Assembly: GCA_963781885.1 (NCBI GenBank)
Contig: CAWAHW010000007.1
Coordinates: 558,625-622,624 of the forward strand
Direction of reading: 5' to 3'
Length of the DNA: 64,000 nt
Source of the DNA: an uncultured Spirochaetota bacterium
Lineage (GTDB): Bacteria > Spirochaetota > Spirochaetia > SZUA-6 > Fen-1364
Under the pieces are notes generated by a model, which saw nothing but the letters and a program-made list of their open reading frames with translations, did not search any database and was not told the origin of the DNA. Below, piece by piece: positions 1 through 64,000 of the stretch; position 1 is the first letter of the stretch; the number at the start of each line of letters is the position of its first letter. The position numbers and the translations under genes are program-made.

Positions 1-53
1 CCGCGGAAGAAGACCTTTTCAACCAATCTCTGGTAGGACGCGTGGACGTGCAT
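1..53 (-). CDS. 5' end of an unidentified gene (MHVHASYQRLVEKVFFR...), third gene of the mgtA operon, truncated by the window edge
   Basis: ATG at 53 (minus strand) preceded by GAGGAGG, 9 nt after the PTS-IIA stop; the frame is open to the window edge. Confidence 0.55.
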   Translation of the reverse strand, partial: MHVHASYQRLVEKVFFR

Positions 54-62
54 GACGCCTCC

Positions 63-875
63 TCAGCCTGCGGGCTTCTTCTGGTTTCCCAGCCGCACGG
101 CAATGCAATCGTAGAACAGGCGGTCGGGAAGATAGGAGGAGACCGATCGCGTGATGATCCGGTAGCCCGCCTTGTCGAATGGCGCCCGCGCGGCCAGGAG
201 CGCACCCATGTCGGGTGCGTTTTCCATCTGGGCGATCAGCGCGGCATCCTGCGCGAGCACGATCGGCTTCGCGCCTGGCTGCGTCACCACCGACAGGGGC
301 ACGAGGTCGAGCGCTGCCAAGACATCGGCGGGCAGGGACTCGGCAAGCTCGGAGACCGCCTGCTTGGCCTCCAGCTGGATCATGCGCGCCTTGGCGTCAG
401 GGATGGCGCTCTCCACGGCGGCCGTGAGAAGGTCGATGAGCCGGTGACGGACCTCGCCGAGGTCCCGGGCGCTGGACAGCTCGCCGAGGGCGGGATTTTT
501 CTTGATCGCCTTGGCAAGGCCCGAGATCTCGCGGAGGTAGGTGTTCTTCTGCGAGTCGGGGATGTAGTGCATGACGACGATGCGCACCGGCATATCGTCC
601 GGCGCGCCGTACGCGATGCCCGTCGGGCTCCATCCGATCGCGCAGAATAGCTCCCCGTCGCCCGTCACCCTTCCGTGCGGACAGGCCCAGCCGTGACCGA
701 TGCCCGTGTTGGCGGCGTTTTCCCGGTTCATCACGGCGGCGTTGAAGTCCAGGCCGGCCCTGAAATCGGGTATCGCCTCGATCAGCGTGCCCAGGTACTG
801 CAGGCTCTTTTCCTTGTCGGCCTCGGGAAGCTCGATGAGCCGCCCCTCCTGCAGGGCATCCAAAAGGCTTTTCAT
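63..875 (-). CDS. PTS EIIA-type (fructose/mannitol/Ntr family) domain protein with C-terminal extension
   Basis: REnaanTGIGHGWACPHGR phospho-His motif; GIAYGAPDDMPV motif; ATG at 875 with GGAGG RBS. Confidence 0.85.
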   Translation of the reverse strand: MKSLLDALQEGRLIELPEADKEKSLQYLGTLIEAIPDFRAGLDFNAAVMNRENAANTGIGHGWACPHGRVTGDGELFCAIGWSPTGIAYGAPDDMPVRIVVMHYIPDSQKNTYLREISGLAKAIKKNPALGELSSARDLGEVRHRLIDLLTAAVESAIPDAKARMIQLEAKQAVSELAESLPADVLAALDLVPLSVVTQPGAKPIVLAQDAALIAQMENAPDMGALLAARAPFDKAGYRIITRSVSSYLPDRLFYDCIAVRLGNQKKPAG

Positions 876-972
876 GCGCGTCCCTCCGATGGCCTGCCCC
901 GTGCAAGCCCGCTGCATTCCTTCCCATCCGGGAAGCGCCGTGCCGCACACGGGATGACGCCCCGGCTCGTCA

Positions 973-3585
973 TCAATCGACCCCGAACTTTTTGAAGAAC
1001 CAGGTCTTTACGAGGTGGGTGAACGCGCAATACACGACGAGGAAACCCGCGATCCACGCCCAGTAGATTGCCGGCAGGGGAACGAAGCCGAGCAGATTCG
1101 CCAGCGGCGGGATGTATGGCAGGGCGATGCCGATGGCCATGACAAGGAGCGTGAAGAAGAGCATGACCGGGCTTGCCCGGCTCTGGATGAAGGGTATCTT
1201 TCGCGTGCGGATCACGTGCACGATGAGCGTCTGGGTGAGGATGGATTCCACGAACCATCCCGTGTGGAACAGGGATTCGTCGTACGCCTTCATGGCCGGG
1301 CTGGCGCCCGCGGCGGTGAAGGCAATGCAGCCGAAGAAATAGAGCATCAGGAAGTACGTGGCGTAGTCGAATATCGAGCTCATGGGACCGATGAAGTACA
1401 TGAATCGACGGATGTTGCCGATGTTCCATTTCCTGGGCTTCGTCGTGAACTCGGGGTCCACGCGGTCCGAGGGTATGCCGATTTGGGACACGTCGTAGAG
1501 CATGTTGTTCGTGAGGACCTGGATGGGAAGCATGGGCAGGAAGGGCAGGAAGAGGCTCCCCCCCAGCACGCTGAACATGTTGCCGAAATTGGAGCTCGCC
1601 CCCATGCGGATGTACTTGATGATGTTCCCGAAGACCTTGCGGCCTTCGATGATGCCGTCGTCCAGGACGAGGAGGCTCTTTTCCAGCAGAACGATGTCCG
1701 CCGCTTCCTTGGCGACGTCCACGGCGGTGTCCACGGAAATTCCCACGTCCGCCTTCTTGAGGGCGGGGGCGTCGTTGATGCCATCCCCCATGAACCCCAC
1801 GACGTGGCCGTGGCTCTGGAGCGCGTGGATGACCTGCTCCTTCTGCGTGGGGGAAAGGCGCGCGAGGACCGTGGCCTTCTCCGCGGCCTCCACGAGCTGC
1901 TCCGGGGTGAGGCCCTGGAGCTGCGGGCCCGTCACAAGGTGCTCCACGTCGATGCCGACGTCCTTGCAGACCTTGCGGGTGACAAGATCGTTGTCGCCGG
2001 TGAGGATTTTCACCGCAATGCCCGCGTCCTTCAGGGCCTTCAGGGATTGCGCCGTTGTCTCCTTGGGTGGATCGAAGAACGCGATATAGCCCAGCAGGAT
2101 CATGTCGCTTTCGTCCGCGGCGGAGAATGTCGTCTTCTCCCGGGTGAACTCCCGGTAGCCGATGGCGAGCACCCGGTAGCCGTCCGCGCTCAACGCCTCA
2201 TAGTCCTCCAGCACGTCCTGGCGGATCATGTCGATGAGGGGGAGCACGTCGTCCTCCACCTGGTAGGAGGAGCAGACCTTGAACACGTCTTCCACGGCGC
2301 CCTTGCAGATGAGGACGTTTTCTCCTTCGTACTCCACGACCACCGACATGCGCTTGCGCGTGAAGTCGAAGGGTATCTCGTCCACCTTCTTGCACCGGCG
2401 CTCCACCTCGAACTCGCCGTGCGCGAGCACCGCCCTGTCCAGCAGATTGCGCAGGCCCGTCTGGTAGAAGCTGTTCATGTACGCGTAGCGCAGGACCTCG
2501 TCGCTCTGCTTGCCCGAGACGTCGACGTATTTTTCCAGGATGACCCGATCCTGGGTGAGGGTGCCGGTCTTGTCTGTGCACAGCACGTCAATGGCGCCGA
2601 AGTTCTGGATGGAGTTGAGACGCTTGACGATGACCTTTTTCTTGGACATCGCCAGGGCGCCCTTGGCGAGGTTCACCGTCACGATCATGGGGAGCATTTC
2701 CGGGGTAAGCCCCACGGCCACGGCCAGGCCGAAGAGGAGGGCGTCCATCCAGTTGTGCTTCGTGATGCCGATGATGAGGAACACGATGGCCACCATGACC
2801 ACCATGAACTGGATCATGAGCCACGTGAACCCCGAGATGCCCTTGTCGAAGCTCGTCTTCGAGCGCTGGCCGGCGAGCTTGCGCGTGATCGTGCCGAAAT
2901 AGGTGCGGGCCCCGGTGTTGACCACGACGCCCCGCGCGGTTCCCGAGAGCACGTTCGTTCCCTGGAAACAGGCGTTGGGAAGCTCCAGCGCCGCCTTCAT
3001 GCCCGCGGGAGCCGTCGTGGTCTTCTCCACCGGCATGGACTCCCCGGTGAGCGCGCTCTGGCTCACGAAAAAATCCTTGGTGGCCACCAAGCGCAGGTCC
3101 GCGGGCACCAGGGAGCCGGCGTCCAGAACGACGATGTCGCCGGGCACGATCTGGGCAAGCGGAATCTCGGACTCCTTGCCGTCGCGCATGACGTTCACCG
3201 TCGTGCGGACCATGGCCTGGAGCTGCTCCACGGCCCGGCCCGACCTCTCCTCCTGGAGGGAAGAGAGCCCCACGCTGATGAGCACCATGCCCCCGACGAC
3301 GATGGTGGAGCGCAGGTCGCCCATGATGAAGGACACCCCGGCGATGATCAGAAGCTGGATGACCAGGGGATTTGCAAATCTGTGATAGGTGCGGAGGAGC
3401 AGGCCCCCCTGCTTCGTGATCACTTCGTTCGGGCCGAACTCCCGAAGCTTGTCTTCCGCCTCTTCACTCGACAACCCCGCATCGCGGGTCGTCATGCGGC
3501 CAAGGCATTCCTCCGCGGAAAGCCCGCAGGCCTCCAGCAGAACCCTCTCCTGATCCGTTGTCACGGTTTCGGCGGGTTTTCGCAT
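973..3585 (-). CDS. mgtA: Magnesium-translocating P-type ATPase
   Basis: TGES, DKTGTLT, TGDN and GDGIND motifs; MgtA-specific LTPEMLP, ASSNFGNMFS and FHTGWFVES. Confidence 0.95.
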   Translation of the reverse strand: MRKPAETVTTDQERVLLEACGLSAEECLGRMTTRDAGLSSEEAEDKLREFGPNEVITKQGGLLLRTYHRFANPLVIQLLIIAGVSFIMGDLRSTIVVGGMVLISVGLSSLQEERSGRAVEQLQAMVRTTVNVMRDGKESEIPLAQIVPGDIVVLDAGSLVPADLRLVATKDFFVSQSALTGESMPVEKTTTAPAGMKAALELPNACFQGTNVLSGTARGVVVNTGARTYFGTITRKLAGQRSKTSFDKGISGFTWLMIQFMVVMVAIVFLIIGITKHNWMDALLFGLAVAVGLTPEMLPMIVTVNLAKGALAMSKKKVIVKRLNSIQNFGAIDVLCTDKTGTLTQDRVILEKYVDVSGKQSDEVLRYAYMNSFYQTGLRNLLDRAVLAHGEFEVERRCKKVDEIPFDFTRKRMSVVVEYEGENVLICKGAVEDVFKVCSSYQVEDDVLPLIDMIRQDVLEDYEALSADGYRVLAIGYREFTREKTTFSAADESDMILLGYIAFFDPPKETTAQSLKALKDAGIAVKILTGDNDLVTRKVCKDVGIDVEHLVTGPQLQGLTPEQLVEAAEKATVLARLSPTQKEQVIHALQSHGHVVGFMGDGINDAPALKKADVGISVDTAVDVAKEAADIVLLEKSLLVLDDGIIEGRKVFGNIIKYIRMGASSNFGNMFSVLGGSLFLPFLPMLPIQVLTNNMLYDVSQIGIPSDRVDPEFTTKPRKWNIGNIRRFMYFIGPMSSIFDYATYFLMLYFFGCIAFTAAGASPAMKAYDESLFHTGWFVESILTQTLIVHVIRTRKIPFIQSRASPVMLFFTLLVMAIGIALPYIPPLANLLGFVPLPAIYWAWIAGFLVVYCAFTHLVKTWFFKKFGVD

Positions 3586-3641
3586 GGGTTATCTCTACTC
3601 CCCGAATGGGGGAGAGTCAAGTGAAGACGCATAAAAACCCG

Positions 3642-3679
3642 AAAAAATCCCTCCAAGATCAGCGCACGGGATGGGAGGG
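3642..3679 (-). terminator. Attenuator-like intrinsic terminator in the mgtA leader
   Basis: Minus strand CCCTCC...GGAGGG stem followed by ATTTTTT; the loop is long, so the stem is modest. Confidence 0.45.
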
Positions 3680-3757
3680 GGACCCCCGCTGGTTTCGATC
3701 TGCCGAAACAAACCGTATCGCGCGTACGCGCACGGAAGATGCGTTAGTGGGCTCCAT
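3659..3757 (-). CDS. Candidate mgtA leader peptide (32 aa, MEPTNASSVRVRAIRFVSADRNQRGSPSHPVR)
   Basis: Short ORF in the mgtA 5' leader with weak SD (AAGGT); MEP start like enterobacterial MgtL; stop codon lies inside a terminator-like hairpin. Confidence 0.4.
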   Translation of the reverse strand: MEPTNASSVRVRAIRFVSADRNQRGSPSHPVR

Positions 3758-3782
3758 GAGCGGACCTTGCGCGGCGGCAGTG

Positions 3783-5117
3783 CTATGAATCGGGGATCGT
3801 TTCCGGCGCGACGCGCAGCTCGTGCAGATCGAGGCCGATCGGTCGGGGCGCGTCGGCGCGCCGGCGGGGGGCGAGCTTCCACTCGGGGCTGTCCAGGTGA
3901 TCGCGCGTGCGGAAGTACCGCGCTTTCGCTTCAAGCGCGCTGGGGCTTTCGATGGTGACCTGGCGGAACTGGAACGAAAGGTTCGAGTCGTCGGTGAGGA
4001 GGTCCTTCACGCTGTCCACCTGCGCGGCGGAGACCCCTGCCATGCCGAGTATCTCCCCGATGCCCAGCGGCAGGTTGCACGGCTTCGTGCCCGCAAGGGA
4101 TATCCTCTCCTCCAGGAGCTTGTTCTCCAGCAGCACGTAGACGCGCGTCACGGGGTTTTCATAGACCCGCGCGCGCAGCCGGATGAATGTGAACCATAGC
4201 CGCTGGCTCAGGGTGACGAGGATCTTGCCGACGGTCGCGGGGGACTTCTGGAAGATTGTGGCAAGCGATGCACGGGACACCGGCAGCAGCAGGCTCTCGC
4301 CGGTGCTGATGGCCGCCGCGCTGCGGGGCGCGCTGGAGATGATGGCGAGCTCGCCGAATATGTCCCCCTCCCGCAGGATGGAGAGCAGGACCTCCTCCGG
4401 CGGCGTGACCTTCAGGATCTCCACCTTCCCCGACTTGATGACGAAAAGCTCGTCGCCGGGCTCGTGCTCGCAGAAGATCATCTGCCCGTCGTCGAAGACG
4501 CGGCAGAGGCCCTTCTGCCGGACCGGCACCGGCGTCACGCCCTTTGCTTTCGCCGCTGCGAGCATCTTCGCCGCGTCGGCGGCGTGCATGCCTTTGGGAA
4601 ACCGGGCGGCGTAGGCCTGGAGGGCGTGCACGGCGTAGATCATCCGGCCCTTGTCGGCGAAATAGCGGGCCTGGGCAAAGAGGTGGCCTTCATCATCGGC
4701 GGCGTTCGCCTCATCGGAGGGGGAGGTCATGGCGTCGTCGTAGGCGCGCAGCTCCTGCGCGAAGTAGGAGATGATCCTGCCCGCCAGCTCGGGGTTGGAC
4801 TGCACCGACTCGAGAAACCGGTCGCGCCCCAGCACGGCGCAGGTGCAGTCGGTGCGCGCGATTGCCGTTTCCATGCGCGGCCGCCGACAGAGGCACGACG
4901 TGAAACCGAATATGTCGCCCGGGCCCAGGATGCTCCTGAACCGGGGGATGCCGGGTGTGCCGGACAGGGCGACCTCGCCCGTCTCGACGATATAGACCTC
5001 GTCGCTCTCCTCGTCCGATTCGATGTAGAAAAGCGCGTCCTTATGGAAGCTTTTCGTCCCTGCGTCGCCCATGATTGTCCCCATGAAGAGTGTAGGCGAC
5101 CCGTCTTGTGCTGTCAA
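3783..5117 (-). CDS. Tandem cyclic-nucleotide-binding domain protein (Crp/Fnr-like); true start may be ATG at 5084 or 5072
   Basis: Two cNMP domains (GDIFG..PRMETA; GDIFGELAI..PRSAAA) separated by a TPR-like helix pair. Confidence 0.85.
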   Translation of the reverse strand: MTAQDGSPTLFMGTIMGDAGTKSFHKDALFYIESDEESDEVYIVETGEVALSGTPGIPRFRSILGPGDIFGFTSCLCRRPRMETAIARTDCTCAVLGRDRFLESVQSNPELAGRIISYFAQELRAYDDAMTSPSDEANAADDEGHLFAQARYFADKGRMIYAVHALQAYAARFPKGMHAADAAKMLAAAKAKGVTPVPVRQKGLCRVFDDGQMIFCEHEPGDELFVIKSGKVEILKVTPPEEVLLSILREGDIFGELAIISSAPRSAAAISTGESLLLPVSRASLATIFQKSPATVGKILVTLSQRLWFTFIRLRARVYENPVTRVYVLLENKLLEERISLAGTKPCNLPLGIGEILGMAGVSAAQVDSVKDLLTDDSNLSFQFRQVTIESPSALEAKARYFRTRDHLDSPEWKLAPRRRADAPRPIGLDLHELRVAPETIPDS

Positions 5118-5120
5118 ATC

Positions 5121-5180
5121 GCGCTACGGTAGTCCGTGGCATTCATGCGCCACGGTAGTCCGTGGCATTGCGCCACGGAC
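5121..5180. repeat. Short tandem repeat of alternating inverted GCCACGG/CCGTGGC heptamers
   Basis: gcgcYacggtagtccgtggcatt occurs twice plus a partial third copy; perfect 9-bp stem gtccgtggc/gccacggac. Confidence 0.8.
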
Positions 5181-5252
5181 GTGCACCGGAGCCGGTGGGC
5201 CCGGGCGCGTTGACTTGCGGCTGAGCGGGCGCGCGTGCGATAGTGACAGGCC

Positions 5253-6209
5253 ATGAGCAGGCTGGAAGATCTCCTGGGCGTCGTTGCGGACCGTCGACCC
5301 GTCTACGTGCAGACGCACGATTTTCCCGATCACGATGCTGTTGCGTCGGCCTTTGGCATGCAGGGCGTGCTCGCCCGGCGGGGCATACCGTCCCGCATCG
5401 TCCATGCCGGGGAGATCCAGCGCGACTCCCTGCGCCGCATGATCCGAGACCTCGGGATCGACGTCACGCACGCCGCGGACGTGCACATGTCCGACGCGGA
5501 TCCCGTCATCATCGTGGACGGCTGCAAGGGAAACAAGAACGTGACCGATCTTCCCGGCGACGAGGTGGCGGTGATCGACCATCACGACGTGAAGAGCCCC
5601 GACAATGTGCCATTCGTCGACATCCGCCCGGACCGTGGCGCCTGCGCGACGCTTCTCTGCGACTACTGGGCGGAGGCAGGGGAGAGCATCCCCGGTCCCG
5701 TGGCAACGGCGCTCATGATCGGCATCAACATGGACACCGCGCTTCTCACGCGCCAGGTGAGTCGCTGGGACATCCAGGCCTACGCGGACCTCTACGTGCG
5801 CGCCGATCTGCGCCTGGAAAACTCCATCCTGCGCAACACGATCCAGACCAAGGATCTCGCCTTCTATCGACAGGCCCTCAAGAATGTCGAGATTCGAGAC
5901 CGCATGGCATTCTGCTGGTTCCCCGAGGGCTGCAACCAGAACCTCCTCGGCATACTCGGGGACTTCTTCATCAGTCTCGAGGAGGCGGAGTTCGTCGTGC
6001 TCTGCGCCCGCAACGCGAATGTCATCAATGTCTCCGTTCGCAGCGAGCGGGAAGACTGGAACGCCTCCCGGGTCGTTCAGAAGGCTCTCGACGGCATCGG
6101 TTTCGGCGGCGGCCACGCGGACATGGCGGGCGGCATGATCCGCGAGCTCGCCGGCGTGGACGGTGAAGTCCTGCAGGCGCGTTTCAGGGAAGTCCTGGCC
6201 GCCGGATAG
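5253..6209 (+). CDS. DHH/DHHA1 family phosphoesterase (NrnA/Pde2-like)
   Basis: HDFPDHDAVASA, IIVD, IDHH, DT and GGGH motifs. Confidence 0.9.
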   Translation: MSRLEDLLGVVADRRPVYVQTHDFPDHDAVASAFGMQGVLARRGIPSRIVHAGEIQRDSLRRMIRDLGIDVTHAADVHMSDADPVIIVDGCKGNKNVTDLPGDEVAVIDHHDVKSPDNVPFVDIRPDRGACATLLCDYWAEAGESIPGPVATALMIGINMDTALLTRQVSRWDIQAYADLYVRADLRLENSILRNTIQTKDLAFYRQALKNVEIRDRMAFCWFPEGCNQNLLGILGDFFISLEEAEFVVLCARNANVINVSVRSEREDWNASRVVQKALDGIGFGGGHADMAGGMIRELAGVDGEVLQARFREVLAAG

Positions 6210-6374
6210 CGTGGGCTTCGCGGCCTGCCGCGATGACGACCCCCCCCCGATGATTGGCGCCATGTCCTCGCCTCCGGGCGGATTGATGATGTCGCTGCCA
6301 ATGATCCATATCCGACGGATGACGGACGACATGAGCGAGTTGACACGGCCGGACAGGCCGCGCAAGATCGGGCC

Positions 6375-7724
6375 ATGTTGGACCTGGCATCACTGAATGC
6401 ATCCCGCAAGGAAGACCGGCTGGACGCGCTTCGCCGCGTGGCAAAGCCGCGGCCCGGGGGCGTGCGACGCTTCCAAGAGGGGCAGGAGGTGAATTGCCAC
6501 GTTCATTCCTTCTATTCATTCAGCCCTTATTCGCCTTCCGCAGCCGCGGCGTGCGCCCAAGCGGCCGGGCTTGCAGCGGTCGGCATCATCGATCACGACA
6601 CCATGGCTGGTGCGGCGGAGATGCGCGCGGCAGGATCGATACTCGGCATCGCGACCACGGCGGGGGTGGAGCTCCGCGTCGATGCAGGAGGAACGAAGCT
6701 CGAGGGCAGGCGGATCAACAATCCCGACTCGCTGGGCATTCTCTACATGATCATCCACGGGGTGCCCGCGCGGAGCGATGCGGCGGTCCAGGATTTTCTC
6801 GCCCCCCTGCGGTCCGCCCGGGAGAGCCGCGGCCGGCGCATGCTGGCGGGCATCAACGACATGCTCCCCGGTCTCGGTCTTCCGCGCCTGGATTGGGAGA
6901 GGGACGTCCGGCCGCTCTCGCGTGCCGACGAGGGCGGGACCATCACGGAGCGCCACATCCTCTTCGCTTTGGCGCGCGCGGTGGTGGAAAAGGCCGGACG
7001 CGGCCTGGCGCTCATCGCTTATCTCCGCGATTCACTCGGCCTCGCTCCGCGCGGGCGCATCGCCGACTGGCTCGCCGACGCGGGCAACGACTTCCTGCTC
7101 TATGACCTGCTCGGTCTGTTGAAGGGGTCGTTTCTTGAGAAGGTGTTTCTCCAGCCGGATTCCCGGGAATGCATGCATGTGACTGAGGTCGTGCGTTTTG
7201 CGGAGGAGATCGGCGGCATCCCCACCTACCCCTATCTCGGCGACGTGACGGATTCCCCCACGGGCGACAAGAAGGCGGAGAGCTTCGAAGACAGCTACCT
7301 CGACGAGCTCATGGAGGAGGTCGGAAGGCTCGGATTCAGGGCGATCGCCTACATGCCGCCGCGCAACACGATGGAGCAGCTTCGCCGCGTCCAGGCAATC
7401 TGCCGTGCGCGCGGCTTCATGGAGATCAGCGGCGTCGACATCAACAGCCCGCGGCAGTCGTTCACCTGCCCCGAGCTCCTTCTCCCCGAGTTCTCGCACC
7501 TTGCGGATGCCACGTGGGCGTTGATCGCGCATGAGAGGCGAGCGGACAACGATCCCCGCGACGGGCTTTTCCGCGACGACAATCCCCTCGCGCCTCTTTC
7601 ACTCGCGCGGCGCATCAAGACTTACGCCGCGGCGGGCAGGGCGATGGATCCATCCGACGACCCGCCCGCGGCTGCTCCCCATCCCGCGCCGGACTCCGGG
7701 GGGCACGGAGGCGTCCAAACATAG
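6375..7724 (+). CDS. PHP domain protein
   Basis: HVHSFYS, IIDHDT, GVEL and SGVD metal-binding motifs of the PHP family. Confidence 0.85.
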   Translation: MLDLASLNASRKEDRLDALRRVAKPRPGGVRRFQEGQEVNCHVHSFYSFSPYSPSAAAACAQAAGLAAVGIIDHDTMAGAAEMRAAGSILGIATTAGVELRVDAGGTKLEGRRINNPDSLGILYMIIHGVPARSDAAVQDFLAPLRSARESRGRRMLAGINDMLPGLGLPRLDWERDVRPLSRADEGGTITERHILFALARAVVEKAGRGLALIAYLRDSLGLAPRGRIADWLADAGNDFLLYDLLGLLKGSFLEKVFLQPDSRECMHVTEVVRFAEEIGGIPTYPYLGDVTDSPTGDKKAESFEDSYLDELMEEVGRLGFRAIAYMPPRNTMEQLRRVQAICRARGFMEISGVDINSPRQSFTCPELLLPEFSHLADATWALIAHERRADNDPRDGLFRDDNPLAPLSLARRIKTYAAAGRAMDPSDDPPAAAPHPAPDSGGHGGVQT

Positions 7725-7728
7725 AACA

Positions 7729-7746
7729 GAACGTTATATAACGTTC
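7729..7746. promoter_or_regulatory. Perfect 18-bp palindrome GAACGTTATATAACGTTC, candidate repressor operator upstream of the efflux operon
   Basis: Exact inverted symmetry, AT-rich, intergenic position. Confidence 0.6.
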
Positions 7747-7817
7747 ACCGTCGGTCTATGGTGAAATCAGGGTGACCTTTGTATGTTCGTTTCATGCGAA
7801 AGGTTCAGGCATTGAAC

Positions 7818-9224
7818 ATGAAAGGCGCGATTCCGATCGCTGTGCGGCGGCTGGCCGTGTGTGCCGCTCTCCTCTGCATGCCTCTCTTTGCCTCGAATGC
7901 CGACGATCAGACCGTCACGCTCGACCAGGCGGTCCAGCAGGCGCTCGCAACCGGCCCCGACATCAGGCTGTCCAACGCGACCATCGGCACGGCACAGTCG
8001 CAGTACGCGGCGGCGGTTGCTGCAAACTCCTTCGGTTTGAACGGGACGGGAGACATCAGCCACACCGAAGCCGGCACGCTGCGCAGCAATGGGCAGATCG
8101 CCAGCAACCCGTACGACTCCGCCGACGCAGGGGTCAGCGTCAGCGGCCCTCTCTCCACCGCCGTGAGCGTCACCGCTTCGCAGGCCCTTTTCGAGAACAC
8201 GACCCCGTTGAACCAGGCATCGCAGCTCCACGCGGGAGCGAGCTCCACTCTCTGGGACGGTTATCCCGGGGGAAGCGCGCGAGCGGCGGTCCAGCAGGCA
8301 TCCCTGAGCCTCCAGGTCACGCAGTCCGGCGAGAACGCCAATCAGAAGAACATCGTCTACCAGATCAAGCAGGCGTACTATACGCTCCTGGCCCAGCAGA
8401 GGCAGCTTGCCATCTTCCAGCAGACCCTGGAGCAGCGCCAGGAAGAGCTCAAGAAGACACAGGCGCTCTTCGACGCCCAGAGCGCCAACCAGATCGACCT
8501 GAAACAGGCACAGGTCAACCAGACGCAGGCGGACCTCGACCTCAAGAAGGCGCAAGATACCCTGGAGATAGACCGTGAGCTGCTGTCGGCGCTCGTAGGC
8601 TGGCCCATCGAGCGGCAGTATTCCGTGGCAGAAGTGCCTGACATGCCCGTTGCTTCGATGGACGTGGCCGAAGCGGTGAAAACCGCGCTTGCCCAGCGAG
8701 CTGACCTGAAACAGTCGATGCTCAATCTTGCCGCCGGGGACATTTCCGTCGCCCTGGCAAAAGCCAAAGGATCGCCCGTGGTGAAGGCCAACGGGACGTT
8801 CGACTACTACGTGAACTGGTCCAATCCCGTTTCCACGAGCACGGGCTGGGGCGCCGGCGTGAGCGTGAGCATGCCCGTGCTGGACGCGGGCGCCACGGCG
8901 GCGGCCGTGAAACAGGCGCAGCTGGCGAACGAGACCTTGAAAATCCAGCAGGAAAAGCTCGTGGCAAGCATCAGCACAAGCGTCAAGAACGCGATCTATT
9001 CGCTGCGGGACCTCCTGGCGCGCGCGGATCTCGCGCAGGCCAGCCTCAATCTCGCACAGAACCAGTATGACCTCGCGCAACTCGAATTCGACAACGGAGT
9101 GCTGGCGAATCTCGACGTCCTGACCGCCTCCGTTGCGCTCACGACGGCGAAGGTGAATCTTGCCACGGCGAAGAGCAATGCACAACTAGGCGTGCTTGCG
9201 CTGCAGAACGCCCTGGGTTATTAG
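7818..9224 (+). CDS. TolC family outer-membrane efflux protein
   Basis: Signal peptide, LTLDQAVQQAL-like start, two OEP repeats, context with MFP and MacB. Confidence 0.9.
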   Translation: MKGAIPIAVRRLAVCAALLCMPLFASNADDQTVTLDQAVQQALATGPDIRLSNATIGTAQSQYAAAVAANSFGLNGTGDISHTEAGTLRSNGQIASNPYDSADAGVSVSGPLSTAVSVTASQALFENTTPLNQASQLHAGASSTLWDGYPGGSARAAVQQASLSLQVTQSGENANQKNIVYQIKQAYYTLLAQQRQLAIFQQTLEQRQEELKKTQALFDAQSANQIDLKQAQVNQTQADLDLKKAQDTLEIDRELLSALVGWPIERQYSVAEVPDMPVASMDVAEAVKTALAQRADLKQSMLNLAAGDISVALAKAKGSPVVKANGTFDYYVNWSNPVSTSTGWGAGVSVSMPVLDAGATAAAVKQAQLANETLKIQQEKLVASISTSVKNAIYSLRDLLARADLAQASLNLAQNQYDLAQLEFDNGVLANLDVLTASVALTTAKVNLATAKSNAQLGVLALQNALGY

Positions 9225-9239
9225 GCAGAGGAGCCGATC

Positions 9240-10538
9240 ATGAAGAAGGGAACCAGGACGGGAATCATCATCGCCGCGATCGTCGTCGTCGCGGGCATCG
9301 GGTTCCTCGTCGTCCGGGGAAGGATCGCAGCGGGCGCGGCAAAGACCGCCGCGAAGGATCCCGCCGCGCCGACAATCGTGAAGGTGACGCGGGGGAACCT
9401 GGACGCTTCCATCACGGCCTCCGGGCAGTTGCAGCCGAACACCATCACGACCATCCGGCCGGATGCCAACATGCCGACGCGCAAGCTGGTGAAGATATTC
9501 GTCAAGGAAGGCGACCGCGTGAAGGTGGGAGAGGCGCTTGCCGAAGTGGATCCCTCGGGGCTTGACGCAAACCTCCAAAGCGCGAAAGCGAACTTCGAGT
9601 CGCAGAAAGTGAAGCTCGCCAACCTCCAGGCAAAGCCGCAGAACCTCGACATTGCCGCGGCCGAAGCAACCCTTGCGGGGGCAAAGAATACCCTGGACAC
9701 CGCGCAGGAGAGTTACGACAACACCAAGGCGCTGGCGGACAAGGGGCTCGCGGCGAAAAACGTCCTCAACGATGCCCAAGGCGCGCTCGCCGCGGCGAAG
9801 GTCGCCTACACCTCCGCGCAGCTTTCCTATGACAACGTCAAGGCGCAAAACTCCGACGCCGACATCCAGGCGCAGCAGTCGGCCGTTTCCACAGCGCAGA
9901 GCGCGCTGGAGATCGCCCAGCTCATCTCTGACAGCATCACCATCCGCTCTCCCGCCGCGGGGGTGGTCGCGGAGGTGGACGTGAACGTGGGAGACCTCAT
10001 CAGCCCCAGCACGGCCCTCATGACGGTGATCGACCCCGATCCCATGTGGCTGCAGGCGCAGGTGAATGAGAACGACATGGCCCAGGTGAAGGTCGGCCAG
10101 ACCGCGACGGTGACGCCCTCCGGATACCCCGACATGTCCATTCCCGGCAAGGTCACGCAGATCGACCTCCACGCGCAGATCCAGTCGAACGTGTCGGTCT
10201 TCACGACAACCATCGAGGTGCCCAACAAGGATGGAAAGCTCCTGTGGGGGATGAATGCCGATGCGGAAATCTCCGTGCTCTCCCTGAACAATGTTCTCAC
10301 GCTGCCCGTCGCGGCGGTGAAGACCGCCAACGGTGCGAGCACGGTGACGATACTCGACGGCGGACAGCAGGTCTCATGGGACGTGCAGACCGGGGCCACG
10401 GACGGGACCAAAACCCAAATCGTCGCCGGCCTCGACGAGGGCACCGAGGTGGTGATCTCCCGCAGGTCGTCCGCGCCCACCACCACGACCCCGCAGCGCC
10501 CAGGCGGCATGGGCGGCCTGTTTTCGATCATAAGATAG
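9240..10538 (+). CDS. Efflux membrane-fusion (periplasmic adaptor) protein, MacA-like
   Basis: N-terminal TM; VKEGDRVKVGEALA and TIRSPAAGVV lipoyl halves; coiled hairpin. Confidence 0.92.
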   Translation: MKKGTRTGIIIAAIVVVAGIGFLVVRGRIAAGAAKTAAKDPAAPTIVKVTRGNLDASITASGQLQPNTITTIRPDANMPTRKLVKIFVKEGDRVKVGEALAEVDPSGLDANLQSAKANFESQKVKLANLQAKPQNLDIAAAEATLAGAKNTLDTAQESYDNTKALADKGLAAKNVLNDAQGALAAAKVAYTSAQLSYDNVKAQNSDADIQAQQSAVSTAQSALEIAQLISDSITIRSPAAGVVAEVDVNVGDLISPSTALMTVIDPDPMWLQAQVNENDMAQVKVGQTATVTPSGYPDMSIPGKVTQIDLHAQIQSNVSVFTTTIEVPNKDGKLLWGMNADAEISVLSLNNVLTLPVAAVKTANGASTVTILDGGQQVSWDVQTGATDGTKTQIVAGLDEGTEVVISRRSSAPTTTTPQRPGGMGGLFSIIR

Positions 10539-10552
10539 GAAAGGGGCCGCAT

Positions 10553-12547
10553 ATGGCACGCGCCCTTATCGTCACGAACAACCTCACAAAGACATACGAC
10601 ACGGGGACCGTCGAGGTGCTCGCCCTGAAGGGCGTCTCCTTCACCCTGGAAGAGGGGGAGTTCGTGGCGGTCATGGGACCGTCGGGCTCGGGCAAGAGCA
10701 CCTTCCTCAACCTCCTGGGCTGCCTCGACCACCCGACGAGCGGCAGCTACGTGCTGGACGGCACCGACGTGTCCACGATGAATGACGACCAGCTCGCCGC
10801 CGTGCGCAGCACCTCCATCGGTTTCGTCTTCCAGGGCTTCAACCTCCTGCCGCGCACGAGCGCAGAGCGCAATATCGAGCTGCCGCTCATCTACACCGGC
10901 GAGCGGCGGCGTTTCACCCCGGCACACGCCCTCCTGGAGGCGGTCGGTCTTCCCAAGCGGGGCCACCACACTCCCAGCGAGCTCTCCGGTGGCGAGCAGC
11001 AGCGCGTAGCGATCGCGCGGTCGCTGGTGAACTCACCGGCGATCATCCTCGCCGACGAGCCGACGGGAAATCTCGACAGCCGCATGAGCGACGAGATCAT
11101 GGACATCTTCCTGAGCCTCAACCGCGCGGGGATCACGATCCTGATGGTGACGCACGAGGAGAGCGTGGCGGCCTATGCGCGGCGCCTTGTGAAATTCAAG
11201 GACGGTGTAATCGTCTCCGACGAGCCCATTGCACATCCCAAGCCGCAGACCGGCGCCGGGGTGGACGTCGACACGATACGCCGGGTCACCACGCGTGCCT
11301 CCAACAAGAGGCGCGGGGTATTCAGTCCGGGCGAGCTCTGGGAAAACGTCAGGTCCGCCGCACGGTCGCTCTTACAAAACAAGATGCGCGCCGTGCTCAC
11401 GATCCTCGGCATCCTCATCGGCGTCGGGGCGGTCATCGCCATGGTTTCCGTGGGGCAGGGGGCGACCGCGGGCGTCACGCAGCGCATCCAGGGGCTGGGG
11501 AGCAACTTCCTCACCGTCACGCCCGGCAGCAGCAACGTCGGGGGATTTCGCGCGGGATTCGGCTCCGTGGTCACCCTGACGATCGATGATGCCACGGCCA
11601 TCAAGGCGGGCATACCGAACATCGTCGGGGTGGAGCCGGAAAACAATGCCCGCCAGCAGTTGAAGTACCAGAAGAACAACTGGCAGACCTCTCTTACGGG
11701 AACCTCCGCGGACTATCCCACGGTCCGCAACTGGAATGTTTCCAGCGGAACTTTTTTCACGGATGAGGACAACAGGGCGAAAAGAAACGTCGTGGTTCTG
11801 GGACAGGACGTCGTCACGAATCTCTTCGGCGACGACGATCCCGTCGGCAAAACCATCAAGATCGGTGCGAACAACTTCAAGGTGATCGGCGTGCTGGAGA
11901 AGAAGGGCGCCGGCGGGGGGTTCTTCAGCCAGGACGACACCGCGCTCATTCCCATCAACACGATGTACGCGCGCTTTCGTCACCAGAAGGACGTGCGCAG
12001 CATCGGCGTGACCGCCACGGACAAGGACCAGCTCGACCAGGTGAAATCGGACATCACGGCGCTCCTGGAGCAGCGGCACAAGATCCAGGAAGGGGCGGCG
12101 GATGATTTCTCCATCGTCACCCAGCAGGACGTGCTGCAGACCGTGCAGGGCGTGTCCCAGATCATGACGCTTCTCCTGGGGGCCATCGGCGGCATCAGCC
12201 TCCTGGTCGGCGGCATCGGCATCATGAACATCATGCTCGTGTCCGTCACCGAGAGGACGCGGGAGATCGGCATCAGGAAGGCGCTCGGCGCGCGTCGGCG
12301 CGACATCATGGCGCAGTTCCTCGTGGAAGCGATCATCCTGTCCGGGCTCGGCGGTCTTCTGGGCTGGGGTCTTGGCGCCCTGGCGTCTCAACTGATCAGC
12401 AAGTTCGGGAACATGACCGCGATTCTCACGGTGGGTACCGTCGGGCTCGCGCTCGGGTTCTCGATTGCCGTGGGCCTTTTTTTCGGGATCTACCCGGCGC
12501 GCAAGGCGTCGCGCATGGATCCCATCCAGGCCCTGCATTTCGAGTAG
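10553..12547 (+). CDS. macB: MacB-type fused ABC ATPase/permease
   Basis: GPSGSGKS, LSGGEQQR, ILADEPTGNLD; GIGIMNIMLVSVTERTREIGIRKALGA; YPARKASRMDPIQAL. Confidence 0.93.
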   Translation: MARALIVTNNLTKTYDTGTVEVLALKGVSFTLEEGEFVAVMGPSGSGKSTFLNLLGCLDHPTSGSYVLDGTDVSTMNDDQLAAVRSTSIGFVFQGFNLLPRTSAERNIELPLIYTGERRRFTPAHALLEAVGLPKRGHHTPSELSGGEQQRVAIARSLVNSPAIILADEPTGNLDSRMSDEIMDIFLSLNRAGITILMVTHEESVAAYARRLVKFKDGVIVSDEPIAHPKPQTGAGVDVDTIRRVTTRASNKRRGVFSPGELWENVRSAARSLLQNKMRAVLTILGILIGVGAVIAMVSVGQGATAGVTQRIQGLGSNFLTVTPGSSNVGGFRAGFGSVVTLTIDDATAIKAGIPNIVGVEPENNARQQLKYQKNNWQTSLTGTSADYPTVRNWNVSSGTFFTDEDNRAKRNVVVLGQDVVTNLFGDDDPVGKTIKIGANNFKVIGVLEKKGAGGGFFSQDDTALIPINTMYARFRHQKDVRSIGVTATDKDQLDQVKSDITALLEQRHKIQEGAADDFSIVTQQDVLQTVQGVSQIMTLLLGAIGGISLLVGGIGIMNIMLVSVTERTREIGIRKALGARRRDIMAQFLVEAIILSGLGGLLGWGLGALASQLISKFGNMTAILTVGTVGLALGFSIAVGLFFGIYPARKASRMDPIQALHFE

Positions 12548-12555
12548 GGAGGATT

Positions 12556-13206
12556 TTGATGATGAAAAGACATGCATTCGTGCTTCTTGCTGGTCTTGCC
12601 CTCATTGTCGCCGCTGCACCGGCCGGCGCACAGACCCCGGGCGGGATGATGATGCAGGGCTTCAACGTCCAGACGTTGATCACCCAGCTTTCCCTGTACC
12701 TGCCGGAGGATTCCACGCGCGGCATGTACGCCGGGCGCGGCCAGGGCACGCAAGCCGGGCAAGGGGCGCCGGCGGGGCAGGCCTCGGCCGGCGGGCGGAG
12801 ATTCCCGCAGATGCAGTTCACCCGTGATCCGAAGCTCTTCCTGACCAAGGAGCAGATCGCGGCATTGCTTCCGATCCTTCTGGACCTGAAGGCCAACCCG
12901 ATGCCCACCCCGTCCAAGGCGAGGACGGTGCAGGCGAGTGTGGACACAGTCCTCACGGTCGCGCAAAAGGCGGAATATGCCGATTTCCAGAAACAGGTGC
13001 AGAAAATGATTGCGGATTTCCGCGCGCAGATGGCGGCAAATGGCGGCGCCGCCGGCAGCGGGCAATCCGCCGGCGCGGCCGGCAACGGCCAGGGCGGCGC
13101 GGGGGCAGGCGGCGGCTCCCAGATGGCGCCTCTCCAAAGGCGCCAGCGCCAGGTGGACGCATTCGTCCAGGTGCTGCAGGACCGCCAGAAGCAGCTCGGC
13201 GCCTGA
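12556..13206 (+). CDS. Exported Gly/Gln-rich helical protein with two LTxxQ motifs (Spy/CpxP-like)
   Basis: Signal peptide ending AGA; LTKEQ and LTVAQ; lies between the pump and the two-component system. Confidence 0.6.
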   Translation: MMMKRHAFVLLAGLALIVAAAPAGAQTPGGMMMQGFNVQTLITQLSLYLPEDSTRGMYAGRGQGTQAGQGAPAGQASAGGRRFPQMQFTRDPKLFLTKEQIAALLPILLDLKANPMPTPSKARTVQASVDTVLTVAQKAEYADFQKQVQKMIADFRAQMAANGGAAGSGQSAGAAGNGQGGAGAGGGSQMAPLQRRQRQVDAFVQVLQDRQKQLGA

Positions 13207-13229
13207 GCGCGGGCAAGGAGGCAGGCTTT

Positions 13230-13922
13230 ATGCAGGCCCGCATACTGATCATCGAGGACGTGAAGGAGATGGCGGATCTGATCCGCCTTTATCTGCAGAA
13301 GGAAGGCATGGATGCCACCATCTGCGAAACCGCGGAGGATGGCCTGGCGCGATTCGACGAAGCGCGCTATGACCTGGTCGTGCTCGACATCAACCTGCCC
13401 GGCATCGACGGCTTCGAGTTCCTCCAGCGTCTTCGCAAGACGAGCGCCATTCCCGTCATGATCGTCTCCGCGCGCGACGCGGACGAGGACATGATCCTGG
13501 GTCTGGGCATCGGGGCGGACGAGTTCGTGACGAAACCCTTCTCACCGAAGGTCCTCGTCGCGCGCGTGCGCGCGATGCTGCGGCGCACCACCGACATGAA
13601 GGCGGGCCCGAACAGCGTCAAGTTCGGGGACTACGTCCTGGACATCGACGGCTACCTCCTGAAACGGGCCGGTGCGAAGGTGCCCCTCTCGTCGCGGGAG
13701 TTCGAGGTGCTCGCCTACCTCGTCACGCATCCGGGCAAGGCCATGACGCCGGACACGATCTACGCGGACGTCTGGAGGAACCAGTATGGCGATGTGACCG
13801 CGGTCGCCGTCTACGTGCAGCGGCTGCGCAAGAAGATCGAGCAGGACCCGACGTCCCCCCAGTTCATCGAGACGGTGCACGGCATGGGCTACCGGTTCAA
13901 CGCGGAGACCATCCACGCATGA
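13230..13922 (+). CDS. OmpR-family response regulator
   Basis: Receiver LDINLP, GADEFVTKPF; winged helix LRKKIE..IETVHGMGYRF. Confidence 0.95.
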   Translation: MQARILIIEDVKEMADLIRLYLQKEGMDATICETAEDGLARFDEARYDLVVLDINLPGIDGFEFLQRLRKTSAIPVMIVSARDADEDMILGLGIGADEFVTKPFSPKVLVARVRAMLRRTTDMKAGPNSVKFGDYVLDIDGYLLKRAGAKVPLSSREFEVLAYLVTHPGKAMTPDTIYADVWRNQYGDVTAVAVYVQRLRKKIEQDPTSPQFIETVHGMGYRFNAETIHA

Positions 13923-15301
13923 AGCTGCGCACGCAATTCTTCATCCTCGTCGGCGGCATCATCGCCGTCCCCTTCCTCGTGAGCGCCTTCATGCTCCTGT
14001 TCCAGTTCAGCGTCTCCCGGCGCCTCCAGCCGCTGCCGAACTACGAACAGCTCATGGCCTGGGTGACCCACCAGGTGCCCCGTGCCCTGCGCCGTGACGA
14101 CCTGACGGAGCTCGACAAGGAGAGGCCGCCGGGTCTCGACGTCCTCCTCCTCGATAAAGCCTTCACCGTGATCTACTCCACCATTCCGCAGATTCCCGCG
14201 GGCATGTCGGCGCAAAGCGCCGGCGTCTGGTCCTATATCGCGCGCAACATCGCGACGTCGCATTTCCAGGTCGACAGCGCCCACGTGGCGGGCAGTGAGG
14301 ATTCGATGCTGATCCTCAAGCTGCCGCGCGCCCGCCCGGAGGAGATGCGTTTCCGCAACGTGGCGGTGGCCATCGTGATGTACACCTCCATCGCGCTCCT
14401 GCTCTTCTCCTCGCTCATGAGCTTCTTCATCCTGCGGTCCCTCAACGGATCCATCCAGGGTCTGGAGGGAGCCACGCGACGCATCGCCTCCGGGGACCTC
14501 GATTTCGACCTGCCCGCCCGGGGCAATGACCAGATTTCGTCCCTCACGCGCTCGTTCGACAGCATGCGGCGCGCGCTGAAGGAGGAGTATGCGCGGCGCG
14601 CCCGGTTCATCATGGGAGTCTCCCATGACCTGCGGACGCCCCTCACGCTCATCCAGGGCTACGTCGAGGCCATCGCCGACGGCTACGCCGCCGAGCCGGA
14701 AGCGCAGAAGAAGTACCTGTCCATCGTGCTCGACAAGACGCGCAGCCTCGAAGGGATGGTGGGGGACCTGATCGAGTTCGTGCGCATGGAGACGGGGCAG
14801 TGGCGCATGACGCACCGCGACGTGCCGGTGCGGCAGTTCCTCATGGACATCGCCCGCCGATTCGCCGAGGACGCCCTGATCTTGAAGCGGGATTTCGGCT
14901 GGAGCATCGACCTGCCTGACGATCTCACCGTCCGCATGGATGCCGCCTTGCTCACCCGTGCCCTGGAAAACCTCGTGGGCAATGCCATCCGCTACACGGA
15001 GGAGAAGGGGAGGATCACCGTCGCGGCGCGCCTGGAGGGGGAGACGGTTCTCCTTTCGGTCGCCGACACGGGCATCGGCATCCCCGCGGAGGACCTGTCC
15101 CGGATCTACGACCCCTTCTACCGCGGGACGAACTCCCGCCGCGAGCAGGGTTTCGGTCTGGGCCTCACGACGGTGAAGTCGATCATCGAGAGCCACGGCT
15201 GGGCGATGGCGGTGTCGTCGGAGGTCGGCATCGGGACGACCTTCACCATCCGTATGACGAACCCGATCGCGTCGAAGGGCGGAACGCCTCTCCGCGCTTG
15301 A
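13919..15301 (+). CDS. HAMP-domain sensor histidine kinase
   Basis: Two TMs, HAMP, SHDLRTPL H-box, NLVGNAIRY, DTGIGI, GFGLGL. Confidence 0.95.
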   Translation: MKLRTQFFILVGGIIAVPFLVSAFMLLFQFSVSRRLQPLPNYEQLMAWVTHQVPRALRRDDLTELDKERPPGLDVLLLDKAFTVIYSTIPQIPAGMSAQSAGVWSYIARNIATSHFQVDSAHVAGSEDSMLILKLPRARPEEMRFRNVAVAIVMYTSIALLLFSSLMSFFILRSLNGSIQGLEGATRRIASGDLDFDLPARGNDQISSLTRSFDSMRRALKEEYARRARFIMGVSHDLRTPLTLIQGYVEAIADGYAAEPEAQKKYLSIVLDKTRSLEGMVGDLIEFVRMETGQWRMTHRDVPVRQFLMDIARRFAEDALILKRDFGWSIDLPDDLTVRMDAALLTRALENLVGNAIRYTEEKGRITVAARLEGETVLLSVADTGIGIPAEDLSRIYDPFYRGTNSRREQGFGLGLTTVKSIIESHGWAMAVSSEVGIGTTFTIRMTNPIASKGGTPLRA

Positions 15302-15335
15302 CAGCCGGGCGGCTTCCCGAAAGAATCATCGCGCC

Positions 15336-15753
15336 ATGGAAGCGCAGCTTCTCCGCGCGTGGCTGGAGACCCGGGCCGTCATCACCTTCTCCCGTTCATC
15401 GGGTCCCGGGCGGCCAGAACGTCAACAAGACCAGCACGCGCGCCACTCTTTTCGCCCCCCTGCGGCAGATCGACGGCCTCACCGAGGAGGAGAAGGGAAG
15501 GCTGCTCGTGAAGCTGCGCGCAAGGCTCACCGTGGACGACGTGCTGATCGTGTCCGTCCAGGACACGCGCAGCCAGCTCCAGAACCGGACGCTCGCCGTG
15601 GAGCGGGCCTACGGCATTCTGCAGAAGGGGCTGCGCCGCGACCGGCCGCGCCGGCCGTCGCGCCCGACACGGGCGTCGCGCGAGCGCCGCCTGCAGTCCA
15701 AGCACGTCGCCTCGCGCGCAAAGCAGAGACGAGCCCGGCCCGCCGAGGAGTGA
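15336..15753 (+). CDS. arfB: Alternative ribosome-rescue peptidyl-tRNA hydrolase ArfB, with a +1 indel near 15410
   Basis: FSRSSGPG (ORF 15336) joins GQNVNKTST..RSQLQNR..RPTRASRERRLQSK (ORF 15298); removing one G restores GPGGQNVNK. Confidence 0.88.
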
Positions 15754-15847
15754 AGGCGTCACCGGGGAACCGGGGGCCGCGCCGAACACGCCCCGCCGCC
15801 CTTGCCCCGGAAACGGGGATGGGCGATACTCGAAGCCGGAGGTGCGC

Positions 15848-16345
15848 ATGAAACGAAGTATCACGTTTCCGATCGTCGCCGTGCTAGCGCTCGGAGTGCT
15901 TGCGCCGACCTTTGCGCAGACGAAGAACAAGTCGGATACCCGGGTGGCCGCCATCCTGAGCGATCTCGGCCTCACCTACAAGGTCAATTCGAGCGGCAAC
16001 TACGCCATCACCTACGACGAGGGCAATGACCGCACGCAGGTCGTCTACGTCATGTCGACCACCGACACCTACCAGGGCATCGAGATCCGTGAGATATGGT
16101 CCATCGCCGGAAGCTTCGACAGCGAGCCGGACGCCACCCAGCTCCTCGACCTGATGAAGCAGAGCGGGAAGAACAAGATCGGCGACTGGGCGCTGGAGGA
16201 GCAGGACGACGGGACGTACCTCCTTTTCTATACGATCAAGAGCCCGGTGAAGATCGACAATGCGGCGTTCAAGATGATGCTCCAGTTCGCCGCCGACGTC
16301 GCCGACGAGCAGGAAAAGGCGATCTTCGACACCGACGACAACTGA
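15848..16345 (+). CDS. Exported hypothetical protein, YbjN/T3SS-chaperone-like fold suspected
   Basis: Signal peptide ending TFA; RTQVVYV..REIWS..LLDLM..KIGDW..VADEQEK pattern; GGAGG RBS. Confidence 0.55.
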   Translation: MKRSITFPIVAVLALGVLAPTFAQTKNKSDTRVAAILSDLGLTYKVNSSGNYAITYDEGNDRTQVVYVMSTTDTYQGIEIREIWSIAGSFDSEPDATQLLDLMKQSGKNKIGDWALEEQDDGTYLLFYTIKSPVKIDNAAFKMMLQFAADVADEQEKAIFDTDDN

Positions 16346-16426
16346 TCCCGCCTCGGAGACGCCGGCGCCGCCCCTCCGCGGCTTGCCCTTCCGCAAAGAG
16401 CGTCTCCTCCTGTAGAATCCGTACAC

Positions 16427-17837
16427 ATGAAACCCACTGCCGGGATACTCCTGTCCGACTACGGCTCGCTTTCGCGTGCTCCTTCGCCGGTGAATCGCAT
16501 GATGTCCTCCTTTGCCGCGGATTTTCGCGAGGGCGTCGACATCAACCTGGGGGTGGGCTACGTCAATGAGAACACCATCCCGCGCGCCCTGATCCAGGAC
16601 GCCCTCCGGGAAGTCCTGGCCCGGCCGGATCGCTACAAGTCGCCCCTGAACTACGGCGGTCCCCCGGGATCGCCCACGCTCATCGAATCCATCCGCCGCT
16701 ACCACGTCACCCGGGGCGTCGGCGGGCTCACCGACGGCGAGCTTTCCCGTCGACGGATCATCGTCGGACCCAACGGCGCCACGAGCCTGCTGGAAGGGCT
16801 CGCCTATGTCCTGCGTCCCGGCATCGTGATCACGTCGGACCCCATGTATTACATCTACTGCGATTTTCTGGAGCGGCGTGGCTTCACGGTCGTCACCGTG
16901 CCGGAGAGGCTCGACGGGCTGCACGCGGAGGACGTGGAGGCCCGGCTGGAAAGGCTGGGCGACTCTGTCTCCGACATCAGCTTTTTCTATATCGTGACGG
17001 TGAACAATCCCACGTGCGACAATCATCGCCAACGCGGAGCGCACCGCCATCGTCCGGCTCGTGGCCGCCCTGTCGCGGAAGCTCGGCCGGACGATCCCCC
17101 TGGTGCTCGACAAGGCCTACGAGGACATGATCCACGATCCGGGCGTGCCGAAGCCGCGATCGGGTCTTCTGGACGACGAGGATGGAGGGGTGTTCGAGAT
17201 CGGCACGCTGTCGAAGATCATCGCCCCGTCCCTGCGCATCGGCTACTTGATCGGCACGGACGGCCCCTTTCTCCAGGCCATGATCCAGCGCACGAGCGAT
17301 GCCGGCTTCAGCGGGCCGCTCATCAATCAGGAGATCGCGAGCTGGCTGCTTGATCACGCGCTGGACGGCCAGCTTCGCGACGTCACCCGTGGCTACCGGG
17401 AGAAGGCGGCCGCCGTCCGCGGCTGGCTTGATGCGATGCTGGGCCCCGTGATGAGCGAATGCCGCGGCGGCCAGGCGAGCTTCTACTATTACCTGACGCT
17501 CGACGGGGTGCGCACGGACGAATCCTCGCCTTTCTTCCGATGCCTGGCGCGCGCGACCGGTGACGATGCGCGGGACGGGCCCGCGGCGGCGCGCCTGCCA
17601 CGGGTGGCCTACATACCAGGGGAGTTCTGCGTGCATCCGCGGGGCGACATGGTGGAGCAGGGCAGGCGCCAGCTTCGTCTTTCCTACGGCTACGAGGAGC
17701 TCGGCAAGCTGGAGGAGGCCATCGGGTACATGGCTGAGGCCGCACGGTATGCACGCTCCCGGGAGGCACGCGGGGGCGCCGCGCATCCGTCCGTACCAGA
17801 AGAAGCCCGCGGCTCCGCACGCGCCCGGACGGTCTGA
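16427..17837 (+). CDS. PLP-dependent class I/II aminotransferase, frameshifted near 17018
   Basis: [34 protein letters not shown] and LRLSYG across two ORFs. Confidence 0.88.
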
Positions 17838-18433
17838 TGGAGCCGCTCCTTCTCCCTTTTGCGACATACGCCATGGTCACCACGTTCACACCCGGGCCGA
17901 ACAACATCACCGCGTCCGCCACGGGTATGCGTCTTGGTTATCGACGGACGCTGCCATTTCTCCTGGGCATGCTCGCGGGATTCATCCTCATCATGCTCGC
18001 CTCCGGTCTCCTCACCGATCTTGCGCGACGCGCCTATGAGGGGATCCTGCCCTGGCTGAAATGGGTCGGGGTGGCCTACATGACCTGGCTCGCCGTGTCC
18101 CTGTTCCTTCCGTCGAAACACGACGCGGAAAACGCGCCTCCCCGCAGCGCGCGCTTCATCGACGGCATGCTTCTGCAAATGGTCAATCCCAAGCTCATTC
18201 TCTATGGGATTACGATCTATTCCTCTTTCCAGACTCTCATCGCCGGCACGCCGGGCCGCCTTGCGGCCTCCGTGGCGCTCCTGAGCCTCCTGGGTTTCAG
18301 CTCGATCTCCCTCTGGGCCGTCGTCGGGTCCACGTTCTCGCGCCTCCTGAAGACGAAGACCGCGAAGCTGGTCTTCAACCTCGTCATGGCGGCCCTCCTC
18401 CTCTACTCTGCCGTCGCCATCGTCCTGCACTGA
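17837..18433 (+). CDS. LysE/RhtB family amino-acid exporter
   Basis: TPGPNN, GVAYMTWLA and LQMVNPK motifs; hydrophobic. Confidence 0.9.
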   Translation: MEPLLLPFATYAMVTTFTPGPNNITASATGMRLGYRRTLPFLLGMLAGFILIMLASGLLTDLARRAYEGILPWLKWVGVAYMTWLAVSLFLPSKHDAENAPPRSARFIDGMLLQMVNPKLILYGITIYSSFQTLIAGTPGRLAASVALLSLLGFSSISLWAVVGSTFSRLLKTKTAKLVFNLVMAALLLYSAVAIVLH

Positions 18434-18491
18434 CCCGTCTGCCGCCTTTTCTCGCTGGACAACCTTCCCCGGGCCGGTATAGGCTCGGTGC

Positions 18492-19049
18492 ATGTCCAGA
18501 GGATTCGTGGTGCTCACCGCGGTCGGTCCCGACAGGGTCGGGATCGTGGATGACCTTTCCGGCGCCGTGTCACGCGCCGGGTGCAACATTGAAGAGAGCA
18601 AGATGTCCGTTCTCGGCGGGGAGTTCGCCGTCATCATGCTCGTCTCGGGGCCCACGGAGTCCGTGGAATCGATGGGGAAAACGCTGCCGGCCCTCGGGGA
18701 GCGGCTTTCCCTCCACGTCGAGTGCCGCCCGACGCGCGAGCCCCGCGCCGGAGAGAAGGGACGGCCGTACCTGCTGGAGGCGGTCTCCCTGGACACGCCC
18801 GGCATCGTGCATGCCGTGACGGCCATCCTTCGGGGCCACGGCATCAATATCGAGGACCTCGAGACGGATACCGGCTGCGCGCCGTGGACGGGTGCGCCGA
18901 TGTTCCGCATGAAGGCCCACCTGGTCGTCGGTCCCGCGGTATCCGTCGCGAAGCTGAAGGAAGAGCTCTTCCACCTCCAGCAGGAGCAGGACCTCGACAT
19001 CGCCCTGAAGCCGTTCTTCGGGACCACCCCCGAATCGGGCGAATGCTGA
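18492..19049 (+). CDS. Tandem ACT-domain protein, GcvR-like
   Basis: LTAVGPDRVGIV..GCNIEES and DTPGIV..GINIEDL ACT repeats. Confidence 0.88.
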   Translation: MSRGFVVLTAVGPDRVGIVDDLSGAVSRAGCNIEESKMSVLGGEFAVIMLVSGPTESVESMGKTLPALGERLSLHVECRPTREPRAGEKGRPYLLEAVSLDTPGIVHAVTAILRGHGINIEDLETDTGCAPWTGAPMFRMKAHLVVGPAVSVAKLKEELFHLQQEQDLDIALKPFFGTTPESGEC

Positions 19050-20374
19050 AGGTCTTCTCCATGAACCGTTCACTCCTGCCCATCGACCGATTCCTCCATC
19101 GCAACAGGCTGGACGGCCAGGGCGTCGACCTGCGGCCGTCCTGCGCGGCGTTCCTCACCGAGATGGAACGCAGCCTTGCCGGAAAGAGCTCCTCCCTGCC
19201 CATGATCCCCACGTACATCGAGACGTCGCGCGCGGTGCCGCGGGAGGAGCGCGTCGTCGCGCTCGACGCGGGCGGCACGAATCTGCGCGTGGCGGTGGTC
19301 AGCTTCGACGCCACGGGGCGGCGGGTCGTGGAGAATCTCACGCGCCACCGGATGCCGGGCGTGGACGAGGCCCTTGACCGCGAGGCCTTCTTCCGCGCCC
19401 TCGCGGGGGCGGTGCTTCCGGCAATTGACGGCCGGGACAGGATCGGATTCTGCTTTTCCTACCCCGCGGAAATCACTCCAGAGCGCGACGGAAGACTCAT
19501 TCAGTTCACGAAGGAGATCAAGGCGCGCGGGGTGGACGGCGAGCTGATCGGCGCCAATCTCATCCGTGCTCTTTCGGAGGCCGGCGCATCGCGCCCGCCG
19601 CGCATTGTATTGTTGAACGACACGGTGGCGACACTCCTGGCCGGCCGTAATGCTCTGCCCGGTCGACGATTCGACGGCTTCATCGGCGTGGTCTGCGGGA
19701 CGGGCATCAACGTCGCCTATATCGAGCGGAACACGGAGATCCGCAAGACGCCCGGTCTTGAACCGGCGGGTTCGCAGATCGTCAATACCGAATCCGGCTC
19801 TTTCTCCCGGGGAATCCTGGGGCCCGTCGATGATGCATTCGACGCCACGATGGCAAACCCGGGCAAATACCGGCACGAAAAAACAATTTCCGGAGCCTAT
19901 CTCGGCGCCCTCTGTCTTTTCGCCGCGCGCGCGGCGGCCCGCGCGGATGCAATAACCGCTGCGGCCGCGCCGGAGCTTGCCCGGCTCCCCGGGCTTTCCA
20001 CACGGGAGCTGAATGATTTCCTCCTCTATCCCGACGACGATGCAAACCCGCTCGCCGCCGCGTGCGCGCGTATGCCGTCCGCCGACGCCGCGGCCCTCTA
20101 CCGTCTCTGCGACTGCGTGGTGGAGCGCGCGGCGGCAATGGTCGCCGTGAATCTGAGCGCGGTGCTCCTGAAATCGGGGACGGGCCAGGACCCGCGGTAC
20201 CCGACCTGCATCGCCGTGGACGGAACGACGTTCTGGCAGCTGCGGACGTTCCGCCTGCGGGTGGAATCGCACATGCGGCGGCTGCTCGTCGGCGAATGGG
20301 AACGCGCGTGGGAGATCACCACGGTGGAGGATGCGCCGCTCCTCGGCGCGGCCATCGCGGCATTGACCAACTGA
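19043..20374 (+). CDS. Hexokinase family protein
   Basis: SLPMIPTY, ALDAGGTNLRV, GFCFSYP, FTKEI, LLNDTVATL, GTGIN and NTESG motifs. Confidence 0.9.
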   Translation: MLKVFSMNRSLLPIDRFLHRNRLDGQGVDLRPSCAAFLTEMERSLAGKSSSLPMIPTYIETSRAVPREERVVALDAGGTNLRVAVVSFDATGRRVVENLTRHRMPGVDEALDREAFFRALAGAVLPAIDGRDRIGFCFSYPAEITPERDGRLIQFTKEIKARGVDGELIGANLIRALSEAGASRPPRIVLLNDTVATLLAGRNALPGRRFDGFIGVVCGTGINVAYIERNTEIRKTPGLEPAGSQIVNTESGSFSRGILGPVDDAFDATMANPGKYRHEKTISGAYLGALCLFAARAAARADAITAAAAPELARLPGLSTRELNDFLLYPDDDANPLAAACARMPSADAAALYRLCDCVVERAAAMVAVNLSAVLLKSGTGQDPRYPTCIAVDGTTFWQLRTFRLRVESHMRRLLVGEWERAWEITTVEDAPLLGAAIAALTN

Positions 20375-20414
20375 GAATCAGCGCATACCGTTGGTTGGCT
20401 GGAGGACTTCCCGC

Positions 20415-21689
20415 ATGCCAAGGCTCACTTCGGAAGATATCGACCGCGATTTCCAGAATGCGCGAAAGACGTACGCCCTTTGGGGCGTCGACGTGGATGC
20501 GGCGCTTCGCACCCTTTCGGCCATCTCGCTGTCCCTCCATTGCTGGCAGGGCGATGACGTCGGCGGCTTCGAAAGCGCGGCCGGTCTCTCCGGCGCCGGC
20601 ATCCAGACCACGGGCAACTACCCCGGCAAGGCGCGCACGGCGGACGAGCTGCGCGCGGACCTCCAGACCGCCTTCTCCCTGATCCCCGGCCGGCACAAGG
20701 CCAATCTCCATGCGATCTACGCCGAAACGGGCGGCCGCGCGGTCGCGCGCGACCGGCTCCTGCCCGAGCATTTCGCGGGGTGGATTTCCTGGGCAAAAAA
20801 ACAGGGCATCGGGCTGGATTTCAACGAGACGTATTTCAGCCACCCCATGGCGGAGTCGGGCTTCACCCTCTCCTCGCGGGACAAGACCGTGCGCGATTTC
20901 TGGATCCGCCACACGCAATGCTGCCGGGAGATCGGTCGCGAGATGGGGAGCGCGCTTGGCGAGCCCTGCATCGTCAACCTCTGGATACAGGACGGATGGA
21001 AGGACACGCCCGCCGACAGGCTCACCCCGCGCAAGATACTGAAGGAGTCCCTCGACGCGATCTTCCAGACGCGCATGGATGCCCGATACATCCGCGACGC
21101 GGTGGAAGGGAAGCTATTCGGCATCGGCTCGGAATCCTACGTCGTGGGGTCGAACGATTTCTACCTTGCCTACGCGGTGAAGAACGACATCATGCTCACG
21201 CTCGACATGGGTCACTTCCATCCCACGGAATCGGCGGCGGACAAGATCTCGTCCCTTCTCCTTTTCTCCCGCGAGATGCTCTTCCACGTGAGCCGCGGCG
21301 TGCGTTGGGACAGCGACCACGTCGTTACCCTCAACGACGACGTGAAGGCAGTCGCCGCCGAGGTGGCGCGCGCGGGGGCCTGGGACCGTGTGCACCTGTC
21401 GACGGACTACTTCGACGCGAGCATCAACCGCGTGGCTGCCTGGGTGATCGGCGCGCGCGCCACCCTCACCGCGATCCTCATGGCGCTCCTGGAGCCCATG
21501 GAGCTCCTCCGCAAGGAGGAGACCGCGGGCAACCTGACCGCGCGGCTGGCGCTCATGGAGGAGGCCCACAGCCTGCCCTACGCCGCGGTGTGGAACGCCT
21601 ACTGCGTGGAAAAGGGTGTTCCCGCCGGCGCCGCGTGGCTGGACACGGTGGCCCAGTACGAGCGCACCACCCAGTCCCGGAGGCGCTAG
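20415..21689 (+). CDS. rhaA: L-rhamnose isomerase
   Basis: SLHCWQGDDVGGFE, TGNYPGKART, NLHAIY, KLFGIGSESY, GHFHPTE, RWDSDH, DASINRVAAW. Confidence 0.96.
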   Translation: MPRLTSEDIDRDFQNARKTYALWGVDVDAALRTLSAISLSLHCWQGDDVGGFESAAGLSGAGIQTTGNYPGKARTADELRADLQTAFSLIPGRHKANLHAIYAETGGRAVARDRLLPEHFAGWISWAKKQGIGLDFNETYFSHPMAESGFTLSSRDKTVRDFWIRHTQCCREIGREMGSALGEPCIVNLWIQDGWKDTPADRLTPRKILKESLDAIFQTRMDARYIRDAVEGKLFGIGSESYVVGSNDFYLAYAVKNDIMLTLDMGHFHPTESAADKISSLLLFSREMLFHVSRGVRWDSDHVVTLNDDVKAVAAEVARAGAWDRVHLSTDYFDASINRVAAWVIGARATLTAILMALLEPMELLRKEETAGNLTARLALMEEAHSLPYAAVWNAYCVEKGVPAGAAWLDTVAQYERTTQSRRR

Positions 21690-21690
21690 C

Positions 21691-23664
21691 ATGGACCTTG
21701 CGGAGCTCATAGAGATATCGCGGCGCCATGGCCAGGGGACCGATTTCGTCATCTCGGGCGGGGGCAACACCTCGGTGAAGGACGGGGAGCGCATGGCGGT
21801 CAAGGCAAGCGGCGCCGCCTTGCGCGACATCACCGAAGAGGGTTTCGTGGAGCTTTCCCGGCCGCGCGTGCGCGCCATCCTTTCCCGCACGTACAGTGCG
21901 GACCCTTTCGCGCGCGAGGCGGAGATAAAGACCGATCTCATGGCGAGCCGCGCGGCCCCCGACAAGGGAGGACGGCCCTCCGTGGAGGCGTCGCTGCACG
22001 AGATGATCGAATGGCGCTACGTCGTGCACACGCATCCCTTCGTGGTGAATGCGCTCACCTGCGCGGCCGACGGGGAATCCGCGGCGCGGGAGCTTTTCGG
22101 CGACACGGCGCTCTGGGTGCCCTATACCGATCCCGGTTACCGGCTGGCGAAGCTGCTGGAGGAAAAGCTCAAGGCCTACCGCGCGGCGCACCGGGGGGAG
22201 CCGCGCATCGTCCTGATGCAGAACCACGGCCTCGCGGTGGCGGCCGACACCGCCGCGGAGATATATTCCCTCACCGACGACGTCGTGCGTAAGATTTCCG
22301 CGCGGTTGCGCGCGCCGCTTCCCCGGGAGGAGCGGCCGGTGTCGGACGCCGCGGTGCGCCTCCTCCCCGGTCTCAGGATGCTGCTTGCGGATGGCGGGAC
22401 CGCGAAAATCGCAACGGCGCGCAACAGCGCCCTTGCCGATCACTTTCTCCAGCCTGAAAACCGGCACGCGGTGGAGCTTCCCTTCATGCCGGACAACATC
22501 GTCTACTGCAAGTCCGCGCCGCTGATCCTCGACGGCGCCCCGCAAGACATCCTGGCCGGTTTTCCCGCGGCGCTCGCGGCCTACCGGGCGCGCTGGGGCT
22601 ACCCGCCGAAGATCCTGCTGGTCGCCGGCATCGGCGTGATCTCTGTGGAGGACACCAAGAGGTCCGCGGACACCTGCCTCGATGTCTTCGAGGACCTCAT
22701 GAAGGTGAGCTTCCTTTCCCTGTCATTCGGCGGCCCCCGCTTCCTCTCCGCTCCCGACATCCAGTTCATCGATACGTGGGAGGTGGAGAGCTACCGGCGC
22801 GCAGTCGCAAAGAACGCCTCTCCGCGGGGCCGGGTGCAGGGACGGATCGCGCTCGTCACGGGCGCCGCCCAGGGTTTCGGTCGAGGCATCGCGGAAGGCC
22901 TGTTCCGGGAAGGGGCGGACATCGTCATTGCGGACCTGAACGAGCAGGAGGGGCGCGGCCTGGAACGTGAGCTCAATGCCGCCGCCCAGGCGTCAGGGGC
23001 CGCGAATCGCTCCGTGTTCGTGGCCGCCGACGTCACGAGCCCCGCATCGCTGCAGGCCCTTGCCCGCGAGTGCGTGAAGGCATTCGGCGGCCTGGATGTC
23101 CTGGTGAGCAATGCGGGCGTCCTGAAGGCGGGCAGCCTGGAGGAGATGAGCCCGGAGGCCTTTGACCTCGTGACACGGGTCAACTACACCGGTTATTTCC
23201 TCTGCGTGAAATACCTCTCCCCGATCATGAAGGTCCAACGAACGTGCAGCCCGACCCGCACGACGGACATCATCCAGATCAACTCCAAGTCCGGTCTGGA
23301 GGGAAGCAACAAGAACTTCGCCTACGCCGGTGGGAAATTCGGCGGCATCGGTCTCACGCAGTCCTTCGCGCTGGAGCTCGTGGAGCACGGCATCAAGGTG
23401 AACTCTGTCTGCCCGGGGAATCTCCTGGACGGGCCGCTCTGGTCCGACCCGGAGAAGGGGCTCTTCATCCAGTACCTCAGGGCCGGGAAGGTGCCAGGCG
23501 CGAAGACGGTGCAGGACGTGCGTCGCTACTACGAATCCCGCGTGCCCATGGGCCGGGGGTGCACCGTGCCCGACGTCGTGAAGGCCATTCTCTATCTCGT
23601 CGAGCAGGAGTATGAAACAGGACAGGCGCTGCCGGTGACCGGCGGCCAGGTCATGCTGGGATAG
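21691..23664 (+). CDS. Bifunctional class II aldolase-like/short-chain dehydrogenase (RhaEW-like; SDR half resembles sorbitol-6-P dehydrogenase)
   Basis: GGGNTSVK, RPSVEASLH, HTH, NHG; then TGAAQGFG, INSKSG, YAGGK. Confidence 0.85.
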   Translation: MDLAELIEISRRHGQGTDFVISGGGNTSVKDGERMAVKASGAALRDITEEGFVELSRPRVRAILSRTYSADPFAREAEIKTDLMASRAAPDKGGRPSVEASLHEMIEWRYVVHTHPFVVNALTCAADGESAARELFGDTALWVPYTDPGYRLAKLLEEKLKAYRAAHRGEPRIVLMQNHGLAVAADTAAEIYSLTDDVVRKISARLRAPLPREERPVSDAAVRLLPGLRMLLADGGTAKIATARNSALADHFLQPENRHAVELPFMPDNIVYCKSAPLILDGAPQDILAGFPAALAAYRARWGYPPKILLVAGIGVISVEDTKRSADTCLDVFEDLMKVSFLSLSFGGPRFLSAPDIQFIDTWEVESYRRAVAKNASPRGRVQGRIALVTGAAQGFGRGIAEGLFREGADIVIADLNEQEGRGLERELNAAAQASGAANRSVFVAADVTSPASLQALARECVKAFGGLDVLVSNAGVLKAGSLEEMSPEAFDLVTRVNYTGYFLCVKYLSPIMKVQRTCSPTRTTDIIQINSKSGLEGSNKNFAYAGGKFGGIGLTQSFALELVEHGIKVNSVCPGNLLDGPLWSDPEKGLFIQYLRAGKVPGAKTVQDVRRYYESRVPMGRGCTVPDVVKAILYLVEQEYETGQALPVTGGQVMLG

Positions 23665-23695
23665 GCGGAACGCGCAGCGGGGGCAGGGAGGGGTA

Positions 23696-23989
23696 ATGTA
23701 CACGGCAACGATGCTCTATCATTTCAAGGAAGAAAGCTTCGAACAGGCGTGCGAGATCTGGAAGAACGAGATCATGGACCATGCGAAAAGCCAGCCGGGC
23801 TTCATTCGCATGCAGTTCCTCGCGGCAAAGCCCAATGCGCTCGCCCTGGGCACATGGGAGGACAACGCCCATGCCCGACGCTTCATGGAGACCGGCGTCT
23901 TCAAGAATCTTCGCGCGCGCCTTTCAGACATGCTTGCGTCCAGCCCCGAGCAGACGATCTGGGACCTGAAATACTTTGCGCAAAAATGA
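23696..23989 (+). CDS. Antibiotic-biosynthesis-monooxygenase (dimeric alpha+beta barrel) domain protein
   Basis: 97 aa; QPGFI and TWED pattern typical of ABM domains; GGAGG RBS. Confidence 0.7.
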   Translation: MYTATMLYHFKEESFEQACEIWKNEIMDHAKSQPGFIRMQFLAAKPNALALGTWEDNAHARRFMETGVFKNLRARLSDMLASSPEQTIWDLKYFAQK

Positions 23990-24151
23990 GGCAGTCGGCC
24001 GCCCCCGCGCGCGCTGGCGTCCTGCCGCGCCGCCGAGACGGCGGGGTATGTACCCCTTTACACGAACGCTTATTTTCGTTAGGTTAGTCCCTCTGGGAAT
24101 AAGGCAAATAGAATCCGCGGAATGCCGCGGCGCTCAGAAGGCAGGAATCCT

Positions 24152-24343
24152 ATGGCGCGCAAGTGTGAAATATGCGGTAAGGGAACGGTCACCGGGAACA
24201 AGGTGAGCCATGCAAAGAACCGTACGCGAAGGGTGTGGAAGCCCAACCTCCTCAAGATCCAGACAATGGTCGGAAATACGCGCACGACGATGAAGATATG
24301 CACCCGCTGCCTGCGCAGCGGCAAGGTCGTAAAGGTCGTCTAG
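24152..24343 (+). CDS. rpmB: 50S ribosomal protein L28 (zinc-ribbon form)
   Basis: [36 protein letters not shown]. Confidence 0.97.
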
Positions 24344-24470
24344 CGCCGCCACGGGCTCGCTTCCGTGCATCCGTGCACTCGCTCGCCCTCGGCATCCTGC
24401 CTATGGTAGTCCGTAGGCATTTTCATCCCGGCGCCATCGCACCGCGGCAGACGCCGCGGCGCAACAACAT

Positions 24471-25079
24471 CTACTTCGCGGCGAGATTCGCCGCCACCTG
24501 CTCCCACGAAATCACGTTCCAGAACGCCGCGATGTAGTCGGGCCTCTTGTTCTGGTACTTCAAGTAGTAGGCATGCTCCCAGACATCCAGCCCCAGAATC
24601 GGCTTGAGGCCCTGGCTGACGGGAGAATCCTGGTTGGGAAGGCTCGTGACCACGAGCTTCCCGCCCGCGTCCGCGCACAGCCACGCCCACCCGCTGCCGA
24701 AGAGATTCGCCGCGGCATTGCTGAATTGCTCCTTGAATGCATCGAAGCTTCCGAATCCCGCATCGATGGCAGAGGCCAGTGCTCCGGAAGGCTTTCCGCC
24801 GCCCTTGGGCGAGAGCATCTTCCAGAAAAGGCTGTGATTCAGGTGCCCGCCGCCATGATTGCGCACCGCCGTCCTCACGTCGGCGGGTATGGAATCAAGC
24901 GCGCGCAGTATTTCCTCGATGGGCTTGTTCTGGAAGGAAGGCGCCTTCTCGAGGGCCGCGTTCAGCTTTGCGACATACGTCGCATGGTGCTTTCCGTGGT
25001 GGATCTCCATGGTCTTCGCATCGATGTGCGGTTCCAGCGCGTTGAAAGGATAGGGAAGATCGGGTAGTGAAAAGGCCAT
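24471..25079 (-). CDS. sodA: Superoxide dismutase, Mn-type signature
   Basis: [41 protein letters not shown]. Confidence 0.95.
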
Positions 25080-25168
25080 CAAACACCTCCTATGAATGCT
25101 ATGTAAATATTAGTATTTTGATCAGGTATAGGCAAAGGAAAAGCCATACTTGAAGGCGGGAGGAAGGC

Positions 25169-26670
25169 ATGGCGGCGAAAATCAGGGACAGGGTGTTCGG
25201 CGAGAGGCTCGGCGCGGTTGCCGGAGTGAGAAAATGGTCGCCAAAAATCCTGGAAAAGCTCGAATCGCTTGTCCGGGAGGGCGATGACTACGAGCTTTTC
25301 CGCATCAACCCCCTGCGGTTCGCCGCGGACCGCGGCCTGGTGGAGAACGAGGCCATCGACCTTTTCCTCCACGGCACGAAGGCCGGCATGTTCCAGATGG
25401 AGTGGGACCTCGTTTGCCCGACCTGCGGCGACTCCGTGGAGAGCTTCCGCTCGCTCAACAAACTGAACTCCCACTTCTACTGCACCATCTGTGACCTGAA
25501 CGCGGAGGCGACGCTCGACGATTTCATCCAGGTCAACTTCACCATCTCCCCCGAGATCCGCGACATCATCTACCACCGCCCCGAAGCGCTTTCAATCGAG
25601 GACTATCACCTGAAGTACCACTTCGACCAGAACGCGAAGATCCCGGCGGTCCGCGTTTCATCGAGGCCGTTCCGTCGCTCGTGAAGGGGCTCTCTTACAT
25701 CGGGCCGGGGCAAAAGAAGCGCTTCGAGATGAACATCCAGAGCGGCAGCATCGCGTTCAACAACCTCATGCAGCACCTGAGCGTCGCCGTGCCGGTGACG
25801 GGGGCCGCGGTGGGTTCCCCCCAGCAGGTGATGGTGCGCATGGAGGCCGGGCAGATCGTGCCCGCGCAGGCGAGCGTTTCCCCCGGCAAGCTCGTCCTCA
25901 CGGTGGAGAACAAGACCGCGGCCAAGGCATCGATCATGATCGTCAACTTCCCGCCCGATTTCGAGAAGAAGCGCCTCCTTTTCGATCCCTTCCTGTCGGG
26001 AAAGAAGCTCATCTCCATCCAGACGTTCCGTGACCTCTTCAATTCCGAGGTGCTTCAGAGCACGGAGGGAATCGGCGTCCGGGACATCACGATCCTGTTC
26101 ACGGACCTCAAGGGGTCCACGGCGCTCTACGAGCGCATTGGCGACCTGAAGGCATTCTCCCTCGTGCACCAGCATTTCGACAGGCTGGGAAGGGTCATCA
26201 ATGAGAACGCGGGCGCCTTCGTGAAGACGATCGGAGACGCCGTGATGGCGTCTTTCCTGAATCCGTTTGACGCGGTGAAGGCCGCGCTGGAGATGAACAA
26301 GGAGATTGCACGGTTCAACCGGGCATTCACCAGCCGCGACGTGATCCTGAAAATCGGGATCCACAAGGGACCGTGCATCGCGGTGACCCTCAACGACCGG
26401 CTTGACTATTTCGGTCAGACCGTCAACACGGCGGCCCGGGTCCAGAGGCTTGCCGGCTCCGAAGAGGTGTACATCACGGAGGAAGTGATCAGCTTCAACG
26501 GTGTGAAAGGGCTCCTGAAAAGCTACAGGGTCTTCGGTGGGAAGAAGAAGCTGAAGGGAATCCAGGACGAGATCCAAGTCTACAGAATAGAGACCGCGGC
26601 GGCGGAGGATTCCACGCCTCGGGTCGGGCTCAGGGCGGCAGCAGGCGCGGTTTCGAACCGAACGCCCTGA
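25169..26670 (+). CDS. Class III adenylate cyclase with N-terminal CxxC/CxxC (DUF5939-like) domain; frameshift near 25642
   Basis: CPTC..CTIC N-terminus; LFTDLKGST, KTIGDAVMA, DYFGQTVNTAAR; adding one C at ATCCC fuses the two ORFs. Confidence 0.85.
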
Positions 26671-26737
26671 TTTCCGGCCTCCAAAGGGCAGTCACGCTTC
26701 ACATACCCCATGAAGCCCGGGACGGGGCCGGCCTTGC

Positions 26738-27460
26738 CTAGTTGCCGAGATCCACGGCCAGCCATTTGGACAAATCCGTCTGCGATGAATCGATCTTTCC
26801 GATCCCCACTTTGGCGGTCGTTTCTGCGACCAGATAGGCCTTTCCATTGTAGGGGAATCGCTGGCCGCCGCCGGGGACATCCACGGCAAGCATGGCATGG
26901 GAATATTCGCGGGAGATCATCAAGACGCAGTCGATTCCCATGCGTTCGAGTATGATGGCCATGACCATGGCCCGGGAATCGCAGTCGCCCCTCCGCTCGA
27001 ATGCGGCGGTGAGCGGTGAGTACGAGTTGATGAGAGTGCTTTCGGTCGACGCGACCAGCGCGTAGCTGCTCTCCGAAGCGGTCGCGCCGGAGATGAAAAC
27101 GGCATGACCCTTGCGTTGCACGCCATCGACGGTGAAATCCAGCTCCGCGATCACGGCCCCATGACCCTGGTACGTGAAGCTGGAACGGTCCCCTGTCGAG
27201 CCCATCTGCTGGAGAAGGTCCGCAGCCATGAGCTCCGCCGAGCCGTAGCGCCCGGGCGCGTAGATCAGGATGTCGAGCTCCATGCCGTCGTTCGCGTCAA
27301 AGTAGGCGAAGCGCGTCTTTCCCTCTCCATCCCCCGCGGTGAAGCCCGACGGCATATCGATGACGGCCCCGGTGCCAGTGGCGAGCTCCTTCGCGGCGAC
27401 AGGGGATGCCAGCATGCCCACGAATGCCGCGATGATGGCCGCACGTTTGAAAAGTTGCAC
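26738..27460 (-). CDS. Exported hypothetical protein with transglutaminase-like Cys-His core
   Basis: Signal peptide ending PVAA; GDCDSRAM, HAMLAV and AETT motifs. Confidence 0.6.
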   Translation of the reverse strand: MQLFKRAAIIAAFVGMLASPVAAKELATGTGAVIDMPSGFTAGDGEGKTRFAYFDANDGMELDILIYAPGRYGSAELMAADLLQQMGSTGDRSSFTYQGHGAVIAELDFTVDGVQRKGHAVFISGATASESSYALVASTESTLINSYSPLTAAFERRGDCDSRAMVMAIILERMGIDCVLMISREYSHAMLAVDVPGGGQRFPYNGKAYLVAETTAKVGIGKIDSSQTDLSKWLAVDLGN

Positions 27461-27515
27461 CTTGGAAAGGAATCCGCCCCGGGACGCGGCACCGCGCATG
27501 ACGAGCCTCAGGTGC

Positions 27516-29039
27516 TCACGACGCTGCGGGACGGCTTCGCCCCGGATCCACTTTCTTGAAATCGATGTAGCCCCGCTCGACATCCACCTCCGTGAGCACC
27601 ACGCGAATCCTGTCGCCAATATCCAGGTCTTCAAACCCGCGTATCACCCTTCCCTCGGCCGGCACGGCGACCAGTCTCGCCCACGTGCCCTTGTCGGAGG
27701 CGCCGGTGACAAGGGCGTCAAAGCTTTCTCCGATCCTCGACGCGAGCAGCAGCGCGGCCGCAGACTTGCCCACCTGCCTCTCGACCTTGCGGGAGGCATC
27801 TTCCGCGTCGGTGAGATGATGCGCCAGCTCGTCCAACGCGGCAAAAGCATAGGGCTCCGCCTGCCCGGTGATGCCTGCCTTCACCAACCGCTGCGTGACC
27901 AGGTCGGCATACCGACGGTTCGGCGCGGTGGAGTGCGCATAATCCTTCACGGCGAGCGCAAAGTGTCCCGGGGCGACCCCTTCGGGCGGCTCCGCGACGT
28001 ACTCTCCCGATCCAAGCAGCTTGATGACGGAAAGGGAGAGGTCGGGGAAGCGCAGCGGATCGGCCGCCTTTTCCCTGACAAGGAACTGATCCAGCGCTCC
28101 AGAATCCGGACCTTCCGGCAGGCGGAACTTGCGCTCCGATGCAATTTCGACGATCCGATCCCAGCGCTTGGGCGTGCGCACGACCCTTCGCATCGACGAG
28201 AGTTTTTTCGAGGCAAGGAATCGCGCGATGACGCCGTTGGCAGCGATCATGAAATCCTCGATGATCTCCTTGGCCCGATTTCTCTCTTCCACCTCGAGGT
28301 TGCGGAGAGTTTCGCCCTCAAAAACAGGCTTCGCCTCGATGGTGTCCAGGCTCAATGCGCCATGGGCATGGCGACGCTGCTTCAGCTTCTGGGCGATCCT
28401 GTCTTGTAGAAGAAGGTTGTCTGCCAGGCCCCCGACGGCGCCGATCCCTTCGGGAGCGGATGCGTTTCCTTCCAGCCAGGCCGCCACGCTGTTGTAGGCA
28501 AGCTTCGCGTGATTCACGACCCGCGCCCGGTAGACGTCCGAGCTTCGCAGTGCGCCATCCGCGCCGATGGACATTTCCACGACAACGGCCAGACGCTCCA
28601 CCCCGGGACCCAGCGACGTGATGTCGGTGGAGAGCTTTTCCGGCAGCATCGGGAAGATCTTTGCCGCCGTATACACGGAGACCGTGTTGTGCAAGGCGTG
28701 TTCGTCGATGGCCCCGCCACTTTTCACGACCGCGTCCACATCCGCAACGGCGACGCGAATCTTCACCACGCCGTCGGGCAATTTTTCCGCGACCGTGAGC
28801 TGGTCCAGGTCGCGGGAATCGTCGTTGTCGATCGAGGCCCACGGGAGCGCCGTCAGGTCGCGGACCCCCGGGCGCTCTGCCGGTGGGAGGCTTTGCATTT
28901 CCGCTGGTGATCTGATTCCCTCGAGCTCGGCCAGCGCCCCGGGTGAAAAGTCAGGGAGCAAATGCCTTTCTATCATCACCCTGTGGGCGATGCGTTTGAG
29001 GATCGTGCGATCCTCATCGCGTGGCGTCTTCTGTTCCAT
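27516..29039 (-). CDS. RNB-domain ribonuclease (RNase II/R family, short form)
   Basis: SIDNDDSRDLDQ, IIEDFMIAAN, HSTAPNRRYADL, C-terminal S1-like domain. Confidence 0.92.
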   Translation of the reverse strand: MEQKTPRDEDRTILKRIAHRVMIERHLLPDFSPGALAELEGIRSPAEMQSLPPAERPGVRDLTALPWASIDNDDSRDLDQLTVAEKLPDGVVKIRVAVADVDAVVKSGGAIDEHALHNTVSVYTAAKIFPMLPEKLSTDITSLGPGVERLAVVVEMSIGADGALRSSDVYRARVVNHAKLAYNSVAAWLEGNASAPEGIGAVGGLADNLLLQDRIAQKLKQRRHAHGALSLDTIEAKPVFEGETLRNLEVEERNRAKEIIEDFMIAANGVIARFLASKKLSSMRRVVRTPKRWDRIVEIASERKFRLPEGPDSGALDQFLVREKAADPLRFPDLSLSVIKLLGSGEYVAEPPEGVAPGHFALAVKDYAHSTAPNRRYADLVTQRLVKAGITGQAEPYAFAALDELAHHLTDAEDASRKVERQVGKSAAALLLASRIGESFDALVTGASDKGTWARLVAVPAEGRVIRGFEDLDIGDRIRVVLTEVDVERGYIDFKKVDPGRSRPAAS

Positions 29040-29079
29040 TGCTGCTGCGCGCTCGGACAACGGTCGATCCCGGTCGCCG

Positions 29080-29406
29080 TCAGGTCGTTCCTGGAGAATC
29101 CAGGGCGGCTCTTTTCTTTCCGGCGAACGCGCGATACTCCTTTTCTTTCACGTCTTTGCGCTCGCGAAGCATTTGTACGTCCGTGAGGATGTCACGGATC
29201 GACGGCGTATCACGGCTCAGTGTGAGTCGGTCTTTATCCACGAGCGAACTGTACACCTCATTGCCAATCTTCGCCATGAGCTTCTCCGCGCGGGCCTGCA
29301 ATTGCATGATCTCGAGCTTCATCACACCCCGCGTGCCAAGGTCTTCCGCATCGGCCACACCCTTGTTGACGATCTTTCTCATTCTAGTGTCGAAGCGGCC
29401 GTCCAC
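29080..29406 (-). CDS. Small helical hypothetical protein
   Basis: Amphipathic coiled-coil KLEIMQLQARAEKLMAKIGNEVY; co-oriented with the RNB gene. Confidence 0.6.
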   Translation of the reverse strand: MDGRFDTRMRKIVNKGVADAEDLGTRGVMKLEIMQLQARAEKLMAKIGNEVYSSLVDKDRLTLSRDTPSIRDILTDVQMLRERKDVKEKEYRAFAGKKRAALDSPGTT

Positions 29407-29525
29407 AGCCCGGCGCCATTCAAGCGGTGCGTCGGGAGCTGGAGCGGGACCGCGCGCGGCCGTCTCACCGGAGCGCCGTCATCGATGGCGCTCCCCGGTT
29501 CTGACGTGCCGGCGATTGTCGTCCG

Positions 29526-31028
29526 ATGGGGTTTTCATTCCGTCTGGCGGAGAGGTATTTTCTCAACGTGAACACCACTACGCGAAAGGCTCCACGGAAA
29601 ACATCCGGACGAAAGGCTCCGCGACAGGTCGCCGCCCATCCCGCCGGAACGATCCACCGCTCCATCGAGCTGCTGCGGACGGCGCTCGTTGATCTGGGCG
29701 CCCCGCTGCCGTTTTCGGATGTGGAACGCGTGGCGATCATGATCAATGAAGCCATGAGCGTCCAGGCGCGCAGCTTCCATACCCCGGCGCACGTCTTCGA
29801 CCTCGTCGATCCCGGCAATCCCCGCATGACGCTCGCCGCGCTCTTTCACGACCTCGTTTACTACCAGGTGGACCACGGATTCACGCCGCCGATCGCCGCG
29901 TCGGTCGAGTCGGGCATCGAACGGCGCGACGGTGCGCTCTTCGTCCGTTCGGAGGTCGCGCCGGGCGACCGCCAGCTTTCGCTCGCGCTCATCGTCTTCG
30001 GGCTTGCGCCGGGCAGCAAGCTCGACCCCTACGGCGGGATGAACGAGTTCCTGAGCGCGCTCGTCATGATGCGCAGTCTCGGGGCAGCCGTGCGGGAGCC
30101 TGACCTTGCGCTCACCGCCGGCTGCATCGAGCAGACCATCCCCTTTCGCGGGCTCGATGCGCGCGGCAGGAGCCCGGCGGAGCTTCTCGAGGAGCGCCTG
30201 GAGGAAGCGGACAAGGCGCTCGGGCTGGGCCTCACGACGGAAAGGCTGCGGGAGGGCGCGCGCTGGGCCGTCGGCTTTGCCAACCGCGACGTTGCGAACT
30301 TCGCGGAGGAGGATGTCGGGCACTTTCTCGACAATACGTGGAAGCTCCTGCCGGAAACCAACCCGGCGCTCCGCACGCAGGGAATCTACTCCATCCACAG
30401 CTACCGGGCGGCTCTCCAGGGCATGGAGGGATTCCTCCGGGCTCTCGATCCGCGAACAATCTTCGCCCGCCACCGGGGCGTTCCCTCGGCGGCGGAATAC
30501 GCCCAAATGGAGCGACGGGCGCGCCGGAACGTCACCGCCGCGCGTGAATACCTGGGCATGAAGCTCCTGGCAGCGGCAGTTCTCGAGGCTTTTGCCGAGG
30601 CGAGCGGCGGCGATGCGCCGATTTCATACTTCATGGGCGAGCTCGACGTGAAGGAGAAGGGCGGCAGGCTGGAAGACTATCTGCCGCGCCGGCTTTCGCG
30701 GGCCACGGCCGTGTCGTCAGCGCGTCAGCCCCTTGACCCGACGCTCTACAAGCTCCTGGCCAAGGGACGGGCAAGCGCATCACGCTTCGATCTCCAGAAC
30801 TCGCCGCTCGCGCTTTTCATTGGGGAGAATGTCGGGGCGGACGGTGTTGCGGCGCTCCTTGCCGCGGCCCGTCGGATGTTCGCCGGGGACATTGCTCCGC
30901 GCGCCTTCCTCGAGAAACTTCCCGGCCGCGTTGCCGCCGCCGTCGCAGAGGCGTGCGCCGCCATGGCCTTCGCCCGCCGCGACCCGCTCCTGGCGTACGC
31001 GCAGGAGCGCCGCCGGGAAGGGGAGTAG
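29526..31028 (+). CDS. Hypothetical protein with HD-superfamily-like motifs (start may be GTG at 29568)
   Basis: RSFHTPAH..AALFHDLVYYQ..NRDV; long ORF. Confidence 0.65.
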   Translation: MGFSFRLAERYFLNVNTTTRKAPRKTSGRKAPRQVAAHPAGTIHRSIELLRTALVDLGAPLPFSDVERVAIMINEAMSVQARSFHTPAHVFDLVDPGNPRMTLAALFHDLVYYQVDHGFTPPIAASVESGIERRDGALFVRSEVAPGDRQLSLALIVFGLAPGSKLDPYGGMNEFLSALVMMRSLGAAVREPDLALTAGCIEQTIPFRGLDARGRSPAELLEERLEEADKALGLGLTTERLREGARWAVGFANRDVANFAEEDVGHFLDNTWKLLPETNPALRTQGIYSIHSYRAALQGMEGFLRALDPRTIFARHRGVPSAAEYAQMERRARRNVTAAREYLGMKLLAAAVLEAFAEASGGDAPISYFMGELDVKEKGGRLEDYLPRRLSRATAVSSARQPLDPTLYKLLAKGRASASRFDLQNSPLALFIGENVGADGVAALLAAARRMFAGDIAPRAFLEKLPGRVAAAVAEACAAMAFARRDPLLAYAQERRREGE

Positions 31029-31046
31029 CGCGGGCGGGCCCGTCGC

Positions 31047-32237
31047 CTATCCCCGGTCGATTTCCTGCACGAGCGCGCCGGCGAGCTCCCATGTGCGGGA
31101 GAGCACCTCCGGGTCGATCTTGTCGAATGTGTCCTGCTTCTGGTGCCAGAATGGGGCCACCTTGTCCCGGCCCAGCCCCATGAGCGTGATGGCGGCAACC
31201 TTGGCCCGCACGGCATCCGCGAGCTCGGTATTTCCTCCGCTGATCTTCGACGGATAGGCCTTCCACTCCGGGTGATCCGCGGCCAGCTTTTCGATCATGC
31301 GCGTGAGCCCGGGATCGCTCCTGAATGGAACGATGATCCCTTCCCGCGTCAGCCAGGAAGGGCCCGCGCAGCCGAGCATCTCGAAGACCATCGCGCGCGG
31401 CTCCTTCATCTCCGCCCTGTGTCGCCGATAGAAATCGATCATGCCATAGTGCTGGACCTCTTCGCACCCCGTCACGACGGCGAAGACCCGCGTATGCTCC
31501 AGGGGGTGCGCCGCGAGCTGTCCCGCGAGGGTGAGCACGAGGCCGACCGCGGTGGCGTTGTCGTTCGCGCCGGCCGTGAAGGGCGTGCTTTCCGCCTGGA
31601 TGCACAGCGCAGCCAGCAGGACGGCGCAGACCGCGGTGGGAATGCTCGCGTACCATGCCCAGGGCCAGGCGAAGGGAATGGCCAGAAGGTACAGGACGGC
31701 CTGCCAGAAGAAGGTGACGATTGCCACCGTCGTGAACTTGTCGTACGCCTTCACCCAGCCGGGCGTGCGGAAGATCAGGGGCGTTCTTTGCGTGTCGACG
31801 TGCCCGACGAGCAGGAGATCGCGCAGGTGCTCGCCGCGGGGAGGGATGAGCGCGTGGACATTCTGGCTTTCCGCCTTGGGCATCAGAAGCCGGAGAATGT
31901 TGCCGCGAAAACCGAGCTCCTGCAGCTCGGAGACGATGACAAGGACGGACAGCAGGAAAGCAAGAGCGGCGGTGACGAACCCGTGCAGCGGAAAGACGGC
32001 AAAGGCGATGATCATGCCGATGCTGCCCAGGAGATGGGGATGGAAGATGGACCGCGCGCTGCGGAAGCCCTCGGTGAGCGGCTGCAGACCGATCCGTGCA
32101 AGGGCGGCGCGCGCGTATTCGGAGCCGCGTCGCTCACCGTCGCGCGTGGGCCCCCGCGGACCTATCCCCTCCGCGAGCGCGCGGATGTGTCCCCGCCATT
32201 CTACGACCTTCGGATTCTGCGAAGCGGGTTGCGCCAT
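31047..32237 (-). CDS. M28 family membrane-associated metallopeptidase
   Basis: GHVDT, GANDNATAV, GCEE, WHQKQDT motifs; internal TM helices. Confidence 0.88.
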   Translation of the reverse strand: MAQPASQNPKVVEWRGHIRALAEGIGPRGPTRDGERRGSEYARAALARIGLQPLTEGFRSARSIFHPHLLGSIGMIIAFAVFPLHGFVTAALAFLLSVLVIVSELQELGFRGNILRLLMPKAESQNVHALIPPRGEHLRDLLLVGHVDTQRTPLIFRTPGWVKAYDKFTTVAIVTFFWQAVLYLLAIPFAWPWAWYASIPTAVCAVLLAALCIQAESTPFTAGANDNATAVGLVLTLAGQLAAHPLEHTRVFAVVTGCEEVQHYGMIDFYRRHRAEMKEPRAMVFEMLGCAGPSWLTREGIIVPFRSDPGLTRMIEKLAADHPEWKAYPSKISGGNTELADAVRAKVAAITLMGLGRDKVAPFWHQKQDTFDKIDPEVLSRTWELAGALVQEIDRG

Positions 32238-32444
32238 GGTGTCCCCCTGATGGGGATTGTACCCCCATTACCGGCTGAAGTGAACGGCCGCGGGGGCCGC
32301 GCGATGCACAGGCATGGGAGGCCGCTGCGATGCAGCCGAAGATCCGCGGCCCCGGGTGCTGCACCCCGAGCGGTATGCCGACGGAGGACCCTGGAAGGAC
32401 CTGCGCGGGACAAAGTGGTCGGGCTGACCGACAGCGCCTCCTTC

Positions 32445-33719
32445 TCAGGGCATCAGGAGCAGGAGCGGCTTCGTGACAAGCTCCATAAAACGCGCAAGGA
32501 ACTTGCAGGCATAGACGCCGTCGATCAGCCGATGGTCCACGACGAGGGAGAGCGGCAGCAGCGACGCAGGAACAACTGCGTCGTCCCTGACCACGGGCTC
32601 CTGGTGGATGCGCCCAATGCCCAGGATGCCGACTTGCGGGGGAAGGATCATCGGGTTGCCGTAGACACCGGAAAAGGAGCCGAAGTTGGAGATCGTGAAG
32701 CTGCCGCCGCGAATCTCGTCGAGCTGCAGCGTGCGGGCGCGGGCCCGCTCCGTGAGGCGCACGATCTCGGCGTGAATCTTCGGCACGGAGAGCGCCCCCG
32801 CGTCCTTCACCACGGGCACGACGAGCCCTTCCTCCGTATCCACCGCCACGCCGATCTGCGGCGAAGGGAACGATCGGTACTCCTTGCGCTCCGGTGAATA
32901 CGTGGAGCTCAGCAGCGGATAATCCTGCAGCGAAAGGGCCGCTGCCTTCACGAAGAAGGCCAGAAGGCCCACCTTCTCCTTTGCCGATTCGTTCATGTCG
33001 TGTCGGAGCCGCAGCAGGTCATCGGCGATAGTGTAGTCGTGCACCGCGGCGGCCGGGATGGCCTGACTCTTCTCCATGGCCGCGGCAATGGCCAGCCGCA
33101 TCGTGGAGAGCTTCTTCGTGGAGCCGCCATTCGCGTCGACGGGAGCGAACGGTCCGGCGACATGCGCGGCGTTTTTCACCTCCGGGGCGGCGAGATCCGC
33201 CTTCAGTATCCTGCCCCCCGGTCCGGTGCCCGTCACGCGCGAAAGGTCGATGCCCGACTCCGCTGCAAGCTTGCGGGCAACGGGCGATGCACGCACCTTC
33301 CCGCGCGCGGCCCCGTTGCTGGATGGCGCGGGGGAAAGCGCGCGGCTCTCCGAGCTGGGCGGCAGGACCATGCCGCCTCCCGTGTCGAGCCTGCCCACCA
33401 CCGTCCCCGACTCCTCAAAGGCGGGTGCAACGACCGCGCGAGGTGCCATGGCCGGGGCAGGGGAGGCGCTGGTCCTGATGCGTGCCACCACTTCGCCCAC
33501 CTTCACGACCTGGCCCTGCGCGATCCTGATCTCGGCGATGACACCGTCCACGGGCGACGGCATCTCGGTCACCACCTTGTCGGTCTCCACGATTGCAAGG
33601 GCGTCACCCGGCTTCACGTGCTGGCCGGCGGCGACCTTCAGCTCGACGATCGTCCCTTCCGTAAGACCTTCACCGATGTCGGGGAACCGGAAATCGTACA
33701 AACCGTCGTCACGGCTCAT
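32445..33719 (-). CDS. Dihydrolipoamide acyltransferase (E2)
   Basis: Lipoyl ETDKV, E3-binding ASPVARKLA..GPGGRI, catalytic DHRLIDG. Confidence 0.95.
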   Translation of the reverse strand: MSRDDGLYDFRFPDIGEGLTEGTIVELKVAAGQHVKPGDALAIVETDKVVTEMPSPVDGVIAEIRIAQGQVVKVGEVVARIRTSASPAPAMAPRAVVAPAFEESGTVVGRLDTGGGMVLPPSSESRALSPAPSSNGAARGKVRASPVARKLAAESGIDLSRVTGTGPGGRILKADLAAPEVKNAAHVAGPFAPVDANGGSTKKLSTMRLAIAAAMEKSQAIPAAAVHDYTIADDLLRLRHDMNESAKEKVGLLAFFVKAAALSLQDYPLLSSTYSPERKEYRSFPSPQIGVAVDTEEGLVVPVVKDAGALSVPKIHAEIVRLTERARARTLQLDEIRGGSFTISNFGSFSGVYGNPMILPPQVGILGIGRIHQEPVVRDDAVVPASLLPLSLVVDHRLIDGVYACKFLARFMELVTKPLLLLMP

Positions 33720-34692
33720 AGCTCAGCACCTTTCGCGCCTCCGCGAGCACGTGCTCGGCGGTGAGGAGGTAATGCCGCTCGCCGCGCGGCATGGGGTAGA
33801 TGACGTCGGGTCCGGTGAGACGGGCCGGCGGCGCCTCCAGCCGGTCGAAGGCCCTTTCCATGATCGTGGCCATGAGCTCCGCCGCGACGCCGAATGTCTG
33901 CGGACCTTCGTGCACGGCGAGCACCCGTCCCGTCTTGCGCACCGAGTCCACGACCGTGCGTGCGTCGAAGGGATAGATCGTCCGCAGGTCGATGAGCTCC
34001 ACCGAGCGGCCCTCCGCGGCGAGGGCCGCTCGCGCAAGACGCGCCTCGATCATCTGCGCCCCATAGGAGATGAGGGTGAGCTCGTCGCCTTCCGCCTCGA
34101 TGCGGGCGGTGCCGATCTCCACGGTATACCCGTCCTCGGGCACCTCCTGCCGCACGGCGCGGTAGGCGCGCGCGGGCTCCAGGAATATCACGGGGTCCGG
34201 GTCCCTGATGGCGGCGATGAGAAGCCCCTTGGCGTCGTGCGGGGTGGAAGGGATCACCACCTTCAGGCCGGGGATGTGGCCGAAGAGCGCCTCGACGCTC
34301 TCCGAGTGATGCTCGGGCGCCCGGATGCCGCCCCCGTACGGCATGCGGATGACCATGGGCGCGGCCAGCGCCCCCCGCGACCTGTTCCTCATGCGCGCGA
34401 CGTGACTCACGATCTGGTTGAACGCGGGGAAAGCGAAACCAGAGAACTGTATCTCCACGACCGGCTTCAGACCCGCCACCGCCATGCCCACGGCTGCCCC
34501 GACAATGCCGGACTCCGAGATGGGCGTGTCGAAGCACCGCGTTTCCCCGAAGTCGCGCTGCAGACCCGTGGTGGCGCGGAACACGCCTCCCTCCAGGCCC
34601 ACGTCCTCGCCGAAGACGATGACCGACTTGTCGGAGGTCATCTCCACGCGGAGGGCGTCGGTGACGGCTTCGATCAGCGTGAGGACCTTCAT
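33709..34692 (-). CDS. pdhB: 2-oxoacid dehydrogenase E1 beta subunit
   Basis: GEDVG..GGVFRAT, DTPISE, EIQF, EHHSES, IDLRT. Confidence 0.93.
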   Translation of the reverse strand: MKVLTLIEAVTDALRVEMTSDKSVIVFGEDVGLEGGVFRATTGLQRDFGETRCFDTPISESGIVGAAVGMAVAGLKPVVEIQFSGFAFPAFNQIVSHVARMRNRSRGALAAPMVIRMPYGGGIRAPEHHSESVEALFGHIPGLKVVIPSTPHDAKGLLIAAIRDPDPVIFLEPARAYRAVRQEVPEDGYTVEIGTARIEAEGDELTLISYGAQMIEARLARAALAAEGRSVELIDLRTIYPFDARTVVDSVRKTGRVLAVHEGPQTFGVAAELMATIMERAFDRLEAPPARLTGPDVIYPMPRGERHYLLTAEHVLAEARKVLSYEP

Positions 34693-35792
34693 GCCTGCCT
34701 CCGCGCAAGCTGGGCGGCCATGATCTCAGGCATGTCGCTGTAGAGATAGCGGAAGGTGTCGTCCAGCAGCGTGTCCTCCCTCTGCTCCACCTCGTCGTAG
34801 GCAGCCTGTGCGCATTCGAGGGCTTTCTGCCGGATGCTCACCGTCTGCTCCTGCGTGAGGAGTCCCTTGTGGAGGAGGTAGCGCTCCAGCCGGGGGAGTG
34901 GGTCCCGCGCCTCCCACTCCTTCACCTCGGCATCCGCCCTGTACCGCGTGGGATCGTCGGAGGTCGTGTGCGCGCCCAGCCGGTAGGTGAGGCCCTCGAT
35001 CAGCGTCGGGCCTGCTCCGGACCGGGCCCGGTCGGCTGCCAGGCGCACCGCGGCATAAACGGCGAAGATATCGTTGCCGTCCACACGGATGCCCGGGAAG
35101 CCATAGGCGAAGGCCTTTTCCGCGAGTGTCGCGCTCGCGCTCTGCTTGGACCAGGGCAGGGAGATGGACCAGTTGTTGTTCTGCGCATAGAAGACCACGC
35201 CGGATTTCCAGACGCCGGCGAGATTGCAGGCCTCGTGGAAGTCGCCTTCCGAGCTTGCCCCTTCTCCCATGAAGGTGAGGGCGATCCTGTCGCTGCCGGT
35301 ATAGCGCTCCGCCCACGCCAACCCCACCGCGTGGACCATCTGACTTCCCACGGGCACCGATATCGGCAGCATGTGCATGGCGTCCAGGGGCATGTGATTG
35401 GCCCATTCGTTGCCGTACCAGTAGAGGTAGTACTGCGTGAGGCTGATGCCCCGTACAAGCATGCCGCCCAGCTCGCGGAAGGCCGGCACGAACCAGTCAT
35501 CGGACCGCACGGCCATGAGGGCGCCGATCGAATTGGCCTCCTGACCCTTGTTCAGGACATAGGTCGGCATCCGTCCCTGCCGGTTCAGGCTCACGGCCCA
35601 TTCGTCCACCTGCCGGGCCGTCACCATCGTGCGATATGCCTCGAGGGCGCCGTCGTCCGGCAGGAGCGGCATGCCGTCCGGGACGGGCGCAAGCCTCCCT
35701 GCCTCATCCAGGAGGCGCAGGAGCTTGCCTTCCCGGGGGTCGTATCTTTCGAACATCAGGGCCTCCGACTTTGCGGCCACCGTATCTCGCAC
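34689..35792 (-). CDS. pdhA: 2-oxoacid dehydrogenase E1 alpha subunit
   Basis: RQGR, GQEA, GEGASSEGDFHE..NN TPP motif, YRLGAHTTSDDPTRYR. Confidence 0.9.
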   Translation of the reverse strand: MRDTVAAKSEALMFERYDPREGKLLRLLDEAGRLAPVPDGMPLLPDDGALEAYRTMVTARQVDEWAVSLNRQGRMPTYVLNKGQEANSIGALMAVRSDDWFVPAFRELGGMLVRGISLTQYYLYWYGNEWANHMPLDAMHMLPISVPVGSQMVHAVGLAWAERYTGSDRIALTFMGEGASSEGDFHEACNLAGVWKSGVVFYAQNNNWSISLPWSKQSASATLAEKAFAYGFPGIRVDGNDIFAVYAAVRLAADRARSGAGPTLIEGLTYRLGAHTTSDDPTRYRADAEVKEWEARDPLPRLERYLLHKGLLTQEQTVSIRQKALECAQAAYDEVEQREDTLLDDTFRYLYSDMPEIMAAQLARRQA

Positions 35793-35822
35793 GGTATTCC
35801 GTGCGGTTAGGTGGCATTCGTG

Positions 35823-36254
35823 CTACGCGCCCGGCAGGGAAACCAGAAGGGCGTGCCAGGCAAGCGTTGCGCACTTGACCCGGACCGGGAAGCTCGTGAG
35901 GCCCTTGAAGGCCGCGAGGTCCCCCATGTCGTCAAGGACGGTCGCGGGGATCTCGCCCCGCAGCGCCTTGATGAAGCTCTCGGCGCGTTGCCGCGCATCC
36001 GTGACAGAAAGCCCTCTCACCGATTCGGTCATGAGAGAGGCGGAGGCGGTGCTGATGGCGCAGCCCTTGCCGTCGAAGCGCACGGTATCGAGACGGCCGT
36101 CGTCCCCCACCACGACCTCGAGCTTGATCGAGTCGCCGCAAGTGGGATTTTCGTGCACCATGGACTGCGGGACATGATCGAGATGCGCCTGGCCGCGCGG
36201 CGAGCGATAGTGATCCATGATGATTTCCTGGTAGAGCTCTTCGAAGGCATTCAT
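35823..36254 (-). CDS. sufU: SUF system NifU-like sulfur-transfer protein
   Basis: LYQEIIMDHY, NPTCGD, GCAISTASAS, RVKCATLAW. Confidence 0.95.
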   Translation of the reverse strand: MNAFEELYQEIIMDHYRSPRGQAHLDHVPQSMVHENPTCGDSIKLEVVVGDDGRLDTVRFDGKGCAISTASASLMTESVRGLSVTDARQRAESFIKALRGEIPATVLDDMGDLAAFKGLTSFPVRVKCATLAWHALLVSLPGA

Positions 36255-36285
36255 GCCCGCACCTGCGCGCCTCGTTGCCGCGCGC

Positions 36286-37542
36286 TCATCCGTAGAACCT
36301 CGCGGCGCCCTCGAGGGCTTCCGCCAACCGATCGATCTCCGCGAAGGTGTTGTAGAAGGAGAGGCTGGCGCGCGCCGTGGCTGGCACCCCGAGCCGCTTC
36401 ATGAGCGGCTGGGCGCAGTGATGACCCGCCCGCACGGCGATGCCCTCCCGGTCCAGGAACTGGGCGACGTCGTGCGCGTGGATTGCGCCGAGCGTGAAGG
36501 AGAACACGGCGCCCCGCACGGGGGCGCTGCCGTAGACCGTGACGTCGGGCGTGGCGCGGAGCTTTTCGGCGGCATACGCGGCAAGGTCGTGCTCCCACGC
36601 GGCGATTGCGGGAAGGCCGAGTGCATGGAGGTAGTCGATGGCGGCGCTCAGCCCGACCGCACCTTCCACGTTCGGTGTGCCGGCTTCGAACTTCCAGGGA
36701 AGATCGTTCCAGGTGGAGCCTTCCAGGTGCACGGACCGTATCATCTCGCCGCCGCCCATCCACGGGGGCATCGCTTCCAGAATCTCTTCCTTCCCGTACA
36801 GCGCGCCTATGCCCATGGGGCCGTACATCTTGTGTCCCGAGAAGCAGTAGAAGTCGCAGTCGAGGTCCTGCACGTCGATGCGCATGTGCGGCACCGCCTG
36901 CGCCCCGTCCACGAGGATGAGCGCGCCGCGGTCGTGCGCGATCCGCGCAAGGGCCTTCACGTCGTTGATGGTGCCCAGCACATTGGAAACATGGGTGACG
37001 GCCACCAGGCGCGTGCGCGGATCCCAGGCGGCCGCGGCGCGCTCCAGGTCCAGGCTGCCGTCATCCTCCACGGGAAGGAAAGAGAGCTTCGCGCCGCGCC
37101 GGGCGCAGGCGAGCTGCCACGGGACGAGATTGCTGTGGTGCTCCATCACCGTGCAGAGGACCACGTCGCCGCTCTTCAGGCTGCTGTCCGCCCAGCTCGA
37201 CGCGACCAGGTTGATGGCCTCGGTTGTCCCCCGGGTGAAGACGATCTCGGCGCGCGCGCGCGCGTTGAGCAGGCGCTGCACCTTTCCCCGGCCTTCTTCA
37301 AAGGCCGCGGTGGCTTCTTCTCCCAGGGTGTGGAGCGCGCGGTGCACGTTCGCGTTGTTGTGCTCGTAGTAGACGCGCATGGCATCCAGCACGACGCGCG
37401 GCTTCTGCGACGTGGCGGCGTTGTCCAGGTAGGCGAGGGGGTGGCCGTTGACGTGCCGGTCCAGGATGGGGAAATCCCCGCGCACGTCATCGACGTTCCG
37501 GGAGCCGATCAGCTGGGTTTTGGCGTGCGCAAAGCGATCCAT
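36286..37542 (-). CDS. sufS: Cysteine desulfurase SufS
   Basis: YLDNAATSQKP, EHHSN, SGHKM, EAGTP, RAGHHCAQP. Confidence 0.96.
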   Translation of the reverse strand: MDRFAHAKTQLIGSRNVDDVRGDFPILDRHVNGHPLAYLDNAATSQKPRVVLDAMRVYYEHNNANVHRALHTLGEEATAAFEEGRGKVQRLLNARARAEIVFTRGTTEAINLVASSWADSSLKSGDVVLCTVMEHHSNLVPWQLACARRGAKLSFLPVEDDGSLDLERAAAAWDPRTRLVAVTHVSNVLGTINDVKALARIAHDRGALILVDGAQAVPHMRIDVQDLDCDFYCFSGHKMYGPMGIGALYGKEEILEAMPPWMGGGEMIRSVHLEGSTWNDLPWKFEAGTPNVEGAVGLSAAIDYLHALGLPAIAAWEHDLAAYAAEKLRATPDVTVYGSAPVRGAVFSFTLGAIHAHDVAQFLDREGIAVRAGHHCAQPLMKRLGVPATARASLSFYNTFAEIDRLAEALEGAARFYG

Positions 37543-37829
37543 ATTTCTCCGTTTTCCACTTTTACGTCCCACGTCCCGACCGGGAGTGTCGCGGGCAACC
37601 CCGTGACCTTTCCCGTGCGAAGGTTGAACCGGGATCCGTGCTTCTGACAATATACTTCTCCCGCCCAGACATCGCCCTCAGAAAGACGTGAATATTCGTG
37701 CGAGCAGATATCGTCGAGGGCAAAAACGCCCTCGTCCGTGCGAAAAAGTGCCACGAGCCGCTCTCCGACCGTGACGCCGAGGGTCGTGACCAGCTCCTTT
37801 TCCATCGCCACGCGTATCCAGCCGTCCAT
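37509..37829 (-). CDS. Rieske-type [2Fe-2S] ferredoxin
   Basis: CSH...CQKHGSRF motifs. Confidence 0.9.
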   Translation of the reverse strand: MDGWIRVAMEKELVTTLGVTVGERLVALFRTDEGVFALDDICSHEYSRLSEGDVWAGEVYCQKHGSRFNLRTGKVTGLPATLPVGTWDVKVENGEIWIALRTPKPS

Positions 37830-37835
37830 CTTTTT

Positions 37836-39080
37836 TCAGGCAGCCCTGCGAAAACGGCCGCGGATGGTCGCGAGCGTCTGGTCGCGGTAGCCTTCCGGCG
37901 CCGATCCGAGGAGGTCCTCGAAATAGCCGATCACGAGCATCTCCCGCGCGTCAAGCGTCGACAGGCCCCTGCTTTCGAGGTAGAAAAGCTCCTCGCTGGA
38001 AAGTTTCCCCGTGGTGGAGCCGTGGCTGCACTTCACGTCGTTGTTGCCGATCCGCAGGGTGGGGATGGAGTCGGAGCGCGCCGCCTCCCCGAGGATGAGA
38101 TTCCGGTTTGTGAGGTAGGCGTCGGTTCCCGACGCGCCCTCTGCCACCTCGATGAGCCCCTGGAACACCGAGCGGCCGCCCGCCGCGACGGCGCCCTTGT
38201 AATAGGCCCGGCTGGTTGCCTTGGGTGAGCGATGGTTCTGGACCGTCCGCAGGTCCATATGCTGGCCGGCGCCGCAGTAGTACACGCCGTCCAGCCGCGC
38301 ATCGGCACCTGGCCCGTCGAGCGAGCAATCCACCCGCGTCTTTGCAAGACGCGAACCGAACTCCGCATCGATGTGGTGGAGCGACGCGTCCCGTCCCACC
38401 ACGGCGCGCGCGTGCCGGACGTAGATGTCGCGCGGCCCCAGCTCCTGGACCTCGCAGTAGGTGAGACCCGCCGCGTCCGCGAGCCGCAGGTCGACCGCCG
38501 CGTTGCAGAGCAGCCCTTCACCGTCTTCCGCGCCGCGTGTACGGGTGACCACCGACGCGCGCGCGCCCTGGCCGAGAAACACCGCGACGTGCGGGGCGCT
38601 CTGGAAACCCTTGCCGGTTTCGGCGAAATCGATGAAGAACGGCTCCTTGATTTCAAGACCGGCGGGGATCCAGAGCAGCGCGCCGTGATTGAACGAGGCG
38701 AAGTGCGACACGAGGAAACGGTTGTCCGCTTCCTCGAATGCCTTCTCCCACAACCCGTGCATCGGCGCTTCCATCTCCTCCACCGCGTGATCAAGCGGCA
38801 GGAGCTTCACGCCGCTGTCGCGCAGGGCGGGGGAGAGTGCAAGCTCGGCGCAGCGCGACGACTCGAAACGGATGAATCCCGCGCTCGATCCCGCCTCCGC
38901 GTCCCGCGGGCACGCGGGCTTCGGCTGCGGGCCTGCGGCGAAGGAGTCCAATCCGAGACGGCTCACGTCGGTCCGGCGCCATTCCTCCTCTGACGTTGTC
39001 GGCCACGCCATGGCCTTGAAGCGCTCCTGCGCCTTGTCACGAAGATTTTTCATCCAGACGGGCTCGACGGCGGTCGGCAT
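37836..39080 (-). CDS. sufD: Fe-S assembly protein SufD
   Basis: EEWRRTD, DVKCSHG, LFYLESRG. Confidence 0.93.
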   Translation of the reverse strand: MPTAVEPVWMKNLRDKAQERFKAMAWPTTSEEEWRRTDVSRLGLDSFAAGPQPKPACPRDAEAGSSAGFIRFESSRCAELALSPALRDSGVKLLPLDHAVEEMEAPMHGLWEKAFEEADNRFLVSHFASFNHGALLWIPAGLEIKEPFFIDFAETGKGFQSAPHVAVFLGQGARASVVTRTRGAEDGEGLLCNAAVDLRLADAAGLTYCEVQELGPRDIYVRHARAVVGRDASLHHIDAEFGSRLAKTRVDCSLDGPGADARLDGVYYCGAGQHMDLRTVQNHRSPKATSRAYYKGAVAAGGRSVFQGLIEVAEGASGTDAYLTNRNLILGEAARSDSIPTLRIGNNDVKCSHGSTTGKLSSEELFYLESRGLSTLDAREMLVIGYFEDLLGSAPEGYRDQTLATIRGRFRRAA

Positions 39081-40513
39081 CATCCCACCGTGCCTTCCAT
39101 CTCCAGCTCGATGAGCCGGTTGAGCTCCACCGCGTATTCCATGGGGAGCTGCTTCACGAGGGGATCGAGGAAGCCGCTCACGATCATGAGGGACGCCTCC
39201 TGCTCGCTCATGCCGCGGCTCATGAGGTAGAAGAGCTGCTCCTCGCTGATGCGGCTCACGCGCGCCTCGTGCTCGATCGACACGTCGTCCGAATCGATCT
39301 CCATGTACGGGTAGGTGTTGCTGCGGGACTGCGCGTCAAGGATGAGCGCGTCGCAGACGACCCTCGAGCGCACGTCGTGCAGGCCCTCGTTCACTTTCAA
39401 GAGGCCGCGGTAGGAGGAGATGCCGCCGCCGCGGCTGATGGACTTTGCCGTGACGATGGACGAGGTGTGGCTCGCCGCGTGCACCGCCTTTGCACCAGTG
39501 TCCTGCTCCTGTCCCTTGCCGGAGAAGGCGATGGAGAGAACCTCGCCGTGGGCCCCTTCGCCGACCAGGTAAATCGACGGGTACTTCATCGTGCGCTTGG
39601 CGCCGATATTCCCGTCCACCCATTCGACCACGGCGTCCTTGTGCGCCACGGCGCGCTTGGTGACCAGGTTGTACACATCGTTGGACCAGTTCTGTATGGT
39701 GGTGTAGCGCACCCGCGCGCCCGGTAAGGCGATGATCTCCACCACGGCGCTGTGCAGCGACTCGGTGGCGTAGACGGGCGCCGTGCAGCCCTCGATGTAG
39801 TGCACGAAGCTGCCTTCATCCGCGATGATGAGGGTGCGCTCGAACTGGCCGAAGCTCTTCGCGTTGATGCGGAAGTAGGCCTGCAGCGGCACTTCCACCT
39901 TCACACCCTTGGGCACGTAGACGAAGCTTCCCCCCGACCAGACGGCGCTGTTGAGCGCCGCGAACTTGTTGTCCAGGTAGGGGATGACCGTGCCGAAGTA
40001 CTGGCGCACCAGGTCGGGATGCTCGCGCACCGCTGTCTCGGGGTCTGTGAAGATCACGCCCTGCTTGGAGAGCTCCTCCTTGATGCTGTGGTAGACCATC
40101 TCGGAGTCGTACTGTGCCCCGACACCGGCGAGGAACTTCCTCTCCGCCTCGGGGATGCCGATGCGCTCGAATGTCTCCTTGATGTTCGCCGGCACGTCCT
40201 CCCACGACCGCGACTGCTGCTCCTGCGGCCGCGCGTAGTAGTACAGGTCGTCGAAGTTCAGGTCGGAGAGGTCCGCGCCCCAGTTGGGCATGGCCTTCTT
40301 GCGGAAAGCCGCCAGGGAGCGCAGGCGGAACTGGCGCATCCACTCCGGCTCGTTCTTGCGGGCGGAGATGGCGTTGACGATATCCTCGTTCAGCCCCTTG
40401 CGGGTCTTGAAGACCGACTCGTCAGGAAAATGATACCCGTGCTGGTATTCGCCGACGAGCTCGCTGCCGGGAGCGGGGGACGACGATTCAACGACGGGAG
40501 ACTGCCGACTCAT
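39080..40513 (-). CDS. sufB: Fe-S assembly protein SufB
   Basis: [33 protein letters not shown]. Confidence 0.97.
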
Positions 40514-41296
40514 TGGCTTCCTCCTCGATTCCGTACTGTTCCTTGATCCAGTCGTAGCCGCGGCTTTCCAGGATTTCCACGAGCTCCTTGCCGCCGGAGG
40601 TCACGATCCTGCCCTTGTACATGATGTGCACGAAGTCCGGCACGATGTGGGTGAGGATACGCTGGTAATGCGTGATGATGAGCGCCCCGAAGTCGGCCCA
40701 CCGGTCGCTCCAGCGACATCCCGCAGCTTGTTCACGCCGCGTGCCACGACCTTCAACGCGTCGATGTCGAGGCCCGAGTCCGTCTCGTCCAGGATGGCAA
40801 GGGTGGGCTTCAGCATCAGCATCTGCAGCACCTCCATGCGCTTCTTCTCCCCGCCGGAAAAGCCCTGGTTGAGATAGCGGTTGATGAATGCCTGCTCCAT
40901 CTCCATGAAATCCATGTTCTCGCGCAGCTGCTTGATGTAGGCGGTGACATTCATGCCTTTGCCGTCGCTTCGCAGCTCGATGGCGCGCTTGAGGAACTTA
41001 CCCACCGTGACGCCGGCGATCTCCACGGGGTACTGGAACGCCAGGAAGACGCCGCGCAGCGCGCGTTCGCTCGTGGAAAGGGCAAGGTAGTCATCCCCGT
41101 CCAGCGTCACGCCGCCGCCGGTCACCGTGTACGCGGGATGACCCATGAGCACATTCGCCAGCGTGCTTTTCCCGGAGCCGTTTGGCCCCATGAGCGCGTG
41201 GATCTCTCCCGCGCGGATCACGAGGTCCATGCCGTCCAGGATCGGTTTCTCACCGATGGAGGCTTTCAGGCCGCTCACTCTCAACTGGTATGCCAT
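40488..41296 (-). CDS. sufC: Fe-S assembly ATPase SufC, frameshift near 40700
   Basis: [32 protein letters not shown]; the shifted frame continues [27 protein letters not shown] to TGA at 40488. Confidence 0.93.
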
Positions 41297-41318
41297 TTCA
41301 TTCCCCCTGTCGCGTGCG

Positions 41319-41639
41319 TCAAATCGGGTAGCCCAGCGCGACCCGCGCCTCTTCGCTCATCCGTTCGGGTCCCCACAGCGGGGACCACACGGTATTCGCC
41401 TTCACGTCGACGAGGCCGAAGGCGTCCCGCACGGTCTCGATGATGTCGCGGCGGATGATGTCCTCCGCCGGGCACCCGGGATAGGTGAGGGTGAAGTCGA
41501 CCTCAATGCCTTTTTCCTGCACGTCGATGCGGTACACGAGCCCCAGGTCGACGATGCTGAAAGCCAGCTCCGGGTCCTCCACGTTGCGCAGAACGTCCAG
41601 GACTTCCTCGCGAGATACCATCTCTTTGTTCTCTCTCAT
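41319..41639 (-). CDS. sufT: DUF59 Fe-S assembly factor (SufT/PaaD-like)
   Basis: VEDPEL..SIVDLGLVY, TLTYPGCP, WGPERMSEEAR. Confidence 0.92.
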   Translation of the reverse strand: MRENKEMVSREEVLDVLRNVEDPELAFSIVDLGLVYRIDVQEKGIEVDFTLTYPGCPAEDIIRRDIIETVRDAFGLVDVKANTVWSPLWGPERMSEEARVALGYPI

Positions 41640-41649
41640 ATAAGTTGAC

Positions 41650-41674
41650 AATGCTGACTAAATTAGTCAAGATT
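41650..41674. promoter_or_regulatory. IscR/Rrf2 type-1-like operator AATGCTGACTAAATTAGTCAAGATT over divergent promoters
   Basis: TGACTAA-A-TTAGTCA dyad; the central 19 bp fit SYYGACTRWWWYAGTCRRS; TTGACA (+, 41645) and TTGACT (-) -35-like boxes. Confidence 0.75.
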
Positions 41675-41681
41675 AAATGCG

Positions 41682-42284
41682 ATGAAGATTGTCGAGATTC
41701 TCTGCAATCCGCGACCCGGCAGCTTCAATCTTGCCCTTGCCGCGAGCGCACGGGAGAAGCTTGTGTCTCTGGGTCACGAGGTGACGCTTCATGACCTCTA
41801 CAAGGAGGGCTTCGACCCCGTCATGGAAGCGGCCGAGCTCGCGCGCAGCTACAGTCTCGACGGTCTCGTGCAGGTGCATTGCAACGAGCTTGCCGCCGCG
41901 GACGGCCTGATCGTCTTTCACCCCGAATGGTGGGGCCAGCCGCCCGCGGTCCTCAAGGGTTGGGTGGACCGGGTATTCCGGCAAGGGATTGCCTACGATC
42001 TGGAAGGGGAAGAGTTCACGCAGAAAGGATGGAAGCCGCTTCTGACGGGCAAGAAGGGCTTGGTTTTCTGCACGTCGGACGCGGAGGCGGCGAGTGCGAC
42101 CCGGACGCTTGAGATGCTCTGGACCGACGCAGTCTTGGGCAGGTGCGGCATGAAGGCTGCCTGCCACGTCCTGCGGGATCTTCGCCGCACCGATCCGCAT
42201 TCCCGCAGGAATTGGTTGAATTTCATGATCCAGGAGATCGAGGCGTGGTTTCCGGCCGCTCAGACGGCCCCCGTCCGCGACTGA
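41682..42284 (+). CDS. Flavodoxin-like NAD(P)H-dependent oxidoreductase (MdaB/KefF family)
   Basis: PRPGSFN, DLYKEGFDP, HPEWWGQPPAVLKGWVDRV. Confidence 0.9.
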   Translation: MKIVEILCNPRPGSFNLALAASAREKLVSLGHEVTLHDLYKEGFDPVMEAAELARSYSLDGLVQVHCNELAAADGLIVFHPEWWGQPPAVLKGWVDRVFRQGIAYDLEGEEFTQKGWKPLLTGKKGLVFCTSDAEAASATRTLEMLWTDAVLGRCGMKAACHVLRDLRRTDPHSRRNWLNFMIQEIEAWFPAAQTAPVRD

Positions 42285-42285
42285 A

Positions 42286-42756
42286 TCAGCGAAGCGCCTT
42301 GCCTTCCACGAGCATCTGAAGCGCGGCGCGAACGCGACGATCCCGCGTCTCCGGTCGCTTCGCCGCGCTGATCCATTCCGTGTACGCCTTACGATGCGAG
42401 GGCGCGAGCCGGTCGAAGACCGCCTTCGCGCGCGGCTCCCCCTTCAGGGCATTCTGCAAGGCGGCGGGAATAGCGACGGCAACCGGGCTTTCATCATGCC
42501 CCATCACGACCTTCACGGAGTCCCCTGCCGCGCGGTCCAGCTTCTTCAGCACTTCCTTGTTGACGACCATCGCGTACCATCCATCACCGGACGATTGGAG
42601 AGACGTCGCGATGGGAACGCCGTCGATCCGTCCCTTCACGCGCTGGCGGGCGCGGAACGCGCCCGACTGAGCGACAGTCGGGGGAATCGGCAGAATAGTC
42701 ATCATGCCGGGCCCGTTCGGGCGGAAGAGCCGGCCTTCGAATTTCCACGTCTTCAT
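42286..42756 (-). CDS. DUF1905 plus YdeI/OmdA-associated domain protein
   Basis: RVKGRIDG; FDRLAPSHRKAYTEWISAAKRPETRDRRV. Confidence 0.88.
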   Translation of the reverse strand: MKTWKFEGRLFRPNGPGMMTILPIPPTVAQSGAFRARQRVKGRIDGVPIATSLQSSGDGWYAMVVNKEVLKKLDRAAGDSVKVVMGHDESPVAVAIPAALQNALKGEPRAKAVFDRLAPSHRKAYTEWISAAKRPETRDRRVRAALQMLVEGKALR

Positions 42757-42831
42757 GATGTCCCCCTCATTCGCGGTTTGACATCCTGAAAATAACCACC
42801 CCGCAGGAGGGCGGACAGGGGAACGTGAATG

Positions 42832-42862
42832 AAAAAAAGGGCCGTCCCATTGTGACGGCCCC
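42832..42862 (-). terminator. Rho-independent terminator of the stn-like operon
   Basis: GGGCCGTC/GACGGCCC stem with a 7-nt A-run on + (U-tail on minus). Confidence 0.85.
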
Positions 42863-42903
42863 TTTCAGAGCTCAAAACCTTCACGACGACCGGCGGGAAT
42901 CCC

Positions 42904-45900
42904 CTAGAACAGCTCCGCGGCCGCCTTCACGCCTTCCAGGTCGATCTTCCCGCTTGTCACGACGGGCATCGCTGTCGGATATGACCGGCCATTGATCCAC
43001 AGCTCTTTTGCGAGCGGGATGAACAGGTCCTGCCTGCCGGGCTTCATGCCCCACACGATCCGGCGCGTACCGTTCTCCGATTCCTCCACGCCGACGTCCA
43101 GGAGGAGGTCCGGCTTTTTCTGCGCGGGACGCTGCTTTCCGATGAGGTAGCCCGCGTTGCGCGTGTCCCACAGCAGGTTGATCCGCAGCTTGTCGCGATT
43201 CTCCAGAAGCGCTTTCAGCGTGCCCGCGTCCGCGTGCGCGGGATTCACCCAGACCTCGACGGGAAGGCCGGTGCCCAGCGCCTCCGCGATCGCCGTGCTC
43301 AGGTCCGGGAGAACACGGGAGCCAGCACGCCGCACGGTCTCGTCGTCATGACCCGTCACCCAGAGCTCCGCCGCGCCCTTGCGCTTCCTGCGATACGCTT
43401 CCGTGAAAACCACATTGTTCGTCTCCGCGATTTCTCCCACCAGGAGGATCAGCGCCTTGTCTTCATCCGTGCAGCCCGCGGGTTTTGCAGCAAGCTGCGC
43501 CCATCCTGGGTCCAGCGCTTCCAGCCCGGCGGCGACCACGGGGATTCCTCTGCGCGCCGCCGCCTCGATGAACGTGTCGATGGCTTCCGCGCAGAGCGAC
43601 GGGGAGATCCGCATCAACGGATTCTTCGCTTTTGAGAGAAGCTTCCGCGCCGTCTCGCGCGCCGCGGCAAGATCCACCGCCGCGGGGGCCGGATCGTTCA
43701 GGAAGTCGTGGCCGAACCTTCCCTTCTTGCAGAGCTTGCCGAAATTCGGCGCATCGTAGCGCTCCGTGACGCGTGTGAAAAGCGTGCCATGCCAGCGGTA
43801 TTCGATGCCGCAGCCTACCGAGCAGCGGCCGCAGGTGCCGTCCACCGTCTTTTCAAGCAGCGGCACGTTTTTCTTTGCCGGAAGCTTTTCCGTGAGCGCG
43901 CCCACCGGGCATGCGGAAACGCATTGGCCGCAGGAGATGCAGGTCGTGTCCTCTCCGAAAGGCACGCCGAATGACGGGGCGACCACCGAGGAGAATCCCC
44001 GGTAGATATAGCCGAACACGCCGATGCCCTGCACCTCGAGGCAGATCCTGATGCAACGTCCGCAGAGCACGCATTTTGACGGGTCCCTGCTGATGAACGG
44101 GTGCGAGTCGTCGATAGGGTGGCGCGCGATCTCGCCCAGATAGCGCGTGGCTATCGCATCGTATTCGGTTGCGTGCGACTTCAGCGCGCACTCTTTCACG
44201 TCCAGGCAGCCGCACTCGAGGCAGCGTTCGGCCTCGGCGCGGGCCGCGGCGACCGGGAGCGTGGATTCTATTTCCATGAAGCCCTTTGCGCGCGGCCCCG
44301 CCGCCATGACGGCAGGTTTCGCACGCGGTGCGCGCGGGGTGGCGGCGAAGTCCTCCGCGGTCGGCGTCTTGAAATCCGCCTTTTTGCTCAGGAACTCTTT
44401 TGGCCTTTGGTAGGTCCTGCCCTCCAGGTATGCAAGAGCCGCGCGCGCCGCGTGCTTGCCGCCGGCAATCGCGCGTATGGCGATGTCCGTGCCGGTGAGG
44501 AGGTCTCCCGCCGCGAAGACGCCCGCAACGTCGGTGCGACCCGTGTCCGTGTCCGCATTCAGGTTGCCCTTGTCATCCACGAGGCCGGGTGTGCCGGAGA
44601 GCAGCTTCGTGTCCGAGTACTGCCCGACGGCGGAGATGATCGTATCAACGGGGACGGCATACTCCGATCCGTCCACGGGCACGGGCCTTCGCCGTCCGGA
44701 GGCGTCCGGTTCTCCCAGCGCCATGCGCAGCAGGGTGAGGGTCTTCAGGCTTCCGCCTTCTGCCAGGATCGAGACGGGGGCCGCGAGGTACTGGATGTCG
44801 ATGCCTTCCTCCATGGCCTCTTCGATCTCCGCATCGGATGCCGGCATCTCCTCGCGCGTGCGCCGGTAGTACATCGTCACCTTCGACGCGCCGCGCCGCA
44901 GGGAACAGCGGGCGGCGTCCAGCGCGGTGTTGCCGCCGCCGATGATGGCGACGATCTCGCCGACCTTCACGGGCAGCCCCGCGTTCACGTCGCGCAGGAA
45001 GTCGATGCCGGAAAGCACCGCGGGATGGTCCTCGCCGGGGATGCGCAAGGCCCGACCCTTCCACGCGCCAATGGCGAGAATCACGGCGTCATTTTCCGCG
45101 CGCAGTTTCTCAAGGGTCACGTCCTTGCCCAGCCGCACGCCCGTGCGGAGGGTCGCGCCGAGGCTCAGCATTTCAGCGATCGCCCGGTCCAGGACCGCGG
45201 GCGGCAGGCGGTAGTCGGGGATGCCGTAGCGCAGCATGCCGCCGGCCTTCTCCATGCCCTCAAGGAGCGTGACGTCCACGCCCTTCTCCGAGAGGTACCA
45301 TGCGGCGGAAAGCCCCGCGGGTCCGGCGCCGATCACGGCGATCTTCTTTCCGATGCGCGCGGGCGTGGGACGCTGCTTCATGCCGCCAGCCGCCGCTTCC
45401 GCGTCGGCCACGAATCGCTTGATGCCGTTGATGTTGAGCGGCTCTTCCACGAGGCTGCGTCTGCATTCCTGCTCGCACGGCCGGGGACAGATGCGGCCGA
45501 TGACCGCCGGCATGGGATTGTCGCGTCGGATGAGCTCCACGGCCTCGGCGTCCTTCCCGTTCGCCACCAGGCCCAGATAGCCCTGGATGTCGATGTTGGA
45601 GGGGCAGGTGAGCGTGCAGGGGGCCTTGCAGTCCCCGTAGTGATTCGAAAGGAGCAGGTCCAGCGCCATGCGCCGCGCCGCGTCGACGTCAGGGGCGGTT
45701 GTGGTAATGACCATGCCCGGAGTCACCTTCGTGCTGCAGCTGGGGACGAAGCCCTTTGCCTTTTCCACCTTGACCAGGCAGACCCAGCAGGATGCGTACG
45801 GCTCGAGCCTCTTGTCGTTGCAGAGCGTCGGGATGCGGATGCCCTGGCTCTCCGCCGCTTCGAGTATCGTCGTGCCCGGCGCCACGGTGAGCTTCTTCCC

Positions 45901-45927
45901 GTCCAGGGTGATCTCGATCTGGTCCAT
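42904..45927 (-). CDS. StnC/NsoC-like large subunit: NuoG-type 2Fe-2S + GltD-type FAD/NADP domain + 2x4Fe-4S + degenerate molybdopterin-like C-terminus
   Basis: IPTLC..CWVC..C; GRICPRPCEQEC; GAGPAG; GGGNTALD; RRT; CVLCGRC; CISCGQC; CGRCSVGC..LCKKGRFG; no H-cluster motifs. Confidence 0.88.
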   Translation of the reverse strand: MDQIEITLDGKKLTVAPGTTILEAAESQGIRIPTLCNDKRLEPYASCWVCLVKVEKAKGFVPSCSTKVTPGMVITTTAPDVDAARRMALDLLLSNHYGDCKAPCTLTCPSNIDIQGYLGLVANGKDAEAVELIRRDNPMPAVIGRICPRPCEQECRRSLVEEPLNINGIKRFVADAEAAAGGMKQRPTPARIGKKIAVIGAGPAGLSAAWYLSEKGVDVTLLEGMEKAGGMLRYGIPDYRLPPAVLDRAIAEMLSLGATLRTGVRLGKDVTLEKLRAENDAVILAIGAWKGRALRIPGEDHPAVLSGIDFLRDVNAGLPVKVGEIVAIIGGGNTALDAARCSLRRGASKVTMYYRRTREEMPASDAEIEEAMEEGIDIQYLAAPVSILAEGGSLKTLTLLRMALGEPDASGRRRPVPVDGSEYAVPVDTIISAVGQYSDTKLLSGTPGLVDDKGNLNADTDTGRTDVAGVFAAGDLLTGTDIAIRAIAGGKHAARAALAYLEGRTYQRPKEFLSKKADFKTPTAEDFAATPRAPRAKPAVMAAGPRAKGFMEIESTLPVAAARAEAERCLECGCLDVKECALKSHATEYDAIATRYLGEIARHPIDDSHPFISRDPSKCVLCGRCIRICLEVQGIGVFGYIYRGFSSVVAPSFGVPFGEDTTCISCGQCVSACPVGALTEKLPAKKNVPLLEKTVDGTCGRCSVGCGIEYRWHGTLFTRVTERYDAPNFGKLCKKGRFGHDFLNDPAPAAVDLAAARETARKLLSKAKNPLMRISPSLCAEAIDTFIEAAARRGIPVVAAGLEALDPGWAQLAAKPAGCTDEDKALILLVGEIAETNNVVFTEAYRRKRKGAAELWVTGHDDETVRRAGSRVLPDLSTAIAEALGTGLPVEVWVNPAHADAGTLKALLENRDKLRINLLWDTRNAGYLIGKQRPAQKKPDLLLDVGVEESENGTRRIVWGMKPGRQDLFIPLAKELWINGRSYPTAMPVVTSGKIDLEGVKAAAELF

Positions 45928-45929
45928 GT

Positions 45930-47774
45930 TCAGTCCTTCCCCCGGCGCCGGCGCCAATTCCACGGGGTACCGCGGCGTCGGCCTTCTCGTGCGCAAAGGC
46001 CTGCGCTCCCGTGGTGATCTCTATCGCGTTGAACCGGCACGCCTCGAAGCAGAGACCGCACCGGATGCAAGTGTCCTGGTCGATGAGGTGCGGCTTCTTC
46101 CGCTCGCCGTGCGCGGCCTTCGTGGGACAGACGCGCGCGCAGAGCATGCAGCCCGTGCACGCTCTCCGCGACCACGTTGTAGGTGATGAGCGCCTTGCAC
46201 TTCTTTGCCGGGCAGCGCTTGTTCCTGATGTGCTCGTCGTATTCCGCGCGGAAGTAGCGCAGAGTGGTGAGCACGGGGTTGGGCGCGGTCTGCCCGAGCG
46301 CGCAGAGCGAGCTGATCCGGATCTTGCCCGCCAGCTCCTCCAGCTCCGCAATGTCCTTCTCTTCTCCCCTGCCTTCCGTGATGCGCGTGAGGATCTCCAG
46401 CATCCGCTTCGTTCCGATCCTGCAGAAGGTGCATTTGCCGCAGGATTCGCTCTGGATGAAGGTGAGGAAGTAGCGCGCGACGTCGACCATGCAGGTCGAT
46501 TCGTCCATGACGACCATGCCGCCGGACCCCATGATCGCGCCCGTTGCCGTGAGGGAATCGTAGTCCACCAGCACGTCGGCGAGGCTTTCCGGCACGCACC
46601 CGCCGGAGGGACCGCCCATCTGGACAGCCTTGAACTTCTTGTCGCCCATGATGCCGCCGCCGATGTCGAAGATCACCTCGCGGAGGCTGATGCCCATGGG
46701 CACCTCGATCATGCCGCCGCGCTTGATCTTGCCCGCAAGGGCGAAGACCTTTGTCCCCCTGCTTTTTTCCGTGCCGATCTTCGCGTACTCCAGCCCGCCC
46801 ATGCGGATGATCGAGGGCACATTCGCGAATGTCTCCACGTTGTTGATATTGGAAGGAGAACCCCACAGACCGCGCTCCGCGGGAAACGGGGGGCGCAGGC
46901 GCGGCATGCCGCGCTTGCCTTCTATCGAACCCATGAGCGCCGTTTCTTCACCGCAGACGAATGCGCCGGCGCCTTCCTTTATGTGGAGGCTGAACGAAAA
47001 ATCGGTTCCCAGTATCCGGTTGCCCAGCAGGTTCTTTTCTTCCATCTGGCGCAGCGCGATCTGGAGCCTCTTGATGGCGAGCGGGTATTCCGCGCGCACG
47101 TACACGTAGCCCTCGTCGGACCCGATGGCAAAGGCGCCGATCAGCATGCCTTCCAGGACCGCGTGCGGGTCCCCTTCCAGCACCGAGCGGTCCATGAAGG
47201 CGCCCGGGTCCCCCTCGTCCGCGTTGCAGATGATGTACTTCTTGCCGGTCGTGGACTTCGCTTTGCGCGCGAATGTCCATTTCATGCCGGTGGGGAATCC
47301 CGCGCCACCGCGGCCGCGCAGACCCGACGCCGAAACCTGCTCGATGACCGCCTCAGGGCTCATGCCGGTGAGCACCTTCCGCAGCGCCACGTAGCCGTCG
47401 TGGGCGATGTACTGGTCGATGGATTCGGGATCGATGACGCCGCAGTTGGCAAGAACGATACGCTTCTGTCGCGCCAGGTACGGGTAGTCGGCGGGGATGA
47501 GCATCGCGGTGACCGGTGTCCCTGCAAGGAGCCCTTCCACGATCGCGTGCGCCTTCGCCTCGTCCACGTTGCCGTAGAGGAGCTTTGTCCCGTCGGCCTG
47601 GCGTATCTCCACGAGCGGCTCGGCGTGGCAGGCGCCGATGCATCCCGTGGCGACAACGGCGTAGGGCAGGGCCCGCGCCGCAACGTCCTTCTGGAGAGTG
47701 TCGAAAACCACCCGCGCGCCCGCGGCGATGCCGCAGGAGCTCATGCCCACCGCCACTTCCGGCTGGCCGCTCAT
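45930..47774 (-). CDS. NuoF/HydB-like FMN-NAD subunit (StnB-like); C-terminal 2x[4Fe-4S] domain out of frame after about 46165
   Basis: GLRGRGGAGFPTG, NADEGDPG, FVCGEETAL, ESCGKCTFC; CTGCMLCARVCP..CIRCGLCFEAC in the shifted frame. Confidence 0.92.
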   Translation of the reverse strand: MSGQPEVAVGMSSCGIAAGARVVFDTLQKDVAARALPYAVVATGCIGACHAEPLVEIRQADGTKLLYGNVDEAKAHAIVEGLLAGTPVTAMLIPADYPYLARQKRIVLANCGVIDPESIDQYIAHDGYVALRKVLTGMSPEAVIEQVSASGLRGRGGAGFPTGMKWTFARKAKSTTGKKYIICNADEGDPGAFMDRSVLEGDPHAVLEGMLIGAFAIGSDEGYVYVRAEYPLAIKRLQIALRQMEEKNLLGNRILGTDFSFSLHIKEGAGAFVCGEETALMGSIEGKRGMPRLRPPFPAERGLWGSPSNINNVETFANVPSIIRMGGLEYAKIGTEKSRGTKVFALAGKIKRGGMIEVPMGISLREVIFDIGGGIMGDKKFKAVQMGGPSGGCVPESLADVLVDYDSLTATGAIMGSGGMVVMDESTCMVDVARYFLTFIQSESCGKCTFCRIGTKRMLEILTRITEGRGEEKDIAELEELAGKIRISSLCALGQTAPNPVLTTLRYFRAEYDEHIRNKRCPAKKCKALITYNVVAESVHGLHALRARLSHEGRARRAEEAAPHRPGHLHPVRSLLRGVPVQRDRDHHGSAGLCAREGRRRGTPWNWRRRRGKD

Positions 47775-48229
47775 GACTTGCCTCCCACCGCCGCGACGAT
47801 CTTGCCCAGCTTGTCACCGGTGAGCCGGCCGTAGACCTCGCCGTCGATCATCACCACGGGCGCGAGCGAGCAGCACCCCAGGCAGGCCACCCTCTCAACC
47901 GTGAACTCCCCGTCCTTCGTCGTATTCCCCGGTGCAACGCCGAGCTTCTGCTCCACCACCGTGTCCAGCGAATCGGCTCCCTGCACGTGGCAGGCGGTGC
48001 CGTGACAGACCTTCATGACGTGCTTTCCCATGGGCGTGAAACGGAACTGTGCATAGAACGTGGCCACGCCGTAGATCTCCGCCGCCGCCATGCCCGTGAC
48101 CCGGGCGATATTGCGCATCGCCTCTTGCGGAAGGTATCCGTAGATGTCCTGGGTTTTCTGCAGAAGAGGGATGACGTTCCCCTTCACCCCCTTCCACTCG
48201 CTGAGAAGGGCCTGAAACGCCTGTTCCAT
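47771..48229 (-). CDS. NuoE/HydC-like thioredoxin-type [2Fe-2S] subunit (StnA-like)
   Basis: GVATFY, CHGTAC, CLGCC; AAGGAG RBS. Confidence 0.94.
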   Translation of the reverse strand: MEQAFQALLSEWKGVKGNVIPLLQKTQDIYGYLPQEAMRNIARVTGMAAAEIYGVATFYAQFRFTPMGKHVMKVCHGTACHVQGADSLDTVVEQKLGVAPGNTTKDGEFTVERVACLGCCSLAPVVMIDGEVYGRLTGDKLGKIVAAVGGKS

Positions 48230-48295
48230 GTGATCTCCTTCGGCGGTCACGTGCCGGTGCCAGAGTCAATTTTGATTCGAACGGGAGTTGTCTGG

Positions 48296-48324
48296 ATTGT
48301 AGCACAGCGCGAAGAGGCATGCAA
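48296..48324 (-). promoter_or_regulatory. Sigma70-type promoter of the stn-like operon
   Basis: TTGCAT-N17-TACAAT with extended -10 TG on the minus strand. Confidence 0.7.
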
Positions 48325-48372
48325 CTGGGGGGAGAGTCCCTCCCGGGGAGATGCATTGTCACGCCGGGCCTG

Positions 48373-49764
48373 CTATCTGGAAGAATCCTTTCCGCCGCCG
48401 CCGCGCGCGACCCGTTTGCGCGAGCGGGCAAAGAGCCGGACGATGTCCTGGCCCGGCTTGATCACGAGCAGGTACCCGACACCGGGCGAGGGCTCGGTCG
48501 GCCGGATCTCCGAAAAGCCATTGCGGAGAAAAAGGAACACCGCGAGTCGCAGCACCGCGACGACAACGAAAACCCCGGTGATGTTGTTGAGCACGCCATA
48601 CGCGAGGCCTGACCATTTCAGCAGGTCCGCAATGGCGCCACCCGAGAGCGACCCGAGGAACGCGGCGGTCATGAGAAGGGTCTGGTAGTAGGCGAGTGAC
48701 TTCGTGATCCGATCGCGGCCGACAGCGTCATAGATGTAGGTCGATCCGGCCAGGGAGAAACCGGCAAAGAGAAAGCCATTGAGGAACTGCAGGAGGACCA
48801 GGATCGGCCAGGCGCGGATGACTACCCAGCCCGCCGCGATCAGGGGGAAGAACGCGGAGGTCACCATGATGATCCTTCGGTTGCCGAACCGGTCGATGAG
48901 CGTCCCCCAATAGGTCATGAGGAGAAAGGTGGCGATGGTCCCGGTCATGGTGACCGCCGTGAAGGCCACGTAGTTGAGGCCGAGATCCGACAGGAGATGG
49001 ACCTGGATGAGGGGAGCCATCATCATCGTGAGGAAGCTCATCGGAACCATGTAGAGCATGAAGCCGCCGAGATCGGTGTTGCGCAGGTCACGCAGGAAAA
49101 GAAGGAGGCTCATGGTGCGCGCTTCCGTCGTCCGCGTCATGGGCGGCTCGTACATTCTCCGCAGCACGAATGTGTCGGAAGAACGGCTGAGTGACGCGAG
49201 GAGCAAAAGGACCCCGTACGCGGCCACCTCCAGGCCCCGCTGCTTCGCCATAAACAGGAAGAGCCCCGCGAGGGAGGTGGCGATGAACTGGGCGACGCCG
49301 CCGGTGCGGTTCCTGATGCCCCAGAAATACCCCCGCCGATCCGCGGGGACCAGGTCGTTCATCCAGGAAAGCCACGACGGGTTGGAGAGATTGCTTGCAA
49401 AAATCCCCGCGCAGAAGAGAAAAATCGCGAGCCATGCGTGGTGCGCCAGCGCCGCGACGAAGACCAGGATCCAGCTCAGCCCGTGAACGGCCACGGAAAG
49501 CCGGCTGAAGGACCTGCGGCTCCCCCGGCGCTGGATGATCGCACTGCCCGCGAGCTGGGCAACCGCGTTGGCGAGCTGCGCGAGCCCCTGCATGAGGCTG
49601 ACGCCGAAAACCGACGCGCCGAACAGGAGCATGAAAGGAACGACGTAGTTCTCCGAAAACCCGAACATGATGGACCACAACACCGCGTCGATGACGGAGA
49701 ACGAGAGGCTTCGTCGCAGGCGCGGATCCCCGACCATCCTGAAGGGACCGCGGGTGGCTTTCAT
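48373..49764 (-). CDS. MFS transporter
   Basis: About 12 hydrophobic segments; DLVPADRRG and WGTLIDRFGNR MFS loop motifs. Confidence 0.88.
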   Translation of the reverse strand: MKATRGPFRMVGDPRLRRSLSFSVIDAVLWSIMFGFSENYVVPFMLLFGASVFGVSLMQGLAQLANAVAQLAGSAIIQRRGSRRSFSRLSVAVHGLSWILVFVAALAHHAWLAIFLFCAGIFASNLSNPSWLSWMNDLVPADRRGYFWGIRNRTGGVAQFIATSLAGLFLFMAKQRGLEVAAYGVLLLLASLSRSSDTFVLRRMYEPPMTRTTEARTMSLLLFLRDLRNTDLGGFMLYMVPMSFLTMMMAPLIQVHLLSDLGLNYVAFTAVTMTGTIATFLLMTYWGTLIDRFGNRRIIMVTSAFFPLIAAGWVVIRAWPILVLLQFLNGFLFAGFSLAGSTYIYDAVGRDRITKSLAYYQTLLMTAAFLGSLSGGAIADLLKWSGLAYGVLNNITGVFVVVAVLRLAVFLFLRNGFSEIRPTEPSPGVGYLLVIKPGQDIVRLFARSRKRVARGGGGKDSSR

Positions 49765-49844
49765 CGCGGCCCGGAGGGTATCGGGAACCGGGGAATGCCG
49801 CAAGGCTTTACAGAGCGCACCCGCACCGCTACCATTGCCGGGCC

Positions 49845-51416
49845 ATGCGCCTTCTCATCGTGGAGGACGAGTTCTACACCCGGCAGGGCATTGTCGAAGA
49901 CCTCGACCTCGCGTCGATCGGATTCGACGACATCCGCCAGGCCGACGACGGCGTCGATGCGCTGGAGATCGCACGCTCGTTTCCGCCCGACATCGTGCTT
50001 GCGGACGTGCGGATGCCGCGCATGGACGGGATCACGATGTCCTTCGCGCTGCGCAAGTCCTTCCCCCGGTGCCACATCGTGGTGATGAGCGGGCACTCGG
50101 ACAAGGAATACCTGAAGGCAGCCATCGAGCTTTCGGCCGTGAGCTATATCGAGAAGCCGTTTCGATCACGGGAGCTGAAGGAGGTGCTCCTCCGGGCGGC
50201 AACGCTGCACCGGCAGGAGGAGGAGAGGGACCGCCGGGAGGCGGCGCTGCAGATGCGCGCCGAGGCAGGCGCTCCGCTCCTGCGATCCGAGGTCGCCCTC
50301 ATGCTCGTGCAGCAGCAGCTCGACGACTCGCTGGCCCGCCAGATGCTCGCCGCCTCGGGCATCGAGCTTGCCGCGGATGCCGCGATTGCCGTCGCGGTCA
50401 TCCGGCCCGCCGGCACGTCATTCACTGACGAGCTCTCCAGCGGGTCCATTCCCCGGGTGGAGCAGGAAATCGCGCGCTCCTCGGTCGGCGGGCTGGTCGC
50501 TCTCAAGGGAAACGAGGAGGCGATCATTGTCCTCCACGCCCCTCCCGATCGCGCGCGAAGCCTCGAGAAGAACCTCGGCGGCATCTGCGCCGGGATATTG
50601 CCGAGCTTCGGCCCCGCGGTGATCGGGATCAGCCCCGTCGTCCCCGGTCTCGCTGCCGCGCGCGCCGCGTACCTCGCCGGCAGCTCTGCGCTGGACGCGG
50701 CATTCTTCTGCGGCCCCGGTACAATCGCATTCGACGCGTCGACCGGGCGCGCGGAGCTTCCGGTCGCCTCGGATGCAATCGATTCCTTCCAGGCGTGCCT
50801 CGACCGTGAGGACGGGGCGGCCGCGTCGGCGATGATCCGCGCGCTCGCCGAATCGCTCTGCGGCGCCGGATCGCGCGACGCCTGGCGCGCCCGCGACCTG
50901 CTCACGCGCATGCTCCTGCGCTTCTCCGCCTTCGCGGAGCGCAAGGGCCTGGGATCGCTGGAGGGCAAGCGGTCCCTGCGGAGCATGGCCGATGCCATCG
51001 AACGGGCGGGCACGCTTTCCTTCATCGCGGACCTGATGATCGCGCGCATCGACGACACGTTCGCGCTCGTGCGCGAGCGCGCGAGCGAGGGCCGGGTGGT
51101 GACCGACATCAAGAGGAGCGTCCACCGCGGCTTTGCGCGCCCGGGGCTTTCGATCGACGACATCGCGCGGGAGGTGGGTCTGTCCGCCGCCCACATCTGC
51201 CGCCTGTTCAAGGAGGCCACGGGCGAGACGATCCACCGCTACATCACCGCCTACCGCCTGGAGCGCGCGCGCGATCTGCTGGCGGATCCGCGCCTGCCGA
51301 AGATGACGGAGGTCGCCGCGCGCGCGGGCTTCGCCGATGCCAACTACTTTGCCCGGTCCTTCCGCAAGGAGACGGGGCTGTCGCCGTCCGAGTTCCGCGA
51401 CAAGGCGCTGCGGTGA
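49845..51416 (+). CDS. YesN-like response regulator (receiver + AraC HTH)
   Basis: LIVEDE, DVRMPRMDG; GFADANYFARSFRKETGLSPSEFR. Confidence 0.94.
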   Translation: MRLLIVEDEFYTRQGIVEDLDLASIGFDDIRQADDGVDALEIARSFPPDIVLADVRMPRMDGITMSFALRKSFPRCHIVVMSGHSDKEYLKAAIELSAVSYIEKPFRSRELKEVLLRAATLHRQEEERDRREAALQMRAEAGAPLLRSEVALMLVQQQLDDSLARQMLAASGIELAADAAIAVAVIRPAGTSFTDELSSGSIPRVEQEIARSSVGGLVALKGNEEAIIVLHAPPDRARSLEKNLGGICAGILPSFGPAVIGISPVVPGLAAARAAYLAGSSALDAAFFCGPGTIAFDASTGRAELPVASDAIDSFQACLDREDGAAASAMIRALAESLCGAGSRDAWRARDLLTRMLLRFSAFAERKGLGSLEGKRSLRSMADAIERAGTLSFIADLMIARIDDTFALVRERASEGRVVTDIKRSVHRGFARPGLSIDDIAREVGLSAAHICRLFKEATGETIHRYITAYRLERARDLLADPRLPKMTEVAARAGFADANYFARSFRKETGLSPSEFRDKALR

Positions 51417-53230
51417 CGATCAGCCTCCGGGGCCTGCTGCACTCGTTCAACGTCGACGTGAGACTCCGCCAGAAGCTGCTCATCTCCTACCTTGCCATCA
51501 TCGTCATCCCCTTCGTCATCCTCGCGGTCTTTGTCTCCCAGAAGGTGTCGCGCATCGTGGAGGAGCGTCTGGCGTACTCCGCGAACCAGGGTTTCCAGCA
51601 GGCCGGCGCATTCCTGGAATACAGGCTCTACAATGTCCTGAAGGTCTCCCACGTCTTTCTCGTCGACCGGTCGATCAACGCCATCCTATTGAAGAACACC
51701 AAGGGCTACGACCTGCGCAGCCAGAGGGTGGACATGGATACGCTCACCAACCTGTTCTTCAACTACCAGGACGGGGTCAACATCGAGCGCATCCGCCTGT
51801 ACGTGCGCGACGGCCTGGACTACGCGGCCGAGCAAGTGAATCTTTTCGGGATGTCCGTCGCGCAAGGCGCCCGGTGGTACGACTATCTGCAGAAGAGCGG
51901 CAACACCTATGTCTGGTGCCCGTCGGAGTACCTGGACACGGACGGTCCGGACTCCGCGGGGACCCTCTCGCTTGCCCGCTACATCGTGGACCTCGACAAC
52001 CTGGGCCGGCACATCGGGGTGCTGCGCATCGACATCAGGAAGTCGCAGGTGATGGACATCCTCGCGAAGTCGAGCGCGCTCGCGGACAGCATCACGTACG
52101 TCCAGAACGACGCGGGCGATATCGTTGCATCGTCCAACCCGGGGAAGATCGACAGATTCCGCGCCTTCATCGCCGCGCAGCCGGCGGAAGCCGAGCGGCA
52201 CCCGGGCGGTGTTTTCCGATTCGCCGCAGGCGGCGAAGAGGCTCTGACGGAGCAGAGGAGCCTGGGAACGACGGACTGGCGCATCGTGTCGGTCATCCCC
52301 GTTGCGAGCATCGTGGCGCAGAGCCAGGCGATCCGCGACCAGATCTTCGTTGTGATCTTCGCGATCGCCACGGCCGCCTACATCCTGGCGTGGTGGGTGT
52401 CGCGCTCCATCACGCGCCGGCTCTCCCAGATCATGGAAACGATGCGCGGCGCGCAGCAGGGGCGCCTGGAAAAGCTCGCTCTCCCCGCGGGGCGGGACGA
52501 GATCGGGGAGCTCGCGGTGACCTACGACAGGATGGTGGACGAGATCGAGACCCTCATCGCGCGGGAGGAGCGCATCCAGAGGGACCTCAAAGGCGCCGAG
52601 CTCAAGGCCCTCCAGGCGCAGATCAATCCCCATTTCCTCTACAACACCCTCGACATGATCAAGTGGATGGCGCGCCGGGGCATGGCGGATGAGATCGAGG
52701 AGCTTCTCAACTCGCTGGCCACGTTCTACCGGCTCTCCCTCAGCGAAGGCCGGGAGACCATCCCCGTCCGCGACGAGCTGCGCCACGTGGATCTGTACGC
52801 GCGGATCCAGAACATGCGCTTCCGCGGCGCAATAGACTTCTCGATCGATGTCGACGACGAGGTCCTGGATCGCGAGATTCTCCGCGTCACCCTGCAGCCC
52901 CTGGTGGAGAACGCGATCCTCCATGGCATCAACGAGAAGCCGGACAAGCGCGGCTGGATCACCATCACGGGCGGCGCCGAGAACGGATCGGTGGTCCTGG
53001 CCGTCGAGGACGACGGGGTGGGGATCGAGGCATGGCGCCTTTCCTCCCTGCTCGAGCCGGACCCGGGCCGGGGAACCGGCTACGGGGTGCACAACATCCA
53101 CCAGCGCTATCGCCTGTTTTACGGCGAGCAGTACGGTCTCTCATTCGAAAGCCGCCGCGGGATCGGCACGCGGGCAACCGTTCGTTTCGCTCCCCATGCT
53201 CCAACGGATCAGGAAAATCGCCTCGATTAG
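51413..53230 (+). CDS. YesM-like sensor histidine kinase
   Basis: HAMP; ALQAQINPHFLYNTL; LQPLVENAILHG. Confidence 0.95.
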   Translation: MTISLRGLLHSFNVDVRLRQKLLISYLAIIVIPFVILAVFVSQKVSRIVEERLAYSANQGFQQAGAFLEYRLYNVLKVSHVFLVDRSINAILLKNTKGYDLRSQRVDMDTLTNLFFNYQDGVNIERIRLYVRDGLDYAAEQVNLFGMSVAQGARWYDYLQKSGNTYVWCPSEYLDTDGPDSAGTLSLARYIVDLDNLGRHIGVLRIDIRKSQVMDILAKSSALADSITYVQNDAGDIVASSNPGKIDRFRAFIAAQPAEAERHPGGVFRFAAGGEEALTEQRSLGTTDWRIVSVIPVASIVAQSQAIRDQIFVVIFAIATAAYILAWWVSRSITRRLSQIMETMRGAQQGRLEKLALPAGRDEIGELAVTYDRMVDEIETLIAREERIQRDLKGAELKALQAQINPHFLYNTLDMIKWMARRGMADEIEELLNSLATFYRLSLSEGRETIPVRDELRHVDLYARIQNMRFRGAIDFSIDVDDEVLDREILRVTLQPLVENAILHGINEKPDKRGWITITGGAENGSVVLAVEDDGVGIEAWRLSSLLEPDPGRGTGYGVHNIHQRYRLFYGEQYGLSFESRRGIGTRATVRFAPHAPTDQENRLD

Positions 53231-53329
53231 AAGAAAATCCTGTATACCCGGCGCACCGCGCGTTCTATCATAGCGGCGTTCCGGTCCGGAAACCCGGACC
53301 GCGGAAAGCCCCCACACCCCGGAGAGAAC

Positions 53330-54250
53330 GTGAAGAAGCACGGCATTGTGTATGAGCTCGCCAGGAACAGGCTCCTCTACCTTATGTTCGTGCCGGTGGC
53401 GGCGTACTACATCATCTTCGCCTACATCCCGATGGCGGGCATCGTGGTCGCGTTCAAGGAGTTCAACTATCGGGGCGGCATGTTCGGCAGCCCCTGGATC
53501 GGGTTCACCAATTTCCGCTATTTCTTCGTCTCGGGCAAGGCGTGGCTCGTCACGCAGAACACCTTCCTCTACAACGTGGTGTTCCTGGCCTGCTATACCT
53601 TCTTCTCCGTGCTCCTTGCCATCCTCATCTTCGAGGTGAGCAGCAGGTGGTTCAAGAAGGTGTCGCAGTCGCTCCTTTTCCTGCCCTATTTCGTGTCATG
53701 GGTCGTCGTGAACGCATTCATCTACAACCTGTTCAACTACGAATACGGCCTGATCAACACTGTCCTGAAGACATTCGGCGGGCACGCCATCGACATCTAC
53801 AGCAACCCGAACACGTGGCACATCCTCCTGCCGCTGTTTTACATCTGGAAGTGGGTGGGCTTCGGCAGCGTGCTTTACCTCGCCGCCCTCTCCGGCATGG
53901 ACTACGAATGCCATGAGGCAGCAATCATCGACGGCGCGAGCGCCTTCCAGCGCATCCGCCGCATCACCCTTCCGCTGCTGCGCCCCACCATCGTCATTCT
54001 CATCCTCCTTGGGGTCGGGCGGATCATGCGCGGCGAGTTCGACATGTTCTACCAGCTCATCGGGAACAACGGGCGCCTTCTGGACGCCACCGATATCATC
54101 GACACCCTGGTCTTCCGCTCCCTCGTCACCATGCAGGATTTCGGCATGGCCTCCGCGAGCGGACTGTACCAGTCGGTGCTCTGTTTCATCATCATCATGC
54201 TGGTCAACGGCTTCATCCGCCGCTATGAAAAAGACTATGCGCTGTTCTAG
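53330..54250 (+). CDS. Carbohydrate ABC transporter permease (LplB-like)
   Basis: YIPMAG, SPWIGFTNF, LPYFVSWVV, EAAIIDGA. Confidence 0.93.
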   Translation: MKKHGIVYELARNRLLYLMFVPVAAYYIIFAYIPMAGIVVAFKEFNYRGGMFGSPWIGFTNFRYFFVSGKAWLVTQNTFLYNVVFLACYTFFSVLLAILIFEVSSRWFKKVSQSLLFLPYFVSWVVVNAFIYNLFNYEYGLINTVLKTFGGHAIDIYSNPNTWHILLPLFYIWKWVGFGSVLYLAALSGMDYECHEAAIIDGASAFQRIRRITLPLLRPTIVILILLGVGRIMRGEFDMFYQLIGNNGRLLDATDIIDTLVFRSLVTMQDFGMASASGLYQSVLCFIIIMLVNGFIRRYEKDYALF

Positions 54251-54268
54251 GCCGGAGCCCATCCCGTC

Positions 54269-55153
54269 ATGAGACACACGATGAGCCGCGACGTCCGGCG
54301 TCTGCACGTTCTGGCCTACGTGGTGGTGAGCTTCTTCGCCGCTCTGGCGCTTTTCCCGTTCGCGATGCTTGCCATCAACTCCTTCGCCTCGGAGCATGCC
54401 ATCCTCAACTACGGGTACTCCTTCGCCCCCCGCGAGCTGTCGGTGGCGGCGTACCGCATGATCTTCCAGAACCCGCAGAAGATGCTCCGCACGTACGGCC
54501 TCACGATCTTCATCACGGTGGTGGGAACCGGCATCTCCCTCTTCATCTCCTCAATGGCCGCGTTCGTCCTCTCGCGGCGCGAGCTGCGCTACCGCAACTC
54601 GCTCGCCTTCTTCCTGTACTTCACGCAGCTCTTCAACGGGGGGCTCGTCCCCTACTACATCCTGCTCTCCAAGGGGCTCCATCTTCAGAACTCCGTGCTC
54701 GTGCTGATGCTCGTGCCGATGTTCAGCGTCCTCAACATCCTGATCCTGCGCAACTTCATCGGAAACTCGGTCCCGGCGAGCCTCTTCGAGTCGGCAAAGA
54801 TGGACGGCGCCAACGAGATGATTCTCTTTCTGCGCATCGCGCTGCCGATCTCCAAGCCGGCCCTCGCGTCCATCGGGCTCCTCACGGCGCTGGGCTACTG
54901 GAACGACTGGTGGACCCCCATGATGTTCATCCAGCGGGAAACCCTGTACCCGTTGCAGTACACCCTGTATCAGCTCATCAACAGCATCAACTTCGCCGCC
55001 GCCATGGTGAACACCCTGCCCGTCATCAACATGCCCAAGGAGTCGCTGAAGCTCGCCATGACCGTCGTCGCCACCGGCCCGATCATCGCCGTCTATCCCT
55101 TCGTGCAGCGCTATTTCGTGCAGGGCATCACCCTGGGGGCGGTGAAAGGATGA
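54269..55153 (+). CDS. Carbohydrate ABC transporter permease (LplC-like)
   Basis: FNGGLVPYY, ESAKMDGA, YPFVQRYFVQGITLGAVKG. Confidence 0.93.
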   Translation: MRHTMSRDVRRLHVLAYVVVSFFAALALFPFAMLAINSFASEHAILNYGYSFAPRELSVAAYRMIFQNPQKMLRTYGLTIFITVVGTGISLFISSMAAFVLSRRELRYRNSLAFFLYFTQLFNGGLVPYYILLSKGLHLQNSVLVLMLVPMFSVLNILILRNFIGNSVPASLFESAKMDGANEMILFLRIALPISKPALASIGLLTALGYWNDWWTPMMFIQRETLYPLQYTLYQLINSINFAAAMVNTLPVINMPKESLKLAMTVVATGPIIAVYPFVQRYFVQGITLGAVKG

Positions 55154-55254
55154 TGCATGCACTCACTATGGCCATCACCCCGCGCGTATGCCGGGGAAAC
55201 TCATCGCGGCCATTGGCCGGGATGACAGATCGACACTCTGAAGGAGGTTTCATC

Positions 55255-56799
55255 ATGAGCAGACGGTTCCGTGTCCTGTTCATCGCACTGGCCTTCCTTG
55301 CCTGCGCCGGCTTCACCTTTGCGGCCGGGAGCAAGGAGGGGACGGCCAGCGCCGCTCCGGCGAACCAGAAGGAGGTCCACCTCTATGGGTACCTCCTCGG
55401 GGCGCCACTGCCCGGCATGGCGGACGTCATGGCGGAGCTCAACAAGAAGCTCAAGAAGGATCTCAACGTCACCATGGAGATCAACTACCTCGGCTGGGCG
55501 GATTACCAGTCCAAGTACCCGCTGGTCCTCGCGGCGGGTGAGAACATCGACTGGATCTATACCGCGAGTTGGTGCATGTACGGCACGCAGGCGGTCCGCG
55601 GGGCCTTCTACCCGCTCACCCAGGAAATGCTGGCAAAGTACATGCCCCTGCATTTCAAGAAAGAGGCCGCGTCGGCGTGGAAGCAGTCGCTGGTCAACGG
55701 CAAGATCTACATGATCCCGACCTCGACCCCTGACCGCAAGATCGGATCCGTGGCGCTCATTCGCGGGGATCTGCGCAAGAAATACGGCCTGCCCGAGATC
55801 ACGAAGATGAGCCAGATGGAGCCCTACCTGAAGGCCGTCCAGCAGAACGAGCCCGGCATGGTCCCCATGGTCATCGAGAGCGGCTATGACCTGGGCGTCG
55901 TCTTCAACGGCTACCGCAACGAGCTCACGCCGCCGTACAACTGGGCCATCAGCGGCGCCGTTCCCTACATCTACAATTACCAAGCCGCCACGCCGAAGGC
56001 CATGACGGAGCTCGACGGCCCGTACGCGGACGGTTTCGTGAAATCCGCCAGCTTCACAAAAGACTGGTACGACAAGGGCTATTTCAACAAGGACCCGTTT
56101 GCCAACAAGGTCCGCAGCAAGGAGGCATTCGAGCAGGGCAAGTCCGCCGTCGGGTTCGGCAATTCCATCGACACCCAGGGCAACATCACGAAGGCGATCG
56201 ACTCCGGCTTCCAGGTGGAGATCATCCCCCTGCTGGATTCCACGGGTCACTACCCGGCGGACTCCTTCATCAACAACGGCGTCGCGCTCGCGGCAACCAC
56301 GAAGAACGCCGAGCGCACGCTCCAGGCCCTTGACCTCATCATGGAGGACCCGGCGTACGTGTACCTCGCGTACTTCGGCATCGAGGGCAAGAACTACGTC
56401 ATCACGTCGGACGGGAAAATCGGGCTTCCCCCGGGCGTCACGGCTGACCAGAACACCTACCCGATCGACCAGGCTGGATTCTGGTGGGTCGACAAGGACC
56501 TGTTCAAGCCCCTGGCCTCCTGGCCGCCCGCGTACGTCGCCCTCAACGCGAAGATCCCCAGCATGCTCTTTGCCACGCCGTACTCGGCGTTCGGGTTCAT
56601 CCCGGATGCCGTGAAGACCGAGATCGCGAATGTGACCGCGGTGTGGCAGCAGTATGAATGGCCCATCCAGGTCGGCATGGTGGACAACGTCGCGCAGTCC
56701 ATTGCGACCTTGAAGGACAAGCTCGCCGCAGCCAACTCGGACAAGGTGCTGGCGGAGATCCAGAGGCAGATGGACGCGTTCGCCGCGGGGCTCAAGTAG
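55255..56799 (+). CDS. Carbohydrate ABC substrate-binding protein (DUF3502-type C-terminus)
   Basis: AAGGAGG RBS; signal peptide FAAGSKE; VNGKIYMIP; GIEGKNY; DKVLAEIQRQMDAF. Confidence 0.92.
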   Translation: MSRRFRVLFIALAFLACAGFTFAAGSKEGTASAAPANQKEVHLYGYLLGAPLPGMADVMAELNKKLKKDLNVTMEINYLGWADYQSKYPLVLAAGENIDWIYTASWCMYGTQAVRGAFYPLTQEMLAKYMPLHFKKEAASAWKQSLVNGKIYMIPTSTPDRKIGSVALIRGDLRKKYGLPEITKMSQMEPYLKAVQQNEPGMVPMVIESGYDLGVVFNGYRNELTPPYNWAISGAVPYIYNYQAATPKAMTELDGPYADGFVKSASFTKDWYDKGYFNKDPFANKVRSKEAFEQGKSAVGFGNSIDTQGNITKAIDSGFQVEIIPLLDSTGHYPADSFINNGVALAATTKNAERTLQALDLIMEDPAYVYLAYFGIEGKNYVITSDGKIGLPPGVTADQNTYPIDQAGFWWVDKDLFKPLASWPPAYVALNAKIPSMLFATPYSAFGFIPDAVKTEIANVTAVWQQYEWPIQVGMVDNVAQSIATLKDKLAAANSDKVLAEIQRQMDAFAAGLK

Positions 56800-56814
56800 G
56801 GCTTCTTTACAACC

Positions 56815-56881
56815 CGGACGACGCACGGGGTCGTCCGCGTCACCTCACGGGAAGCCGCAGCGATGCGGCTTCCACTCTTTT
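56815..56881 (+). terminator. Double hairpin after the SBP gene (partial terminator or mRNA-stabilising stems)
   Basis: CGGACGAC/GTCGTCCG stem and GGAAGCCGCA-GCGA-TGCGGCTTCC stem followed by ACTCTTTT. Confidence 0.7.
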
Positions 56882-56895
56882 GTCAGGGAACGAAC

Positions 56896-59231
56896 ATGCA
56901 GGAATCGACAATCGACGCGCGAAACGCGGGGATCCGGGTGCGCCCCGCGCTCCCCTCCCTGCAGGGATCGAATCCTCGCGGGGACACCATCGCCTTCACC
57001 AATTCCTCCCTCACCTTCAACGGAAAACCATGGCTTGCTGTCATGGGGGAGATCCACTACGCGCGGCTCCGCAGGGAAACATGGAGGGACGAGCTCCTGA
57101 AGATGAAGGCGGGCGGCATCGACATCGCGTCCACCTACGTCTTCTGGATCCATCACGAAGAGGAGCGCGGAGTCTTCGACTGGACGGGCGACCGTGACCT
57201 GCGGAGCTTCGTCCAGGAATGCGGGCACGCGGGACTGTCCGCGGTGGTGCGTGTCGGCCCCTTCTGTCACGGGGAAGTACGCAACGGCGGCCTGCCCGAC
57301 TGGCTGTATGGAAGTCCCTTTGCCCTCCGGTCGCAATGACGAACGCTACCTGCGACTGGCGCGCGTCCTGTACGGCGAGATCGCGCGGCAGCTGGACGGG
57401 CTCTGGTTCGGGGAGGGCGGACCGATCATCGGGATCCAGCTTGAGAACGAGCTCATGCACGCGGGGGCTCCGTGGGAAACCACTCCACGACTGTGCCAGG
57501 AGTGGGTGAGCGCCGGCACGGGCGGTGCGGATCACCTGCGCATGCTGCTGCGGATCGCGGCGGAGGCCGGGTTCAAGGCCCCCCTCTACACGAGCACCGC
57601 GTGGGGAGGCGCCCCCGTGCTCGAAGGCGACGTCCTCCCGCTGTATGGAGGCTACGCCTATTGCCCCTGGAACGTCACGGAATCCACGCCCGTGCATGCA
57701 CCGACCCGCGAATACATCTTCCGCAATTTCCGCGCCCCCGCCATCCGGGACGCGCAGTTCGACCCCGCATACGACCCGTCGGCGTATCCGTTCGCCTGCT
57801 GTGAGATGGGCGGCGGGATGCAGTCATGGTACCGCTACCGGTTCGTCGTGCCCCCCGCGAGCGTCGAGGCTCTGGCGGTCATGAAGCTGGCCGGAGGTTG
57901 CGCGGTGCTCGGCTACTACATGTACCACGGGGGAACGAATCCCGTCGGACGGCGCGGCTTCCTGAACGAGCACGTCGTGCCCCGCATCTCCTATGACTAC
58001 CAGGCTCCTCTTGGCGAGTCCGGCCAGGTGCGGGAATCGTGGGCACGATTGCGCCGCGTGCACCTGTTTTTCCGGCATTTCCAGGAGGAGCTGGCGGCTG
58101 GCGGGAACGGCGCTGCCGGCGGGCGCGGAGGAGCTGCAGCCCGCCGACACAAGGACCGTGCGATGCGCGGCCCGTGCCAATGGCGATGCCGGATTCCTCT
58201 TCCTCAACAATTTCCAGGACCACGCTGTCATGCCGAATCACACGGGCGTCTCCGTGAGGATCGAGCTGCCGGGCGGACCGGTGCGCATCCCCCATGCGGG
58301 AGGATTCACCCTGAAGACCGACGCCTCGGTCATCCTGCCCTTCGGCCTTTCCATCGGCGGAGCGCACATGGTCTCCGCCACCGTGCAGCCATTGGCACGC
58401 CTGGATGTCGACGGGGTCGAGCACCTGTTCTTCTTCGCGCGTGAAGGCATCGATCCGGAGCTCGTCTTTGCGTCGCGAGGTCTGAGCGTCGAGCTGTCGG
58501 ACTGCAGCCGCGAAAGCGCCGGCGGGCTCGCCGTGCTTCGCCCGAACCCGGGCCTTGGCTCCTCGATCTCCATTCGTGGCGCATCGGGGAGCGCCGTCAT
58601 CCACATCCTCACCGAGGAGCAGTCGCTCTGCTTTTCCATCCTGCGTCTCGGCGGCCGTCTTCGGGCGATCCTGCTCCGCGGGGAGGTGTTCGAGGATGAG
58701 GGCGCGCTCAGGCTGCGCGTGCCCTGCGCGGATCCAGGACAGGTGGAATTGTACGCGTTCCCGGCAGTGGAAAGGCCGCTGACGGCAACGGGCGCCCGGA
58801 TGGTTGCGTCGGAGGTGGATGGGTTTTCCCGATGCACGCTCGCCTATGCCGGGAGGCGTGTCCCTCTCACGGTGACACAGCCCTCTGCCGGGGACGCCGA
58901 GATTGCATTCCCCGTCGGCCTGACCGAAGGGCTCGTGGAGGTTCTTCTCTGCGTCCGCTATGAGGGCGACGTCGGGAACGCCTTCATCGACGGCGCGCTC
59001 GTGTCTGACGATTTCGCCAACGGCCAGGCCTGGGAAATCGGGCTTGCCCGATTGGGCGCCGATCTCGAGCGCAAGGGAATGTATATCCACGTGACGCCGC
59101 GGCGCGAGGGCGCTGTCATCATCAGGGAGTCCGCCATGGCGCTCCAGCAGGAGCTGCAGGGGCGCGAGGTTGCCGCGATCCACAGTATCGAGGCGCTTCC
59201 CATCCGGGAGATCGTCGTCACGGCAGTCTGA
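56896..59231 (+). CDS. GH35 beta-galactosidase, frameshifted near 57334 and 58100
   Basis: GEIHYAR, YVFWIHHEE, GPFCHGE..GGLPDW, IQLENE, CEMGGG, GYYMYHGGTNP, SYDYQAPLGE. Confidence 0.9.
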
Positions 59232-59345
59232 AGCTCGCCTCGCTCCGCGCACTTCCGCGGAGCCGGGGTATCCTGCAGGCCGCTCCTCATCTGTGGACAA
59301 CAACGCCTTTTCGGCGCCGTTCGGCAAATGGGAATCGGTCCGGCG

Positions 59346-59922
59346 TCAGATCGTCAATCTTTCTTTTCCCGGCCCGCGTCGTCCGACGCGGAGCTCTCCG
59401 GTTCGCTCCAGCGCGCGGATGGCGGTTTCCACGTCCTCCGTCTCCCAATCCCGGAGGACACCGTATCCCTGGAGGCAGTCGTGGAATGCGCGCACGGCGT
59501 GCGGCCCGGGCGCGGCGCAGAGAATGCGGGCGGCCTCGGAAACGGTGAAACGTCGCCGGTAGCGGCGGACGAAGGCGCGCGATTGCCGCGCACCCGGCGG
59601 GGTACCGCGGCACGGTTCCATCGCAGACGTCGCAACCCCCGCAGGCGACCCCCGGCTGGCCGATGAGGGAAAGCAGCTCGTTGCGCCGGCACGAGCCAAC
59701 GCGCGCGGCGTACCCGCGCATGCGCTCGAAGCAACGCCGTCCCACCTCGTCAGTGATGCGCGCGGCAAGCTCCGAATCATCGTTTCCCGAGAGCAGAATG
59801 GCACGGCTGGGCCTGCCGTCCCGCCCCGCGCGTCCCGACTCCTGCAGGTACGCCTCTATTGAGGGAGGCACGTGCGCGTGGATGACCAGCCGGATGTCCG
59901 GCTTGTCGACGCCCATGCCGTA
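59346..59922 (-). pseudogene. recQ: 3' fragment of a RecQ-family helicase interrupted by an integrated element (additional indel near 59577)
   Basis: YGMGVDKPDIRLVIH..YLQESGRAGRDG, Zn motif CRR..CGGCDVC, RQC-like tail; in-frame TAA TAA 7 codons upstream of YGMG. Confidence 0.88.
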
Positions 59923-59930
59923 AGGATATG

Positions 59931-59959
59931 TTGACTTTAAACATTATTAATACTATCTT
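59931..59959 (+). promoter_or_regulatory. Sigma70 promoter of the recombinase, probably producing a leaderless mRNA
   Basis: TTGACT-N17-TATCTT; the GTG start at 59966 is 7 nt downstream and has no SD. Confidence 0.6.
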
Positions 59960-59965
59960 CGTACC

Positions 59966-61718
59966 GTGGAGATACAGCGAGTTGCTATGATCTACGCTCG
60001 AGTATCCGATCTGGAAGCGCACAAGGGTGAACGGGACGAAAAGCAGGTCAAGCGCGGGATCGCTTATGCCACCGACCACAAGCTGCCCTACCATATCTTT
60101 CGGCCTGCCAAAAACGAATCTGCAAGTGGTGACGACATGGAAGATCGGCCTTCGCTCCAGACTTGCCTAGATGCAATCCAGGAAGAGGTGCGGGGTGGTA
60201 AAGCTCCAGTGATGTGGGTAAGCAAGCTCGATCGCATATCGCGCCATGGTTATACAAGGGCTTGGGCCTATAGAATCCTCCAACGCAACAAGGTTCCGAT
60301 CGTCACAGGCGAGGGGGAGACCTACGATCTCAATAACCCATCCTCGAAGCTCCAAGCCGACCTAAAAGGCGATTTCGCAGAGTATGAGGCTTCCATAATC
60401 AAGGAGCGCTTGGGAGGGGAGGCACGCGCACTCAAGGCAGAAGGGGGAATGCCCTAGGACGAGCTTTGTACGGCTATAAACAAGGCCCGAAACGAGCCAA
60501 GGGCCGATTTCTTGTCACGACGTGGGAGCCCGAGCCGCGCGAATTGCACACTATCCGTAAGATGTATGACTGGCTCCTCAAGGGGTGTTCAATCAACGAA
60601 GTGATGCGGCGAGTCATCAAACTCGGGCTCATGGACCAAAAGCAGCTCGATAGCAAGGGCACCAAAATCCGCCGACTTTTTCAGCAGATTGCCTATACAG
60701 GCAACGTTTGGGCGGACAGGAAAGGGGGGGCGATAGTGCCAAGCAAGCACTATACCGAGAAGGTTGTCAGCCTTGAGGAATGGCATCGAGTGCAAAGCAT
60801 TCTCAAAGGGCGGAGGGTCGATCGGCAGGTGCGTTTCAGCGCTCACTACTGCTCAGGTCTCGTCAAGTGTGCACTATGTGGACAGTTCTACCATTACTAT
60901 GAAACAAGTGTCGACGGCGGACGCTACAAGTATTACAAGCACCAGGAGGCACCTTGGAAACCAAAGTGCCAAGGGCTGCCCAAGAACCTGCCTGTAGACT
61001 ACCTTCACTCGCTGGCCGAGATCACTTCCTCTACAGCATGATGTCTCGATTCGACATCACACTGATTTCCGAAGAGCTTCGGAGCAAGCTCACTTCACAG
61101 GAGGGAGAGATCGCGGAGTCAATTTCAGGGCTTGAGGAACAGCTCGCCGAGAATATCAAGAGGAAGAACAATCTTGTGGCGGTAATCGAGAAGGGCGGTG
61201 ACCCTATTTCTCTGGCCACACGCCTGAATGAGCTGACGATGCAGAGACACGAGATTGAGCAACTCATGATTGATCGAAGGAACGAGCTGATCGACAAGGA
61301 CGAAGAGACCAAGACGCTTGCGGCACGTACCTCCATCAGGGCGGTGGCAGGTTGGTTCGCTTCGAGTGCCCCCGAGAAGCGGGCACGTCTTCGCGACCTC
61401 ATGACGGCGCGGATGAAGATGGGTGAGATAGTCATCGTTACACGCGCGAATAGGCAATTCACATTCCCTGCAAAGAGGCCAGCAGAGACACCCCCTGAAT
61501 TGGTGGAAATACTGTCGGCGGCGCGTGATCTCGCACATCGCTCAACATCAGCCGACGCGCTCGTCGCGGAGATCCTTCTGGATCGAAGCTTGGAGCAACG
61601 TTTCGAAGCAAGGTTCCGAGTCATGGAAGCGCCAGTGCCAATCGACCTGATGGGCTTCCAGACCTATCCTGTTGCCCCAAAGTATTTCGATCTGAGGCCT
61701 CGCGAGGCGACGCAATGA
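59966..61718 (+). CDS. Large serine recombinase (integrase), split by indels near 60445 and 61025
   Basis: IYARVS catalytic Ser, SKLDRISR, AEYEASIIKER, ALYGY, YTG, VVSLEEWHRVQ, SGLVKCALCG zinc ribbon, coiled coil; about 580 aa when joined. Confidence 0.9.
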
Positions 61719-61906
61719 TGGATGCGAGGCAACCTGAAAACCGATGGCGGTTCGGAGAAGAACATTGCAGAAAGCGCTTAGAGCTTATCAATAGAGAAAT
61801 GGCCAACCTTTGTGAGAACTCCGTTATAGGTCGCTCGTTGAAAATCAATACTTATAGACTGCTACTTGGTACCCAGCACGAGACGGAATTGCTCCCCATG
61901 ATCTGA
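61715..61906 (+). CDS. Small hypothetical protein overlapping the recombinase stop
   Basis: ATGA overlap with the recombinase stop codon; no recognisable motif. Confidence 0.35.
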   Translation: MMDARQPENRWRFGEEHCRKRLELINREMANLCENSVIGRSLKINTYRLLLGTQHETELLPMI

Positions 61907-62149
61907 CATTCTCCAAGAATTAGTTGGTCCAGCTATTGGAGGACCTTTATTGAAGACTCAATTCAATAGGGGGGCTCCTTTCTTTTTTTTGGCGCTCGCA
62001 GTGGCGCCAAAGGACTGGATGGAGCGCGCATCGATATGCGCGCATAGGAGGATGGGTTGGATTGAACGCATCGAGTCGGCAGCGATCGCGGCTGCAGAGC
62101 ATTCATTCCCAATTGTGCCGAGCCAATTCGGCCTGATAGGAGGAGAAGC

Positions 62150-62482
62150 ATGGCAAGATATGATCTACGAGACGGATTCACCGCCTGGCGGTTTATGGAT
62201 TGGGTGGGCAGAGTCATGGCGGACTTCCAGAACGAGATGGAGTTCGTGAATCCAATCGCCGCGCAGCGATTTACGGCTTTGGAAGAAAGCCTCCTGCGAC
62301 TGCTCACAGACCTCGACGACCTTTGGATGTCGCTTGGAGAAGGGAGTGTGGACGCCACACCATCCACGCAAGCGGCCGACCACACGGGAAACGCAACCAA
62401 TGATGCGCCGTATCTCTTGCCCCCTGGCTGGCCACTCGACTATCCCCGAGGCCAAGGAGACGAGGAAGAAAGTGGCCCGTAG
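62150..62482 (+). CDS. Acidic hypothetical protein
   Basis: Strong AGGAGG RBS; 110-aa ORF with helical N-terminal half. Confidence 0.55.
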   Translation: MARYDLRDGFTAWRFMDWVGRVMADFQNEMEFVNPIAAQRFTALEESLLRLLTDLDDLWMSLGEGSVDATPSTQAADHTGNATNDAPYLLPPGWPLDYPRGQGDEEESGP

Positions 62483-62805
62483 AGCAGGAACTTTTCGCTG
62501 ATGCACCCTGGCGCTTGGAGCAGCCCAGAATAGATGGCCCAGAAAGGAGGGGTCAAAGATCATCGCCAACTGATTCCGAAGATGACTGTCGTCGGGACAG
62601 CAGGAGTCCGTATGGACCCCTGAAAATACGGGCGACGAGGACCGAAAGGATTGGTACCCCACAAGGTCCCCGCCGCCAGAAACGAGACTAACATGTTCAT
62701 AGTATGCCATAGCGCCGTCCGTCGGCAAGGCGACCGCGGCGCCGATGAACAGCACCGCCTTCGTGAGTGCGTCGCTCGTTGTCGCATCGCGACGATGAGG
62801 GTGCC

Positions 62806-64000
62806 ATGAGCGAAGTCGCTCTCGCGTTCCACGAAGAGCCCGATCGCAAGACACGCGATGTCACGCCCAAGTCCTCGAGGCGGCCAGCGACGCCAGGAAA
62901 GCGGAGGGCAGTGCGGCGAAAAGCATCGCGCGGTGCCCATGCGACATCCCCCGAGAGCGCGCGACCCGCAAGGAGCCGTGCCAAAGAAACTGCCACGCCA
63001 CCATCCGCGCTGCGCTACGAAAGCCTCGCGGTTCGCTACATCAAGAACTCGTTACCGTCCAACCCGCAAGACCTGACTCGATACATCATCATATCAAGTC
63101 ACCACTTGCGTGCGAAAATGGAGCAGCTCAAAGCACTCGCACGAATCGAAATGGGCAGCAAGATGTACTGGCAGACCCTGGCAGAAGGGCAGGTCTGTGG
63201 GGACGCTTCCTCTTCGCCCTTGAGTTGCTCGGCAACATCCTCGAGGAAGCCGAACTATCGAAAGGAGGTCGACCGAGCAAAACCAGTCCAAGCCAAGGAC
63301 GGGTTTTGACTTTGGAGCAAATGGGAATCCCTCGCCAACTGTCTTCGGATTGCCAACGCATCGCGAGGCATCCGTTCGAGCTTCGCACAACGATTATAGA
63401 TGCACGCCGCAAAGGTGATATTCCGACCAAGTCGTCGCTATTGTGGCTGATCGGTCTTCAGGAGAGGTTTCAGCCCGTTCCCTTCCCGCCCCTGCCTGAT
63501 GACTTGTTCGACGCCATTCTCGGAGACCCCGCTTGGCCATACGACTTCGCCACTAGGGGTAGGTCGATCGAAAGACACTACCCGACGGTGTTGTCCGATC
63601 GGATGAAGGATCTGGGTGAAAAGGTTCGCCGCCTCGCAGCTCGGAATTGCAGGCTATACCTCTGCGTTCCACCTCCGAAGCTATTCGATGCAGAGCCATT
63701 CATCGAGGCTTGTGGCTTCTCGTACAGGTCAAACTGGATATGGATCAAGGGAGGACGGAACCTCAAATGCAACGGCAACGTCGACCATGAACACATCCTC
63801 ATCTGCGGAAGGGGTGCGTCGGCTCCGAAGGTGCACGACACGGTATACAGAACATTAGCAGCGTGATCTACTCGCCAAAGGGAAACACTCCGAAAAACCA
63901 ACGGAGCTGTACGAGCGCTTCAAACTGCTACATCCAAATGGCCGATATCTGGATTTGTTCGGCGGCAAGCCGCGGGAGCGCTGGACGAGGTGGTGCCACG
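62806..64000 (+). CDS. Phage-type MT-A70 family N6-adenine methyltransferase with N-terminal extension; several indels; truncated by the window end
   Basis: GGRPSK..TLEQMGIPRQLSSDCQRIA linker; FDAILGDPAW, RHYPT, GFSYRSNWIWIK, HEHILICGRG, HSEKP, YLDLFG. Confidence 0.82.

Follow-up and report, generated by a model that had tools for sequence, protein, structure and literature searches.

What has become of a RecQ-family helicase gene whose similarity to its relatives ends abruptly at helicase motif V, next to a gene for a large serine recombinase (LSR)? The gene lies in a stretch of 64,000 nucleotides from an uncultured Spirochaetota bacterium (the window), which forms the end of contig C7 of its assembly. 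The region around the break contains the following features:

59346..59922, minus strand: 3′ part of the helicase gene (recQ-B), about 191 codons plus stop, recognised by the Pfam families Helicase_C, RecQ_Zn_bind and RQC and by orthologues
59921..59922, minus strand: candidate crossover dinucleotide TA, the first two bases of the Tyr codon, from comparison of the C3 end, the junction and 11 orthologues
59923..59986, plus strand: AT-rich arm of the element, from the junction to the recombinase start, recognised by sequence composition
59987..61718, plus strand: LSR gene, about 577 codons, full length in three frames, recognised by Pfam, phrog_95 and colinearity with the homologue P0001
61715..61906, plus strand: 63-codon ORF, beginning with an ATG that overlaps the stop codon of the recombinase gene (ATGA), no family matched
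61950..62482, plus strand: two overlapping ORFs of 99 and 110 aa, no recognisable family
62767..64000, plus strand: MT-A70-type DNA methyltransferase region, recognised by phrog_359 and Atlas clusters, cut by the contig end

The helicase 3′ part runs on the minus strand up to position 59922, and foreign DNA begins at 59923. In tblastn searches with three intact orthologues, similarity begins exactly at YGMG (window position 59922), while just upstream the window reads ...LKSTYP, an AT-rich stretch unrelated to the orthologues. The foreign segment has 53–60% GC compared with about 65% in the host, and the shift is sharp at the junction. Together with the domain matches, this agrees with the original prediction of a RecQ-family gene interrupted at motif V by foreign DNA that carries an LSR. 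The 3′ part begins with the motif V Tyr codon (YGMGVDKPD), ends at the natural stop and has one frame break, near 59590–59615. An ORF at 59287..59916 (minus strand), which reads MGVDKPDIRLVIHAHVPPSIEAYLQESGRAGRDG, matches Pfam Helicase_C (positions 76/77–110/110) and RecQ_Zn_bind, and a second frame at 59346..59804 (minus strand) carries RQC. With this one frame switch, the 3′ part is colinear with the orthologues up to their C-termini and covers positions 286–384 of the NCBIfam recQ_fam profile.

The element had been predicted to supply no replacement 5′ end for the gene, and none resembling recQ is encoded within 59923–64000, that is, in the 4.08 kb visible before contig C7 ends inside the methylase gene. 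The missing 5′ half, whose existence the original prediction required, was found at C3:1-894 on the minus strand, ending at base 1 of this separate contig. A search of the genome with the recQ_fam profile matched model positions 4–284 at C3:4-840(-) and 279–384 at C7:618271-618567(-). The reverse complement of C3 ends with ...GVLCSTSA at its last base, and the window resumes with YGMGVDKPD. Since 11 intact orthologues read ...AT(S/C)A|YG(M/L)GVDKPD with nothing in between, the two halves abut with no residue lost or added. The break, placed by the earlier reading in the conserved (A)YGMG codons, is thus located between the Ala and Tyr codons (...SA|YGMG). Synteny is consistent with this pairing: the 9 kb upstream of the orthologue in three genomes (G023, G014 and G021) are colinear with the C3 end, and these orthologues continue into the window fragment; in a fourth genome (G006), the match is limited to the gene itself. 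With the matching 5′ half at the first base of C3, chance does not account for the arrangement. The possibility that the 3′ half is a copy carried by the element was also considered and rejected, as the genome has only one 3′ half of this paralogue.

The interrupted gene is a short RecQ-family paralogue of about 490 aa that lacks an HRDC domain, which is absent from both the intact orthologue and the window fragment. The intact orthologue passes the family model TIGR00614 (293.6 bits, cut-off 219.8) but remains below the RecQ equivalog TIGR01389 (333.9 bits, cut-off 640.2). Its Pfam architecture (DEAD, Helicase_C, RecQ Zn-binding and partial RQC) shares with bacterial RecQ the DEAD/Helicase_C core, the Zn-binding domain and part of RQC, and differs from it in length, HRDC and equivalog score. 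Short RecQ paralogues are known elsewhere, RecS of Bacillus subtilis being one. The genome additionally encodes a canonical RecQ, which has both RQC and HRDC. The earlier proposal that the element may inactivate a repair helicase is, therefore, overstated if taken as loss of 'the' repair helicase.

The recombinase gene has the architecture of an LSR, spread over three plus-strand frames: 59966–60457 with the Resolvase domain, 60466–61041 with the Recombinase domain and a weak Zn ribbon, and 60954–61718 with the C-terminal part. The Resolvase match (PF00239) covers positions 1–143 of 145 (E 1.4e-18) and the Recombinase match (PF07508) positions 2–102 of 102 (E 1.3e-8; 35.4 bits, cut-off 21.1), while Zn_ribbon_recom (PF13408) is matched weakly, at 19.5 bits and under its cut-off of 25.3; four Cys residues are invariant across the window LSR, P0001 and P0003. 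The phrog_95 integrase profile (651 positions) is matched at 90–238, 246–402 and, weakly, by the C-terminal piece at 452–583 (E 0.001). The protein is colinear with residues 4–154, 158–350 and 351–580 of P0001, and its catalytic motif YARVS aligns with YCRVS of that homologue. The closest solved relative of the catalytic domain is the SPbeta integrase YokA/SprA (PDB 9dxh and others, E 6.4e-5), and the DNA-binding part had no PDB match. The gene reads outward, away from the junction; an integrase gene next to the att site is the usual layout. Its start had been placed about 45 bp from the junction, which fits the alternative GTG at 59966 (44 bp), but the start at 59987, an ATG aligned with Met1 of the closest homologue, P0001, lies 65 bp away. 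Two 1-base frame breaks, at about 60445–60465 (a G5 run) and about 61010–61020, leave no single open frame as assembled.

This LSR belongs to a very sparse clade. Only 3 of 1.84 billion representatives reach E<1e-30 against it, a word-index search for close relatives returned P0001 as the sole match, and no match was found in 50,697 phage records, 72,556 plasmid records or 400 sampled genomes of the phylum. After initial null searches, one distant LSR locus (22% identity) was found in assembled-genome contigs and 7 (22–28%) in viral contigs, and among 120 relatives LSRs were present at 26–34% identity and no closer. The contig carrying P0001 (L009) begins 24 bp upstream of the gene and, therefore, lacks the att region. 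An exact 24-mer of the element arm was absent from the viral contigs. The proposed check of homologous integrases for recQ adjacency gave recQ-like flanks at none of the 18 distant LSR loci (identities of up to about 30%, except for the P0001 contig, which has no flanks); these loci are too distant for the count to argue against conservation of the target.

We consider it probable that a mobile element was inserted by its own LSR into the short RecQ-family paralogue, between the Ala and Tyr codons of motif V. Serine recombinases cut and rejoin DNA at a 2-bp core with no duplication or loss, which would be why the halves abut seamlessly. The element, possibly a prophage, would integrate through its LSR at ...SA|YGMG; while it is integrated, the paralogue would be split and its product not made, with the canonical RecQ staying in place. 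Comparison of the junction with the rebuilt uninterrupted gene points to TA, the first two bases of the Tyr codon, as the likely core, this being the leftmost position at which the two sequences agree. On the 3′ side of the rebuilt attB, 19–23 of 25 bases are conserved in the 11 orthologues, across the genus, and the dyad symmetry of the site is not above that of shuffled sequences (best 11/20, reached by 8.9% of shuffles). The check for attL and attR yielded one junction (59922|59923), the host 5′ half ending at C3 base 1. Because this junction alone was assembled and contig C7 ends 4.08 kb into the element, attB can be rebuilt, whereas attR and attP cannot. The candidate integrase/att pair proposed earlier is, therefore, not yet usable: attB is available, but attP is not derivable from a single junction.

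The same circumstances weigh against the insertion. There is a single assembled junction; C3 is free of element DNA and ends precisely at the break, C7 stops arbitrarily in the methylase gene, and this pattern of ends also fits a graph branch in a mixed population or a tip built from minority reads. The junction also falls in the last 6.7 kb of C7, which are rich in errors. In a rival account, the final 4 kb of this contig would be chimeric or a minority-read tip wrongly joined to the helicase 3′ part, with the gene really intact and C3 leading directly into C7. The clean end of C3, at the exact base from which C7 and the intact gene agree, and the density of about one frame break per kb around the junction would be in keeping with such an artefact. 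Furthermore, canonical recQ, too, is divided between the starts of two contigs (C5 | C4), seamlessly and without an insert, which shows that the assembly can break inside intact genes. However, a random chimera is unlikely to join DNA 65 bp upstream of an outward-reading integrase, seamlessly at TA, and the GC change is sharp at the junction. Moreover, in an independent contig from another genome of the genus (G009:C33), the 3′ half of this helicase also lies directly against an LSR gene. We, therefore, regard an artefact as highly improbable. One public run (X1, share 0.06) contains three short contigs at 99–100% identity that cover just 61166–61663, and a 42-nt piece from a relative that overlaps part of recQ; the junction and the frameshift sites lie outside this coverage. 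The element is single copy in the bin, no other contig end has DNA that matches it or that continues the methylase gene, and scans of 58–64 kb for Rfam families, tRNAs and repeats returned nothing relevant.

The frame breaks bear on the age of the insertion. At least six occur in the last 6.7 kb of C7 (two in GH35, one in recQ, two in the LSR and at least one in the methylase gene), about one per kb, compared with a few in the preceding 56 kb, where Pfam matches were found for 38 of 42 large ORFs, most of them over the full length, and two sites appear to be split. All pieces are open frames, none with nonsense codons or larger deletions, and rpoB and the C3 end are free of frame breaks. Given a terminal stretch dense in frame breaks and devoid of nonsense codons, the LSR frameshifts are probably consensus errors. 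Consensus errors at a thinly supported contig tip are, for these few breaks, more likely than real decay; we infer the thin read support from the fact that the error-dense 6.7 kb include host DNA (GH35 and the recQ 3′ part).

Read as real, the breaks as assembled would make the LSR, the methylase and the helicase 3′ half frameshifted pseudogenes in a decaying remnant of an old, fixed insertion, with the paralogue lost for good. G009:C33 offers a clearly decayed counterpart, with an LSR cut down to its last third and a DDE transposase next door, and the second LSR of the present genome (contig C6) is also frame-broken. Against this, the adjacent host gene, GH35, has breaks of the same kind, and these speak for a problem of consensus quality, not for decay of the element. 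In addition to the lack of nonsense codons and larger deletions, the LSR is colinear with P0001 along its entire length, and the separated 3′ half has diverged no further than expected: the ratio of 3′-half to 5′-half identity relative to the 11 orthologues is 0.94, compared with 0.92 ± 0.04 in 48 of 55 intact-orthologue pairs of comparable divergence. An old, fixed insertion is, thus, unlikely. The mobile insertion favoured here instead looks recent and lineage-specific, with the recombinase and both gene halves essentially full length.

The remainder of the visible element is sparsely annotated. The AT-rich arm contains a sigma-70-like site, TTGACT-17-TATCTT at 59931–59959, which is suggestive by its position alone, because one was found and 1.0 is expected by chance. 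The 63-codon ORF had no Pfam or PHROG match, and only its position makes it a candidate accessory or directionality factor; a complex prediction of its product with the C-terminal part of the LSR scored 0.00, which is uninformative either way. The 110-aa ORF had no usable match in the Atlas. The methyltransferase region matches phrog_359 (DNA methyltransferase, E 1.9e-11), and its nearest Atlas clusters are MT-A70, mostly viral (scores 0.95–0.96), while the match to Pfam MT-A70 itself is weak (E 0.17); it has at least one frame break (at about 63860) and probably a second (at about 63250).

We searched 92 genomes of the order for further orphan 3′ halves and found them in two, the present one (G000:C7) and G009:C33; the other hits examined were genes without interruption, genes cut by a contig end, or copies with frame breaks whose 5′ half lies next to them. 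In G009:C33, the orphan half starts at MGVDKPD and directly abuts the truncated, outward-reading LSR gene. This LSR fragment matches positions 418–564 of phrog_95 (E 1e-5) and is marginally similar to the window LSR (23% identity, E 0.007), with no significant similarity to P0001 or P0003. A third contig, G016:C4, stops 7 nt past the motif V site and is 93.3% identical to the intact gene of the same genome. Together, G009:C33 and G016:C4 suggest a recurrent landing site, and the comparison suggests that the conserved motif V DNA may be used repeatedly by LSR elements in the genus. An attB in such strongly conserved DNA would explain how elements of this kind could pass between species. That the same LSR also targeted canonical recQ, at the C5 | C4 seam, was considered and dropped, the flanks having no evident similarity by eye. 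In the widest form of the idea, motif V would be a dedicated landing site, used again and again by diverse serine-recombinase elements in the genus. Natural populations would carry filled sites alongside empty ones, which would account for the contig breaks at the site in three assemblies, and integration and excision would switch a genome-stability helicase off and on. On this view, the seamless C5 | C4 break in canonical recQ might have been left by another such element. We hold this wider reading to be decidedly unlikely.

A narrower form of the switch, already raised in the original prediction, would have the element leave under some condition, perhaps with the help of a putative directionality factor, precisely restoring the helicase so that on and off states alternate, in the manner of SPbeta with spsM or SpyCIM1 with mutL. 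Both halves are well preserved, and their seamless abutment means that excision would restore the frame. The end of C3 at the break without element DNA, and the strain variant in G016:C4 that breaks at the same motif while the main copy is intact, form the pattern of contig ends expected of coexisting filled and empty sites. Yet contig breaks have other possible causes, no directionality factor is recognisable in the visible 4 kb by family search (Pfam, PHROG), the arrangement is rare and not conserved among the 92 genomes of the order, and the target is an accessory paralogue whose loss may be tolerated. Such regulated excision appears very unlikely to us.

Serine integrases that split genes are already well known. 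The recombinase of the skin element is SpoIVCA, and A118-type Listeria prophages sit in comK; in both cases, precise excision reconstitutes the gene. The present element resembles these serine-recombinase elements in lying inside a coding gene, whereas their arrangements are conserved within species and tied to a cell programme, compared with 2 of 92 genomes of the order and an accessory paralogue here. The skin element interrupts sigK (PMC5025042). Likewise, the SPbeta prophage, whose integrase is SprA (YokA), splits spsM in Bacillus subtilis (PMC5499854). SPbeta and the present element both have a large serine integrase at the element edge and an interrupted coding gene with both halves kept, although the similarity is very distant and spsM is a sporulation gene rather than a helicase motif. 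SPbeta also has a known recombination directionality factor (SprB) and developmentally timed excision, whereas the window element is known from one junction and 4.08 kb. In Streptococcus pyogenes, two reports describe the island SpyCIM1 as integrating at the 5′ end of mutL and blocking transcription, with growth-phase excision shown experimentally (PMC4689407, PMC3430984). There too, a mobile element occupies a DNA-repair/genome-stability gene, and its integration state could set a genome-stability phenotype; by contrast, the break studied here is mid-gene at a catalytic motif, involves a serine recombinase, leaves a canonical RecQ and is known from sequence alone. With the skin element, SPbeta, the comK prophages and SpyCIM1, it shares a split gene with both halves retained, seamless here relative to the 11 orthologues.

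A literature search outside subscription journals found no helicase catalytic motif as a landing site for a serine integrase. As the recombinase clade is very sparse, the LSR could provide an orthogonal integrase/att pair once attP is known. If excision is dynamic, the locus would be a second example, after SpyCIM1 and mutL, of a mobile element gating a genome-stability function.

The window forms the final 64 kb of C7, one of seven contigs of the 4.64 Mb assembly of the genome (G000), so that position 64000 is a contig end. GC content is about 65% before position 59923 and 53-60% from there on. In tblastn searches with three intact orthologs, the match to the helicase gene on the host side started exactly at YGMGVDKPD (59922) and extended to the gene's own stop codon, switching frame once near 59590-59615. 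Together with the fall in GC and the recombinase domains found beyond the break, this bears out the original prediction that recQ-like similarity is lost just before YGMG, where AT-rich DNA begins, close to a recombinase. Searching the whole genome with a RecQ-family model retrieved four pieces, each at or near a contig end:

59346-59922, minus strand: helicase paralog, 3′ half, the C-terminal part of a RecQ-family protein (Helicase_C 76-110/110, RecQ Zn-binding, RQC); the window fragment covers model positions 279-384
C3:4-840, minus strand: helicase paralog, 5′ half (model positions 4-284)
C5:3-437, minus strand: canonical RecQ, first piece (model positions 2-148)
C4:2-910, plus strand: canonical RecQ, second piece (model positions 150-469)

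The matching 5′ half expected by that prediction is thus present at the end of contig C3. The final base of the C3 reverse complement closes ...GVLCSTSA, and 11 intact orthologs read ...AT(S/C)A|YG(M/L)GVDKPD with no residue in between; the two halves therefore abut with no residue gained or lost. The gene break falls between the Ala and Tyr codons, inside the (A)YGMG codons where it had been placed. In three relatives (G023, G014 and G021), the 9 kb preceding the ortholog align colinearly with the end of C3, and the ortholog itself continues in the same way into the window fragment; in a fourth (G006) the match is confined to the helicase gene itself. Synteny with the GH35 gene downstream of the paralog was not kept at the relatives' ortholog loci. 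The junction (59922|59923) and the rebuilt site are identical rightwards from the TA of the Tyr codon and differ at the preceding base, so that TA would be the leftmost possible crossover dinucleotide. Compared with G000, the 11 orthologs share 19-23 of 25 bases on the 3′ side of the site and 12-20 of 25 on the 5′ side. Element DNA is absent from C3, the bin holds only one copy of the element, and its continuation was not found at any other G000 contig end; attR and attP are consequently not reconstructible. An on/off switch, regulated or acting at the population level, finds its only support in the seamless abutment and in the contigs stopping at the site, and we regard it as improbable.

The intact ortholog (~500 aa) contains DEAD, Helicase_C, RecQ Zn-binding and partial RQC domains, and lacks HRDC. 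It passes the TIGR00614 family model (293.6 vs 219.8 bits) and fails the RecQ equivalog model (333.9 vs 640.2 bits), and the canonical RecQ of G000, with RQC and HRDC, is the C5/C4 gene. The gene hit by the element is therefore an accessory RecQ paralog. The proposed inactivation of a helicase would apply to this split, HRDC-less accessory gene, and the genome also carries a canonical RecQ. The paralog is widespread in the order, its 5′ half being matched in 38 out of 41 genomes and its 3′ half in 71 out of 92.

Canonical RecQ is itself split between two contig starts (C5:1-479, minus strand, locus L003; C4:1-1375, plus strand, locus L001) as ...HEFRP | DYRSLG..., with DEAD before the split and Helicase_C, Zn-binding, RQC and HRDC after it. 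No overlap, gap or foreign DNA was found at this seam. The two RecQ-family genes thus hold four of the 14 contig ends, and we put the probability of this by chance at roughly 1e-5. The element accounts for one of these breaks but not for that at C5|C4, which could reflect either another insertion that did not assemble or a branch in the assembly graph. Separately, dozens of ~110 bp repeats, spaced ~1 kb apart in low-GC DNA, occupy C6:1-68000, C5:300000-334167, C4:792000-808799 and C1:1-3000. They adjoin an integron integrase gene (C6:69485-70420; TIGR02249, 400.8 bits vs a cut-off of 265), a second copy of which lies at C5:114967-115890 (316.9 bits). The repeats resemble a chromosomal integron cassette array of very large size, which would also explain several contig ends.

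The genes of the foreign DNA are as follows:

59987-61718, plus strand: large serine recombinase (LSR), the first gene
overlapping the LSR stop, downstream: 63-codon ORF
downstream of the LSR: two ORFs of no family
downstream of the LSR, cut by the contig end: MT-A70-type methyltransferase

The LSR comprises Resolvase (1-143/145), Recombinase (2-102/102), a weak Zn ribbon and a C-terminal piece, and its three pieces match phrog_95 'integrase' colinearly. They also align with residues 4-154, 158-350 and 351-580 of the closest homolog, P0001 (593 aa), so the LSR is full length except for two 1-base frame breaks. The ATG at 59987, aligned with Met1 of P0001, lies 65 bp from the junction; an alternative GTG at 59966 lies 44 bp away. 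Searches with the DNA-binding piece returned 126 proteins at E<=1e-3 among 1.84 billion representatives, and at E<1e-30 only three: itself, P0001 (59% identity) and P0003 (42%). No LSR relatives were found in 400 sampled genomes of the phylum, 120 relatives yielded only LSRs at 26-34% identity, and tblastn against the phage and plasmid collections found nothing. Among solved structures the nearest is that of the SPbeta integrase YokA/SprA, which matches the catalytic domain alone (E 6.4e-5); the DNA-binding piece had no match in the PDB. RecQ-like flanks were seen at none of 18 LSR loci, which are distant relatives; the P0001 contig (L009) starts 24 bp ahead of the gene and so has no upstream flank. 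G000 carries a second, unrelated LSR (C6:186300-188200, minus strand; locus L044, 6348-8171) with one frame break, at the margin of an island with 46-51% GC. Directly beside this LSR lies a gene for a Ser/Thr protein kinase, in which the Pkinase match ends at profile position 198/263.

Across 92 genomes of the order, the 3′ half otherwise lies within an uninterrupted gene, is cut by a contig end, or is a frame-broken copy beside its 5′ half; the two exceptions are the window and a 7.7-kb contig, G009:C33. There the helicase starts at MGVDKPD, 6 nt downstream of the window break, and directly abuts an outward-reading ORF matching phrog_95 integrase positions 418-564/651 (E 1e-5), with LSR similarity beginning at the last zinc-ribbon Cys. 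This ORF is a truncated LSR, most simply explained by a deletion across an old junction. It is marginally similar to the window LSR (23% identity, E 0.007) and not significantly to P0001 or P0003. The helicase piece is 84.8% identical to the G001 gene and only 70% to G009's own copy, so the contig comes from another lineage of the genus. A 48-kb contig, G016:C4, stops 7 nt beyond the break site; at 93.3% identity to G016's own intact gene it represents a strain variant, and its partner 3′ half was not found in the G016 bin. These cases, that of G016 being circumstantial, suggest that, in the genus, LSR elements repeatedly land in the motif V DNA.

The last 6.7 kb of C7 hold at least six frame breaks (two in GH35, one in the helicase, two in the LSR and at least one in the methylase), and all the broken pieces remain open frames. 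One LSR break lies within a G5 run and the remaining breaks in short runs only. The gene adjoining the helicase remnant is among those affected:

56836-59225, plus strand: GH35 beta-galactosidase-like gene in three frames, with breaks near 57320-57336 and 58093-58107, else colinear with ~800 aa orthologs

Of 42 large ORFs in the 56 kb before this stretch, 38 have Pfam matches, most of which run end to end, and there are only two places that appear to be split. Host genes may be frame-broken at 15548-17834 and at 25154-26667; an aminotransferase ORF matches only profile positions 178-313/361, and a DUF5939 match (16-152/281) is followed by an adenylate/guanylate cyclase domain in another frame. 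Ordinary host genes fill 31050-41657 and 42907-48265 (both minus strand): a 2-oxoacid dehydrogenase E1/E2 cluster, a complete SUF Fe-S assembly cluster and an NADH-dependent multi-domain oxidoreductase set. Both rpoB and, compared with G023, the C3-end genes are intact. We think it quite likely that the terminal breaks result from a low-quality consensus at a contig tip with thin support, rather than from decay. The same insertion, fixed and decaying, is unlikely; the 3′/5′ identity ratio against the 11 orthologs is 0.94, compared with 0.92 +/- 0.04 in 48 of 55 intact-ortholog pairs of comparable divergence, so the detached 3′ half is not more diverged than expected. The junction itself lies within the poor-consensus stretch, which weakens its support and would fit an assembly artefact; the only public run found covers LSR 61166-61663 (99-100% identity) and does not reach the junction. 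A random chimera would not be expected to place an outward-reading integrase gene 65 bp from the join or a seamless abutment at a TA, and G009:C33 provides an independent case; an artefact is the least probable of the readings considered.

In kind, the element resembles other gene-interrupting serine-integrase elements, namely the comK prophages, SPbeta/spsM (PMC5499854) and skin/sigK (PMC5025042). SpyCIM1/mutL (PMC4689407, PMC3430984) is nearest to it in possible consequence. Literature searches for recQ with serine recombinase, attB, prophage or integrase, which covered sources other than subscription journals, returned nothing relevant. Three things are new: a target that lies in a RecQ paralog, at a catalytic motif of the helicase; a very isolated recombinase clade; and a hint of recurrence. 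We favour a real, recent and lineage-specific LSR-mediated insertion as the probable explanation. The LSR would have integrated the element into the paralog between the Ala and Tyr codons; the paralog would be inactive as long as the element stays integrated, and excision, if it occurs, would restore the gene exactly.
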